From: Vicinamibacteria bacterium
Lineage (GTDB): Bacteria; Acidobacteriota; Vicinamibacteria; Marinacidobacterales; Marinacidobacteraceae
Direction of reading: 5' to 3'
Assembly: GCA_963555995.3 (NCBI GenBank)
Contig: OY821641.1
Location: 2,816,001 to 2,880,000 of the forward strand
DNA: 64,000 nucleotides
A program made the translations under genes and the position numbers. The notes under the pieces were generated by a model that was not told the DNA's origin, did no database searches, and worked only from the letters and a program-made list of their open reading frames with translations. This document shows positions 1 to 64,000 of the stretch, piece after piece (within the stretch, counting starts at the first letter, position 1; each line of letters starts with the position of its first letter).

Positions 1-6
1 AGGCAT
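1..6 (-). CDS. 5' end of a gene running off the window edge (product unknown)
   Basis: Minus strand reads GGAGGAGttcccgATG CCT, a strong SD followed by ATG at 6-4; only 2 codons are visible. Confidence 0.45.
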
Positions 7-355
7 CGGGAACTCCTCCGGGAATGCGTCGGAGGACACGGCGTCCTCCGCGAATTCCCTAGACGAGATTCCGGCCTGTTTTTTCCCACTTCAGGCGGAA
101 ATGTGGAAAAGTCGAAGCGACTGTGCACATTCGCTGCCCGTCGCGATGGCAGCGCCGGCCTGAACCGCCGACCTCCCGCCGCAGGACGGACGAAATCGCG
201 CAACGGCTTGGAACGCCGGTCTCCAAGAGGCGGGCTACCGGTGCGTGAGAGTTGGTGCCTCCCAACCGCGTAAAGGAAGGTCCGGGCGATAACGCCGGGG
301 TCCAGTCGATATCGGGGATCGGCGCCGTCGTGAGGATGGATGGGGTCCACGACAT

Positions 356-401
356 GCGCGGCGCGGAGCGCCGCGCGTGCCGGTCGGAGACCGGCGTTCC
401 C
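356..401. repeat. REP-like double-hairpin repeat (a partial inverted copy lies at 205-225)
   Basis: GCGCGGCGC-GGA-GCGCCGCGC followed by GCCGGTC-GGA-GACCGGCGTTCC; the same motif recurs across the window. Confidence 0.8.
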
Positions 402-406
402 GGTGC

Positions 407-1543
407 TCAGTAGAGGCCGGGGACGATCCGGTACTTCACGCGGGCCTGGTACTCGGCCCACTTCTCGGGACCGTACTTCAGGGCGCAGTGCGCGTCGTCG
501 TCCCACTGGCGGTAGATGAAGAACGAGACGACGAAGACGAAGTAGGTCCAAGCCCACGGATTCGTGAAGTGGCCGAAGATCAAGGCAATCGACAGCCCCA
601 GGAATCCCTCGCCCAGATAGTTGAAGTGGCGGGCGACGCCCCAGAAACCGCTGCACAGGATCCTGCGGTCGCCGGCCTCGATGACCTCGGGCTCGATTCC
701 CAGGAACTTGCGGTCGGGCCAGCGCTTGAAGGTGTACTTCTGCAGGTTGGCGCCGCGTGAGATGCCCCACCCGAAGAGGAACATGGCCACCGTCCCGATG
801 AGCCAGACGTTCGTCCAACCCGGCGAGAATCCCGGGTTGGGGTGCACGGCCAAACCCCAGAGCGGCAGGATGAACATCCACCCATAGACCACGAGGCCGC
901 CCCAGAACAGCTTGAAGCCGACGTTCTCGTGGATCAGGTCGTAGGTGTAGAGCTGGACGCGCTCGAAGATGAAGTAGTCGAGGACGTAGAAGGTGAAGAA
1001 GCCCGCGTACACGAAGACGCCGGGATTGGAGTCCTCGCCGAAGAGTTCGTAGTGGTAGGCGGCCCCGGACAGGGCGTTCAGCGAGAGCATCGTTCCGCCC
1101 ACGACGTAGAACCACATCTTCACGTCGAAGCGGTGGCCCCAGAACTGGAGCTCCTGCGCCCGTCCGAACCACCACGCCAGGAACCGACTCTTGACCTTGC
1201 CTTCCGGCTGGCTGAACACCGCCAGGATCGTGAGGACGATGGTGAAGACCGTTCCGCCGGCGACGGCGTAGAGGGAGGACCGGTAGAACCAATCCCGCGG
1301 CATCCCGGTGAGCTCGAAGGCCCAAACGATGAGCGCGATCACGAACACCAGCAGGCCGTTCAGGCGGTACCTGCGGGGTTCCCCCGTCTCCGGAGCGATG
1401 ACGTAACCGGGAACCCACCGTCCCGGCAGGATGAGCTGCGCCAGGAAGAACGCCGCGAAGACCACCAGCGGGGTGAAGAACCCCAGGATCTTCTCCGTCC
1501 CGGAAAGCTCGAGCAGGTGGCCGATGCCGAGCCACTCGATCAT
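407..1543 (-). CDS. ERG4/ERG24 family sterol reductase-like membrane protein
   Basis: Multiple TM segments, signature ILCSGFWGVARHFNYLGE and C-terminal KYG..W.EY..RVKYRIVPGLY as in ERG24/LBR/DHCR7; ATG 1543 follows a purine-rich SD (track start 1576 is a GTG). Confidence 0.8.
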   Translation of the reverse strand: MIEWLGIGHLLELSGTEKILGFFTPLVVFAAFFLAQLILPGRWVPGYVIAPETGEPRRYRLNGLLVFVIALIVWAFELTGMPRDWFYRSSLYAVAGGTVFTIVLTILAVFSQPEGKVKSRFLAWWFGRAQELQFWGHRFDVKMWFYVVGGTMLSLNALSGAAYHYELFGEDSNPGVFVYAGFFTFYVLDYFIFERVQLYTYDLIHENVGFKLFWGGLVVYGWMFILPLWGLAVHPNPGFSPGWTNVWLIGTVAMFLFGWGISRGANLQKYTFKRWPDRKFLGIEPEVIEAGDRRILCSGFWGVARHFNYLGEGFLGLSIALIFGHFTNPWAWTYFVFVVSFFIYRQWDDDAHCALKYGPEKWAEYQARVKYRIVPGLY

Positions 1544-1628
1544 GACCGAATCCCCCTTCCCCAGTGACCCGGTCACACTCGGACCTGGACACGGAGGCGA
1601 TCAATTACACACTACGCACGGGGGAGGA

Positions 1629-2345
1629 ATGACCCTTGTCGACCGAAACGCAGCCATGATCGCCGCAGGGCCGCACTGGGGATATGGGGGCGGGCTCGGC
1701 CCTGACCACTGGGGTTCGCTGGACCCGGGGTTCGCCGTGTGCAGCAACGGCCGGGAGCAGTCGCCGATTGATCTCACGGGCGCCGAACGGGAAGCCCTGT
1801 CCGAGATCGGCTTCGAGTACGCGCCGAGCCAGATCTCCATCGGGAACAACGGCCACAGCATCCAGGTGGACTACCAGGCCGGGAGCGGCATCGTCCTCGA
1901 CGGGACGCGTTATGGACTGGTCCAGTTCCATTTCCACCACCGGAGCGAGCACACCGTGGACGGCGCGGACTTTCCGTTGGAGCTGCACCTGGTCCACGCC
2001 GACAACGACGGGGCGCTCGCCGTGGTCGGCGTGTTTCTCGAGGAGGGCGCCGCGAACGAAGCCCTCGCTCCGGTCTGGCGTCACCTGCCGGCGAAGGCGG
2101 GACCCACCGCATTGGTGGCGGGGACGGTGGACGCGGCCGCGCTCCTGCCCGAACGGCGGACGACCTGGCGTTATGCGGGGTCGCTCACCACGCCGCCGTG
2201 TTCGGAGGGCGTGTCGTGGCTGGTGTTGACCGAGCCGGTGACGGCCTCGCGGGAACAGATCGAGGCGTTCAGCGCGGTCTTCCCGGTCAACAACCGGCCG
2301 GTGCAGCCGCTGAACGGGCGGCGGCTGGTGACGGACGCGCGCTGA
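1629..2345 (+). CDS. alpha-class carbonic anhydrase
   Basis: HWGY, QSPID, QFHFH..SEH, ELHLVH and GSLTTPPCSE motifs; GGGGAGG just upstream of ATG 1629. Confidence 0.92.
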   Translation: MTLVDRNAAMIAAGPHWGYGGGLGPDHWGSLDPGFAVCSNGREQSPIDLTGAEREALSEIGFEYAPSQISIGNNGHSIQVDYQAGSGIVLDGTRYGLVQFHFHHRSEHTVDGADFPLELHLVHADNDGALAVVGVFLEEGAANEALAPVWRHLPAKAGPTALVAGTVDAAALLPERRTTWRYAGSLTTPPCSEGVSWLVLTEPVTASREQIEAFSAVFPVNNRPVQPLNGRRLVTDAR

Positions 2346-2380
2346 GGGGCGGATTTCGACGGGCTGGCGAACGTCGCGAC

Positions 2381-2641
2381 GTGCGCGGTGCGGAGCACCG
2401 CGCGTGCCGGTCTGGAGACCGGCGTTCCAAGCCGGGGTGCCATCCGGCTGAGCCGCGTGGTGCATTTCGCCCGCTGCGCGGGCGGTGCCGGCTGAAGCCG
2501 GCGTTCCGAGGCGGGGTGCCAGCCGGGCAAGCTTCCCTACGCGCTCTGCGGCCCTGCGGGCCGCGTGCCGGCTGAAGCCGGCGTTCCAAGCCGGCGGCGC
2601 GGCGAGAGCTGGTGGCGGTGTGAGGCCGGCGCTCCGAGGCG
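2381..2641. repeat. Cluster of REP-like palindromes between convergent CA and katG genes
   Basis: Cores at 2406 (GCCGGTCTGGAGACCGGCGTTCC), 2487 and 2567 (GCCGGCTGAAGCCGGCGTTCC), plus a degenerate copy near 2615; period about 80 bp. Confidence 0.85.
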
Positions 2642-2647
2642 CGTCCC

Positions 2648-4921
<2,274 letters not shown>

Positions 4922-5007
4922 TTAGACACGGAAACGCGAATTCAGGCCAAGTACGCTTGTAGATGGGCGTGGAGTGATTTCTGCTGCCTCGCCGTCTGGA
5001 GAAGAGC

Positions 5008-6567
5008 ATGAGACACCATCCCCGCCAAGCCCTGGTCGGCTGCATCGGCGCCCTCTTCCTGGCCGCCGGCGCCGCGGCGCAGGACCCCTACCCGGTGGAC
5101 CGGGGGATGGTCGCGAAGATCCGGGAGGAAGGACTCCACCGCTCCCAGCTTCCCGACACCCTGTCCTACATGACCGACGTGCTCGGCGGCCGGCTGACCA
5201 ACTCGGCGGCGATGGACCGGGCCCAGCGGTGGGCGCTCGAGGAGATGGCCGAGATCGGGCTCGTGAACAGGGTCCGCGAGCCCTTCATGAACTACGGGGC
5301 GAGCTGGGACAACGAGTACTTCTCGCTGCACATGCGGGAGCCGTCGTACCAGACGCTCGTCGGCTATCCCATCGCCCACACGCCGGGGACCGAGGGTCCC
5401 CGGACGCTGGAGGTCGTCATCGCCGACGTGCGGACGCGGGGCGACTTCGACGCCCTGCGCGGGAAACTCCGGGGGAAGGCGGTCCTCTCGACGCCTCCGG
5501 CGGCGGTGGACCGGACCCGCTTCGCCACCGGGACTCCGGAACGCACCGACGAGCAGATGGCGCAGCTCGCCGCGAACGTGCTGCCGCGGTTGGCTGCGGA
5601 CCCGCTCTTCACGAGCGAGTACGCGGACCTTCCGCCGCACCCGGACGTCCTGAGCCCCGTCGAACGACTCGAGTTCTACGTCGCCGAGGGAGCCGCCGCG
5701 GTGCTCGAGTCACGGAGCGGCTGGCCGGGGGCGGTGCGCGGGTTCGCGCGCCCCGGCGCCAAGGTGGACATGTGGGACCGGGAAGCCACGCTGTCGTCCG
5801 TACCGATCGTCGCGGTCACCCCCGGGCACTACAACCGGATGTACCGGATCCGGCGGCGCGAGGTCCCGGTCACCATCGAGCTGGAGGTCCGGAACCGGCA
5901 CGGGGAGGCGGCGAGCGAGGCCCGGAACGTCCTCGGCGAGATCCCGGGGACCGACCTCGCCCACGAGCTGGTGATGCTGGGCGCCCACTTCGACACCTGG
6001 CACGCGAGCCCGAACGCCAGCGACAACTCCTCGGGCGTGGCGGTGATGCTGGAGGCGATGCGCATCCTGAAGGCGGTCGGCGCCGAGCCGCGCCGGACCA
6101 TCCGGGTCGCGCTCTGGTCGGGGGAGGAGCAGGGCATCTTCGGGTCGCGGGCCTACGTCAAGCGGCACTTCGGCGATCCGGAGACGGGGACGAAACCCGG
6201 TTACGACAACGTCTCGGCGTACTTCAACCAGGACTACGGCCCGGGCCGCTACCGGGGCGTCTGGCTCCAGGAGAACGAGCACGTGCGGCCGATCTTCGAG
6301 GCGTGGATGGCGCCCTTCGACGACTTCGGAATGACGACGCTGGCGCCCGCCAGCGTGGGAAGCACCGACCACGTGGCGTTCGACGACGCCGGGCTGCCGG
6401 GCTTCCAGTTCCTGCAGGCGCGGGTGGGCGGCACCGGCGGCCACACGAACCTCGACTTCTACGACACCCTGCCGATTGATGACCTCAAGAAGAACGCGGT
6501 GGTGGTGGCGGCATTCGTCTACCACGCGGCGATGGCCGACGAGAAGCTGCCGCGGAAGGGAAGGTAG
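5008..6567 (+). CDS. Secreted M28 family metallopeptidase
   Basis: Signal peptide (AAAQ cleavage), GAHFDTW, ASDNSSG, WSGEEQG and STDH motifs. Confidence 0.85.
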   Translation: MRHHPRQALVGCIGALFLAAGAAAQDPYPVDRGMVAKIREEGLHRSQLPDTLSYMTDVLGGRLTNSAAMDRAQRWALEEMAEIGLVNRVREPFMNYGASWDNEYFSLHMREPSYQTLVGYPIAHTPGTEGPRTLEVVIADVRTRGDFDALRGKLRGKAVLSTPPAAVDRTRFATGTPERTDEQMAQLAANVLPRLAADPLFTSEYADLPPHPDVLSPVERLEFYVAEGAAAVLESRSGWPGAVRGFARPGAKVDMWDREATLSSVPIVAVTPGHYNRMYRIRRREVPVTIELEVRNRHGEAASEARNVLGEIPGTDLAHELVMLGAHFDTWHASPNASDNSSGVAVMLEAMRILKAVGAEPRRTIRVALWSGEEQGIFGSRAYVKRHFGDPETGTKPGYDNVSAYFNQDYGPGRYRGVWLQENEHVRPIFEAWMAPFDDFGMTTLAPASVGSTDHVAFDDAGLPGFQFLQARVGGTGGHTNLDFYDTLPIDDLKKNAVVVAAFVYHAAMADEKLPRKGR

Positions 6568-6577
6568 CGACCCGGTT

Positions 6578-6624
6578 CCGCGGGCCTGCGGCCCGCGGGT
6601 GCCGGTCTGAAGACCGGCGTTCCC
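6578..6624. repeat. REP-like double hairpin between convergent genes
   Basis: CCGCGGGCC-TGC-GGCCCGCGG followed by GCCGGTC-TGAA-GACCGGCGTTCC. Confidence 0.8.
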
Positions 6625-6626
6625 TC

Positions 6627-7904
6627 CTACTTGCTCCTCTCCCGGCGGTAGGCGTCGGCGAGGAGTTCGATGGGGTGGGCGACCTCCGCAGCCAGGCCGG
6701 CGCGGCGGGCGCCCTCGGCGAGCTGGAGCTGGCAGCCGATGTTCCCGGTGGCGATGAGGTCGGGATCCGCGGGAGCGATGTTCGCCATCTTCCGGTCGAG
6801 GACCGCCATCGAGGTGTCGTGCCGGGTCACGTTGTAGATCCCGGCGGAGCCGCAGCAGCGCTCCGGGTCACGGACGGTGACGAGCTCCACGCCGGGCAGG
6901 CTGCGGAGGATCTGGAGGGGCTCCTCGCGGACCTGCTGGGCGTGGAAGAGATGGCAGGGCGCGTCATACACCACCCGCAGCGGCGTCTCCCGGGGGCCAG
7001 CGGCGGGCGGCCGGCAGCCGCTCTCCGCGAGGAACGCCGAGACGTCCGTCACCCGCCGGGAGAAGGCGCCCGCGGGCGGGCCGGCATCCAGCAGCTCGGC
7101 GTATTCCGACAGCGCGGCGCCGCAGCCGGCGGCGGTGGTCACCACCGGGAGGTCGTCCGGAAACGCCGCCAGGTTCCGGCGCGCCAACCCCCGCGCCAGC
7201 TCCGGCAGCCCGGCGTGGAGATGGAGCGCGCCGCAGCAGCCCTGGGTTTTGGGAATCACCACTTCCCAGCCGTTCCGGGTGAGCGCCTCGATCGCCGCCC
7301 GGCTGGTTTCCGGCCGGAGATGCGGGGCGACGCAGCCGAGGAAGAGCGCCACCGTCCCGCGCGCCTCCCCGCCCGGGGAGACCCGCGCCGGGAAGCGCTC
7401 GCGCGCCGGGACATCGGGTAGCAGCCGCTCCCGCGCCGCGAGCCGCGGCGCCAGCCGGGCCAGCACCGGTTGCACGAGCCGGCGAAGGCCGATGCGCCCG
7501 GTGAAGCGGAGCAGCCACATCGCCGCTCCCAGGACCACGGGCCGGGCCACTACCACGCCGAGCGCGAGCCGTTTCAGCATCCGTACCCGGCGCGGCTCGA
7601 CCTGCTCCTCGCCGAGCAGCCCCCGGACTCCCTCGACGATGGCGCCGACTTCCACTCCCGCCGGACAGACGCTTTCGCAACCGCGGCAGGCGAGGCACTC
7701 GTAGAGGTCCTCGGCCAGGCCGTCGCTGGCGGGCAGCCGGCCCTCCAGCAGGGCGCGGGCGTTGAAGACCTGCCCGCGCGGGGCGAGGGACTCCCGCGGC
7801 GCGTTCTCGTAGGCGGGACACGCCGGCAGGCAGAGGCCGCAGTGGACGCAGGCGAGCGTCTTCTCGTAGATCCGGAGCGCTTCGCCGCCGGTCGGTTGGG
7901 TCAC
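6627..7904 (-). CDS. glcF: Glycolate oxidase-type Fe-S subunit (GlcF-like)
   Basis: CVHCGLCLPACP and CLACRGCESVCP ferredoxin motifs, two CCG domains; follows glcD/E-like genes. Confidence 0.85.
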   Translation of the reverse strand: MTQPTGGEALRIYEKTLACVHCGLCLPACPAYENAPRESLAPRGQVFNARALLEGRLPASDGLAEDLYECLACRGCESVCPAGVEVGAIVEGVRGLLGEEQVEPRRVRMLKRLALGVVVARPVVLGAAMWLLRFTGRIGLRRLVQPVLARLAPRLAARERLLPDVPARERFPARVSPGGEARGTVALFLGCVAPHLRPETSRAAIEALTRNGWEVVIPKTQGCCGALHLHAGLPELARGLARRNLAAFPDDLPVVTTAAGCGAALSEYAELLDAGPPAGAFSRRVTDVSAFLAESGCRPPAAGPRETPLRVVYDAPCHLFHAQQVREEPLQILRSLPGVELVTVRDPERCCGSAGIYNVTRHDTSMAVLDRKMANIAPADPDLIATGNIGCQLQLAEGARRAGLAAEVAHPIELLADAYRRERSK

Positions 7905-7939
7905 GAGAGGAATCTACGCGAATCGCGGGTTGGTGTCCC

Positions 7940-9118
7940 TCAGAACGGCATCCGGCCGGGGGCCAGGGTCCCGGCGGGGTCGAGGGCCGCCTTGATGCGG
8001 CCCGAGAGCGCGGCGACCGCCGCGGACGGGCGTGGGTGGAAGACGGGGTGGTCCCGCTTCCAGTCGCCGGGAGCGGTCTCGACGACGGCGGAGATGTCCG
8101 GCTCCTCCTGAAGAGCGCCGAGCGCCGCCTCGAAGTCCTCCGCCGGGACACTCGCGATGGCGCGGCGCTGATCGGGGAAGGCGAACGGAGGGCCGAAGGC
8201 GGCGAGTCTCCAGGCCGTGCGCAGCAGGGCCCCGGGAGGGCCATGGACGGCAAGGCCCAGCGTCCCGTCCCGCTCGGGCGCCACCGCGGGGAAATCACGG
8301 ACCCCCGCCCAGAACCCGTCCTCGTCGGGACCCTCAAGGATCTGGAGGCCCCCTCCCGCGGCCTTCGCCATCCCGCCGGGCGACATGGCCGCCTCCTCTC
8401 GCAGTCCCTCGAAACGAACCGCCAGGCGAAAACCGCCGTCTTCCGGGAGCCCGGGGAGTCCCGTTCCCGGAGCCACCACCGCGACGGCCGCGGGAACCGG
8501 CGCCGCGGCGGCGGCCGCCAGCACCCGGTCGGCGAACCCGTCGGCCGAGTCGGAGACCGGGAGACTCGCGACGACCGTCCGTGAGGCCTCCGGCAGCGCG
8601 CGGAGGCGCAGCGTGACCCGGGTGATCGCCCCCAGAGTCCCGAGCGAGCCGGTGAAGAGCTTGGTCAGCTCGTAGCCGGTCACGTTCTTCACGACGCGTC
8701 CGCCGGAACGGATGCGCGTCCCGTCGGCGAGCACCGCGGAAAGGCCGAGCAGCAGGTCCCGTGGCCGCGAACCGGGGACCACCCGGAAACCCGGATCTCC
8801 CGCGGCAATCACGCCTCCCAAGGTCGCCCGCTCCGGGAGCGGTGGATCGAGCGCGAGCTGTTGGCGGTGGGGCGCGAGTTCACGGTTCAGCGCTCCGACG
8901 GTCGTGCCCGCCCAGGCCTCGACGGTCAGGTCGCTGACGTGGTGCTCGATCACCCCCGACAGCCCCCGGAGGTCCACGATCCGATCGGCCCGCGCCGGGG
9001 CTCCCAATCCCAGGCGGGTGCCGCCGCCCCGGAGGACCACCGCTTCACCCGCCCCGGACGCCGCCGCGAGCGTCCGGGCCACGTCCTCTTCGCTCGCGGG
9101 GGCCGCCGTGCCGGCCAT
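7940..9118 (-). CDS. glcE: Glycolate oxidase-type FAD-binding subunit (GlcE-like)
   Basis: VLRGGGTRL, ATLGGVIA and GGRVVKNVTGYELTKLFTGSLGTLG; ATG overlaps the glcD stop (TGATG). Confidence 0.85.
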   Translation of the reverse strand: MAGTAAPASEEDVARTLAAASGAGEAVVLRGGGTRLGLGAPARADRIVDLRGLSGVIEHHVSDLTVEAWAGTTVGALNRELAPHRQQLALDPPLPERATLGGVIAAGDPGFRVVPGSRPRDLLLGLSAVLADGTRIRSGGRVVKNVTGYELTKLFTGSLGTLGAITRVTLRLRALPEASRTVVASLPVSDSADGFADRVLAAAAAAPVPAAVAVVAPGTGLPGLPEDGGFRLAVRFEGLREEAAMSPGGMAKAAGGGLQILEGPDEDGFWAGVRDFPAVAPERDGTLGLAVHGPPGALLRTAWRLAAFGPPFAFPDQRRAIASVPAEDFEAALGALQEEPDISAVVETAPGDWKRDHPVFHPRPSAAVAALSGRIKAALDPAGTLAPGRMPF

Positions 9119-10581
9119 CAGATCCAGGCGCCCGGAATCGCGGCGACCCGGCCGGGCATGCCGCTGTCCGGAAGGGTCGCCCGCGGCTCGCCGCAACCGG
9201 CGCGGACCGGAAGGATCTTTCCGGGGTTCAACAGCCCGTGCCGGTTCCAGGCGTCGCGGACCCGGCGCATCGCTTCGAGGTCGTCCTCGCCGAAGAGGAG
9301 ATCGAGCGAGTCCCGCTTCTCGACCCCCACCCCGTGCTCGCCGGAAAGCACCCCGCCGAGCCGCACGCAGAGGGAGAGCAGCTCGTGGCTGGCGGCCATC
9401 ACCCGGGCCTTCTCGTCGGGGTCGCGTCCGTCGTAGGAGATGCAGGGATGGAGGTTGCCGTCGCCGGCGTGGAACACGTTCGCCACCCGGAGGTCGTGCC
9501 GCCTGCCGATCCGCTCGACCTCGGCGATGGCCTCGGGGAGGGCCGAGCGCGGAACCACCCCGTCCTGCACGTAGAGATCCGTCGAGATCCGGCCCATGGC
9601 TCCGAAGGCGAACTTGCGGCCGCGCCAGAGCAGTTCGCGCTCCGCCGCGTCGCGCGCCACCCGGATCTCGAGCGCCCCGCACTCCTGGAGGATGCGGTCC
9701 ACGTCGGCGCGCTGGCGGGCGACCGCCGGTTTCGCGCCGTCGAGTTCGAGCAGCAGCACCGCCCCCGCGCCCTTCGGGTAGCCCGCTCCGATGCCGGCCT
9801 CGACCACCTCGATGGTGGCGGCGTCGAGCATCTCCATCGCCACCGGAACGGTGCCGGCCGCCACGATGCGGGAGACCGCCTCGCAGGCGGGCACCAGTCC
9901 CGCGAACGGCGCGAGGAGGGTCTCGACGGTCTCCGGAACCGGGAGAAGCCGGACCGTCGCTTCGGTGGCGATCCCGAGAGTGCCCTCGGAGCCGACGAAG
10001 AGCCCGAGCAGGTCGTAGCCGGCGTCGTCCTCGGAAAGAACCACGACCTCCCCGTCGTCGAGGACCACGGTGACCGACAGGATGTGCGAGGTAGTGGCCC
10101 CCAGCTTGAAGCAGTGCGGCCCGCCCGAGTTCTCGGCGATGTTTCCCCCCAGCGTGCACGCGGACTGGCTCGACGGGTCGGGAGCGAAGAAGAGTCCGTA
10201 TGGGGCGGCGGCCCGCGAGATTTCCAGGTTGACCACCCCCGTCTGGCAGCGCGCGGTCCGCTCTCTCGAGTTGATCTCCAGGACCCGGTTCATCCCGGCC
10301 AGGGAGATCACCACCCCGCCCTCGATGGGGGTCGCCCCCCCGGAGAGGCCGGTCCCGGCCCCCCGCGCCGTGAACGGGACCTTGGCGGCGACGCAGGCCC
10401 TGACCACCACGGCGACCTCGGCGGTGGAACGCGGGAGCGCCACCGCCTGGGGAGCGCTCCGGTAGGCGGTGCTCCCGTCGCACTCGTAGGGAAGGGTGTG
10501 CTCCGGGCGCAGGAGGAACCCGTGTTTCCCGAGGAGCGGGCGGAGTTCAGCGGCGAGGGCTTCCATCGGGGGCGGGGTCAA
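9118..10581 (-). CDS. glcD: FAD-linked oxidase, glycolate oxidase subunit D-like
   Basis: RGAGTGLSGG, PDPSSQ, GSEGTLG, HAGDGNLHP and SGEHGVG motifs; alternative ATG start at 10566. Confidence 0.88.
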   Translation of the reverse strand: MTPPPMEALAAELRPLLGKHGFLLRPEHTLPYECDGSTAYRSAPQAVALPRSTAEVAVVVRACVAAKVPFTARGAGTGLSGGATPIEGGVVISLAGMNRVLEINSRERTARCQTGVVNLEISRAAAPYGLFFAPDPSSQSACTLGGNIAENSGGPHCFKLGATTSHILSVTVVLDDGEVVVLSEDDAGYDLLGLFVGSEGTLGIATEATVRLLPVPETVETLLAPFAGLVPACEAVSRIVAAGTVPVAMEMLDAATIEVVEAGIGAGYPKGAGAVLLLELDGAKPAVARQRADVDRILQECGALEIRVARDAAERELLWRGRKFAFGAMGRISTDLYVQDGVVPRSALPEAIAEVERIGRRHDLRVANVFHAGDGNLHPCISYDGRDPDEKARVMAASHELLSLCVRLGGVLSGEHGVGVEKRDSLDLLFGEDDLEAMRRVRDAWNRHGLLNPGKILPVRAGCGEPRATLPDSGMPGRVAAIPGAWI

Positions 10582-10664
10582 ACCGGCGCGGATTCACGGG
10601 CGCGGGCGCCGGTGGAAGTATCCCAGCCCCGGGGCCAAGGCCGCCGTACGGGTCCGGTTGTGCT

Positions 10665-10673
10665 TGGTATACT
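10665..10673 (+). promoter_or_regulatory. Candidate extended -10 promoter for yjbQ
   Basis: TGgTATACT about 65 bp upstream of the yjbQ ATG in an otherwise GC-rich spacer. Confidence 0.4.
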
Positions 10674-10737
10674 CGCTCTCCGCCTGCTCGCGAAGGTCTC
10701 CGACCGGCGCCGAGCGGCTCGGGTCAAGGAGTTCACG

Positions 10738-11241
10738 ATGCAAAGCGTACTGACGCAGCCGCCTGTCAAAGCCGCACCGGCGGAGTCCACGGAAGAGGTG
10801 GTCCGGGGACAGATGAAGATCATGCATCGCACGTTGAAGGTGGTGACGGATTCCCGTGTGGAACTGCACAACATCAGCGACCGCGTGCGGGATCAGGTCC
10901 GGGCATCCGGGATCAAGGCAGGTTTTCTGATCCTGTCCAGTCTCCACACGACGACCGCGCTGTTTCTGAACGAGTTCCAGGCGGCCCTGATGGCCGACCT
11001 CACCGAGTGCCTCGAGCGCCTGGCGGGCCCGGAAGACGGCTACCTCCATAACTGCGAGGACTGCTCCGACTGCGAGCGGAAGAACGCGGACGCCCATCTC
11101 CGGGCGACGCTCCTGGGCCACAACGTGACCGTCCCGATCCACGACGGAGAAATCAGCCTCGGCCAGTGGCAGAGCATCCTCTTCGCCGAACTGGACGGAC
11201 CGCGCGACCGCACGGTCACGGCGCACCTGATCGGCGTCTGA
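10738..11241 (+). CDS. yjbQ: YjbQ/UPF0047 family protein (secondary thiamine-phosphate synthase-like)
   Basis: HTTTALFLNE, NADAHLR and LGQWQSILFAELDGPRDR motifs; AAGGAG SD before ATG 10738. Confidence 0.88.
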   Translation: MQSVLTQPPVKAAPAESTEEVVRGQMKIMHRTLKVVTDSRVELHNISDRVRDQVRASGIKAGFLILSSLHTTTALFLNEFQAALMADLTECLERLAGPEDGYLHNCEDCSDCERKNADAHLRATLLGHNVTVPIHDGEISLGQWQSILFAELDGPRDRTVTAHLIGV

Positions 11242-11281
11242 TCCAGGCGCCTCCGACGAGTCAGCCCGGCGCGAGCCGGAG

Positions 11282-12010
11282 ATGACGGCGCCCACGGAAC
11301 CTGCCGCCTCCGGCCCCGCCGGGCCGTCGGTAGCGATCGTCACCGGCGCCAGTCAGGGGATCGGGGCGGCCACCGCGCTGGCGCTGGCGAGGAAGGGGTT
11401 CGGGGTCGCCCTGGCGGCCCGGCGGCCCGCCGGCCTCGTCGCGACCGAGAACCGGATCCGGGAAGCGGGCGGCTTCGCTTTCGTCGCTCCGACGGACGTC
11501 ACCGAACGGGATCAGGTGAGCGAGCTGGTGGCGGAGACCGAGCGGCGCTTCGGTCCCGTCGCACTGCTGGTGAACGCCGCCGGCGCCGTCCACCGCGCCC
11601 CGCTGACTTCGACGTCCGACGCCGACTTCGACAGCGTGGTCGGGGTCAATCTGAAGGGCGCGTTCCTCTGCACCCGCGCCGTGCTGCCCGGCATGATCGA
11701 GCGGCGGCAGGGCCGCATCGTGAACCTCGCGGCCATGGCCGGACGGATCGGCGCGCCGCGGCTCGCGGTCTACTGCGCCTCCAAGTGGGGTGTCGTCGGC
11801 CTGACCAAGGCGTGCGCCGAGGAACTGCGGCCGGCCGGAGTCTTCGTCTTCGCCGTCTGCCCCGGATCGGTGGATACCGAGTCCTATCGGGCCGCCATCC
11901 CCGGCGCCAAACCGAGGGCCACGCCCGAATCGGTCGCCGAAGTCATCGCCTGGCTCGGCACCGAGGCCCCGGCCGCGATGAGCGGGGCCGTGGTGGACGC
12001 ACCCGGGTAG
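11282..12010 (+). CDS. SDR family oxidoreductase
   Basis: TGASQGIG, LVNAAG, YCASK and CPG motifs. Confidence 0.9.
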   Translation: MTAPTEPAASGPAGPSVAIVTGASQGIGAATALALARKGFGVALAARRPAGLVATENRIREAGGFAFVAPTDVTERDQVSELVAETERRFGPVALLVNAAGAVHRAPLTSTSDADFDSVVGVNLKGAFLCTRAVLPGMIERRQGRIVNLAAMAGRIGAPRLAVYCASKWGVVGLTKACAEELRPAGVFVFAVCPGSVDTESYRAAIPGAKPRATPESVAEVIAWLGTEAPAAMSGAVVDAPG

Positions 12011-12035
12011 GAAGCGAATCGCCGCGTTTCCCACA

Positions 12036-12390
12036 GCTCCGACGCGGCCCCCTACCGACCACGGATCACGGCCTGGACGGCGGTGCCCCACGCCGAGGCG
12101 AGAACCACCTTCCCCCGTGCAGTCACGACGGGCGCGGCGCGGAGCGCCGCGCGTGCCGGTCTGGAGACCGGCGTTCCAAGCCGGCGCGGCGCCTCCGCTG
12201 GGGAGCGCGCTCCGACGCGGCACCCTGCGGAACCCTGATCACGGCCTGGACGGCGGTGCTCCATGCCCAATTGAGAGCCATCTTCCCCCGTGGAATCGCG
12301 ACGGGCGCGGCGCGGAGCGCCGCGGGTGCCGGTCTGGAGACCGGCGTTCCAAGCCGGCCCGTCGCCTCCGGTGGTGAGCGCGCTCCGACG
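12036..12390. repeat. Tandem duplication of a ~173-bp unit, each containing a REP-like double hairpin
   Basis: GATCACGGCCTGGACGGCGGTG at 12064 and 12237; REP cores at about 12155 and 12327; a third partial GCTCCGACG near 12382. Confidence 0.85.
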
Positions 12391-12392
12391 CT

Positions 12393-12794
12393 CTAGAGGG
12401 TCTTTACGGTCTCGGGCTGGATGTAGTAGGCGACCCGTACTTCGTCGGGACGGCGCCATTCGTAGCGCTCGGTCCCGATGTACTTCCGGGCGAGGCGGTC
12501 GATTCCGTCCTCGGCGCCGTCCTCGGTGACCTTCACCACCCGGCCCCGGATCATCAGCGCCTTGAACGGGTCGTCGGGGTGGGTCGCCGAGAGGGCCACC
12601 CGCGCGTCGCGCTTGATGTTCTTGTCCTTGACCCGCCCGGCCGCCGAGTTGACCACGATGAGGTCCCCGTCGGTCTCCGCCCAGACCGGGGAGACCTGGG
12701 GACTGCCATCGGCCATCAGCGTGGCCAGGTGGACGTAGCAGCGAGTCGCCAGGAACTCCCGGACCTCGGGAGAGAGGGTGTTGGTTCTAGGCAT
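12393..12794 (-). CDS. PPOX-class (pyridoxamine 5'-phosphate oxidase-like, putative F420-dependent) oxidoreductase
   Basis: LATLMADGSPQVSPVW, GRVKDKNIKRDARVALS and IDRLARKY. Confidence 0.8.
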   Translation of the reverse strand: MPRTNTLSPEVREFLATRCYVHLATLMADGSPQVSPVWAETDGDLIVVNSAAGRVKDKNIKRDARVALSATHPDDPFKALMIRGRVVKVTEDGAEDGIDRLARKYIGTERYEWRRPDEVRVAYYIQPETVKTL

Positions 12795-12812
12795 TCCTGG
12801 TTCTCCGCAGAG

Positions 12813-13889
12813 TCAGTTCGACTCGTTGATCTCGCGCTCGATTTCGGCCACCAACTGCTCGAACGACACCGCGCCGCCGACGTACCGGCCGTTCACGAAC
12901 ACGGCGGGAGTCCCCGTCTGTCCCAGCGCCAGGGCGGCTTCCAGATCGGTCTGCACGCGCTCGTAACTGCTGCCGGAGTTGAGGCACTGCGCGAACTCCT
13001 CCGTGTCCAGGCCGACCAGCCTGGCGTGCTGCTCCAGGCCGTCGAGCGAGATGTTGTCGTCCGCCCACAGCGCGTCGTGGTACTCCCAGAACTTCCCCTG
13101 GTCTTCGGCGCAGACGGACGCTTCGTGCGCCTTCTGGGCCATCGGATGCATGTTGCGCAGCGGGAAGTGCCGGAACACCAGCCGGACCTGGCTGGCGAGG
13201 GCCTCGTCCTCCCGGAGCCGGTTGATCGCCCCGTCGAAACGCCGGCAGAAAGGACACTCGAAGCAGGAGAACACCACGAGTTCCACCGGTGCGCTGTCCG
13301 GGCCGAGCGTGGCGTGACCCGCGGTTTCGATGGCGACCCGATAAGCGGGTACCTTCAGGTCCCATTCGGCTTCGCCCAGCAAGCGGTTCCCCTCGAGTTC
13401 GATGTTCCGCGTCATCTTCTGGTTGGCGATCTGCCGGCGGAGGTCGGTCGCGATGTCCTCGAGCGGCCGCCCGATCTGCTGGCGGTTCTGGTTGTAGACG
13501 TACTGGAGTTCCTCGTCGCTGACTTCCGGTAGGCCGATCTCCTGCGTGTAGTACTGGTTCAGGGTCATGCCCTTTTCGGTGGCCGCGGCGAGCAGCAACT
13601 GCTCGCGGGCAGCCCGCACCGTGCCTTGCTCGAGCAGGTTGTGGGTCTCGGTGTAGTAGTCGCTGCGGAGCTGGGCAAGCTGGGAGATGTCCCGGTCTCC
13701 CAGATCGTCGAGCGTAATCTCCTCGCCGTTCAGGACCCCGAGCACCTCGGAGTCCACGGTGTCGGGGAGCAGCGAGTCGGAGCCTCCGGCCTGACCACCG
13801 GAGCCGGCCACGGCTCCACCGCAGCCCGCGAGGGCAAGCAGAGCGGCGCCGGCAAGACACGGCGCCACCTTGACGAAGAACGTGCGCAT
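12813..13889 (-). CDS. DsbA/thioredoxin-fold lipoprotein
   Basis: Lipobox LAGC, CPFC active site, RHFPL..MHP and GTPAVFVNG (cis-Pro loop). Confidence 0.85.
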   Translation of the reverse strand: MRTFFVKVAPCLAGAALLALAGCGGAVAGSGGQAGGSDSLLPDTVDSEVLGVLNGEEITLDDLGDRDISQLAQLRSDYYTETHNLLEQGTVRAAREQLLLAAATEKGMTLNQYYTQEIGLPEVSDEELQYVYNQNRQQIGRPLEDIATDLRRQIANQKMTRNIELEGNRLLGEAEWDLKVPAYRVAIETAGHATLGPDSAPVELVVFSCFECPFCRRFDGAINRLREDEALASQVRLVFRHFPLRNMHPMAQKAHEASVCAEDQGKFWEYHDALWADDNISLDGLEQHARLVGLDTEEFAQCLNSGSSYERVQTDLEAALALGQTGTPAVFVNGRYVGGAVSFEQLVAEIEREINESN

Positions 13890-13950
13890 CGGGGATACCT
13901 CGTGGTCGGGCGAAGGGGTCGGACGTGCGCCGTGTTGGCGCCGGACCGCT

Positions 13951-14430
13951 CTACTGCGATTCGCCCGAGCGGGTAAGGATACTTCGCCCGGCCGGGCTCT
14001 CCACGAGGAGCGTGTAGGGCCCGTCGTTCAGCAGCGAGACCTCCATCATCGCGCCGAAGCGGCCGGTACTCACCGGAACCCCGAGCTCCCGCAAACGGGC
14101 GCAGAACGCCTCGTAGAGCGCCTCGGCTTCCGGTCCCGGGGCGGCGCGGGTGAAGGACGGGCGCCGCCCCTTGCGGCAGTTCCCGAGCAGGGTGAACTGC
14201 GACACCGCGAGCACTTCCCCGCCGATTTCAAGCACGCTCCGCTCGGGCTGCCCCTCGGGAGCCCGGAACATCCGGAGCCCGGCGATCTTCTTCGCCAGCC
14301 AGGCGGCGTCCTCAGCGGTATCGGTTACGGACACCCCGAGCAGCACCAGCAGCCCCTCGCCGATCTCGGACACGAGTTCGCCGTCCACCGAAACCGAGGC
14401 GCGGGAAACCCGCTGGACGACCGCAATCAT
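13951..14430 (-). CDS. dtd: D-aminoacyl-tRNA deacylase
   Basis: AVVQRVSRASV, SQFTL, GRRPSF and FGAMMEVSLLNDGPYT. Confidence 0.95.
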   Translation of the reverse strand: MIAVVQRVSRASVSVDGELVSEIGEGLLVLLGVSVTDTAEDAAWLAKKIAGLRMFRAPEGQPERSVLEIGGEVLAVSQFTLLGNCRKGRRPSFTRAAPGPEAEALYEAFCARLRELGVPVSTGRFGAMMEVSLLNDGPYTLLVESPAGRSILTRSGESQ

Positions 14431-16169
14431 CCCGGGATGCCACGTGGCGGGCCGTCGCCCGCCCCCGGCGCGATGCCGTAGGCCCGGAGCAGGTCCGAGA
14501 CCGTGACGACCGCCTCGAGTTGATGGACATCCACCCGGCTCACCACGGGCAGGGTGTCCATGCGGATGCGGCCCATGGTGGCGAGGACGTGGTCAATGGG
14601 CTGGTCGGCGTGCGCGTGCGGGAACTTCCGGCCGCGCACCAGGTCGCCGAGGCGCTCCTGGTCCTGCCCCCAGGCGTGGAACCGCTCCAGCTCGGCGAGC
14701 GTGATCAGCCCGGAGATGCGGTTGCCTTCCGCCACCGGCCAAGCGCGCTTGCCACTGAGCGCCACCCGCTCGATGGCGTCCTCGACGGTGAGACCCGGCG
14801 GGAGCAGCTCCCGCGGCGGGCGCATGGCCGCGCGGACCACGGGATGCGGCTCCTCGTTCTCCGTCGAGGGGAGCTGGATCCCGTCCTGGGCCGCCAGCGC
14901 CTCGTAGACGGACACCCGCTGGAGTCGCCGGGAGACGAAAAACGAGGTCAGGTTGGCGATCATCATCGGCACGATGACGGCGTAGCTCTGGGTGATCTCG
15001 AAGATCATGAAGACCGACGCCATCGGCACCCGGAGGATTCCGGCGAAGGCGGCTCCCATACCCACGAGCGCGTAGGGGCCGGGTCCGGACGCGAAATCGA
15101 ACCACTGATCGGCCAGGCTGCCCACCACTCCGCCCAGCATGGCGCCGAGAAAGATGCTGGGGCCGAAGATCCCTCCCGCATTCCCGGAGGCGTAGGCGAA
15201 GACGACCAGCGCCAGGTGGAGGGCCAGCAGGACCGCCATCGTTCCCATGGGCAGTTCCCCGGCGAGCGCCTCGCCGACAGGGCCGTAGCCGACCTCGAAG
15301 AACCCGGGGAGCAGCACCCAGGCGGCGGCCACCGCGAGGCCGCCGAGCGCCGGCTGGAACCAGCGGCTCGACACCGGAAGCCGCCGGAACGCGGCGCGCA
15401 GCCAGAGGAGCGCGCGCACGAAGCCCACCGACATCAGCCCGCCGAGCACGCCGAGCACGGCGTAGATGAGGAGTTCCGCCGGATGGCCGAGTTCGTAGGC
15501 GGGAACCGAGAACAGCGGTTCGTCGCCGAGCGAGAGGCGCAGCACCAGCCAGCTCGCCACGGCGCTCAGGACGACGGACCCCAGCACCCGGGCGTGCAGG
15601 TCGCCGACGATCTCTTCGAGCGAGAACAGGATCGCGGCGATCGGGGTGTTGAACGCGGCCGCGATCGCCGCCGCGGTGCCGACGGGCACCAGTTGCCGGC
15701 GCTGTTCGGTATCGAGTTTCAGCGCCTCGCCCACCGAGGAGGCGATCCCCGCGCCGATCTGGGCGGACGGACCCTCGCGGCCCAGCGGGATGCCGCTCCC
15801 CAGCGTGAGCACCCCGCAGAGGTACTTGCCGAAGGGCACCCGGAACGGGATGCGTCCGTCCTTCGCGACGAGTGCGGCCTTGGTCTGCGGAATGCCGCTG
15901 CCCCGCGCGCCCTCGAACCAGCGGACCATCAGGAAGCCGGCGGCCAGCGCCCCGAGCACCGGCGCCGCGAACCGGGCCGCGCCGAGCGCCGGGCCGTGAA
16001 CCACGATGTCGGCGAGCCACTCGGTCACCACGATGAAGGAAACGATGACGCCGCCGACCAGGGCTCCGATCCCGAGATTCAGGCCGGTGAAGAAGCCCGG
16101 GCGATGGAAGACGTCGCGGGTGGAGAGGATCTCGACGACGCGGGACAGGCGGACGCGCACGCCGCTCAC
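14427..16169 (-). CDS. ClC family Cl-/H+ antiporter with C-terminal CBS domains
   Basis: GSGIP, GREGP, FSLEEI and GGIFGP motifs plus a CBS pair. Confidence 0.9.
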   Translation of the reverse strand: MSGVRVRLSRVVEILSTRDVFHRPGFFTGLNLGIGALVGGVIVSFIVVTEWLADIVVHGPALGAARFAAPVLGALAAGFLMVRWFEGARGSGIPQTKAALVAKDGRIPFRVPFGKYLCGVLTLGSGIPLGREGPSAQIGAGIASSVGEALKLDTEQRRQLVPVGTAAAIAAAFNTPIAAILFSLEEIVGDLHARVLGSVVLSAVASWLVLRLSLGDEPLFSVPAYELGHPAELLIYAVLGVLGGLMSVGFVRALLWLRAAFRRLPVSSRWFQPALGGLAVAAAWVLLPGFFEVGYGPVGEALAGELPMGTMAVLLALHLALVVFAYASGNAGGIFGPSIFLGAMLGGVVGSLADQWFDFASGPGPYALVGMGAAFAGILRVPMASVFMIFEITQSYAVIVPMMIANLTSFFVSRRLQRVSVYEALAAQDGIQLPSTENEEPHPVVRAAMRPPRELLPPGLTVEDAIERVALSGKRAWPVAEGNRISGLITLAELERFHAWGQDQERLGDLVRGRKFPHAHADQPIDHVLATMGRIRMDTLPVVSRVDVHQLEAVVTVSDLLRAYGIAPGAGDGPPRGIPG

Positions 16170-17884
16170 CCTACCGGCCGCTCCGCGCCGCGGCGGGCGA
16201 CGGCGCCCAGCCCGAGGCCCGCCGCCACCGTGACCGCCGTCCCGATCAGGTTGTAGTACAGGTAGGAAACACCCTCGACGCCGAGCGCCCGGGGGACCAG
16301 GTCGGCGGCCCAGACGGCGGCGACGCCGGCGAGCACCGCCGGGAAGGCGCGGCGGGCGCCCCGGTTCGGGAAGACGGCGGCGAGGACGAAGGCCCCCAGG
16401 ATGGGGCCGTAGAAGAAGGAACCCACCCGGTTCACCGCCTCCACCGCGGACCCGAGCCGTCCCATGTACAGCGCGGCCCCGGTAGCGACCGTGCCCCAGA
16501 ACAGGATCCCGATCCGCCCGGCGATCAGGTCATGCCGGTCGGATGTCGGACCGCGAAGGAAGCGGTTCCGGAACCGGCGGTAGAAGTCCACCACGCTGGC
16601 CGTCGAGAGCGCCGACAGTTCCGACTCCACGGTGGACATCGCCGCCGCCAGCACGGCGATGAGGATCAGGCCGACCACCCCGGGGGGGAGCTGCGTGAAC
16701 ACGAAGGTCGGGAACACGTGGTTCGTGTCGCTCCAGGGTTCGCCCTTGACCTCGGCCGCGGTGCGCACCGCCTCGGCGCGGGTCTCCTGAAAGGCCAGAT
16801 CGGCCGCCACGTAGCGCTCCCGGAGCAATGCCTCGGAGGAGCCCCCGTCCGCCTCCGCGTAGTCGAGGGCGGCCGTGCGGCGGTCGGTGAAGGCGGTCTC
16901 GTAGCGCGCCTCCATGGCCGCCATCGCCTCGGGCTGGGCCGCCCGCGTCTCGGCAAGCGTCACCGGGTCGAAGAGCACGGGCGGTCTCTCGAACTGGTAG
17001 AAGACGAAGAGGAGCGCCCCGGTGAGCAGGATCACGAACTGCACCGGCAGCTTGGCGAACGCGTTGAAGATCAGCGAGAGCCGGCTCTCGCGGAGCGAAC
17101 GCCCGGTGAGGTAGCGCTGCACCTGGCTCTGGTCGCAGCCGAAGTAGGAGAGCATCAGGAAGAGCCCGCCGAGGAGCCCCGTCCAGACGGTGTAGGTCTG
17201 GCGCGGGTCGGTGTCGAAGGACAGGGTCTCGAGGCGGCCGGTGGACCCGGCGAGCCGGAGCGCCTCCCCGAGGCCGACCTCGTCGGGCAGCCCCCAGATG
17301 ACCGAACCGAGGCAGAACAGGATGCCGAGCAGGATGATCAGCATCTGCCAGGTCTCGACCCACATCACGGCCCGCATCCCGCCGAGCGCGGTGTAGAAGG
17401 TGGCGAAACCCCCGATCAGCAGGATGGTCATCGTCGCGTCGAGCGAGAAGACCACCGAGAGGACCACCGACGGCGCGTAGATCACCACCGCCCCGGAAAG
17501 CGCCCTTCCGAAGAGGAAGAGCAGGCTGGTGAGGGACCGGGTGTGCGGACCGCAGCGCTGCTCCAGGTACTCGTAGGCGGTGAAGACGCGCGCCCGGTAG
17601 AAGAGCGGCACCAGGGTGACGCACAGGATCACCATGGCGATGGGCAGGCCGAAGTAGATCTGGATGAACCCCATCCCGTCCACGTAGGCCTGGCCGGTCG
17701 TGCCCACCAGCGTGATGGCGCTCGCCTGGGTGGCCATCACCGAGAGGCCCATGGCGTACCAGGGCATGGAGCGGCGCGCCAGGAAGTAGTCCTCGAGGCC
17801 CCGGTTCCCCCGGCCCGTCCAGTAGCCGACGGTGATGATCAGCCCGAAGTAGGCCGCGACCACGATCCAGTCGAGGAACTGCAA
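16166..17884 (-). CDS. Sodium:solute symporter (SSS) family transporter
   Basis: LSVMATQASAIT, AYEYLE, SYFGCDQSQVQRYL and AAAMST; TTG start. Confidence 0.9.
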   Translation of the reverse strand: MQFLDWIVVAAYFGLIITVGYWTGRGNRGLEDYFLARRSMPWYAMGLSVMATQASAITLVGTTGQAYVDGMGFIQIYFGLPIAMVILCVTLVPLFYRARVFTAYEYLEQRCGPHTRSLTSLLFLFGRALSGAVVIYAPSVVLSVVFSLDATMTILLIGGFATFYTALGGMRAVMWVETWQMLIILLGILFCLGSVIWGLPDEVGLGEALRLAGSTGRLETLSFDTDPRQTYTVWTGLLGGLFLMLSYFGCDQSQVQRYLTGRSLRESRLSLIFNAFAKLPVQFVILLTGALLFVFYQFERPPVLFDPVTLAETRAAQPEAMAAMEARYETAFTDRRTAALDYAEADGGSSEALLRERYVAADLAFQETRAEAVRTAAEVKGEPWSDTNHVFPTFVFTQLPPGVVGLILIAVLAAAMSTVESELSALSTASVVDFYRRFRNRFLRGPTSDRHDLIAGRIGILFWGTVATGAALYMGRLGSAVEAVNRVGSFFYGPILGAFVLAAVFPNRGARRAFPAVLAGVAAVWAADLVPRALGVEGVSYLYYNLIGTAVTVAAGLGLGAVARRGAERPVG

Positions 17885-17902
17885 GGCGAGGAGATCCGTC
17901 CC

Positions 17903-18040
17903 TCAGGGCGCGAAGATCCGGGAGAACACGAAGAGGAGGACGTAAACGGAGAACGCGGTCAGGAGCACCGCCGCGTAGAGCCGCCGCCAGGAGCGGAAGA
18001 ACCCGCCTGGGGAGGGGGGCTGATCGGAAGGCGTTTCCAT
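17903..18040 (-). CDS. Small single-TM membrane protein upstream of the SSS transporter
   Basis: 45 aa METPSDQ...FFRSWRRLYAAVLL..., GGAG SD, ends 19 bp before the SSS start. Confidence 0.6.
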   Translation of the reverse strand: METPSDQPPSPGGFFRSWRRLYAAVLLTAFSVYVLLFVFSRIFAP

Positions 18041-18153
18041 CGGTGCTCCGGCGGAGTCCCCGCTAGACTCACTGGTCGAGCCGGGCGCTGACCGGCCCGG
18101 GCGCGGAGATTCTAGGAGGACTGGCTCTCGAATCCCCTGAGGAGAGCGCGGCA

Positions 18154-20906
18154 ATGACGACTTCACGACCGGCGCGGCGGTTCGCGCTTCGACCTCTGAC
18201 GCTTCTGGCGGCAGCGATCGTCGCTGTCGGCGCCGCCACGGCGCCGGCCCAGCTTCGGCCCCTCGCCGAGGACCGGGGCGCCACCGGCCTCGGACTCGCG
18301 CTCCGCAAGATCGGGAGCGGCGTTTCGGTGCTGACCATCGTGGCGCACCCGGACGACGAGAACAACGCCCTGCACGCGCTGCTCAGCCGCGGCCTGGGCG
18401 CCCGGGTCTCGCTGGTGAGCCTGACCCGCGGCGGCGGCGGACAGAACGAGATCGGGCCCGAACTCTTCGACGGGCTGCGCATCCTGCGGACCGAGGAACT
18501 CCTGACCTCCCACCGGCTCGACGCCGTGGAGCAGTACTTCGGCATGGTCTCCGACTTCGGCTACTCCTTCAGCGTCGAGGAGACCCTCGAGAAGTGGGAC
18601 GAGGAGAAGACGCTCGGCGAGGTGGTGCGGATGATCCGGACGTTCCGTCCGGACGTGGTGCTCACCCTGCCTCCCTCCGGGACCGGCGGCGGCCAGCATC
18701 ATCAGGCGACCGGAAGGCTCACCCACGAAGCTTTCGATGCGGCGGGAGATCCGGACCGGTTCCCCGAGCACGCCGGACTCGGCCTGCTTCCCTGGCGTCC
18801 CGTCCGCCTGTTGGTCGGGGGCGTCGGGGGCGGCGCCGCGGCCGCTACGGCGGAGACCGTCCGCATCGAAACGGCCGTCTGGGATCCCCTGCTCGGCCGC
18901 ACCTATGCGGACCTCGGAGCGGAGGCGCGCTCGGCGCACCGCTGCCAGGGGATGGGCCAGGTGCGCGGCGGGCCGACCGGGTTCCCCTCGGTCCTCGCCG
19001 AGACCCGCGGCGCGGAGGACGGGACGCCGCTCGGCGCGGAGGGCGCCGACGGCCTGTTTTCCGGGATTCCGACGGGCCTGGAAAGGCTCGCTGACTTCGT
19101 GTCCGGCAGCCCCGAGGCGACCGCGGAGACCCTGTCCCGGCTAACGGCTCTCCGGGAGGCCGTGGCCGAGGCCGCGGAAGCGTTCTCGGCGGTCGCACCC
19201 GCCGACACGCTCCCGGGTCTCCGGAAGGCGCTGACCGCAGCGCGCGGCCTGCGCCGGGACGCGCTTCCCGACGGGCTGACCCCCGGCAGCCGAACCGAGA
19301 TCGAGCACCGGATGGCGCCGCGGGAAGCCCAGATCCAGGAAGCGACCGCGCTCGCCCACGGCCTCGTGGTGGACGCGGTGGCGGACACCGGAACGGCCGT
19401 TCCGGGCGGCCGGTTCGGCGCCCGGGTCTCCGTTCTCGGGGGACCGGCCGAAGCAACGATCACCGGAATCGGAATCGAGATTCCGGATGGCTGGCAGGTG
19501 CGCCAGACGACCTCGGCGGCGGACGCGACTCCGCGTCCCGGACCACGCCGGCACCCCCTGCCGCCCCCGATCGGCCCCGGCGACCTCCCTCTCGAGACGA
19601 GCGCGAGCCGCCCGCTCCGCGCGGAGTTCGGGGTCTCGGTGGCGGAGAACGCCGCCCTGAGCCGCCAGCCCTGGCTCGACGACCCCGGCGCGGACCGCTT
19701 CGACCCGCTGTCCCCGGAGCTGTTCGGCCTGCCGGCCCGGCCGCCCCAGTCATGGCGCGCGTTTCCTTCGAGTCCGCCGGCGTTCCCGTCGAGATCTCGA
19801 CGCCGGTCGAGTACCGCTACGAGGGGCCCTGGGTGGGAACGGAAAAACAGAAGGAGGTCTCGGTGCTGCCGCTCGCCTCGGTGGCCGTGTCGCCGGAGAT
19901 CGTCGTCTTTCCCCGGGGGCAGAACCCCCGCCGGCTCAGCGTCTCCGTCGTCTATCGCGGGGACGGAGCGGCGGCGTTCCAAGCGGCGCTTCAGGCCCCC
20001 ACGGGGTGGACCGTCACCCCGGAGAGCGTCCCGGTCTCCTTCTCCGGCCCCGGTGAGGCCCGGGTCGAGTTCGAAGTGAGCGCCCCGGCCGCAGCCGCCG
20101 ACGGCAGCTACCGGCTCGCCGCTTCGGCGCGGCCCGCGGCGGGCGGCGACCCCTTCACCGAGACCGTTCAGGAGATCGCCTACCACCACATCGAGACGCG
20201 CTACCTGTTCCGGCCGGCGGAGGCCGCGGCGCGGGTGCTGGACGCCACGGTGGCCCCGGTCCACGTCGGCTACGTCGAGGGGGTCGGGGACGAAGTCGCC
20301 GAGGCCATCGCGCAGCTCGGAGTGCCCCTGACCTTCCTTGACGAAGCGGCGCTCGCCGAAGGGGACCTCTCGCAGTTCGACACCATCGTCCTCGGGGTGC
20401 GCGCCTACCTGGCCCGCCCCGACGCGCGGACCCACAACCAGCGTCTCCTCGACTACGTCGCCGGAGGCGGGACGCTCCTCGTCCAGTACAACAAGTTCGA
20501 GTTCAACGCCGGACCCTGGGGGCCATATCCGATTTCGGTCGGGCGGGGCCGGATCACCGACGAGGACGCCCCGATGCGGGTCCTGATTCCGGATCATCCG
20601 GCCTTCACCGGGCCGAACCGGATCGGGGACGCCGACTGGGCGGGCTGGGTGCAGGAGCGCGGGCTCTATTTCCTGGCCCCGGGCGGGGACCCCGCCTACC
20701 GGGACCTCCTCGCCTCCGAGGACCCCTTCGAATACAACGCCGGAGAGAAGCGCGGCATCCTGGTGGAGGCCCGCCACGGCGAGGGCCGCTGGCTCTACCT
20801 CGGCCTCGGGCTCTGGCGGCAGCTACCGGCCGGCACCCCCGGCGCCTACCGCCTGCTCGCGAACCTCCTCAGTCTCGGCCACCAGCTGGCGGCCACCGAC
20901 CAGTAA
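18154..20906 (+). pseudogene. Secreted PIG-L/LmbE family deacetylase with C-terminal GATase-like domain, split by a 1-bp frameshift near 19744-19748 (real lesion or sequencing error)
   Basis: AHPDDE, LTRGGGGQN and DFGYS motifs in 18154-frame; coding sense continues in the 19752 frame (HVGYVEGVGD, GWVQERGLYF, RQLPAGTPGAYRLLANL). Confidence 0.75.
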
Positions 20907-20979
20907 TAACAACGGGAACGGGCCGGCTCCCCTCGATTCCTCGATTCCGGCCGTCCCCGCCGGCTACCGGGCCCCCCGC

Positions 20980-22419
20980 TCATTGCGACGTGCCGGGAAC
21001 GGCCGCGGAGTGGAGGTCCTCCAGCGAGTGCCACCGGTCGTCGCGCGCCCGCGACGGGGGCTTCTTGCGTACAAAGAAACGGCGGCCGACGCTGGCGCCC
21101 CGGCTGTTGGGATAGTGAGCCAACTTGCCTTCGAGTTCCGACTCCAGCGCGCGCGGCGAGCGCACGGTGCCCCACTTGCACTCCCCCAGGTCCGTCCAGC
21201 CGTCGGCGCGCAGGCCAACGACATCTATCTGCGCTTCCGGACTCCAGAACTCGCCGATCTCGAATCCGGCCGTGACGCCTTCCCGCCGGTAGAGGACGGG
21301 AAGCGCTTCCCGGCAGAGGCGCTCGAAGCCGCCGCCGAACCAGCCGTCGAGATGCGGCGCGATGCGTTCCGCGAACGCGAGCCGCGGGCCAGCGCTGCGG
21401 ATGAGGCTGTGGTTCGGGAACACGAAGCGGAACCAGAACCGGAGCAGGGGGTCGTCCATCGCGAAGCGGACCGCCTTGTGGTTCACGCGCCGGCCGTCGA
21501 GCGGGTAGCCCCGCTCGAGGTAGCCGAGTTCGACGAGCTGCTGGAGGTAGTAGTGGACGTTCCGTTCCGCGAGTTGCGTCGTCCGGACGATCTCCCCGAC
21601 GGTCGAGCGCCCGGAAGCCACCGCGAACAGCACCGCCTGGTACGGAGCCAGCTCGCGCAACTCCTCGCGAAGGAGGAACGTCGGTTCGTGGAACAGGGGG
21701 GCGAACTCGTCCAGCAGATGATCTCGGATATTCTGCGCCACCGAACGCGAATCGTCGAGGCAAAGGAGGTACTGCGGCAGCCCGCCGACCAGAAAGTACG
21801 CCTTGGCGCGGTCCACGAGCGACCAGCGGGGATGGAACAGGGACGCCTCTCGGTAGCCGAAGGGCCGCAACCGGATCTGCGCGGTGCGGCGGCCGAAAAG
21901 GGGACTCCTGCTCCCCAACACCTCCCGTTCCATGAATCCCAGATAGGAACCACACAGGATCAGGACCACATTGCCGGCGGCCTTCCAGTGTCGGTCCCAG
22001 CAGCGCTGGAGATCCGCGACGATGTCCGGACTGGCGCCCGCAGTCCACTGGAACTCGTCGAGCGCGACGACCAGCTTGGTGCCCGGATGGGCCACGCCCC
22101 ATTGCTCGACCACGGTGAGCAGGGCTTCCTCCCAGCCCGAAACGCGCAGGTTGGCGAGCAGCGGCATGCCGAGGGTACGGGCCGACTGGTCAAGGAACTC
22201 GCGGATCTGGAGGCCCGCGGGCGCCTGCCTTCCCAGGAAATAGACGCCCGGACGGTCCGCCATGAAGCGGAGGATGAGTTCACTCTTGCCGACGCGGCGC
22301 CGGCCGTAGATCGGAATGAACTCGGACCGCGAAGACGAGAACGCCTTCGCCAGCCGATCGAGTTCGACCGCGCGGCCGACAAATCCCACCATTCCGCGAG
22401 TATCCATCGGGATCGTCAT
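20980..22419 (-). CDS. Archaeal-type ATPase (ATPase_2-like) with wHTH and DUF234-like PD-(D/E)xK C-terminal domain
   Basis: FVGR, YGRRRVGKS Walker A, LDEFQ Walker B, ILCGS, DPLLRFWFRFV and QIDVV...LGECKW. Confidence 0.82.
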   Translation of the reverse strand: MTIPMDTRGMVGFVGRAVELDRLAKAFSSSRSEFIPIYGRRRVGKSELILRFMADRPGVYFLGRQAPAGLQIREFLDQSARTLGMPLLANLRVSGWEEALLTVVEQWGVAHPGTKLVVALDEFQWTAGASPDIVADLQRCWDRHWKAAGNVVLILCGSYLGFMEREVLGSRSPLFGRRTAQIRLRPFGYREASLFHPRWSLVDRAKAYFLVGGLPQYLLCLDDSRSVAQNIRDHLLDEFAPLFHEPTFLLREELRELAPYQAVLFAVASGRSTVGEIVRTTQLAERNVHYYLQQLVELGYLERGYPLDGRRVNHKAVRFAMDDPLLRFWFRFVFPNHSLIRSAGPRLAFAERIAPHLDGWFGGGFERLCREALPVLYRREGVTAGFEIGEFWSPEAQIDVVGLRADGWTDLGECKWGTVRSPRALESELEGKLAHYPNSRGASVGRRFFVRKKPPSRARDDRWHSLEDLHSAAVPGTSQ

Positions 22420-22424
22420 TTTGT

Positions 22425-22469
22425 CAAGTCGTGTTTAGGGAAATCATGTTTAGACAAGTCGTGCTTGGA
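22425..22469. promoter_or_regulatory. Three 15-bp direct repeats immediately upstream of the ATPase gene
   Basis: CAAGTCGTGTTTAGG / GAAATCATGTTTAGA / CAAGTCGTGCTTGGA, an AT-rich island. Confidence 0.55.
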
Positions 22470-22603
22470 GAGCCTCCGGTGACCTCCGGAACGGCGCTTC
22501 CGGCGACGTCTCGCCCGCCGCCATCCGGCTCGCATACCCTTCCGTGCGCGGTGACGACGCGAGAACTCCTGGAACTGCCGCGGTGCGGAAGGCGTCCCGG
22601 CCG

Positions 22604-24049
22604 ATGAAGCGCGAGCGGATCGGACTCGTCCTCGGGCTGGCCCTGCTGGTCGGCATCGCCGTCGTCCCGATCCCGGGCATCCCCGACGAGGCGCGCCGGA
22701 TGCTGGCGGTGGCCGCGATCATGGCCACCTGGTGGGTCACCGAGGCGGCGCCGCTGGCGGTGACCTCCCTGTTGCCGCTGGCGCTTCTGCCGCCCTTCGG
22801 GATCACGAGCGCGGCGGGGGCGGCGGCGCCCTACGCGAACCACCTCGTGTACCTGTTCCTCGGGGGGTTCATGATCGCCCAGGCGATGCAGCGCTGGAAC
22901 CTGCACCGGCGGATCGCGCTCCGGACGGTGATGGCGATGGGCAGCTCGCCTCCCCGGCTGGTGCTCGGCTTCATGGTGGCGTCCGCGCTCTTGTCCATGT
23001 GGGTCTCCAACACCGCCACTACCGCGATGATGATGCCGATCGGCGTGGCCGTGATCGCGGAGATCTCGCGGGCGGTCCACGGGCCGAAGCGTCCCGCGCC
23101 GGGGGAGTTCCCCTTCGCGGTGTGCCTGATGCTCGGTTGCGCCTACGGCGCCTCGATCGGTGGGTTCTCCACCCTGATCGGCACGCCGCCGAACGTGTTC
23201 CTCGCGGGCTTCCTCAGCGAGCAACTGGACATCCAGATCAGCTTCGTGCGCTGGCTCGCCTTCGCGATGCCGCTGACCGTCCTGTTCCTTCCCCTGACCT
23301 GGCTCTGGCTCACCCGGGTCGCGTTTCCGATCCGGATCAAGGACATTCCCGGCGGCCGGGAGCCGGTCCGCGCCGCCTACCTAGCGCTCGGTCCACTCTC
23401 CACGCCGGAGAAACGGCTCTCCATCCTGTTCGGGGCCACCGCTCTCGCCTGGATGTTCCGCCCGGTCTGGACCGGGTTCCTGCCGACCGGCGGGCTCATC
23501 ACCGATTCCACCATCGCCATGGCGGCGACGGTCCTCGCCTTCCTCGTCCCGGCCGGGAACGGCTCCGGGGAACGCATCCTCAACTGGGAGTGGGGGGTGA
23601 AGATCCCGTGGGACGTACTGATCCTGATCGGCGGCGGTTTCTCGCTCGCGAACGGTCTGGAAGTGAGCGGGCTCTCGCAGTTCCTCGGCGACCGTCTCGC
23701 CGGCGCCTCGGCGCTGCCGCTGCCGCTCTTCGTGATCATGGTGGTGGTCTTCATCATCCTGCTGACGGAGCTGGCCTCGAACCTGGCCTCGACCGCGATG
23801 ATGGTTCCGATCCTGGCGGCTGTCGCCGCCGGCGCCGGAATCCCGCCGCTGATGCTGCTGCTTCCGGTAACGGTCGCCGCCTCCTGCGCGTTCATGCTGC
23901 CGGCGGCCACCCCGCCGAACGCCATCGTGTTCGGGACCGGTCACTTCACGATCCCCCAGATGGTGCGCGCCGGCATCGGGGTGAATCTCATCGGCGCGGT
24001 CCTCACCTGCCTGTTCGCGGTCTTCTGGGTACCGGTGGTGTTCGGGTAG
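22604..24049 (+). CDS. DASS/SLC13 family Na+:dicarboxylate or sulfate symporter
   Basis: WWVTEAAPL, SMWVSNTAT, IGTPPN, TELASN and AFMLPAATPPNAIVF. Confidence 0.9.
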   Translation: MKRERIGLVLGLALLVGIAVVPIPGIPDEARRMLAVAAIMATWWVTEAAPLAVTSLLPLALLPPFGITSAAGAAAPYANHLVYLFLGGFMIAQAMQRWNLHRRIALRTVMAMGSSPPRLVLGFMVASALLSMWVSNTATTAMMMPIGVAVIAEISRAVHGPKRPAPGEFPFAVCLMLGCAYGASIGGFSTLIGTPPNVFLAGFLSEQLDIQISFVRWLAFAMPLTVLFLPLTWLWLTRVAFPIRIKDIPGGREPVRAAYLALGPLSTPEKRLSILFGATALAWMFRPVWTGFLPTGGLITDSTIAMAATVLAFLVPAGNGSGERILNWEWGVKIPWDVLILIGGGFSLANGLEVSGLSQFLGDRLAGASALPLPLFVIMVVVFIILLTELASNLASTAMMVPILAAVAAGAGIPPLMLLLPVTVAASCAFMLPAATPPNAIVFGTGHFTIPQMVRAGIGVNLIGAVLTCLFAVFWVPVVFG

Positions 24050-24071
24050 CGACGACTAGCATTCCTCTTTC

Positions 24072-24755
24072 ATGGCCGCACCGCGCGAAGACCGTTTCAC
24101 CTCCCGGCTCTGGGCCGGGATCGAGCCGATCTACTCGGAGATCCTCCGCCACCCCTTCCTGGACGGGCTCGCGGACGGAACCCTGGACCGCCAGGTCTTC
24201 CGCTTCTACGTGATCGAGGACGCGCTCTACCTGCACGAGTTCGCGCGGGCGGTCGCCATCCTCGGCGGGAAGGCTCCGCACCCGGACATCACCGCGGCGC
24301 TCTGCGGCGACGCGGTGGCGACCATCGAGGCCGAGCGCGAACAACTCGGGCAGTTCCTGACCGAGCTGGGTGGCTCCCGCGAGGACCTCTTCTCCCGCCA
24401 GCCAGCGCCCACCAACCGCGCCTACACGAGCTATTTCCTCGCGCAGGTCCACGCGCAGCCCTTCCACGAGGGGCTCGCGGCGGTCCTGCCCTGCTACTGG
24501 ATCTACGCGGAAGTCGGCAAGGAACTGCTGCGTCGGCCGCCCTCCCCCGACCCGCTCTTCCAGCGCTGGATCGAAAGCTACGGCAGCGAGGAGTACGACG
24601 CGGTGGTGCAGCGGGTGGTGCAGCTCACCGACGACGTCGCCGAGGGTCTCGGCGCCGACGCCCACCGCGCGATGGCCCGGCACTTCGCCATGAGCTCCCG
24701 CTACGAGTGGATGTTCTGGGACATGGCCTGGCGCCAGGAAGCCTGGCCCCTGTAG
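24072..24755 (+). CDS. tenA: Thiaminase II / TenA family protein
   Basis: HPFLDGLADGTL, FYVIEDALYL, LPCYWIY and EWMFWDMAW. Confidence 0.9.
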   Translation: MAAPREDRFTSRLWAGIEPIYSEILRHPFLDGLADGTLDRQVFRFYVIEDALYLHEFARAVAILGGKAPHPDITAALCGDAVATIEAEREQLGQFLTELGGSREDLFSRQPAPTNRAYTSYFLAQVHAQPFHEGLAAVLPCYWIYAEVGKELLRRPPSPDPLFQRWIESYGSEEYDAVVQRVVQLTDDVAEGLGADAHRAMARHFAMSSRYEWMFWDMAWRQEAWPL

Positions 24756-24788
24756 CGGCGCGGTGACGCCCACCGTCCGCATGGCGCG

Positions 24789-24840
24789 CCGGCTTGGAAC
24801 GCCGGTCTCCAGACCGGCACCGCGGTGCTCCGCACCGCGC
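24789..24840. repeat. REP-like double hairpin (inverted orientation) between convergent genes
   Basis: CTTGGAACGCCGGTCTCCAGACCGGCAC followed by CGCGGTGC-TCC-GCACCGCG. Confidence 0.8.
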
Positions 24841-24861
24841 ACGGCGCGGTGTTGACCCGCC

Positions 24862-26223
24862 TCAGCGGATCCAGACCGTCTTCCGGTTGGTGAACTCGAT
24901 GAGGCCGTCCGGGCCCAGCTCGCGGCCGAAACCGCTGTCCTTGGTGCCGCCGAAGGGCACCCGGGGGTCCGACTTGGTGATGCCGTTCACGAAAACGGCG
25001 CCCGATTCGATCTGCGGCACGAGCCGTTCCGCGCGCCGCGGATCGGAAGTCCAGAGCGAAGACCCGAGTCCGTAGTTCGTCCGGTTGGCGATCTCCACCG
25101 CCTCGGCTTCGTCCGCGAACGGGATCACCGTCGCGACCGGCCCGAAGAGTTCCTCGTCGGTGGCGGGCGCTCCCGCCGGCGGCGCGGCCAGAATGCCGGT
25201 CGCGGAGAAGAACCCGCGTTCCGGCGCGGTTCCCCGGTGGAGGAGGTCCGTGCCGGCGCGGACCGACTGCGCGACCTGCTCCTCCAGACGGTCCCGGAGG
25301 TCTTCCCGGGCCAGCGGGCCGACCGCGGTCTCGGAGACGAGCGGATCGCCCACCACCGTTTCCCGGAACTGCGCTTCGAAGACCGACAGAAACGAATCCA
25401 GCACCGTCCGCTGCACGAGGAAGCGTTTGGCGGCGATGCAGCTCTGGCCCGAGTTGATGAGCCGCGCCCCCGCGCCCGCGGTGGCCGCCTCCTCCACGTC
25501 ACAGTCCTCGAACACGATGAAGGGATCGCTGCCGCCGAGCTCGGCGACCATCGGCTTGAGGTGGCGGCCCGCGACCGCGGCGACCTCGCTGCCGGCGCGG
25601 GAACTCCCGGTCAGCGTGACGCCCCGGATCCGCCGGTCGGCGATGCAGGAAGCCGCCTGCTCGTTCGTCAGGAAGAGGTTCTGGACGAGCCCTTCCGGAG
25701 CTCCCGCCTCCCGGTACAGCTCGACGATCCGGAGCGCGCACTGCGGCACCGACGGCGCGTGCTTCAGCAGCATCGTGTTTCCGGAGATGAAGTTGGGCGC
25801 GGATACCCGGATGACCTGCCACAGGGGGAAGTTCCAGGGCATGACCGCCAGGATCGGCCCGATGGGGTCGTAGCGGACGTAGGCGTCGCTGCCGTCGGAG
25901 GGGTAGCGGCGCGGCCGGAGCGACTCCTCCGCGGTCTCGGCGTAGTGCCGCGCGACCCACGCGCACTTCTGCGCTTCGGCCACTCCCTGGGCGAGCGGCT
26001 TCCCCATCTCGAGCGCCATGAGCGCCGCCAGGTCGTCCGCCTGCGCCTCGAGAAGATCGGCCAGGCGCTCGTTGACCGCGCATCGCTCCGAGAACGGGGT
26101 CCGGCGCCAGGCGCGGAACACGGCGTCGGCGCGGGACAGGGCGGCGTCCACCTCACGCTCGGCCGCCGTCGGGAACTCGGCCACCAGCTCCTCGGTGGCG
26201 GGATTCAGGGACCGGTAGAGCAT
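24862..26223 (-). CDS. NAD(P)-dependent succinate-semialdehyde dehydrogenase-like aldehyde dehydrogenase
   Basis: MPWNFP, TLTGS, ELGGSDPF, NSGQSCIA, EELFGPV and PFGGTKDSGFGRE; start MLYRSLNP overlaps the upstream stop. Confidence 0.9.
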   Translation of the reverse strand: MLYRSLNPATEELVAEFPTAAEREVDAALSRADAVFRAWRRTPFSERCAVNERLADLLEAQADDLAALMALEMGKPLAQGVAEAQKCAWVARHYAETAEESLRPRRYPSDGSDAYVRYDPIGPILAVMPWNFPLWQVIRVSAPNFISGNTMLLKHAPSVPQCALRIVELYREAGAPEGLVQNLFLTNEQAASCIADRRIRGVTLTGSSRAGSEVAAVAGRHLKPMVAELGGSDPFIVFEDCDVEEAATAGAGARLINSGQSCIAAKRFLVQRTVLDSFLSVFEAQFRETVVGDPLVSETAVGPLAREDLRDRLEEQVAQSVRAGTDLLHRGTAPERGFFSATGILAAPPAGAPATDEELFGPVATVIPFADEAEAVEIANRTNYGLGSSLWTSDPRRAERLVPQIESGAVFVNGITKSDPRVPFGGTKDSGFGRELGPDGLIEFTNRKTVWIR

Positions 26224-27425
26224 CAGCGGCTGCCGCCCGGCGGGTGAAGGCGGTTGTACTTCGCGCCGACCTCCAGCAGGTCCTCGATCGAGATGGCCTC
26301 CCGGGTGTTCCCGTTCCTGCCGGCGACCGTCGTGGCCTTGAGCATCGAGTTGTAGACGGCTTCCTCGGTAGCCTCGATCGCCGCCTGGAAGAGCGGCGAC
26401 AGCCGGTCGCCCCGGAGGACGGCCCCGTCGTCCACCGGAGACTCGCTCCGGAATCCGGTGCGGAGCGACTCCGCGGAGGAGAAGGCGATCACGAAGTCGC
26501 CGCTCCCGTGGGACGAGGTGGCCCCGGTGCGGGCGAGACCGAGCATGACCCGCCGCGCCAGCCGGGTGAGACCGAGCGAGCGGATCGGGGCGTCGGTCGC
26601 GACCACCATCATGATGGACCCGTCCGGGTTGTCGAGGGAGTCGCCGTCCGCCGCGCCGTCGCCGCCCCGCAACTGGTCCCGCAGGTAGTAGCGGTCCAGT
26701 TCCTCGCCGACCGGGATTCCGTCCATGACGAGAACGCCTCCGTAGTTGCTCTGGACCAGCGCCCCGACCGTGTAGCCGCCGAGACTCTCGGGCAATCGCC
26801 GCGAGGAGGTGCCGATCCCGCCCTTCCAGCCGAACGCGGACGTTCCCGTGCCGGCGCCCACCGCTCCTTCCGCCACCGGTCCCGCGGACGCGGTGCGGAT
26901 CGCCTCCAGCACGTGGTTTTCCTTCACGTGGAGTCCCCGGATGTCGTTGAGGAACCCGTCGTTGGTTTCGCCGACGAGCGGGTTCACCGAGCGCACGTTC
27001 TCGTTGCCGGGGAGGCCGAGGGTGTAGGTCACCACGGCGCGCGCCGCATCCCAGACCGACAGGGTGTTGGTCAGCACCACCGGGGTCTCGATGGTCCCGA
27101 GTTCCACGACCTGGGTGGACCCCGCCAGCTTGCCGAAGGCATTCCCGATATGGACGGCGCCCGGGACCTTCTCCTGAAAGACGTTGCCGGCGTGGGGCAG
27201 GATCGCGGTAACCCCGGTGCGGATGTGGTCCCCCTCCAACAGGGTCACCTGCCCGACGAGGACGCCGGGAACGTCGGTGATGGCGTTCAGCGGTCCGGGA
27301 TCGAGGACTCCCGGCGACAGGCCGATGTCCCGGGCCCGGGGGCGGGATTCGCCCTGCCCGAGGGCGAGCGGGACGGCGAGCAGGCAGGTGGCGAGGGCCG
27401 CCGGGATGCGGTGGACGTGTTTCAT
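26223..27425 (-). CDS. DmpA/P1 (S58) family aminopeptidase, secreted
   Basis: Signal peptide, NAITDVPGV, ETNDGFLNDI, GAGTG..FGWKGGIGTSSR, DGSI autoprocessing site and HGSGD. Confidence 0.88.
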   Translation of the reverse strand: MKHVHRIPAALATCLLAVPLALGQGESRPRARDIGLSPGVLDPGPLNAITDVPGVLVGQVTLLEGDHIRTGVTAILPHAGNVFQEKVPGAVHIGNAFGKLAGSTQVVELGTIETPVVLTNTLSVWDAARAVVTYTLGLPGNENVRSVNPLVGETNDGFLNDIRGLHVKENHVLEAIRTASAGPVAEGAVGAGTGTSAFGWKGGIGTSSRRLPESLGGYTVGALVQSNYGGVLVMDGIPVGEELDRYYLRDQLRGGDGAADGDSLDNPDGSIMMVVATDAPIRSLGLTRLARRVMLGLARTGATSSHGSGDFVIAFSSAESLRTGFRSESPVDDGAVLRGDRLSPLFQAAIEATEEAVYNSMLKATTVAGRNGNTREAISIEDLLEVGAKYNRLHPPGGSR

Positions 27426-27537
27426 CGGAACCTCCGGATTCGGGAGCCTCTGGGAAGAGCCCCGGAGGATACGGGAAGCGTTCGGCCTCTCGACAGCACG
27501 GAACATTCTCGACGCCGGGTTCGTAGGCCCCACCGTC

Positions 27538-28341
27538 ATGGTTCACCGGAATGCGTGCGGCCGCGGCTTGGGCCGCCGTCCTCTCGCACTGGTGTTCGGG
27601 GCGTTTGCCGTAGCCGGGTCCGCCAACTGCGCCGTCCCGTTCCAGACCGAGCCGAATGTCGAGGAAACGGAGACGTTCACCGAACCGTTCGCGGCGGGAG
27701 CGCTTCTGGATCTCAGAAACATCCACGGGCGCGTGGCGGTAACTTCGTGGGACCGGGACGAGGCGGAAATCGTGGCGCGGAAGGTGGGGCCGGGCAGCGC
27801 GGCGCTCGCGGACATCCGGATCGAGGTCAACCGTTCGTCGCGCGGACTCCAGGTCCGCACGCGCTACCCGAAAAAGGGCCGGATGTGGGGGCAGCGGTAC
27901 GGCAGCGTCCACTATTCCATCCGGCTGCCGGAGAGCGCCGACCTCAGGATCTCGACGGTCCACGGACCCGTCGAGGTGGCCGAGTTCGCGGGCGAGCTCG
28001 AGGCGCAGACGGTCAACGGTTCCCTCCGCCTGACGGGGCACCGGGGGAGCGTGAACGCCAAGACGGTCAACGGGCGGATCGATTGTGAACTCGAGAGCTT
28101 CGGCGAGGGCGAAAGCCTCTCGCTCCGTACCGTGAACGGCCGGGTCCGGTTGACCCTCGGGCCCGAAGCGAGAGGCCGGGTCGATGCACGGGCAATCAAC
28201 GGTCGAGTGATCATGGAGCTCGCCGATCTGGAGCATCTGGACACCCCCACCCGCCGCCACAAACGAGTGCAGGTGCGTGACGGTGGCGGCGAGTGCCGGG
28301 TGCGCACCGTGAACGGGACCATCCACGTCACGGACGACTAG
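27538..28341 (+). CDS. DUF4097-like beta-strand-repeat protein, probably exported
   Basis: Repeated TV(N/H)G motifs and a hydrophobic N-terminus ending in Cys. Confidence 0.7.
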   Translation: MVHRNACGRGLGRRPLALVFGAFAVAGSANCAVPFQTEPNVEETETFTEPFAAGALLDLRNIHGRVAVTSWDRDEAEIVARKVGPGSAALADIRIEVNRSSRGLQVRTRYPKKGRMWGQRYGSVHYSIRLPESADLRISTVHGPVEVAEFAGELEAQTVNGSLRLTGHRGSVNAKTVNGRIDCELESFGEGESLSLRTVNGRVRLTLGPEARGRVDARAINGRVIMELADLEHLDTPTRRHKRVQVRDGGGECRVRTVNGTIHVTDD

Positions 28342-28350
28342 CCAGGCGAG

Positions 28351-28537
28351 CTAGCAGCCTGTGGCAAAACCCACGCGGCGTTCGACGGGCGATGCATCCC
28401 GGCTGAACCGCGCCTCTACGAGGCGCTCATCGTTGCGTTTCGGTCGGAATACACCCGGTATTCCTCCCTCACGCGCCTTGTCAGCCGGGCGCCTCGCCCG
28501 TCTCGGCGCTCACGTGGGTTTCACCACAGACTGCTAG
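28351..28537 (-). mobile_element. 187-bp palindromic MITE-like element, copy A
   Basis: CTAG-CAGCCTGTGG...CCACAGACTG-CTAG ends; core is the reverse complement of the one in copies B, C and D. Confidence 0.75.
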
Positions 28538-28684
28538 GCGCGGAACCGGAGCTACCGCCTGACGCCCGGACCGATCCTTCCGGCAGCGGAACGGCTCGCA
28601 CGGAAGTGCCGGAGCGAGCGCCAGCAACCAGCAAGGGCGAACCCGCTGTCGCCCGGTCCGCCCACCGGGTATAAACCCCGCCCT

Positions 28685-29707
28685 ATGGTCCGACTCGTAC
28701 ACGCTGGCGCCGCCTCGCTCATTCTTGCCCTCGCTGCGCAGGCGGCGGCGCAACCGCCCCCGGAGGTCCACCTCATCGGCACCGGGGGCACCATCTCCGG
28801 GGGCGCGGGCGGGCCGCTGAACGCCGGCGACCTCCGCGCCGCGCTGCCGGGCCTCGATTCCGTGGCTTCCGTCACCACCGAGGACTTCGTCCGCATCGGA
28901 AGTTCCCGGATGCATCCGGAACTCCAGTTCCAGCTCGCGGAGCGGATCGGCGCGGTCTTCGCCGAGCGGCCGGAACTGGCCGGGATCGTGGTGACCCACG
29001 GCACCGACTCGCTCGAGGAGACCGCGTTCCTGCTGGACCTCGTGCTGCCGTCCGGTCGTCCGGTCGTGTTCGCCGCCGCCCAGCGCCCGCCCCGGTACGA
29101 GGACTCGGACGGGCCGCGCAACCTGCTCGACGCGATCCGGGTCGCCGGTTCGGAACGAGGTCGCGGCCTGGGCGTGCTCGTCGTCCTGAACGGCCAGGTC
29201 CACGCCGCGCGCGAGGTGAAGAAGACCCACTCCATTGCCCTTCACGCGTTCGCCTCCCCGGACACCGGGCCGGTCGGCGCGGTGGACGAGGGGACGCTGC
29301 TGCTCTTCACGACTCCGGCCCGCCGCCTCCACCTTCCCGCCGCGCGCGTCGAGCCGGAGGTGGAACTGGTGCGGCTCACCGCCGGCGGCGGCGCCACCTC
29401 GATTCGCGCGGCGGCCCAGGCTGGCGCCCGGGGCCTGGTCGTGGAGGTGTTCGGCCGCGGCAACGCACCGCCGCCGGTCGCCGAGGCGGTGGATGCGGCG
29501 ATTCAGGCCGGCGCGGTGGTGGTGTTCGTGACCCGCACCGGGGCCGGCCGGGTGGTGCTCTCGGACGCCCAGCGGGAGCGGGGAATCCTTTCCGGGGGGG
29601 ACCTCGACGGCCTGAAGGCCCGCATCCTGCTCACCGTGGCGCTCGGCGCTGGACGGACCGCCGAAGAGATCGGCGCAGCCTTCTCGAGGCTGTCGGGCGC
29701 CGGGTAA
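28685..29707 (+). CDS. L-asparaginase (type II-like, signal peptide)
   Basis: GTGGTISG and THGTDSLEETA motifs, SDGPRNL, N-terminal signal peptide. Confidence 0.9.
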   Translation: MVRLVHAGAASLILALAAQAAAQPPPEVHLIGTGGTISGGAGGPLNAGDLRAALPGLDSVASVTTEDFVRIGSSRMHPELQFQLAERIGAVFAERPELAGIVVTHGTDSLEETAFLLDLVLPSGRPVVFAAAQRPPRYEDSDGPRNLLDAIRVAGSERGRGLGVLVVLNGQVHAAREVKKTHSIALHAFASPDTGPVGAVDEGTLLLFTTPARRLHLPAARVEPEVELVRLTAGGGATSIRAAAQAGARGLVVEVFGRGNAPPPVAEAVDAAIQAGAVVVFVTRTGAGRVVLSDAQRERGILSGGDLDGLKARILLTVALGAGRTAEEIGAAFSRLSGAG

Positions 29708-29729
29708 CCGGGGGCTCCGCGGCGGTTGG

Positions 29730-30650
29730 TCAGCGGAGCACGAGGCGGAGGGGCGGCCCCTCCCCGCGGGAGAGAACGACGGCTTCCGACGGCTCGAGCG
29801 TGACGACGGTGTAGTCCCCGACCCGGTCGCCGACCGCGACCAGGGTGGTCTCTCCCCGGTAGAAGAGGGCGGCCCGGACGGGAGTGCCGACACCGACGTC
29901 CACGAAGCCGTGGAGCTCCGGAGTTTCGGAGCGCGGCTCGGGCGGCGAGGTGGCCGTGTCGGGAGGCCGGTCGGGCAGGTCTTCCACGCCGTGATCCACC
30001 GCGGGCCCCGGCTCCGCCTCGACCGGCCCGGCGGCGGCCAGGGAAGCCGCCGCGTCCGGCCCCGGAACCGTCTCCAGCCAGGCGGCCAGTGCCTCCAGCC
30101 GCGGATCGTCCCCCAGCCGGCCCGCGTCCGCCGCCGTGAACGCCGCCGCCGGATCCGGCCACAGGACGAGAACCGACGCGGTGAGCGTGCCGAGGCCGCC
30201 CCGGACCCCGAGGGTCGCCCGCTCGACGCGGAGCGGCCATCCCCTCCCCTCCACAGCGGCCAGGAACCGCGACAGCGCATCGGGATCGCCCAGCGCCGTG
30301 ACCCCCGCCTCGGCGCCCAGCTTGCCCTCCGGGGGACGAACCAGTGGCTGGAGCCGGAGCTGCGAGAGGTCCACCCCGCTCACGCCGGCCGTCCGCACCA
30401 GGAACTCGCGGGTCCCCGCGGCGCTCGTGGGTGGCGGGGCCCGGCCGGCGAGCCGCTCCGAGACCCGAAGCAGGCGTTCGCGCCGCTCGCGTTGTTGCGC
30501 CGTCTGGACGCTCTCCCGAGCCGACCGGGTCTGCAGGTCGAACGCCGCGGCCAGATCGGTCGAGGAGTGCCTCGCCTCGCCCCAGACGAGCCAGGCGAGC
30601 GAAACGGACAACAGCGCGAGCAGAACCCGGAGGCGGAGGCGTTGGTCCAT
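29730..30650 (-). CDS. Divergent PilO/GspM-like membrane protein with a PilP/GspC-like C-terminus
   Basis: N-terminal TM plus coiled coil, Pro/Ala linker and VAVGDRVGDYTVVTL beta domain; third gene of a pilM/N-like operon. Confidence 0.5.
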   Translation of the reverse strand: MDQRLRLRVLLALLSVSLAWLVWGEARHSSTDLAAAFDLQTRSARESVQTAQQRERRERLLRVSERLAGRAPPPTSAAGTREFLVRTAGVSGVDLSQLRLQPLVRPPEGKLGAEAGVTALGDPDALSRFLAAVEGRGWPLRVERATLGVRGGLGTLTASVLVLWPDPAAAFTAADAGRLGDDPRLEALAAWLETVPGPDAAASLAAAGPVEAEPGPAVDHGVEDLPDRPPDTATSPPEPRSETPELHGFVDVGVGTPVRAALFYRGETTLVAVGDRVGDYTVVTLEPSEAVVLSRGEGPPLRLVLR

Positions 30651-30651
30651 G

Positions 30652-30838
30652 TCAGCGGCCGATGGAGAGAGTGACGCGAGCACCGAGAGCGGCGAGGCGC
30701 CCGGCTGACAAGGCGCGTGAGGGAGGAATACCGAGTGTATTCCGACCGAAACGCAACGATGAGGGCCGCGAAGCGGCACCGTTCAGCCGGGATGCATCGG
30801 CGTTCGAATGCCGCGTGACTCTCTTCATCGGCTGCTTA
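30652..30838 (+). mobile_element. 187-bp palindromic MITE-like element, copy B
   Basis: Core GGCGCCCGGCTGACAAGGCGCGTGAGGGAGGAATACCGAGTGTATTCCGACCGAAACGCAACG; fills the space between the upstream stop and downstream ATG. Confidence 0.75.
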
Positions 30839-31372
30839 CCGGCGTATGGCGAGTTGAGCGGTGATGCGGACCAGCGCCGTTCCGTCCGTCTGCCGGGTTT
30901 CGCTGATGACCTCGGTCGAGAGCACGGAATCGTGGCCCGCCAGCTCGGAAAGGAAGGCGGCGACGGCCGCCGCCGAGTCGGCGTCGGCCGCGATGACCGT
31001 CTCGACCCGGCCCGGCCCGGCGGCGGGCCGAACTTCGACACCGGCGACCCGGATTCCGGGCGGGGCGGTTCCCCGCACCGTGTCGAGGGCGACGCTGATG
31101 TCGGGGGCGTCCAGCACTCCCGCGAAGAGGAGGGCGGCCGCCTCCCGAGCCCGGGCCGGCTCGAGCGCCGGCGCAGGGGCCGCGGTTCCCGGCGTGGAGG
31201 AGGCGCCGGGGCCGGAAGACCCGGTGGCCGCGAGGTCCGCCCGCGTTCCCAGGAGCGACGCGCCACCCCAGAAGGACATCAGGAGCCCTCCCACGATCAG
31301 CACGTCGAGGGCCCGCAGGAATCCCGGCCGGGCGCCCTTCCCGAGTTGAATGCCGGCCGGTATGCGAGCCAT
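30836..31372 (-). CDS. Divergent PilN-like protein
   Basis: One TM segment followed by a ferredoxin-like pattern (LDTVRGTAPPGIRVAGVEV...AAVAAFLSELAGHDSV). Confidence 0.5.
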   Translation of the reverse strand: MARIPAGIQLGKGARPGFLRALDVLIVGGLLMSFWGGASLLGTRADLAATGSSGPGASSTPGTAAPAPALEPARAREAAALLFAGVLDAPDISVALDTVRGTAPPGIRVAGVEVRPAAGPGRVETVIAADADSAAAVAAFLSELAGHDSVLSTEVISETRQTDGTALVRITAQLAIRR

Positions 31373-31373
31373 G

Positions 31374-32309
31374 TCAAGCCTCGGAGACGGCGACGGGGGT
31401 CGGGTGGAGCGGCGCCGGCCGCTCGCCGGCCCGCCGCAGCAGCGCGGCGAGCGCTCCGTCCGTCACCGGAGATACTGCGGGAGTCCCCCCGCCTTCCTTG
31501 GCGTCCCGGGCCTCCACCGGCGGAGGCCCCGCCGAGCGCACGAGATCGGCGACCGCCGCCGCCCCGTTGCCCAGGATCGAGACGGCGTGGCTGCCGCCCT
31601 CGGTGGCCCGCCGGACGGCCAGCGCGGGAGGATCCGGGTCCAGGGCGGCGCGGAGCTTCATCCGGAAGCCCGTGAGACGTTCGCCCGACGCGGTGGCGAG
31701 AACGAAATGGCGCCGATGGAGCAACAGGAGAAGACGCCGGTCCGCCTTGCCCGCGGCGCGTCCCAGCCACTCGGGAAGATGAGCCAGACTCGTGGCGTCC
31801 ACCCACCGCACCCGCAGCCCCGCCGCTTCGGCGGCCGCCTCGTACTGCTGGGCGACCGGCGAACCCGTCACCGCACCGAGCACGGACCGGCGTCCGAAGG
31901 CACCGGAGGCCAGCGTTCCGAACCGGAAGCGCCCGTCGAGTTCGGACGGAGACGGCGCCGAAGTCGTGGCCAACCCCCGGACGAGCTCCGAGCGGAGCCG
32001 GCGCACTGCCCGCGAACCCGCGCCCTCGGAGAGCCCGGCGTGGGCGGCGCGGTCCGGCAACGCGATCACCGCGTCCCGGAAACCACCGTTCGGGGCGGCC
32101 AGCGCCCGCAGGGCGGCCTGTACCGCTCGGGCCGCCTCCACCGAGGACGCCAGGTTCGGCTCGGTCGGCGAAGGTGTGACGAAGTCCGCCGGCAAGCGCC
32201 AGCGGACCCAACGGCCGTCGCCGGTGCGGATCATCAGGTGGTTCCGCCGGAAGGTCATCGCGACGGCTCGGTCGCGAGGGCCGAGGCGAAGGAGGGGTAT
32301 CGAGGGCAA
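31374..32309 (-). CDS. Divergent PilM-like (actin-fold) protein
   Basis: LPADFVTPSPTEPNL, AVIALPD and QQYEAAAEAAGLRVRWVD resemble Acidobacteria-type PilM. Confidence 0.55.
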   Translation of the reverse strand: MPSIPLLRLGPRDRAVAMTFRRNHLMIRTGDGRWVRWRLPADFVTPSPTEPNLASSVEAARAVQAALRALAAPNGGFRDAVIALPDRAAHAGLSEGAGSRAVRRLRSELVRGLATTSAPSPSELDGRFRFGTLASGAFGRRSVLGAVTGSPVAQQYEAAAEAAGLRVRWVDATSLAHLPEWLGRAAGKADRRLLLLLHRRHFVLATASGERLTGFRMKLRAALDPDPPALAVRRATEGGSHAVSILGNGAAAVADLVRSAGPPPVEARDAKEGGGTPAVSPVTDGALAALLRRAGERPAPLHPTPVAVSEA

Positions 32310-32623
32310 GACTCCGACCGATGGGATGGATTTAGCCTAACTCGATTGACCCCTGGACCGTAGGTGCCGGAAGCGTTGCCCGCGAGACGAGAAGGAAACA
32401 GAACGCCCCGAGAATGGTAGGATCGGCGGTCGGGCTGCGGACGATTTCCGCCCGTGCGAACGAGCGCGGCGGCGATTCGCCCGCGTGACTACCGGCCGAA
32501 CGAGGTCCAGCGTTTCGAGTTGGCGCACGTCGTTCGGCAGCCGGTCCGGGCGCCGGGATCCAGACGATTCCCAAGGAGGTCCCGGCTCGGAGCGAATCCC
32601 TAACGTCCACAATCTGGAGCAGC

Positions 32624-34690
32624 ATGCGCGACTATCAGACCGCCGAACTTCGCAACCTCGCCGTCGTCGGACACGGAACGTCCGGCAAGACAACGCTCGT
32701 GTCGGCGCTCCTCTATGCCGCCGGCGCCGTGACCCGCCTTGCCCGCGTGGAAGACGGAAACACCACGACGGACTTCGAAGAGGACGAAATCGAACGCGGC
32801 ATCAGCCTGAGCGCGGCGCCCACGTACTTCGACTGGGACGGGGTCAAGGTCAACCTGGTGGACACGCCGGGGTACAGCAACTTCCTCACCGAGGCGAAGC
32901 TGGCCATGCCGGTCGCGGACACGGCCCTCATTGCGGTCTGCGCGGTGGACGGCGTGGGGGTCAACACCGAACGGGTCTGGAACTTCGCGGAAGAGAACGG
33001 GGCGGCCGCCATCTTCGCGATCACCCGGATGGACCGCGACCGCGCGTCGTTCGAACGCACCCTGAGTTCGATTCAGGAGACCTTCGGACGCACCGCGATC
33101 CCGGTCCAACTGCCCATCGGAAGCGAGTCCGGGTTCTCCGGGGTCGTGGACCTCATCACGATGAAGGCGATCAGCGGTCCCGGGCCGGACGGAAAGGGGG
33201 CGACGACGGGCGACGTGCCCGCCGAGCTTCAGGAGCAGGCCGAGGCGGCGCGCAACGAGCTCATGGAAATGATCGCCGAATCGGACGAGGAGCTGCTGGA
33301 CCGGTTCTTTTCCGAGGGAGAGCTGACGTCGGAGGAGATGATCCGGGGCCTCAGGACGGCGGTTGCCGCCCGTGCCATCTTCCCGGTGGCGGCGGTGACC
33401 GGAGCACACAACGTGGGAACCACGGCGCTCCTCGACCTGATCGTCGCGGCCGCCCCGGACCCGACCGGACGCGGGCCGGCGCGCGGGGTCAGCGGGGACG
33501 GGGAGCCGGTCGAGCGCGAGGTGGACGGCGGCGCGCCGGCCAGCGTCTACGTGTACAAGACCATCGCCGACCCCTTCGCCGGACGGTTGAGCCTCTTCCG
33601 GGTCATGACCGGCACCGTCGGCCCCGAGACCCAGCTCAAGAACCTGACCACCGGCGGGACCGGGCGGACCGGCGGCGTGAACGTCGTGAACGGGAAGGCC
33701 ATGGAGGCCGTATCGAAGCTGTCGGCCGGCGATCTCGGTTGTTTCGCCAAGCTGCGGGACACCTTCACGGGAGACACGCTCGGCGCTCAGGACGGGATCC
33801 GTTTCGTGCGCCCCGAAGTGCCGCACCCGGTCATCAGCTTCGCCATCGAGCCCAAGTCGAGAGGGGACGAGGAGAAGATCTCCCAGGCGCTGCAGCGGCT
33901 TCGCGAAGAAGACCTGACCCTGAAGTTCGAGCGCGACCAGGAGCTGCTCCTCTCGGGGACGGGGCAGCTCCACATCGAGGTCGTGGTGTCCCGGCTGAAG
34001 CGGAAGTTCGGAGTCGAAGTCGATCTGAAACCGCCGCGGGTGCCGTACCGCGAGACGATCACGGTGACCGCCGAGGCGCACGGGCGGCACAAGAAACAGA
34101 CCGGCGGACACGGCCAGTTCGCCGACTGCCACGTGCGCGTCGAGCCGCTCGAGCGCGGCGGGGAGTTCGAGTTCACGAGCGAGGTGGTGGGCGGCTCGAT
34201 CCCGCGCCAGTTCATCCCGGCGATCGAGAAGGGATTCCAGGAAGCCCGGCAGAAGGGATACCTCGCCGGCTATCCCGTCGTGGACTTCAAGGCGACGGTG
34301 TTCGACGGGAAGTTCCACACGGTCGATTCGTCGGAGATCGCGTTCAAGATCGCCGCGTCCCTCGCGTTCAAGGACGCGATGTCGAAGTGCCGGCCGACGC
34401 TGCTCGAACCGATCATGTCCGTCGTGATCACGGTTCCGGACGAGAACACGGGAGATGTCCTGGGCGATCTGAACTCGCGCCGCGGCCGCACCCAGGGCAT
34501 GGACCGGAAGGGCTCGCAGACCGCGATCACGGCGCAGGCGCCCATGGCCGAGATGCTCACCTACGAACCGACGCTGACCTCCCTCACCGGGGGACGCGGG
34601 GGCTTCCACATGGAGTTTTCCCACTACGACCCGGTGCCGGGGAATCTGGCGAAGGCCCTGATCGAGGCGTACCAGTCGCGGAACGACTAG
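32624..34690 (+). CDS. Elongation factor G paralog (EF-G2-like)
   Basis: GHGTSGKT, ERGISL, DTPGY, HKKQTGGHGQF and VDSSEIAF; full five-domain length. Confidence 0.9.
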   Translation: MRDYQTAELRNLAVVGHGTSGKTTLVSALLYAAGAVTRLARVEDGNTTTDFEEDEIERGISLSAAPTYFDWDGVKVNLVDTPGYSNFLTEAKLAMPVADTALIAVCAVDGVGVNTERVWNFAEENGAAAIFAITRMDRDRASFERTLSSIQETFGRTAIPVQLPIGSESGFSGVVDLITMKAISGPGPDGKGATTGDVPAELQEQAEAARNELMEMIAESDEELLDRFFSEGELTSEEMIRGLRTAVAARAIFPVAAVTGAHNVGTTALLDLIVAAAPDPTGRGPARGVSGDGEPVEREVDGGAPASVYVYKTIADPFAGRLSLFRVMTGTVGPETQLKNLTTGGTGRTGGVNVVNGKAMEAVSKLSAGDLGCFAKLRDTFTGDTLGAQDGIRFVRPEVPHPVISFAIEPKSRGDEEKISQALQRLREEDLTLKFERDQELLLSGTGQLHIEVVVSRLKRKFGVEVDLKPPRVPYRETITVTAEAHGRHKKQTGGHGQFADCHVRVEPLERGGEFEFTSEVVGGSIPRQFIPAIEKGFQEARQKGYLAGYPVVDFKATVFDGKFHTVDSSEIAFKIAASLAFKDAMSKCRPTLLEPIMSVVITVPDENTGDVLGDLNSRRGRTQGMDRKGSQTAITAQAPMAEMLTYEPTLTSLTGGRGGFHMEFSHYDPVPGNLAKALIEAYQSRND

Positions 34691-34730
34691 CCGTTCGGCA
34701 AGGCGCCGTGAGGCTGGGTGAGGTTACGAC

Positions 34731-34780
34731 GTGCGCGGTGCCGAGCACCGCGTGCCGGTCGGAGACCGGCGTTCCAAGCC
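34731..34780. repeat. REP-like double hairpin between convergent EF-G2 and rplQ genes
   Basis: CGCGGTGC-CGA-GCACCGCG followed by GCCGGTC-GGA-GACCGGCGTTCCAAG. Confidence 0.8.
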
Positions 34781-34786
34781 GTTCCG

Positions 34787-35140
34787 TTAGTCGACGAACT
34801 CGATGCGCGCCATGGGGGCGCCGTCGCCGTGGCGGGGACCGAGCTTGAGGATCCGGGTGTAGCCGCCGGGACGCTCCTGGAACCGGGGCGCCACCTCGCT
34901 GAAGAGATGGCGGACCACCGCTTTCCGGGGCAGGATCTGGAGCGCGCGGCGACGCGCCGCGAGGTCCGACCGGCGCCCGAGGGTGACGAGCCGCTCGACG
35001 AACGGACGCACTTCCTTCGCCTTGGCGAGCGTGGTGCGCAGGTGTCCGTGCTCGATCAGGGTGGCGGCCAGGTTCCGCAGCAGGGCGCGCCGGTGCGATG
35101 GCCGGCGGCCGAGCTTGCGGTGTGCCAACTGGTGACGCAT
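34787..35140 (-). CDS. rplQ: 50S ribosomal protein L17
   Basis: MRH...KLGR, RPGGYTRILK. Confidence 0.97.
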   Translation of the reverse strand: MRHQLAHRKLGRRPSHRRALLRNLAATLIEHGHLRTTLAKAKEVRPFVERLVTLGRRSDLAARRRALQILPRKAVVRHLFSEVAPRFQERPGGYTRILKLGPRHGDGAPMARIEFVD

Positions 35141-35141
35141 T

Positions 35142-36089
35142 TCAGCCCTGTCCCATTCCCAGCTTCAGGCCGAGACCGTCGAGAATCCTCTCGACTTCCT
35201 CGATGCTCTTCCGCCCGATGTTGCGCTCCCGCAGCAACTCCTGCTCGCTCTTGACCACGAGGTCGCCGATCGTGGCGATGTCGGCGTTCCGCAGTCCGTT
35301 GTACGCGCGGACCGAAAGCTGATCCGCGTAGTCGTCAATGGACGTGTTGCGATGCAGCTCGTAGGCCTTCTGCTCGTCGCTGATCACGACGTCTTCCGTC
35401 GCTTCTCCCTCGCCGCCCACGAAGATCCCCAGCATCTCCCGCAGCAGGCGGGCGGCGGTGGTGACCGCCTCCTGGGGCCGGATCGAACCGTTCGTGTGCA
35501 CGTCGATCACGAGCTTGTCGAGGTCCGTGTCCTGGCCCACCCGCGCCGGTTCGACCTTGTAGTTGACCTTGCGGACCGGAGAATGCGTCGAATCGAGAGG
35601 GATGTAGCCGACCTCCAGGTCCGTATCCCGGTTCCGCTCCGCCTGGATGTAGCCGCGGCCGTTCTTCACCCGCATCTCGATGTCCAGCTCGGCCGGCTGG
35701 GTGATGGTCGCGAGGTGCACGTCCGGGTCGAGGATCTCGACGTTGGGATCCGTCTCGATGTCTCCCGAGGTCAGGGAACCGGTCTTCCTTCCCTTGAGCC
35801 GGATGGTCCTCGGCTGCGCCCCGTGGAGCCGCAGGGGGATCCGCTTGATGTTCAGGATGATGTCGAGGGTGTCTTCCTTGACCCCGGGAATCGTGGACAT
35901 CTCGTGCTGCACACCGTCGAACTTGACCGCGGTGACCGCTGCGCCCTGAATGGAGGAAATCAGCAACCGGCGCAGGGCGTTGCCGATGGTGACCCCGTAG
36001 CCCCGCTCGAAGGGATGAGCGGAAAACCGACCGAAGTCGTCACTGCTGGTCTCGATGTTGAGGCCGCTGGGCCTCCGAAGTTCGGACAT
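35142..36089 (-). CDS. rpoA: RNA polymerase alpha subunit
   Basis: PFERGYGVTIGNALRR, HSPVRKVNY and alpha-CTD LSVRAYNGL...NIGRKS. Confidence 0.97.
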   Translation of the reverse strand: MSELRRPSGLNIETSSDDFGRFSAHPFERGYGVTIGNALRRLLISSIQGAAVTAVKFDGVQHEMSTIPGVKEDTLDIILNIKRIPLRLHGAQPRTIRLKGRKTGSLTSGDIETDPNVEILDPDVHLATITQPAELDIEMRVKNGRGYIQAERNRDTDLEVGYIPLDSTHSPVRKVNYKVEPARVGQDTDLDKLVIDVHTNGSIRPQEAVTTAARLLREMLGIFVGGEGEATEDVVISDEQKAYELHRNTSIDDYADQLSVRAYNGLRNADIATIGDLVVKSEQELLRERNIGRKSIEEVERILDGLGLKLGMGQG

Positions 36090-36120
36090 AAGCGCCGTCT
36101 CTCCTTTCCTTTCTGCCCCG

Positions 36121-36753
36121 TTAGCGCGAGTAGAGCTCGACGATGAGCTGGTCGCGGATCTTCAGTTGCGGGTCCTCGCCGGAGGGGAGCGTGACAACCC
36201 GTCCCGACGCCATGTCATCCTCTTCACGCTGAAGCCATTCCGGAACCGTGCGGCCTTCGGCGCGTTCCATGATCGCCTTGAAGAAATCCTTCTTGCGCGT
36301 CTTGTCGCAGACGCGGATCACGTCTCCCTCGTTGATGATGTTGGACGGAATGTCCACGCGTTTCCCGTTCACCTCGACGTGTCCGTGCCGGACGAAGAGC
36401 CGGGCCGCGGCCCGGGAGGGAGCCAGACCCAATCGGTAAACGGCGTTGTCGAGCCGGCGCTCCAGGAGCTGGAGCAGGAACGTTCCGGTCACGGCGCGCT
36501 CGCGTTCGGCGCGATCGAAGTACAGGCGGAACTGACGCTCGAGCAGGCCATAGGCGCGCTTCGCCTTCTGCTTCTCGCGAAGCTGAAGTCCGTAGCCCTG
36601 AACGCGGCTGCGACGGGTCTTCCCGTGGGCTCCGGGCGCGAAGTTGCGCTTGTCGATGGCGCACTTCGGGCTGAGGCAGCGATCGCCCTTCAGAAAGAGC
36701 TTGGCCCCCTCCCGGCGGCACAGCCGGCAGACGGGACCTCGATATCTCGCCAA
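36121..36753 (-). CDS. rpsD: 30S ribosomal protein S4
   Basis: MARYRGPVCRLCRREG, QLREKQK and LERRLDN. Confidence 0.97.
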   Translation of the reverse strand: MARYRGPVCRLCRREGAKLFLKGDRCLSPKCAIDKRNFAPGAHGKTRRSRVQGYGLQLREKQKAKRAYGLLERQFRLYFDRAERERAVTGTFLLQLLERRLDNAVYRLGLAPSRAAARLFVRHGHVEVNGKRVDIPSNIINEGDVIRVCDKTRKKDFFKAIMERAEGRTVPEWLQREEDDMASGRVVTLPSGEDPQLKIRDQLIVELYSR

Positions 36754-36762
36754 GATGTCCTC

Positions 36763-36988
36763 CTAACAGCCTGTGGCCACTGCCTGGCTGCGTCCGTTCG
36801 CGGCGCAACGCGCCGCGGGGGTGGGGTGTGGGGAAGGGATTCCCCTCCCCACGAAAGAACGTGGCATGAATCGCGCAGCGATTCGCGTCACCCCGTGGGG
36901 AAAGCGCCCCGCACGCACGACAGCCCCCAGTTTGGGCGTCCGTGACGTCCTGAGTACGGTGCGGGGTGCTTTTTCCACGGGCTGTTAG
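36763..36988 (+). mobile_element. 226-bp element with the same terminal inverted repeats but a different interior, copy E
   Basis: CTAACAGCCTGTGG...CCACGGGCTGTTAG ends enclosing four hairpins; lies between the rpsK stop and the rpsD SD. Confidence 0.65.
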
Positions 36989-37386
36989 TTCCGCCGTTTT
37001 TTGGGAGGGCGGCACCCGTTGTGTGGGATCGGGGTGACGTCCTTGATCGTCTTCACCTCGATTCCGGCGGCGGCTACGGCCCGGATCGCGGCTTCGCGTC
37101 CGGCGCCGGGGCCTTTCACCTTGACGTCCACATGCGTGCAGCCGAGGGCGCGGGCTTCGCGTGAGGCCGCGCCCGCCGCCTGCTGCGCCGCGAACGGCGT
37201 CTGTTTCCGGGAACCCTTGAAGCCCTGCGATCCGGCGCTGGCCCAGCAGACCACGTTTCCGGCCGGATCCGCGAAGGTGATGATCGTGTTGTGGTACGTC
37301 GCCTGGATGGATACGACGCCGGCGGTCAGCGTGCGCTTCTCGCGCTTCTTCCCGGTCCGGCGGCGGGCGGTCTTCTTCTTTGCCAT
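36985..37386 (-). CDS. rpsK: 30S ribosomal protein S11
   Basis: [14 protein letters not shown] and [14 protein letters not shown]. Confidence 0.97.
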
Positions 37387-37397
37387 GTCTTGTCTTC

Positions 37398-37763
37398 CTA
37401 GCGCCGGCGCATTCCGACCCGGCGGGGGCCGCGGCGGGTCCGGGCGTTGGTCTTGGTGCGCTGGCCCCGTGCCGGGAGGCCCCGGCGATGGCGGAGCCCG
37501 CGGTAGCACCCGATGTCCATGAGGCGCTTCAGGTCCATCGAGATCCGCTTCCTCAGGTCTCCTTCGACGCCGCCTTCGTCATCAATGGCCCGGCCGATCC
37601 GGCTCACCTCTTCCTCGGTCAGGTCGCTGACCCGGCGGTGGCGTTCGATCCCCACCCGGTCGAGGATGGTCACCGCGCGGTGGGATCCCACGCCGTAGAT
37701 GTACGTCAGCCCGATATCAATGCGCTTGGCGCGCGGCAGGTCAACGCCGGCAATTCTGGCCAT
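37398..37763 (-). CDS. rpsM: 30S ribosomal protein S13
   Basis: [10 protein letters not shown] and [12 protein letters not shown]. Confidence 0.97.
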
Positions 37764-37786
37764 CGGTCAGTCTCTCCCTGTTTCCA

Positions 37787-37900
37787 TCACCCTTGGCGCT
37801 GCTTGTGCTTCGGGTTTTCGCAGATCACCCGCACGACCCCTCGGCGGCGGACGATCTTGCACTTGGCGCAGATGCGCCGAACGGACGCGCGAACCTTCAT
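37787..37900 (-). CDS. rpmJ: 50S ribosomal protein L36 (Zn-ribbon type)
   Basis: Translated by eye: [37 protein letters not shown]; too short for the ORF track. Confidence 0.95.
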
Positions 37901-37910
37901 GCTGCCGCTC

Positions 37911-38132
37911 CTACTTGCACCGGTAAACGATCCGGCCGCGGCTCAGATCGTAGGGGGAAAGCTCCACCAGCACGCGGTCCCCCGGCAGTACCTTGATGAA
38001 GCTCTTCCGCATCTTTCCCGACACGTGGGCGAGCACCTTGTGATCGCCGGTATCGAGCTTGACCCGGAACATGGCGTTTGGCAGAGGCTCCATGACGGTC
38101 GCCTCCACGGAAATAGCGTCTTCCTTAGACAT
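37911..38132 (-). CDS. infA: Translation initiation factor IF-1
   Basis: [10 protein letters not shown] and [13 protein letters not shown]. Confidence 0.97.
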
Positions 38133-38916
38133 GATCTTCCTCTGAACCCGGGTTGGCGGGGTTCTGCCCTCTGGGCTCCGCCAGAATCCAGGGACCGCCC
38201 TCCATGACCGCGATGGATCGTTCGAAGTGCGCGGAGGCGCTGCCGTCCACGGTGACCACCGTCCAGCGATCCCGCTTCACGCGCACATCCGGGCTCCCGC
38301 GATTCACCATGGGTTCGATCGCGATCACGGCGCCCGGAATCAGGCGAGTCCGTTTCCCGGGATCATAGAAGTTCGGGATCCAGGGCTCCGCGTGCAGGCT
38401 CGTTCCGATCCCGTGTCCGCCGTATTCGCGCACCACGGAATAGCCGCGGCTCTCGGCATGGGTCTGCACGGCCTGCCCGATGTCCGAAACGCTGTTTCCG
38501 GGACGGGCGGCTCCGATTCCGGCGTAGAGAGCCCCCTCGGTCACCTGCAGCAGACGCGCCACTTCCTCGTCAATCCGGCCGACCGCGACGGTGGTCGCGT
38601 TGTCCCCGTAGTAGCCGTCCACGATGCAGCCGAAGTCGAGGCTCACGATGTCGCCCTCCTTCAGCTTCCGCCAACGGGACGGGATGCCGTGGACGACCTC
38701 GTCGTTGATCGAAACGCACAGGGAGGCGGGAAACCCGTGATATCCCTTGAAGGCGGGAGTCACGCCGTGGCGTCGCAGGTTGTCCGCCGCCACGCGGTCG
38801 AGGTGGGCCGTGGTCACGCCCGGCTCCACCGTGCGGGCGAGCAGCTCCAGCGTCTCCACGGTGATCGCGTTGGCCTGGTGGAGCTTGTCGAGCTCGACGT
38901 CGGAACGGGAGATCAC
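38125..38916 (-). CDS. map: Methionine aminopeptidase type I
   Basis: [24 protein letters not shown] and SAHFE; GTG start overlaps the adk stop. Confidence 0.95.
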
Positions 38917-39494
38917 GAGGTCACCAACTGCGCCGCTCTGAACGGCAGCGCGGCGCACAGACGGCTGAAGACGTCGTCGCGGGACCCGAGTCCCGAGACG
39001 CTCGCGGCGCGGTCCCCGTAGTAGTCGAGGAGCGGAAAGGACTCGGATTCGTAAACCTCGAGCCGGCGGCGGAAGGCTTCCTCGCTGTCGTCCTGCCGGC
39101 CGTCGGTCCCGCGCCGACCGCGGACCCGGGCGGCCAGTTCCTCCGCGGGGACGGCGATGTTCGCAATCCACTCGGTGGCGCCGAGCCTCGACAGGACCGC
39201 ACCCAGCGCCCGGGCCTGCGCCCGGTTCCGCGGATAGCCGTCGAGAATGAAACCCCGGCTGCAATCGGGAGCGGAGATCCTCTCCTCGACGATCCCCAGC
39301 ACGATCTCGTCGCTCACCAGGCGGCCGGCGGCCATGATGTCGCGGGCCGCCCTCCCGAGTTCCGTGCCGTCCGCGACCGCCTGCCGCAGAATGGCCCCGG
39401 TCGAGATGTGGGGCAACCCCAGCGACTCGGCGAGCCGCGCCGCCTGGGTCCCCTTTCCGGACCCGGGAGCGCCGAGAAGAATGACCGCGTTCAT
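38913..39494 (-). CDS. adk: Adenylate kinase (short, LID-less form)
   Basis: LGAPGSGKGTQ, HISTG, LDGYPR and GRQDD. Confidence 0.95.
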   Translation of the reverse strand: MNAVILLGAPGSGKGTQAARLAESLGLPHISTGAILRQAVADGTELGRAARDIMAAGRLVSDEIVLGIVEERISAPDCSRGFILDGYPRNRAQARALGAVLSRLGATEWIANIAVPAEELAARVRGRRGTDGRQDDSEEAFRRRLEVYESESFPLLDYYGDRAASVSGLGSRDDVFSRLCAALPFRAAQLVTS

Positions 39495-39511
39495 GTCAGC
39501 TCCGGCACACC

Positions 39512-40893
<1,382 letters not shown>

Positions 40894-40897
<4 letters not shown>

Positions 40898-41439
40898 TTC
40901 TCGTCTTCGGAGTTGCCGGCGTCCGCGCCGATGAAGGCCACGGTCCCGCCGGCGGCTTCGATCTTCCGGCGCGCGGAAGCGCTGAAGGCGTGGGCGTGGA
41001 CGGTGAGCCGCTTCTCCAACTCACCTCCGCCGAGGACCTTGATGCGGAACGGACGGGGGCGGACCAGCAGGGGAGATCCCTCCGGGTGAGGCCGGTAGAT
41101 CCGCGCTCCGTGAATCAGGCGGGCGGCCACCAGTTCGATCTCGCCGACGGTCGAACCGTCTTCGAAACGGTTGAGGTCACCCAGATTGACGACCTCCTGA
41201 CGGGTTCTGAAGATGTTCGTGAACCCGCGCTTCGGCACGCGGCGCACGAGCGGCATCTGGCCGCCCTCGAAGCCACGGCGGAGCGAGTACCCGGACCGCG
41301 ACTTGGCTCCCTTGTGGCCGCGCCCGGCAGTCTTGCCGGTGCCTGATCCCGGGCCGCGTCCCACCCGCTTGCGGGGCCGGACGGCGCCCTCGGGCGGCGC
41401 CAGTTCATGAAGGCTCACTTGCTCGTCCTCATTCACCAT
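40894..41439 (-). CDS. rplO: 50S ribosomal protein L15
   Basis: [20 protein letters not shown] and FEGGQMPL. Confidence 0.96.
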
Positions 41440-41683
41440 CGGCCGGAACGGCCGTCTCTTGCGCTTGCGTCGTTTCGACGATGCGGACGAGGTGCGGAAC
41501 GCGCCGCACCATCCCGCGGATCATCGGGTTGTCCGGCCGGGAAGCGGTCGCTCCCAGTCGGCGAAGCCCCAGGCCCTTCACGACTTCGCGCTGGTAGCGG
41601 GTCGTGCCCGCCAGGCCGCGCACGAGTTGCACGACGATCCGGGGCTGGCCCGGGCTGGCCGCGGTGTCTTCTGGCTGCGTCAT
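41429..41683 (-). CDS. rpmD: 50S ribosomal protein L30
   Basis: GLGLRR...[16 protein letters not shown]; position between rpsE and rplO. Confidence 0.9.
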
Positions 41684-41687
41684 GGCG

Positions 41688-42245
41688 CTAGGCGCGGATC
41701 TCCGCCTCGATGTGGCTCACGTCCTTCCCCCGAAGCTCCGCCACCGCGGCCTTCGAGCGGAGCGAGAGGAGCGCGACCATCGTCGCCTCCACCACGTTCT
41801 TCGGATTGGCGGTTCCGAGCGACTTGGTCAGGATGTCCTTGATTCCGGCGAGCTCGATGACGGCGCGCACCGGGCCGCCCGCGATCACCCCGGTCCCCTC
41901 CGAGGCCGGCTTGAGCAGGACCCGGCCCGCTCCGAACACGCCCACCACCTCGTGAGCGATGGTGGTTCCCTCGCGGGGGACCATCGTCAGGTTCTTCTTG
42001 GCGATCTCGATTCCCTTCTTGATCGCCGCCGGCACCTCGCGCGCCTTGCCAAGGCCGAAACCCACCCGGCCGTCCTCGTTTCCAACCACGACCAGCGCGG
42101 AAAAGGAGAGGTTCTTGCCACCCTTGACCACCTTGGTCACCCGGTTGATCGAGACGACCTTGTCCTTGAGATCGGGATCGCCGGTGCGCTCCACCTGCGT
42201 GTTGCGCGAACCGCTGCGAGGCCTCGATCGGCCGCCCGCGTCCAT
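41688..42245 (-). CDS. rpsE: 30S ribosomal protein S5
   Basis: [11 protein letters not shown] and [12 protein letters not shown]; alternative start at 42254. Confidence 0.96.
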
Positions 42246-42247
42246 GT

Positions 42248-42601
42248 TCAGCACTGAATCCCTCCATTCCTCACCGCGTCGGCAAGGGCCTTGATCCGGC
42301 CGTGGTACTGGGACCCGCCGCGATCGAAGACGACGGTCTCGATGCCGGCGGCGCGGGCCCGCTCGGCCAGCTTCTCGCCGACCAGGGCGGCGCCCCGGGC
42401 GTTTCCGCCGGCCTCGATCCCGGTCTCGCGGCTTCCCGCGGCAACGAGGGTCCTGCCGGCAGCGTCGTCAATCACCTGCGCATAGATGTGCTTCAACGAG
42501 CGATAGACTGCGAGCCGCGGGCGCTCGGCAGTGCCGGCGATCTTCCGACGGATGCGGGCATGGATGCGCCGCCTGCGCTGGCGGCGGGTCGTGATTCGCA
42601 T
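42248..42601 (-). CDS. rplR: 50S ribosomal protein L18
   Basis: [16 protein letters not shown] and VFDRGG..YHGR. Confidence 0.96.
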
Positions 42602-42634
42602 GGCTCTTCGGTCCTCGAGCTCTCTTCCTCGGGA

Positions 42635-43168
42635 TCAGGCCCCGGTCTTTCCTGCCTTCTTGATGAGGCGTTCGCCGGTGTAGCGAACCCCCTTCTGCTT
42701 GTACGGGTCCGGCTTGCGGAGCGCGCGGATGCGCGCCGCCACCTGCCCGACGGCCTGCTTGTCGGCGCCCGACACGACGACGTGGGTGTTCTTCTCGACC
42801 CGGACGTCGATCCCGTCGGGCAACGTGAACTCGATGGGATGGGAATACCCCAGCGCGAAGGAAACGTTCCGTCCCTTCACCTGCGCCCGGTAGCCGACTC
42901 CCACGATGTCCAGCTCCTTCTGGAAGCCCTCGGAGACGCCGGTCACCGCGTTCGCGAGCAGCGCCCGGGTGAGCCCCCAGTAGGCCCGGTTCGCGGACGT
43001 TTCCCGAAGGGACACCTGGGCCACGCTGCCGTCGAGCTTCACCTCGATTCCGGGGAGGAGCGGACTCGTGAGGACGCCCTTCGGGCCCTTCACGCGGACC
43101 TCGGAACTCGCGATGGAGATCGAGACCCCGGACGGAACGGGGATCGGCTTGGCGCCTATGCGAGACAT
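42635..43168 (-). CDS. rplF: 50S ribosomal protein L6
   Basis: MSRIGAKPI and [13 protein letters not shown]. Confidence 0.97.
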
Positions 43169-43170
43169 GA

Positions 43171-43357
43171 TCAACAGCCTTTGGTGAAACTCACGTGAGC
43201 GCCGAGCCCGGTGAGGCGCCCGGCTGACAAGGCGCGTGAGGGAGGAATATCGAGCGTATTTCGACCGAAACGCAACGCAGAGCGGAGCGAAGCGGAGTGT
43301 TTCAGCCGGGATGGATCGCCGGGCGAACGCCGCGTGAGTTTTGCCACAGGCTGTTTA
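43171..43357 (+). mobile_element. 187-bp palindromic MITE-like element, copy C (rpsH-rplF spacer)
   Basis: AACAGCCTTTGGTGAAACTCACGTG...CGCGTGAGTTTTGCCACAGGCTGTT arms around the shared core. Confidence 0.75.
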
Positions 43358-43364
43358 CCTCGGG

Positions 43365-43760
43365 CTACCACACCTGGCAAAGGACTTCGCCGCCCACGCC
43401 GAGATGGCGCGCCTGGCGGCCCGTCATCACCCCGCGGGAGGTCGAAAGCAGGGTGACACCGAGCCCTCCCTGCGCCTTGGGAATCTTCTGGTGCGAGACG
43501 TAGACACGGGTGCCCGGCCTCGAAATGCGCTTCAGTCCACTCAGCGCGTCCCGGTTGCCGGGCAGGCGCCGCAACTTGATGCGGATCGCGTCCTGCGGCG
43601 GAGCGGAGCGGCGCTCCCAACCGTCCACGTATCCCTCCTCGTGGAGGATGCGGGCGATCTCCTCCTTCAGCTTCGACGCGGGAATCTCGACGAAGTCGTG
43701 CCGCGCCTGAATCGCGTTGCGAATCCGGGTGAGCATGTCGGCCACCGGGTCAGACCACAT
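43365..43760 (-). CDS. rpsH: 30S ribosomal protein S8
   Basis: DPVADMLTRIRNA, RISRPG and GGEVLC. Confidence 0.97.
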   Translation of the reverse strand: MWSDPVADMLTRIRNAIQARHDFVEIPASKLKEEIARILHEEGYVDGWERRSAPPQDAIRIKLRRLPGNRDALSGLKRISRPGTRVYVSHQKIPKAQGGLGVTLLSTSRGVMTGRQARHLGVGGEVLCQVW

Positions 43761-43772
43761 CAGCGCGCCTCC

Positions 43773-43958
43773 CTACCAACTCGCCTTGATGACGCCGGGG
43801 ATCTCCCCCGCGAGCGCCAGCTTCCGGAAGCACAGGCGGCAGAGCCCGAACTTCCGGAGATAGGCCCGGGGGCGGCCACAGCTCAGGCAGCGGTTGTAAC
43901 GCCGCACCTCGAACTTGGGCCGCTTCCTTGCCTTGGCAATGAGTGATTTCTTCGCCAA
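43773..43958 (-). CDS. rpsN: 30S ribosomal protein S14 (short, Zn-binding type Z)
   Basis: RCLSCGRPR and CRLCFR; 61 aa. Confidence 0.96.
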
Positions 43959-43976
43959 AACCGTTTCCTCTGCTTC

Positions 43977-44253
43977 TTAACAGCCTGTGGATGAAGTGAC
44001 GTGAGTACCGAGAACGCCGAGGCGCCCGGCTGACAAGGCGCGTGAGGGAGGAATACCGAGCGTATTCCGACCGAAACACAACGCAGAGCGCCTCGTAGAG
44101 GCGCGGTTCAGGCGGGATGCATCGGCGTTCGCGTCGTTAGCGGGGCGTGAGCCCCGCGCAGACCCCGGAGCGAGAGGGATCGGGGACGGGTTCACCCGGC
44201 TCCTGTCCCTCTTGGCTCGGGAATGCCGCGTGACTTTGTCCACAGGCTGTTAC
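43977..44253 (+). mobile_element. 277-bp MITE-like element, copy D (187-bp unit plus 90-bp insert; rplE-rpsN spacer)
   Basis: TAACAGCCTGTGG...CCACAGGCTGTTA ends, shared core, extra sequence at 44132-44221. Confidence 0.75.
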
Positions 44254-44262
44254 CTCTGATGA

Positions 44263-44811
44263 CTACGCTTCCCGGCGGGCGAACGGCATCCCGAAGGCGC
44301 GGAGCAGCTCTCGCGCGTCCCCGTCGCTCGTCGCGGTCGTGCAGATGGTCACGTTCATCCCGAGCGTCCTCTCGATCTTCGAGTAGTCGATCTCGGGGAA
44401 CACGGATTGGTCCGTCAGACCCAGGGTGTAGTTGCCCCGGCCGTCGAAGGCCCGGTCCGAGACACCGCGAAAGTCGTGCACCCGAGGCAGCGCGATGTTG
44501 ATCAGCCGGTCCATGAATTCGTACATCCGGATTCCGCGCAGGGTGACCCGCGCGCCCACCGGCATGCCGTCCCGGATCTTGAAGTTGGCGATGGACTTCC
44601 GGGCCCTGGTCACCACCGGCCTTTGTCCGGTGATCGCCGTCAGGTCCGCGACCGCGGCATCAATGAACTTGTGCTCCCGCGCCCCTTCACCGACGCCCAT
44701 GTTGACGACGACCTTGGTAACCCGAGGCACGGCGTGCACGCTGGCGATCTGCAGTCGGGTGCGCAGATCGGGAGCGATGGTCTCGCGATACCGGGAACGA
44801 AGGCGGCTCAC
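44263..44811 (-). CDS. rplE: 50S ribosomal protein L5
   Basis: KVVVNMGVGE, ITGQRP and FDGRGNYTLG. Confidence 0.97.
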   Translation of the reverse strand: MSRLRSRYRETIAPDLRTRLQIASVHAVPRVTKVVVNMGVGEGAREHKFIDAAVADLTAITGQRPVVTRARKSIANFKIRDGMPVGARVTLRGIRMYEFMDRLINIALPRVHDFRGVSDRAFDGRGNYTLGLTDQSVFPEIDYSKIERTLGMNVTICTTATSDGDARELLRAFGMPFARREA

Positions 44812-45167
44812 TTGTCGATCACTCCCTGGGAACGGACGCTCACGCGAACCTTGCGTCCATCGGTCAGCCGGGTCCTCCCGATCCGCGTCGGGAGGTTGGT
44901 CTCCGGGTCCACGATGGCCACGTTGCTGATCGCGATCGAGGCTTCCCGTTCGACGACCCCGCCCTTGATGTTCGCCCGCGGGTTCGCCTTCGTGTGCCGC
45001 TTGATCATGTTGATGCCCTCGACGAGCACCCGTCCGGTCCCGGGAAAGACGCGGAGGATCCGTCCCCGCTTCCCGAGGTCGCTCCCGGCCATGATCTGGA
45101 CGAGGTCGTTCTTGCGAACGTGCAGGCGCCGGGGCGGCGGCGCGCTCTTCTTCCGGGACATCGTCAC
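44808..45167 (-). CDS. rplX: 50S ribosomal protein L24
   Basis: KOW motif [14 protein letters not shown] and [10 protein letters not shown]. Confidence 0.95.
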
Positions 45168-45532
45168 AGGACCTCCGGAGCGAGCGAAACGATCTTCATG
45201 AACTGGCGCTCGCGCAGCTCGCGGGCGACCGGGCCGAACACCCGGGTTCCGGTGGGCTCGCGCTGCTCGTTGATCAGCACCGCGGCGTTGTCACCGAAGC
45301 GGATGTAGGACCCGTCCGCCCGGCGGTGTTCCTTGCGGGTCCTCACGATCACCGCCTGGACGACCGTCCCCTTCTTGACCGCGCTCCCGGGCGCGGCTTC
45401 GCGGACCGAAGCGGTGATGACGTCCCCCAGCCGGGCGATACGGCCCACCCCGCCACCAAGCGGAAGAATGCAGGTGACCCGGCGGGCGCCGGAGTTGTCG
45501 GCGACCTGCAGCACCGACTGCATCTGGATCAT
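45164..45532 (-). CDS. rplN: 50S ribosomal protein L14
   Basis: [16 protein letters not shown] and [12 protein letters not shown]. Confidence 0.97.
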
Positions 45533-45774
45533 GTGGCGCGCTCCACAACCTTGAGCAGCCGGAAACGCTTGGTCCGGGAAAGCGGACGGCATTCCTCGAT
45601 CTGGACGCGGTCTCCGACCCGGCCCTCGTTCTTCTCGTCGTGGACCGCGAAGCGGGTGGACTTGCGGTAGCGACGCTTGTACAGGCGGTGTTCCACGAGG
45701 CGCTCCACGAGCACCGTGATGGTCTTTTGGGCGCCGCTGGCGACCACGGTTCCGGTCCTGATCAGTCTTGGCAT
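45529..45774 (-). CDS. rpsQ: 30S ribosomal protein S17
   Basis: KTITV, HDEKN and [11 protein letters not shown]. Confidence 0.96.
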
Positions 45775-45800
45775 GACGGTTCTTCTCGTACTTACCGGCC

Positions 45801-46031
45801 TCAGGAATCCGAGGCGCCGCTCCCCGGGGAATCGGTCCCGATCTCGAGCTCGCGCTCCCTCATGATCGTCTGGAGCCGGGCGGCGTGGCGCCGCAGCATC
45901 TTGACCTTGTGCGTGTGGCCGAGCTGACCGGTAGCGGCCTCGAGCCGGGCATCGAACAGCTCCTTGGTCACTTCCTGCTGCTTCCTCACGAGTTCGTCGT
46001 GGGTCAGCTCACGAATCCGGGCGGCCTTCAC
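45801..46031 (-). CDS. rpmC: 50S ribosomal protein L29
   Basis: ELFDAR...ATGQL...ARLQTI; position after rplP. Confidence 0.92.
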
Positions 46032-46450
46032 GACGACCCCTCCTCGAAGCGGCCGACGAACTGCGTCCGCACCGGAAGCTTGTGGCCCGCCCGGCGCATC
46101 GCCTCCATCGCCTGGTCGCGGCCGACGCCTTCCATCTCGAAGAGGATCCGTCCGGGGCGCACCACCGCGACCCAGCCTTCAGGACCGCCCTTTCCCTTGC
46201 CCATGCGCGTTTCCTGGGGTTTCTTGGTCAGCGGCTTGTCCGGAAAGATCCGGATCCAGACCCGCCCGGTCCGCTTGATGAAGCGGGTGATGGCCACCCG
46301 CGCCGACTCGATCTGGCGATTCGTGATCCACCCCGGCTCCAGCGTCTTGAGGCCGAAGTCCCCGAACGCCACGGTCTGCCCGGTCCAGGACTTGCCGCGC
46401 ATGCGGCCGCGCTGCTGTTTCCGGTACCGGGTCTTCTTCGGCATCAGCAT
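46028..46450 (-). CDS. rplP: 50S ribosomal protein L16
   Basis: [20 protein letters not shown] and RMGKGKG. Confidence 0.97.
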
Positions 46451-46481
46451 GGCGTTTCTCCTTCCGGGTCCCCTTCAGGGC

Positions 46482-47180
46482 TCAACCGGCGCTTGCCTCT
46501 TCGGAGCCGGAGGCTGATGGCTTCCTGGGGATCTCCGGACGCCCGGACCGGCTGACCATGTCGCTGACGCCCCGATAGACCCAACACTTGACCCCGATCT
46601 GCCCGTACGTCGTGAAGGCCTCGGCGAGCCCGTATTCGATGTCGGCCCGCAGCGTGTGGAGCGGGAGCTGTCCCTCCAGGTACCACTCCGCCCGCGCGAT
46701 GTCAGCGCCGTTCAGCCGCCCGGCGCACCGGATGCGGACGCCCTTGGCGCCGTTCCGCATGGTGTTCTCGACAGCCTTCCGCATCGCGCGCCGGAACGCG
46801 ATCCGCTTCTCCAGTTGGAGGGCGATGGACTCGGCGACCAACTGCGGGTCGAGCTCGGGCTTGATCACCTCGAGCGGCCGGATGTGGACTTCCTTGCCGG
46901 TGCGCTTGCGGAGGTCGCGCGTCAGCTTCTCCACCTCCGTCCCCTTGCGGCCGATGATGATTCCCGGCCTGGAGGTGTGGATGTAGATGTTGAGCTTGTT
47001 GCCCGGACGCTCGATCTCCACCCGCGAAATACCCGCGTGGTACAGGCGGCGCTTGAGAAGACGCCGCAGCTTCAGGTCCTCGTGCAGCGAGTCCCGGTAG
47101 GCGCTGTCCGCGAACCAGCGGGAGCGCCAGGTCTTGCTGTACCCGAGCCTGAAGCCGTGCGGGTGTACTTTCTGACCCAT
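46482..47180 (-). CDS. rpsC: 30S ribosomal protein S3
   Basis: [13 protein letters not shown] and PLHTLRADI. Confidence 0.97.
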
Positions 47181-47182
47181 TC

Positions 47183-47542
47183 CTATTCCTCTTCCACCGC
47201 AGTCACGCGGATCGTGTAGTGGGTGGTTCGCCGCCGGATGCGACGGATACGGGCCCTCCGGCCGCTGCGGGCGATGGCCCGGGCCGGTCCCTGGTCGGCG
47301 AACGCCTCGGAAACCATGAGCTTGTCCTCATCAATCCGTTTTGCTTCGCTGAGGGCCTTCGTCTGGGCATTCGCGATCGCCGACCGCAACACCTTCTCGA
47401 TGATGGGCGCCGGCGCGCGGTTCGTGTTCTGCAACACCGAGATGGCGTCCGCCGCGGGCTTGTCGCGGATGAGGTCGAGAACGAGCCGCGCCTTCTGAAC
47501 CGAACCGGGAACCGCCGTGGCGCGGGCGACCGCTTCGATCAC
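47183..47542 (-). CDS. rplV: 50S ribosomal protein L22
   Basis: [10 protein letters not shown] and [10 protein letters not shown]; position between rpsS and rpsC; tunnel loop is divergent. Confidence 0.93.
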
Positions 47543-47570
47543 GGTGTCACCCCCGTCCGCGAGGAAAGTC

Positions 47571-47855
47571 TCATCGGCGCGCCCTCGACTTCTCGGTCTT
47601 CACCTTGTGGCCCTTGAAGGTCCGCGTTGGCGAGAACTCACCGAGCTTGTGACCCACCATGTTGTCGGTCACATAGACCGGAATGAACTTGCGGCCGTTG
47701 TGAACGGCGAAGGTCAGGCCCACCATCTGCGGAACGATCGTGGAGCGCCGGGACCAGGTCTTGATGATGGTCTGCCGGCGCGCGGTGTGCGCGTCCTCCA
47801 CCTTCCGGATCAGGCTTTCCTCGATGTACGGGCCTTTTTGAATCGAACGCGGCAT
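47571..47855 (-). CDS. rpsS: 30S ribosomal protein S19
   Basis: [10 protein letters not shown] and [13 protein letters not shown]. Confidence 0.97.
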
Positions 47856-47858
47856 TCT

Positions 47859-47897
47859 TTGGTCCTTTTGGCTCTGGTCCTTTTGGCTCTGGTCCCT
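47859..47897. repeat. Short tandem repeat (15-bp unit) in the rplB-rpsS spacer
   Basis: TTTTGGCTCTGGTCC twice plus a partial TTGGTCC copy. Confidence 0.7.
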
Positions 47898-47941
47898 TTC
47901 TGATCCCTGTTCCGATCCTGGTGGAGTGGGGTTTCCTCGCT

Positions 47942-48775
47942 CTACCTTCTGCGGCGCCGGCGGGAGCGGACGATCATCGAGTCGGTCCGCTTGTTGTTGC
48001 GGGTCTTGTGTCCCTTGGTCGGCACGCCCCAAGGGCTCACCGGGTGGCGTCCTCCGGAGCTCTTGCCCTCGCCGCCGCCGTGGGGGTGGTCCACCGGGTT
48101 CATGGTGACTCCCCGGTTGTGCGGCCGGCGCCCGAGCCAGCGCTTGCGGCCGGCCTTGCCGAGCTTCACGTTCTCGTGGTCCACGTTGGAGACCTGACCG
48201 ATCGTGGCGTGGCACTCGCGCAGCACCTTGCGGACCTCGCCGGAAGGAAGGCGCACCTGCGCGTAACGCCCCTCCTTGGCGACCAGTTGCACGAACGCAC
48301 CGGCGCTGCGCGCCATCTTGCCGCCGCCCCCGGGCCGGAGCTCGACGTTGTGAATCGTGGCGCCCAGCGGGATGCGGTCTATGCACAGCATGTTTCCGGG
48401 CGCGATCTCGGCGCTGTCGCTCGCCATCACCACGTCGCCGAGCTTCATCCCGACGGCGTGCAGGATGTACCGCTTGTCTCCGTCGAGATAGTGAAGCAGC
48501 GCGATCCGGGCCGAGCGGTTCGGGTCGTACTCGATGGACGCCACACGTCCGGGCACCCCGGGTTTCGCCCGCCGGAAATCAATCTCCCGGTGGCGCCGCT
48601 TGTGGCCGCCGCCCCGGAAGCGGACCGTGATGCGCCCGGCGGTGTTCCGCCCGCCGCGCTGGCTCTTCCCGCGGGTCAGCCGCTTCTCCGGCGTGGTGGT
48701 CGTGAGCTCCTCGAACGTCTGGACGGTGTGGAACCGGCGTCCGGGGGAGGTCGGCCGGGATTTCTTGATCGCCAT
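47942..48775 (-). CDS. rplB: 50S ribosomal protein L2
   Basis: [13 protein letters not shown] and [13 protein letters not shown]. Confidence 0.98.
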
Positions 48776-48790
48776 CTAAGTGCCCCTCAC

Positions 48791-49081
48791 CTACACGCCC
48801 TTGAAGATCTCGATGGCGTGGCCCTCCTCGAGGGTCACGTACGCCTTCTTCCAGTTGGGGCGCCGGCCGACGAAGCGGCCCCAGCGCTTGTTCTTTCCCG
48901 TGAAGTTGGAAGTGCGGACATCCTTGACTTCCACCTCGAAGAGACTCTCCACGGCGCGGCGGATCTGGATCTTGTTGGCCTTCGGGCTCACCCGGAAGGC
49001 GACGACGTTCTGGGTTTCCCGAAGGCGCTCCGCCTTTTCGGTGGTGAGCGGTTCGAGGATGACGCGGTCGGCTTCCATCAT
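48791..49081 (-). CDS. rplW: 50S ribosomal protein L23
   Basis: PLTTEK, ANKIQIRRAVE and WKKAYVTL. Confidence 0.96.
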   Translation of the reverse strand: MMEADRVILEPLTTEKAERLRETQNVVAFRVSPKANKIQIRRAVESLFEVEVKDVRTSNFTGKNKRWGRFVGRRPNWKKAYVTLEEGHAIEIFKGV

Positions 49082-49794
49082 CGGCCCCCTGCCTCAGCGC
49101 CCCCTGCTTCGGAGAGCTTTTCGGACAGCGCGGCGAGCGCGGAACGCCGGATCAGCACGGTCTTCGCCTTGAGTACCTCGTAGCAGTGCAGCGCCATCAC
49201 CGAGACCACTTCGACCGCCGGCAGGTTCCTCGTCGACAGGTAGAGGTCGTCGGACGGCGCCGTCTCCACGATCAGGACGCGTCCGCCCGCCGAGTCCCAT
49301 TCGCCGAGGCGCCGGAGCACCGCTCGGGTGGAGGGTCCCTCGAGACCGAAGTCCTCGAAGACGCGCAACCGCCCTTCGCTCGCGCACAGCGAGAGCGCGG
49401 AGCGGAGCGCGCCGCGCTGCATGCGGCCCGGCAGCCGATAGCTGTAGTCGCGGGGCTGTGGTCCGAACACGGTCCCGCCGCCCCGCCACAACGGGGTGCG
49501 GCGGCTTCCGACCCGCGCGTTGCCGGTGCCCTTCTGCCGCCACGGCTTGCGGCCGCCGCCGGCGACGAGCGCGCGGTTCTTCGTCGCGTGGGTCCCGGCG
49601 CGGCGTCCGGCCATGTACTGGCGGACGGCGTCGTAGTGAAGGCCCGGCTTCACCGGCGCCGCGAAGACCGTCGGATCGAGTTCCACTTCGCCGCCTTCGG
49701 CATCACGGGCGACCACGGATGCACCGCGCCCCTCCGAGCCTTCGGCCCCGGGTGCGCCTTCCGCCGGAAGCGCCTCTTGCTCTGCCACGGTCAC
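49078..49794 (-). CDS. rplD: 50S ribosomal protein L4
   Basis: RAGTHATKNR, KPWRQKGTGNAR and GGGTVFGPQPRDY; GTG start at 49794 or 49788. Confidence 0.95.
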   Translation of the reverse strand: MTVAEQEALPAEGAPGAEGSEGRGASVVARDAEGGEVELDPTVFAAPVKPGLHYDAVRQYMAGRRAGTHATKNRALVAGGGRKPWRQKGTGNARVGSRRTPLWRGGGTVFGPQPRDYSYRLPGRMQRGALRSALSLCASEGRLRVFEDFGLEGPSTRAVLRRLGEWDSAGGRVLIVETAPSDDLYLSTRNLPAVEVVSVMALHCYEVLKAKTVLIRRSALAALSEKLSEAGGAEAGGR

Positions 49795-49844
49795 TCTCGT
49801 TCTTCCTGTTCGGGTCGGTGGTTCTCTCGCGTCGGTTTCTCTCG

Positions 49845-50474
49845 TCAGGCCTTGCGAATCTCGACGGTCCCGCCGCGGGGGCCGGGGACGGCGCCGCGTA
49901 CCGCGACCACGTTCTCCTGCGCATCCACCCGAACGATCCGGAGGTTCCGGACCGTCACGCGTTCCCGGCCGTGCTGGCCGGGAAGCCGGGTGCCCGGGAG
50001 CACCCGTGAGGGGGTTGCGCACATCCCGATGGCGCCCGGAGCGCGGTGGAACTTGGAGCCGTGCGACTTCGGGCCGCCGTGGAAGCCGTGCCGCTTCATC
50101 ACGCCGGCGAAGCCCTTGCCCTTGCTGACTCCGGTGACCCGGACCACGTCGTCCGGAGCGAACACCTCGGCGCCGAGCCGGGAACCGATGGCCAGGTCTT
50201 CGCCAGAATCCGCCTGAAACTCGCGCAGCACCGAGGCGGACGGGGCTCCGGCAGCCTGCAGCCGGGCGGCGAGCGCCCGGTTGCGGGCGGGGCGGCTTCC
50301 CGGGCCGCTCAGCCGCTCCAGGCCGACCTGAACGGCTTCGTATCCGTCCGCGCCCACCGTCTTCTTCTGGACGACGACGCAGGGGCCCACCCGGATCAGG
50401 GTGACCGGAATCACCCGGCCGTCGTCCCCGAAGTGCTGGGCCATCCCCAGCTTCGTGCCCAGCAGTCCGTTCAT
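49845..50474 (-). CDS. rplC: 50S ribosomal protein L3
   Basis: LGTKLGM, DGYEAVQ and [13 protein letters not shown]. Confidence 0.97.
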
Positions 50475-50500
50475 GGTCCTTCCTCCGCGGTTCCCGTTCC

Positions 50501-50833
50501 CTACTTGACCTGCGGCTCGCCGGCGACCATCGCCTTGATCTCGACATGGACGCCGGCCGGAAGATCCAGCCGCGACAACGCATCAACCGTCGTCGGCGTG
50601 GACCCCAGGATGTCGAGGAGGCGCTTGTGCGTGCGGAGTTCGAACTGCTCCCGCGACTTCTTGTCCACGTGCGGGGAGCGAAGAACGGTGTAGCGGTTCT
50701 TGACCGTCGGCAGCGGAATCGGGCCGGCCACCGTGGCGCCGGTCCGCTTCGCCGTCTCCACGATCTCGCTGGTGGACTGGTCCAGCAGGCGGTGATCGAA
50801 CGCCTTGAGTCGGATGCGGATCTTTTCGTTCAT
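50501..50833 (-). CDS. rpsJ: 30S ribosomal protein S10
   Basis: [19 protein letters not shown] and [14 protein letters not shown]. Confidence 0.98.
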
Positions 50834-50870
50834 CGGTTGAAACTCGCTTCGGCGTTCCCGTGCGGCCCCG

Positions 50871-52943
<2,073 letters not shown>

Positions 52944-53179
52944 GGGAACGGGAGGGTGGTCTGACGGGAAACGAGAACTCTGGAAAAAGGTCCGAAATGC
53001 CTGCGGTTCGACGCACGCGCAATGACGAACGGATCGAGTCCGCCCCACCGGGGCGCGGGAGCCCGCAGGGGCTGGACTCAGCAGGCGATCTCATTGGGCG
53101 AAATCGTGCTCGCTTCCTGAATGGCGGTTCCTCCGATTTGTGGTTTGCCGATGGATGTTGATCGAACTGGAAGGGGCGG

Positions 53180-53650
53180 TTACCAGCGGTGGTGGGCGAA
53201 GGCCTTGTTCGCCTCCGCCATCTTGTGGGTGTCTTCCCGTTTCTTGATGGCCCCGCCCCGATTCTGGGAAGCGTCGAGCAACTCGGCCGCGAGCTTCTCC
53301 GCCATCGTCTTCTCCGGCCGCTTCCGGGCGTACCCCACGATCCAGCGCAGGGAAAGCGACGTGCGCCGCTCGGGACGGACCTCGTACGGCACCTGGACGT
53401 TGGCGCCGCCCTTCCGGCGGCTCTTCACCTCGAGGGTCGGCTTGACGTTCTGGACGGCCTCGCGAAAGGTCGTGAGCGGCTCGCTGCCCGTCTTGTCCTT
53501 GATGCGGTCGAAGGCCCCGTACACGATGGACTCGGCGGTGGACTTCTTCCCGTCCAGCATCACCTTGTTGATGAACGAGGAGACGAGCGCGCTCTGGTAG
53601 CGGGCATCCGGAGCGGGTTGCCGCTTCGGCACGTCACGGCGTCGGGACAT
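53180..53650 (-). CDS. rpsG: 30S ribosomal protein S7
   Basis: [18 protein letters not shown] and [12 protein letters not shown]. Confidence 0.97.
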
Positions 53651-53686
53651 CTCCGAATCTCTCTCCGTAAGGGGCGGCTCTACCGG

Positions 53687-54061
53687 TCAGCTCTTCGGCC
53701 GTTTCGTTCCGTACTTGGACCGGGCGTTCTTTCGTCCGTCCACCCCGGTGGCGTCGAGGGCTCCCCGGATCACGTGGTACCGCACGCCCGGAAGGTCCTT
53801 CACCCGGCCGCCGCGCAGGAGCACGATGGAGTGCTCCTGCAGGGAATGCCCCACCCCGGGAATGTAGGTCGTGACCTCGATCCCGTTGGTAAGCCGCACC
53901 CGGGCGACCTTCCTGAGGGCCGAGTTCGGCTTCTTGGGATTGATGGTGAAGACCCGCACGCATACCCCCCTCCGCTGTGGGCACCGCTGGAGCGCCGGAG
54001 AGTCAGTGGCCGGGGCCATCCGCTTCCGTCCACGGCGGACAAGCTGATGAATGGTGGGCAT
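53687..54061 (-). CDS. rpsL: 30S ribosomal protein S12
   Basis: [19 protein letters not shown] and [10 protein letters not shown]. Confidence 0.98.
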
Positions 54062-54234
54062 GGGGAAATCGAATCCGAAGGAAAAATGCTGGTCCCCCGC
54101 AGGGGATGGGAAACGGGGACGTGCACCGCCCACCCGTCAGGGCTCGAAAAAGCCGATCGGCGGCTGTTTCCCGAGGGAAACGATGACGTCCACGACGCTC
54201 GAAAAATGCGTTCTGGGCGCGTAGCGGACGAAGG

Positions 54235-54264
54235 ATTTTACGCGCTGGCGCGCGTACCTGTCAA
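54235..54264 (-). promoter_or_regulatory. Sigma70-type promoter of the str operon
   Basis: TTGACA-18 bp-TAAAAT on the minus strand, about 170 bp upstream of rpsL. Confidence 0.75.
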
Positions 54265-54310
54265 ATCCCGGAACGCCGCAAAAAACGCCGACTGCCGCGA
54301 TGCCGCCGGC

Positions 54311-54517
54311 CTGGAACGCCGGCTTCAGCCGGCGCAGCCCGCCGAAGGCGGGCGGGGGGAAGGATCTCATCTGCCGGGATGGCACGAAGGCCGGGAACGC
54401 TGGCCACCGGTTCTTTCGTGACGCCTCGCCCGCCCTCGCGCCATGCGGGCAGGAGGCGTACGTCGTTCCGCTGCGCTTCGCGCAGCGGGTGCCGGCTGAA
54501 GCCGGCGTTCCAAGCCG
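54311..54517. repeat. Inverted pair of REP-like palindromes in the rpoC-rpsL spacer
   Basis: GGAACGCCGGCTTCAGCCGGC at 54313 and GCCGGCTGAAGCCGGCGTTCCAAG at 54491. Confidence 0.8.
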
Positions 54518-54549
54518 TTCCGCCGTTTTCGTGAAGGGCGGGGTGCGCA

Positions 54550-54580
54550 GGTGGACCGAACCTGACGGTTTCGGTCCACC
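54550..54580 (-). terminator. Hairpin immediately downstream of rpoC (possible terminator or RNA stabiliser)
   Basis: GGTGGACCGAA...TTCGGTCCACC 11-bp stem; no U-tract follows. Confidence 0.35.
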
Positions 54581-54588
54581 GTAAGCTG

Positions 54589-58947
<4,359 letters not shown>

Positions 58948-58972
58948 TTCGTCCCTCTCGATTGTTGGCCGA

Positions 58973-61900
58973 TCAGTTCTTGGCGCGGATCAGCTCGATG
59001 TCGAGCCCGAGGCTCTGGATTTCCGCCATCAGCACCTTGAACGATGCCGGCACCTCGGGCGAATAGCTGGTGTCGCCCTTCACGATGGACTCGTAGACCT
59101 TCGCGCGGCCCCGGACGTCGTCCGACTTCACGGTCAGGATCTCCTGGAGCGTGTGCGCCGCACCGTAGGCCTCGATGGCCCACACTTCCATCTCGCCGAA
59201 CCGCTGACCGCCGAACTGCGCCTTTCCGCCCAGCGGCTGCTGCGTGATCAGGCTGTAGGGCCCGATGCTGCGGGCGTGCATCTTGTCGTCCACCAGGTGC
59301 CCGAGCTTGAGCATGTAGATGTACCCGGAGGTGACGGGCTGATCGAAGGGCCTTCCGGTGCGGCCGTCGTAGAGAACGGTCTTGCCGTCCTCCAGGACGT
59401 TCGCCCGTAGTCCGTCTTCGTTCCGGGCCTTGTCGTTGGCCTCGTCGAGGAGCCTGCGGATGTCCGTCTCGCGGGCTCCGTCGAAGACGGGGGTGGCGAA
59501 GTGGCGGTCCAGCATGCGCGCCGCCCAACCCAGGTGGGTCTCGAGGACCTGGCCGATGTTCATGCGCGACGGAACGCCGAGCGGATTCAGGATGATGTCC
59601 ACCGGCGTGCCGTCGGGCAGGAACGGCATGTCCTCCACGGGCACGATCTTGGCGATGACGCCCTTGTTGCCGTGCCGGCCGGCCATCTTGTCGCCCACGC
59701 TGAGCTTTCGCTTCATGGCCACGTAGACCTTGACCATCTTGATGACGCCGGGGGGAAGATCGTCTCCCTGGCTCACCACCGCCTGCTGCTCGTCGCGGCG
59801 AACCGAGAGCAGATCCAGTTGTTCCTCGGTCTTTTCCTGGATCTCCTGGATCTCATCCCTCACGTCATCGGGAAGATCGGTCTCGAACAGGGGAACGAAG
59901 TCGAGCCGCTTCAAGAGCTCCTTCCTGGTCAGGCGCGTGCCCTTCTTGAGTTCGATTTCCCCCGTGGCCGGGTTCATGCAGTCCTCGACGAGGTGGGCGC
60001 CGACCATCCGGTCCACGATGCGCTTGTCGCACTCCTCGCGCAGAATCCGCTCTTCATCGTGGTAGTCGCGGTCAATGGCCTCGATGTCGTCCGCCTCGAT
60101 CGACAGCGCCCGCTCGTCGCGGTTCGCGTCCTTCCGGTGGAACACGCGAACGTCCACGACCACGCCTTCGACCCCGGACGGGCACTTGAGCGACGAGTTC
60201 TTGACGTCTCCCGCCTTGTCTCCGAAGATGGCCCGGAGGAGCTTCTCCTCCGGAGTCAGTTGAGCCTCGGCCTTGGGAGTGACGCGCCCGACGAGGATGT
60301 CGCCGGGACTGACCCGGGCGCCGATACGGACGATGCCCGATTCGTCGAGGTTCCTGAGGAAGCTCTCGGCGACGCCGGGCACCTCGCGCGTGATGGACTC
60401 CGGACCCAGCTTGGTGTCCCGCGCCTGCACGGTGTGCTCTTCGATGTGGATCGAGGTGTAGCTGTCGTCCTGAACGAGCCGTTCCGAAACGATGATCGCG
60501 TCCTCGAAGTTGTAACCGCGCCACGGCATGAAGGCGACGAGCACGTTGCGCCCGAGCGCCAGTTCGCCGCCGTCGGTGCACGGGCCGTCCGCGATGATCT
60601 GACCCCTCGCGACGCGTTCCCCCACCTCCACCAGGGGCTTCTGGTTGATGGAGGTGTTCTGGTTGGAGCGGCGGAACTTCTTCAACCGATAGATGCTGGC
60701 CCCGATCTCGGTCTCTCCGGCCCCGTCGCTCTCCTTGCGAACAATGATCCGGCGCCCGTCCACCCGGTCCACGACTCCGTTTTCCCGGCACACGATGACC
60801 GATCCGGAGTCGCGCGCGGTCACGAACTCCATGCCCGTGCCCACGAGCGGGGCTTCCGCCGTGATCAGGGGGACCGCCTGGCGCTGCATGTTCGAACCCA
60901 TCAGGGCCCGGTTCGCATCGTCGTTCTCGAGGAAGGGCACGAGCGAGGCCGCCACCGAAACGATCTGCTTCGGAGACACGTCGATGAAATCAACGTTCTC
61001 CCTCGGCGCCGGCACGAACTCGCCCTCGTGACGGCAGTTGACGCGCGGATCCAGAAGCTCGCCGCGCTCTCCGACCCGGGCGTTCGCCTGCGCGATCGTG
61101 TGGCGTTCTTCCTCGAGTGCCGAAAGGTAGAACGCGTGAGGGATGAGCGTGGCGGACTTCCGGCGGCGTCCGATCTTGGCGTTGGCCGCCTCGGCGTCTT
61201 TCCTCGGCACGATGCCGCCGGCCTCGAGCTTGGTGTCCCCGGGATCCTCGACCCGCACGTAGTCCACGATCCGGCCATCCACGACCTTCCGGTAGGGACT
61301 CTGGATGAAACCGTAGTTGTCGATCGTCGCGTAGCAGGAGAGCGAACTGATCAGCCCGATGTTCGGACCTTCCGGCGTCTCGATGGGACAGATCCGCCCG
61401 TAGTGGGTCGCGTGGACATCCCGCACGTCGAACTTGGCGCGGTCACGGGAGAGTCCTCCCGGACCCAGCGCCGAGAGACGGCGCTTGTGCGTCACCTCGG
61501 AGAGCGGATTCGTCTGCTCCATGAACTGCGAGAGCTGGGAGGCGCCGAAGAACTCACGCACGGCGGCGGTCACCGGCTTCGCGTTGATCAGGTCGCGCGG
61601 CATCGCCGTGGTCATTTCCTGATACACGTTCATCTTTTCGCGAATCGCCCGCTCCATCCGGACGAGGCCCAGGCGGAACTGGTTCTCGAGGAGTTCGCCG
61701 ACCGACCGGACGCGGCGGTTGCCGAGGTGGTCAATGTCGTCCGCCCGATACCCGCTCTCGCCGCGGGTGAGGCGAAGGAGGTAGTCCAGCACCAGGACGA
61801 AGTCCTCTTCCGCGAGGATGGTTCGGTTGGGATCCATCTCACGCTCGAGTTTGGTGGCCAGCTTGCGCCGGCCGACCCGGGAGAAGTCGTACTTCTGTTC

Positions 61901-63196
61901 ATTGAAGAACAGGTTGTGGAGGAGGGTCCGGGAGCTCTCCACCGTGGGCTGGTCGCCGGGACGCTGCCGGCGATAGAGCTCGACCAGCGCTCCGTCCACG
62001 CTCTCGGCGTTCGGCGCGTCGGTGCCACGCTGCCGCGTCAGTGGATCCTTGTCCAGCGTGTCGGCCAGGACCGTACCGACCGGGTCCGCGCCCGGCAGTA
62101 CGACCCGGATCGTGCCCACGTCACCGAGTTCGTCCACGAGTTCCGGGGTCAACCGCGCGTTCGCCGGAACTTCCTCCCCGGTATCCGGAATCGTCGCCGC
62201 GACGGCCAGCCGGAAACCGCCGAGGGCTTCCAGATGGAAGTCCAGCGCTTCCCGGTTCTGCCGGGTCAGCTTCCGGATGTCGCCGCGGCTGATCCGCTTC
62301 CCGCCTTCGATGACGACTTCGCCGTCCGCCTCGATATCCCGCTCGATGCGCTCGTCGAGGAGCATCGCCTTCAGCGTTTCGGTCAGCGGCAGCCGGACCC
62401 GGTCCCCGGTCAGCGTCGCTTCGTGTACGTGATAGAAGCGCGCGAGGATGGACTCCGTCTTTCCGAACCCGAGCGCTCTCAGGAAGATCGTCGCCGGAAA
62501 GCGCTTCTTGCGATCAATGCGGACCTGCAGGAGCCCCCGCGCGTCCGTCTCGAACTCGAGCCATGAACCCCGATAGGGCACCACCTGGGCCAGAAAACAA
62601 CCACGCTCCGCCTCGTGGAAGAAGACGCCCGGCGAACGGTGCAACTGGGAGACGACGACGCGCTCGGTCCCGTTGATGATGAACGTCCCGTTCTCGGTCA
62701 TCAGCGGGATGTCGCCGAAGAAGACCTCTTCTTCCTTGATGTCGTGGATGGACCGCTGATTGGTTTCCGGATCGCGGTCCCAGACGGTCAGCCTGATCTT
62801 CACCTTCAGGGGCACGGCGTAGGTCTTGCCGCGCTGCTGGCACTGCTCCACGTCGTGTTCGACCTTCAGGTGGACCCGGTCCCCGCAGTAGTTGCAGACC
62901 GAACCGTTCCGGGTGTGCTCGATGCCTTCCAACTCGCCGCAACTGCACGCCCACCGGCCTACCGAGTACTCGAGGAAGTCCAGCTCGCAGTTATCGCGAA
63001 AGTCCTTGATGGGGAAGATGGAACGGAATACGGCCTGGAGGCCGATCTCCTCGCGATCCTGCGGCTGCAGGTCCTTCTGAAGGAATCGGTCGTACGACCG
63101 ATGCTGGACCTCGATGAGCTTGGGCAGGGGAATGGACGCCCGGATGCGGGAGAAGTCGTGCCGCGTTTGCTTCGGAGTGATTTCAGCGGTCAACAT
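58973..63196 (-). CDS. rpoB: RNA polymerase beta subunit
   Basis: [30 protein letters not shown] and [12 protein letters not shown]. Confidence 0.99.
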
Positions 63197-63378
63197 GAGG
63201 AAGGCCTGTTCGCATTGCTACGAGACACCCGGCGCGGGGCCGCCAGGCGGCGCCCCGGTGAGCCGGGAGATAGCCCGGACGGCCGCTGCCGCCGGCTGAT
63301 GGCGGTTCTCCGCCACCGGCCGAGCGCGGGACGCGGCGAAACCGGGGGAAAGGATTTGGCAAAGGAGACGCACCCGAT

Positions 63379-63768
63379 CTACTTGATTTCGATCGTCGCG
63401 CCGACCTCCTTGAATCGCTCCTGGATCGCCTTGGCTTCCTCCATGGGAACGCCTTCCTTGACCGCTTTCGGAGCCTCTTCCACGAGCGTCTTCGCCTCCC
63501 GGAGGCCGAGACTCGTCAGTTCCCGGACCGCCTTGATGACCTGAACCCGGTTCGGGCCGGTCTCCGTGAGTACGGCGTCGAACTCCGTCTGTTCCTCGAC
63601 CGGCGCGGCCTCACCGCCGCCGGCCGCAACTGCCACCGGCATGGCGGCCGCCGCGGAGACTCCGAGTTCATCTTCGAGCGCCTTGACGAGTTCGGACAGC
63701 TCCAGCACGGTGAGCTGCTTGATGTGGTTGACAACGTCCTGCTGGCTGATTGTCGACATGGTGGGCAT
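63379..63768 (-). CDS. rplL: 50S ribosomal protein L7/L12
   Basis: [21 protein letters not shown] and LGLREAK; alternative start at 63759. Confidence 0.97.
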
Positions 63769-63857
63769 CTACTCCTTACGGCTTGAATCGAGATTTGGGG
63801 AAATAGCGTGACAACGACGGACCGGCGGCGAGCGCCTGATTCCGACGGCAACGAGGT

Positions 63858-64000
63858 TCACTGGGCGGCGCCTCCGCCGGCGGCCTTCTCTTCGGCTGCC
63901 TTGAGCACGAGCACCAGCTTTCGTGGAACGCCCTCGAGGACATTCATCAGGTTCCGGATGGGCGCCGCGATGACGGCGACGACCTGACCGCGAAGCGCCT
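63858..64000 (-). CDS. rplJ: 50S ribosomal protein L10, 3' end (partial)
   Basis: Translated by eye: ...LRGQVVAVIAAPIRNLMNVLEGVPRKLVLVLKAAEEK...; directly upstream of rplL. Confidence 0.85.
   Translation of the reverse strand, partial: ALRGQVVAVIAAPIRNLMNVLEGVPRKLVLVLKAAEEKAAGGGAAQ

Follow-up and report, generated by a model that had tools for sequence, protein, structure and literature searches.

A gene-less miniature element with IS1182-like ends and a core that folds on one strand, in and beyond the ribosomal operon of a marine acidobacterium

Background

What kind of repeat sits between the genes of a ribosomal operon, and how did it come to be there? The question is raised by a stretch of 64,000 nt (contig OY821641.1, positions 2,816,001 to 2,880,000; hereafter the window) from the genome of a Vicinamibacteria bacterium (G000, to which all counts given as genome-wide refer). 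A sequence-only reading had described five elements in it (28351-28537, 30652-30838, and 43171-43357, 187 nt each; 43977-44253, 277 nt; 36763-36988, 226 nt), taking them for either a non-autonomous mobile element mobilised in trans or a domesticated structured module. These lengths and coordinates were reproduced, as were the core common to four copies and the likeness of the fifth element (36763-36988) in its ends only; the strand of the core was corrected, since the copy at 28351-28537 bears it on the minus strand. The interiors of miniature inverted-repeat elements (MITEs) are usually regarded as leftovers of insertion sequences (IS) (PMC11602168, available portion).

Results

The repeat is a gene-less MITE with a unit of 179 bp and a 4-bp YTAR flank on each side, in which terminal inverted repeats, forming a long terminal stem, enclose a short non-coding interior; tandem copies are spaced 183 bp apart. 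Genome-wide there are 74 ungapped full-length copies and 101 core-covering matches falling in 93 loci, a family of about 100 copies. The core loci are split 44 to 49 between the replichores (boundary at the GC-skew extremes) and thus show no bias. Matches to the MITE are present in 15 of 15 congeners and in 32 of 41 genomes, G000 counted among the 41. Folding of the + strand of 43171-43357 gave a z score of −9.0, so the structure is not due to chance. Assignment to a described RNA family was rejected, as no Rfam model reached its gathering score in the window; for 43100-44300 at E ≤ 1 the sole match was a 36-nt piece (E 0.66), and a scan of 20 related loci placed only tRNAs above cut-off. A Vibrio antisense RNA family touches one locus of the type of the enterobacterial ERIC repeats (see below), with 32 bits against a cut-off of 96.

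Copy 1 (28355..28533, minus strand, 179 bp) is flanked by CTAG at 28351-28354 and 28534-28537; it is 97% identical to the consensus, its nearest neighbour in the genome is 100% identical (same interior), and it is a young copy. Copy 2 (30656..30834, + strand, 179 bp) is divergent (83% to the consensus); the TAA stop of an ORF at 30836-31372 on the minus strand and the right flank of this copy overlap. Copy 3 (43175..43353, + strand, 179 bp) lies in the S8-L6 spacer with its strongly folding strand opposite to the mRNA, and copy 4 (43981..44249, + strand, 269 bp) lies in the L5-S14 spacer and consists of the 179 bp plus a two-hairpin insert of about 90 bp (44131..44221, + strand). This insert marks a subfamily and is found genome-wide in eight near-identical copies (at least 96.7%, that of copy 4 included) and five weaker matches. 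The fifth element (36767..36984, 218 bp) combines the MITE ends with a different interior; BLAST matches it at 14 other places in the genome, and it represents a second family that shares these ends. It is inserted at the S11 stop codon, and its downstream flank retains the ribosome-binding sequence of S4. Three of the five elements are in the ribosomal operon (spacers L5-S14, S8-L6, and S11-S4), as originally described, and copies 1 and 2 sit beyond L17 and an EF-G paralogue. The assembled contigs of sequencing runs X6 and X17, whose source is related strains, skip copies 1-4.

In copy 3, the conserved folded core (43207..43321, + strand) comprises an AAGGCG/CAACGC internal loop, tandem GA pairs, an apical hairpin, and a side-arm hairpin (43282..43298, + strand) with a C-GNA-G loop at 43288-43292. 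Model R1 locates the same core at 28387-28501 (−), 30688-30802 (+), and 44013-44127 (+), and scores the four window cores at 47.8-52.6 bits. The core covaries, with compensating changes maintaining the pairing, and the interior folds on one strand only, G-T pairs being tolerated and A-C pairs not: departures from the consensus Watson-Crick pairs amount to 113 G-T against 26 A-C cells, or 36 against 17 distinct variants. C>T changes outnumber G>A changes 76 to 10 at paired sites, whereas at unpaired sites the ratio is 3 to 49, and this reversal shows that the skew is not a mutational strand bias. The side-arm loop reads C-G-N-A-G in 62 of 74 copies, with all four bases occurring at N. Tandem GA pairs and G-U wobbles are equally typical of RNA and DNA. 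According to the available portion of PMC3201870, d(GNA) loops with C:G closure are unusually stable in DNA, and a cGUAg triloop in an RNA structure is also mentioned there. The folded core likely works as a single-stranded DNA hairpin.

The absence of a transposase from the window was borne out, as the matches to PF13751, PF01609, PF01797, and PF13358 all lie elsewhere. A search for a transposase gene between the same ends led to an IS of 1,515 bp, present in three copies outside the window (one at G000:C1:362858-364372) that are identical inside and have the direct 4-bp flanks TTAA/TTAA, TTAG/TTAG, and GTAA/GTAA. Its ORF of 475 aa (G000:C1:362923-364350), which looks intact, encodes DUF772 and DDE domains, and its best NCBIfam match among seven is NF033551 (IS1182) with 146.2 bits, IS5 models scoring lower. 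Since this is below the cut-off of 270 bits, strict IS1182 membership was rejected and the element is called IS1182-like; its layout (DUF772 and DDE domains, inverted repeats of 15-16 bp, 4-bp direct repeats, 1.5 kb) matches that of the IS1182 family, of which ISPse1 has a 16-bp inverted repeat and a 4-bp direct repeat (PMC3281130, available portion). The partner IS targets NTAR, whereas IS1272 replaces stem-loops (PMC5678879, available portion).

In 24 of 74 copies the left 16-mer of the MITE is the same as the IS end, and in 47 it has no more than one mismatch to it; the right end shows two to four differences from the right 16-mer of the IS in 68 of 74. In related IS of congeners the first 10 bases of the ends are the same, and four of eight such loci examined directly adjoin another such end. 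The transposase was found in 3/15 congeners, against 15/15 for the MITE, many of the assemblies being fragmented. Model R1 found no core inside the IS of G000; run on 24 transposase loci it gave three matches, all in the 1.5-kb flanks outside the transposase match and none at the G000 IS locus. The core was hence rejected as a leftover of the IS interior, and a true deletion derivative of the IS (348 bp) exists separately. The 4-bp flanks of the MITE are identical in 35 of 74 copies (CTAG/CTAG or TTAA/TTAA in 32, TTAG/TTAG in three); overall, flank pair 3/185 is complementary in 71/74 copies and pair 2/186 in 50/74.

Empty orthologous sites exist in congeners at all five window positions, and clean empty/filled comparisons give a net gain of 183 bp, which fits a 4-bp duplication. 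Copies 1 and 2 are each absent from 5/5 congeners tested. Copy 3 is shared with G011 alone among 15 congeners; the L5-S14 spacer is empty in 14/15, and G006 carries another member of the subfamily there. The S11-S4 site is filled in 8/15 congeners and empty in 7/15, so that the element is present in 9/16 genomes, and clean empty alleles occur on scattered branches of the tree, the sister pair G007/G011 (100% support) among them. An in-genome search for paralogous empty sites returned mostly noise, and nested MITE-in-MITE cases may be a single event. The many copies, the empty orthologous sites, and the presence in this genome of an IS whose ends match those of the repeat support the earlier reading of a non-autonomous element mobilised in trans.

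That the family had invaded the ribosomal superoperon as a special target was not upheld. The window holds four core loci where 1.6 are expected (P = 0.07), and two of an estimated ~29 operon spacers are filled, compared with 3.1% of co-directional spacers genome-wide (P = 0.23); enrichment was rejected as not significant. Four of 16 genomes carry no element in the stretch of the operon examined. The copies found among the ribosomal genes resemble ordinary insertions. When the 93 gene 3′ ends that point towards a core locus are considered, 30 lie within −6 to +2 nt of that locus; the YTAR site itself contains TAA and TAG, so stop codons are frequent points of insertion, and the gene is preserved.

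With genes as called within this analysis, the strongly folding strand is antisense to the mRNA in 41 cases and sense in 20 (P = 0.01), and in the ribosomal operons of 16 genomes all 11 core copies, at seven sites, have the antisense arrangement. The strongly folding strand is thus mostly absent from host mRNA. The host likely purges the orientation that would place a strong hairpin in polycistronic mRNA, so that surviving copies would mostly carry the weak strand in the message; the bias shows how essential operons tolerate hairpin insertions.

Across about ten phyla, the same covarying core occurs in elements with at least three dissimilar types of ends. The MITE core and ERIC share the motif order AAGGCG, tandem GA, short apical hairpin, tandem GA, CAACGC, and two core forms, short and long, differ by about one helical turn (motif spacing of 7 nt or 18-19 nt). 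One pattern retrieved 117 elements, of which 50 are ERIC-type, 60 other long-form, and seven short-form; one short form carries the end type of the window family. The ERIC comparison set consisted of 12 E. coli K-12 copies. Single-copy similarity to ERIC is weak (best E 0.11 in 36 kb), and R1 gave no match to the whole E. coli K-12 genome under stricter filters. The central hairpin motifs of ERIC/IRU are therefore present, though single-copy model scores are weak, and full membership was rejected on length (127 bp), the ERIC terminal repeats, and the TA flanks. The repeat had initially been left without a named family; its ends now tie it to an IS1182-like transposase and its core to ERIC.

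Partners of the other end types were sought at 50 transposase loci from five genomes. One IS4-family element (L301) has ends that begin like the CTAGTG type, a weak lead, and no autonomous partner of the AGGG type was found among these loci; the other end types presumably belong to unrelated transposases. A PriA primosome assembly site (ColE1 ssiA, phiX174 pas) was rejected as a counterpart, since R1 and R2 found nothing significant in ColE1 or phiX174. A suspected 14-mer of ColE1, at the presumed position of the site, ties with or trails unrelated 14-mers; the available portions of PMC3167613 and PMC5778457 give no site sequence.

Discussion

The reading preferred here, with a probability of roughly 0.7, is that of a gene-less MITE of about 100 copies which the IS1182-like transposase, encoded between matching ends, mobilises in trans, and whose interior is a single-stranded DNA hairpin aiding its spread. 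The three IS copies would supply the candidate mover, judging from the shared ends, and the copies in the ribosomal operon would be YTAR insertions, often at stop codons. On this account the fold is probably DNA rather than RNA and would serve the element rather than the host; that the arm with the GNA loop is lacking in most distant relatives of the core counts against a DNA fold. Because elements with different ends carry the same core, the core probably interacts with a conserved host factor and not with one particular transposase.

The element might be a MITE whose fold acts as RNA, either as an element-borne transcript or as a signal for the processing or stability of host mRNA, such as has been reported for Correia and ERIC, a reading we consider unlikely. 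The core does contain G-U-type wobbles and purine-rich internal loops, four of 20 scanned related loci are long-form cores beside a tRNA gene (three on the strand of the tRNA), and cleavage by RNase III has been reported for transcripts that contain Correia, as have RNase E effects for ERIC (PMC10969869, PMC3184786, available portions). Against this stand the under-representation of the folding strand in host mRNA (20 vs 41, and 0/11 in ribosomal operons), the C-GNA-G loop of the side arm, and an apical loop whose sequence varies among relatives; a search of 42900-44400 turned up neither a sigma-70-like promoter nor a terminator, a test of little power in this phylum. Less probable still is a domesticated role in which the operon copies tune the expression of S14, L6, and S4, to which we give very little weight. 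It would account for copy 3 being identical between G000 and G011 at 177 of 179 bases (P about 6e-5 at a rate of 8%) when identity at third codon positions is 85-88% in S8, L6, and L5, for a change in it, unseen in the other 73 copies, that places AAGG 9 nt before the L6 start, and for the S11-S4 element in 9/16 genomes. Recent lateral transfer of the spacer explains the 177/179 equally well, however, and the spacers are empty in 14/15 (S8-L6), 14/15 (L5-S14), and 7/15 (S11-S4) congeners, among them the close sister of G011; the four genomes with no element in the stretch examined and the lack of enrichment over the genome also speak against it. Domestication, as once suggested, is thus unsupported for the family, with the S8-L6 copy as a possible exception.

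The flanks bear on a further route, in which copies whose ends derive from the IS1182-like element now move without target duplication. A 183-bp unit would be inserted centrally into YT^AR, either through a reaction of the recombinase or HUH type or with donor flanks carried along, precise excision being possible. Where MITE flanks are non-identical, the two inner bases on each side are canonical and the outer ones vary: of the 13 copies lacking T at position 2, 12 have T at position 185, and of the 17 lacking A at position 186, 16 have A at position 3. Site pairs show the same (empty TTGA vs filled TTAA..TTGA; empty CTAG vs filled CTAA..TTAG), a pattern unpredicted by plain duplication. The scattered empty S11-S4 alleles, including G007/G011, the one Y1 (HUH) transposase gene in G000, and the insertion of IS1272, of the IS1182 family, without duplication (PMC5678879, available portion) point the same way. 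We nevertheless regard the route as improbable: the IS copies show true direct 4-bp repeats, 35 MITE copies have identical flanks, flank decay in old copies may suffice, and the empty sites are blurred, their source genomes being about 90% identical.

The MITE with its IS1182-like partner resembles several known systems. REP/REPIN sequences with RAYT transposases are strand-specific hairpins with fixed mismatches, a likeness that holds if the single-stranded DNA reading is right; the MITE differs in having ends of the IS type and 4-bp flanks in common with a DDE transposase. With Nezha/ISNpu3, a MITE and its cognate IS (PMC3184786, available portion), it shares the absence of genes, terminal repeats in common with the IS, short target repeats, filled and empty sites, and a stable long hairpin. 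Unlike in Nezha-type MITEs, the interior is not a deleted IS piece, as R1 finds no core inside the IS, and the partner is IS1182-like. Correia/NEMIS of Neisseria (PMC10969869, available portion), compared by description, is likewise an abundant hairpin MITE at gene ends for which co-transcription is possible, but the strongly folding strand of the MITE studied here is mostly kept out of mRNA. ERIC/IRU of Enterobacteriaceae and Vibrionaceae (PMC3184786, PMC10969869, available portions) has the core motifs in the same order, intergenic locations, and internal variants; it differs in length (127 vs 179 bp), flanks (TA vs YTAR), and ends, between the two motifs its stem exceeds that of the MITE by 11-12 nt per side, and the side arm is missing.

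A MITE family in a marine acidobacterial genus is ordinary, and its ribosomal placement is not special. What would matter is a core that lies outside the IS, is preserved through compensatory substitutions, folds on one strand, and is found again in many phyla in the company of different ends, reaching ERIC by its motifs. No publication on a shared core folding on one strand was found, and the available portions of the ERIC literature give no function for the ERIC centre. Tentatively, and with less confidence than the reading of the MITE itself, the ERIC centre could belong to a single-stranded DNA module that is strand-specific and pan-bacterial, in which two fixed motifs in helical phase recruit a conserved host protein and which spreads gene-less elements on any transposase supplying the ends. 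Should the core promote mobility in cis, a MITE with a matching transposase makes the question directly testable, ERIC less readily so; G000, with about 100 module copies and an intact-looking transposase with the same ends, is a natural test pair. A separate REP-like repeat family is also present in the window.

Anatomy, copy number, and spread of the element

All five elements were recovered at the positions given in the sequence-only reading, which had also described four of them as sharing a core; the core is indeed common to the four, although in the copy at 28351–28537 it lies on the minus strand. The unit is a gene-less MITE of 179 bp running from CAGCC to GGCTG with 4-bp YTAR on either side, and tandem arrays have a period of 183 bp. 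Copies 1 to 4 occupy 28355–28533 (minus strand), 30656–30834, 43175–43353, and 43981–44249 (plus strand), the 90-bp insert in copy 4 being the mark of a subfamily. Three of the five elements sit in the L5–S14, S8–L6, and S11–S4 spacers, and the other two beyond L17 and an EF-G paralogue. An Rfam search of the window returned no family at gathering score. The fifth element, which has the same ends as the MITE, is a member of a second family with 15 BLAST matches. Across this family (window 36767–36984; host contig 1601247, 1174884, 812861, and others), ends are the same or variable, and the interior carries GNA-loop hairpins and one G-rich/C-rich hairpin. In several congeners (loci L062, L013, L140, and L144 of G008, G006, G013, and G001, respectively), members of both families contain an 18-nt insert with a short hairpin at varying places.

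BLAST against the host's own genome (3.8 Mb) identified 74 ungapped full-length copies, and a profile search yielded 126 matches at 108 loci, with the core covered by 101 matches at 93 loci. Identity to the consensus ranged from 77 to 98%, and the nearest neighbour was at least 99% identical for 20 of the 74, so that both young and old copies are present. Matches occurred in 15/15 congeners and in 32 of 41 genomes searched (host counted). On the host contig, a copy is nested at the same position in the core of another at 861647–861896, 278025–278391, 2494378–2494607, and 2890298–2890666; the nesting is directly visible in three of the four cases, which may derive from a single event. Sponge and marine metagenomes are among the sequencing runs in which the stretch occurs, and a marine acidobacterium is the probable host.

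Likely mobilizing element and target sites

Searching the genome for paired end sequences retrieved a 1,515-bp IS with MITE ends in three copies with identical interiors, flanked by TTAA/TTAA, TTAG/TTAG, and GTAA/GTAA. Its 475-aa product combines DUF772 and DDE domains and is best matched among NCBIfam models by IS1182 (146 bits); as this is below the cut-off of 270, the IS is termed IS1182-like. PMC3281130 lists an IS1182 element whose IRs are 16 bp and whose DRs are 4 bp long. The left 16-mer of the IS is exact in 24/74 MITE copies and within one mismatch in 47/74, and the right end differs from the right 16-mer at 2–4 positions in 68/74. The core is absent from the IS. Searches recovered relatives of the transposase from 11/41 genomes, yet from only 3/15 congeners; IS ends in congeners share the first 10 bases, and four of eight IS loci examined there directly adjoin another such end. 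The repeat is regarded as a genuine and abundant MITE, for which a likely transposase has been identified. The host contig also carries a 348-bp internally deleted IS derivative and, beside IS copy 2, a decayed, frameshifted relative (3647890–3648237 and 2718414–2718954), four equal-scoring copies of another DDE (PF01609) transposase (1699007, 2145923, 3742172, and 3792565), and one Y1 (HUH) transposase gene (751513–751743). The window further contains an abundant short palindromic repeat of REP-like type, separate from the MITE, at 346–408, 2373–2641, 6568–6630, 12036–12381, 24777–24861, 34712–34786, and 54302–54518.

Identical 4-bp flanks were observed in only 35/74 MITE copies, and the inner two flank bases on each side are far more constant than the outer two. 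Both observations speak against a plain duplication and would suit ends of IS1182-like origin on copies that now move by another route without target duplication, a route that we regard as improbable, favouring mobilization by the IS1182-like transposase. Insertion without duplication is described for IS1272 (PMC5678879). The L5–S14 spacer is empty in 14/15 congeners, with G006 carrying another subfamily member at that place, and the S8–L6 spacer is likewise empty in 14/15. Copies 1 and 2 are absent in 5/5 congeners tested. The S11–S4 spacer is filled in 8/15 and empty in 7/15, the empty allele having the S11 stop within CTAG. Filled and empty S11–S4 alleles alternate on a ten-gene operon tree of 21 genomes (none dropped), even within a sister pair of 100% support; this pattern requires that the element was cleanly lost or was gained more than once, or that alleles were exchanged.

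Copy 3 is identical at 177/179 positions between the host and congener G011 (L002:1501–1687), whereas third codon positions nearby are 85–88% identical. Its insertion displaced the usual purine-rich stretch of the L6 start, and a change placing AAGG shortly before that start occurs in both genomes and in none of the other 73 host copies. This one copy may have been domesticated, or the spacer may have been transferred recently.

Distribution of the core and relation to ERIC

Other families of the order carry this core, with its AAGGCG and CAACGC motifs, between unlike ends. A pattern scan of GTDB yielded at least 121 core loci; among the 80 titles listed, those with the same ends belong to Vicinamibacteria and 'Candidatus Marinacidobacterium', and the listed titles comprise Acidobacteriota, Desulfobacterales, Myxococcales, Gammaproteobacteria, Latescibacterota, Gemmatimonadetes, Planctomycetaceae, Kiritimatiellae, Elusimicrobiota, and Actinomycetota. 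Most records are MAGs and possibly misbinned; Desulfosarcina variabilis and one Nocardioides record have no MAG title. By a rough rule, the 121 loci listed have ends of window type (29), CTAGTG (27), AGGG (32), or other/none (33). The ends of an IS4-family element in another genome searched (L301:994–2330, G041) start like the CTAGTG type, which carries the core in other phyla, making it a lead for the mover of that type.

For the core alignment, 54 of 67 non-redundant sequences were used, and 13 were omitted (mostly arm-bearing near-duplicates, long inserts, and doubtful matches). Paired cells amounted to 92.6% (76.7% shuffled; 28–46% slid), with changes on both sides at 19/29 pairs; conservation at positions fixed by the search pattern is built in. 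Model R1, derived from the aligned cores without ERIC, matched 24/121 genomes sampled from the phylum.

A published primer (PMC5520297) served to retrieve 12 ERIC copies from E. coli K-12. In 36 kb, the top ten R1 matches were ten of these 12, in the correct orientation and register, with a best E-value of only 0.11, and a genome-wide R1 search of E. coli K-12 found nothing. Conversely, an ERIC-built model gave 54 matches at E ≤ 10 (best 0.005) on 100 of the 121 listed loci: 35 at the core on the right strand, one on the wrong strand, and 18 elsewhere. Stronger evidence comes from a metagenome scan whose pattern omitted AAGGCG, designed after both spacing forms (7 nt and, as in ERIC, 17–19 nt) were known. 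It returned at least 117 loci, among those listed 50 ERIC-type, 60 other long-form, and seven short-form, the last representing all three end types. AAGGCG lay within 45 nt upstream in 87/117 (4/117 in a control window), and its distance mirrored the downstream spacer (7/7 or 17–19/17–19), with no downstream spacer of 9–15 nt among the 117 listed. Per side, the forms differ by 11–12 nt, which is roughly one helical turn. The likeness could stem from common descent or from a shared binding partner. Four long-form cores that lack ERIC ends are immediate neighbours of tRNA genes (L378, L400, L458, and L404; three on the same strand, one opposite).

MITEs that combine the ends of a cognate IS with empty sites and long hairpins are well documented (PMC3184786, PMC10969869), and review literature places ERIC in Enterobacteriaceae and Vibrionaceae. 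A large survey reports MITE conservation mainly within genera and treats interiors as IS-deletion products (PMC11602168). In literature mostly outside subscription journals, no paper was found that describes this family or the occurrence of one ERIC-type core between unlike MITE ends. The strand-specific, ERIC-related core is a variant on a known kind, and its predicted function is testable.

Folding and orientation

One strand (+) folds better in 74/74 copies with RNA and DNA parameters alike. Departures from consensus Watson–Crick pairs were G–T in 113 cells and A–C in 26, counting related copies more than once (36 vs 17 distinct variants). One-sided C>T and G>A changes numbered 76 vs 10 at paired and 3 vs 49 at unpaired sites; this opposite ratio indicates that the excess reflects the fold, not mutational strand bias. 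The side-arm loop reads C-G-N-A-G in 62/74 copies, with all four N, and loops of the C-GNA-G type are unusually stable in DNA (PMC3201870).

Among copies in co-directional spacers, the folding strand opposed the mRNA in 41 and matched its sense in 20 (P = 0.01), with 19 vs 4 in short and 22 vs 16 in long spacers (Fisher P = 0.055). It was opposite in 4/4 window copies and in 11/11 core copies inside ribosomal operons (7 sites), and of the same sense in copies just after L17 in three genomes. These counts speak against a function in host mRNA and suggest that a strong hairpin is selected against inside operons. We infer that the fold likely acts as single-stranded DNA aiding mobility.

Placement in the ribosomal operon

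The initially proposed 'invasion' of the ribosomal superoperon is not supported as a special event: the window has 4 core loci vs 1.6 expected (P = 0.07), and two of about 29 operon spacers are filled (P = 0.23), with 3.1% of co-directional spacers containing a core locus genome-wide (on our own gene calls). At least one element of either family lies inside the operon in 12/16 genomes of the genus and none in four (stretches of G003 and G015 being incomplete), in eight different spacers (fusA–S10, L23–L2, S19–L22, L5–S14, S8–L6, L6–L18, S5–L30, and S11–S4). Of 93 gene ends that face a core locus, 30 are in contact with it, and such contact is expected because the target contains TAA or TAG. 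The placement in the operon is incidental. In the window, fusA is directly followed by S10 with no tuf between (50501–52943), and a second EF-G paralogue lies after L17 on the opposite strand (32624–34690).
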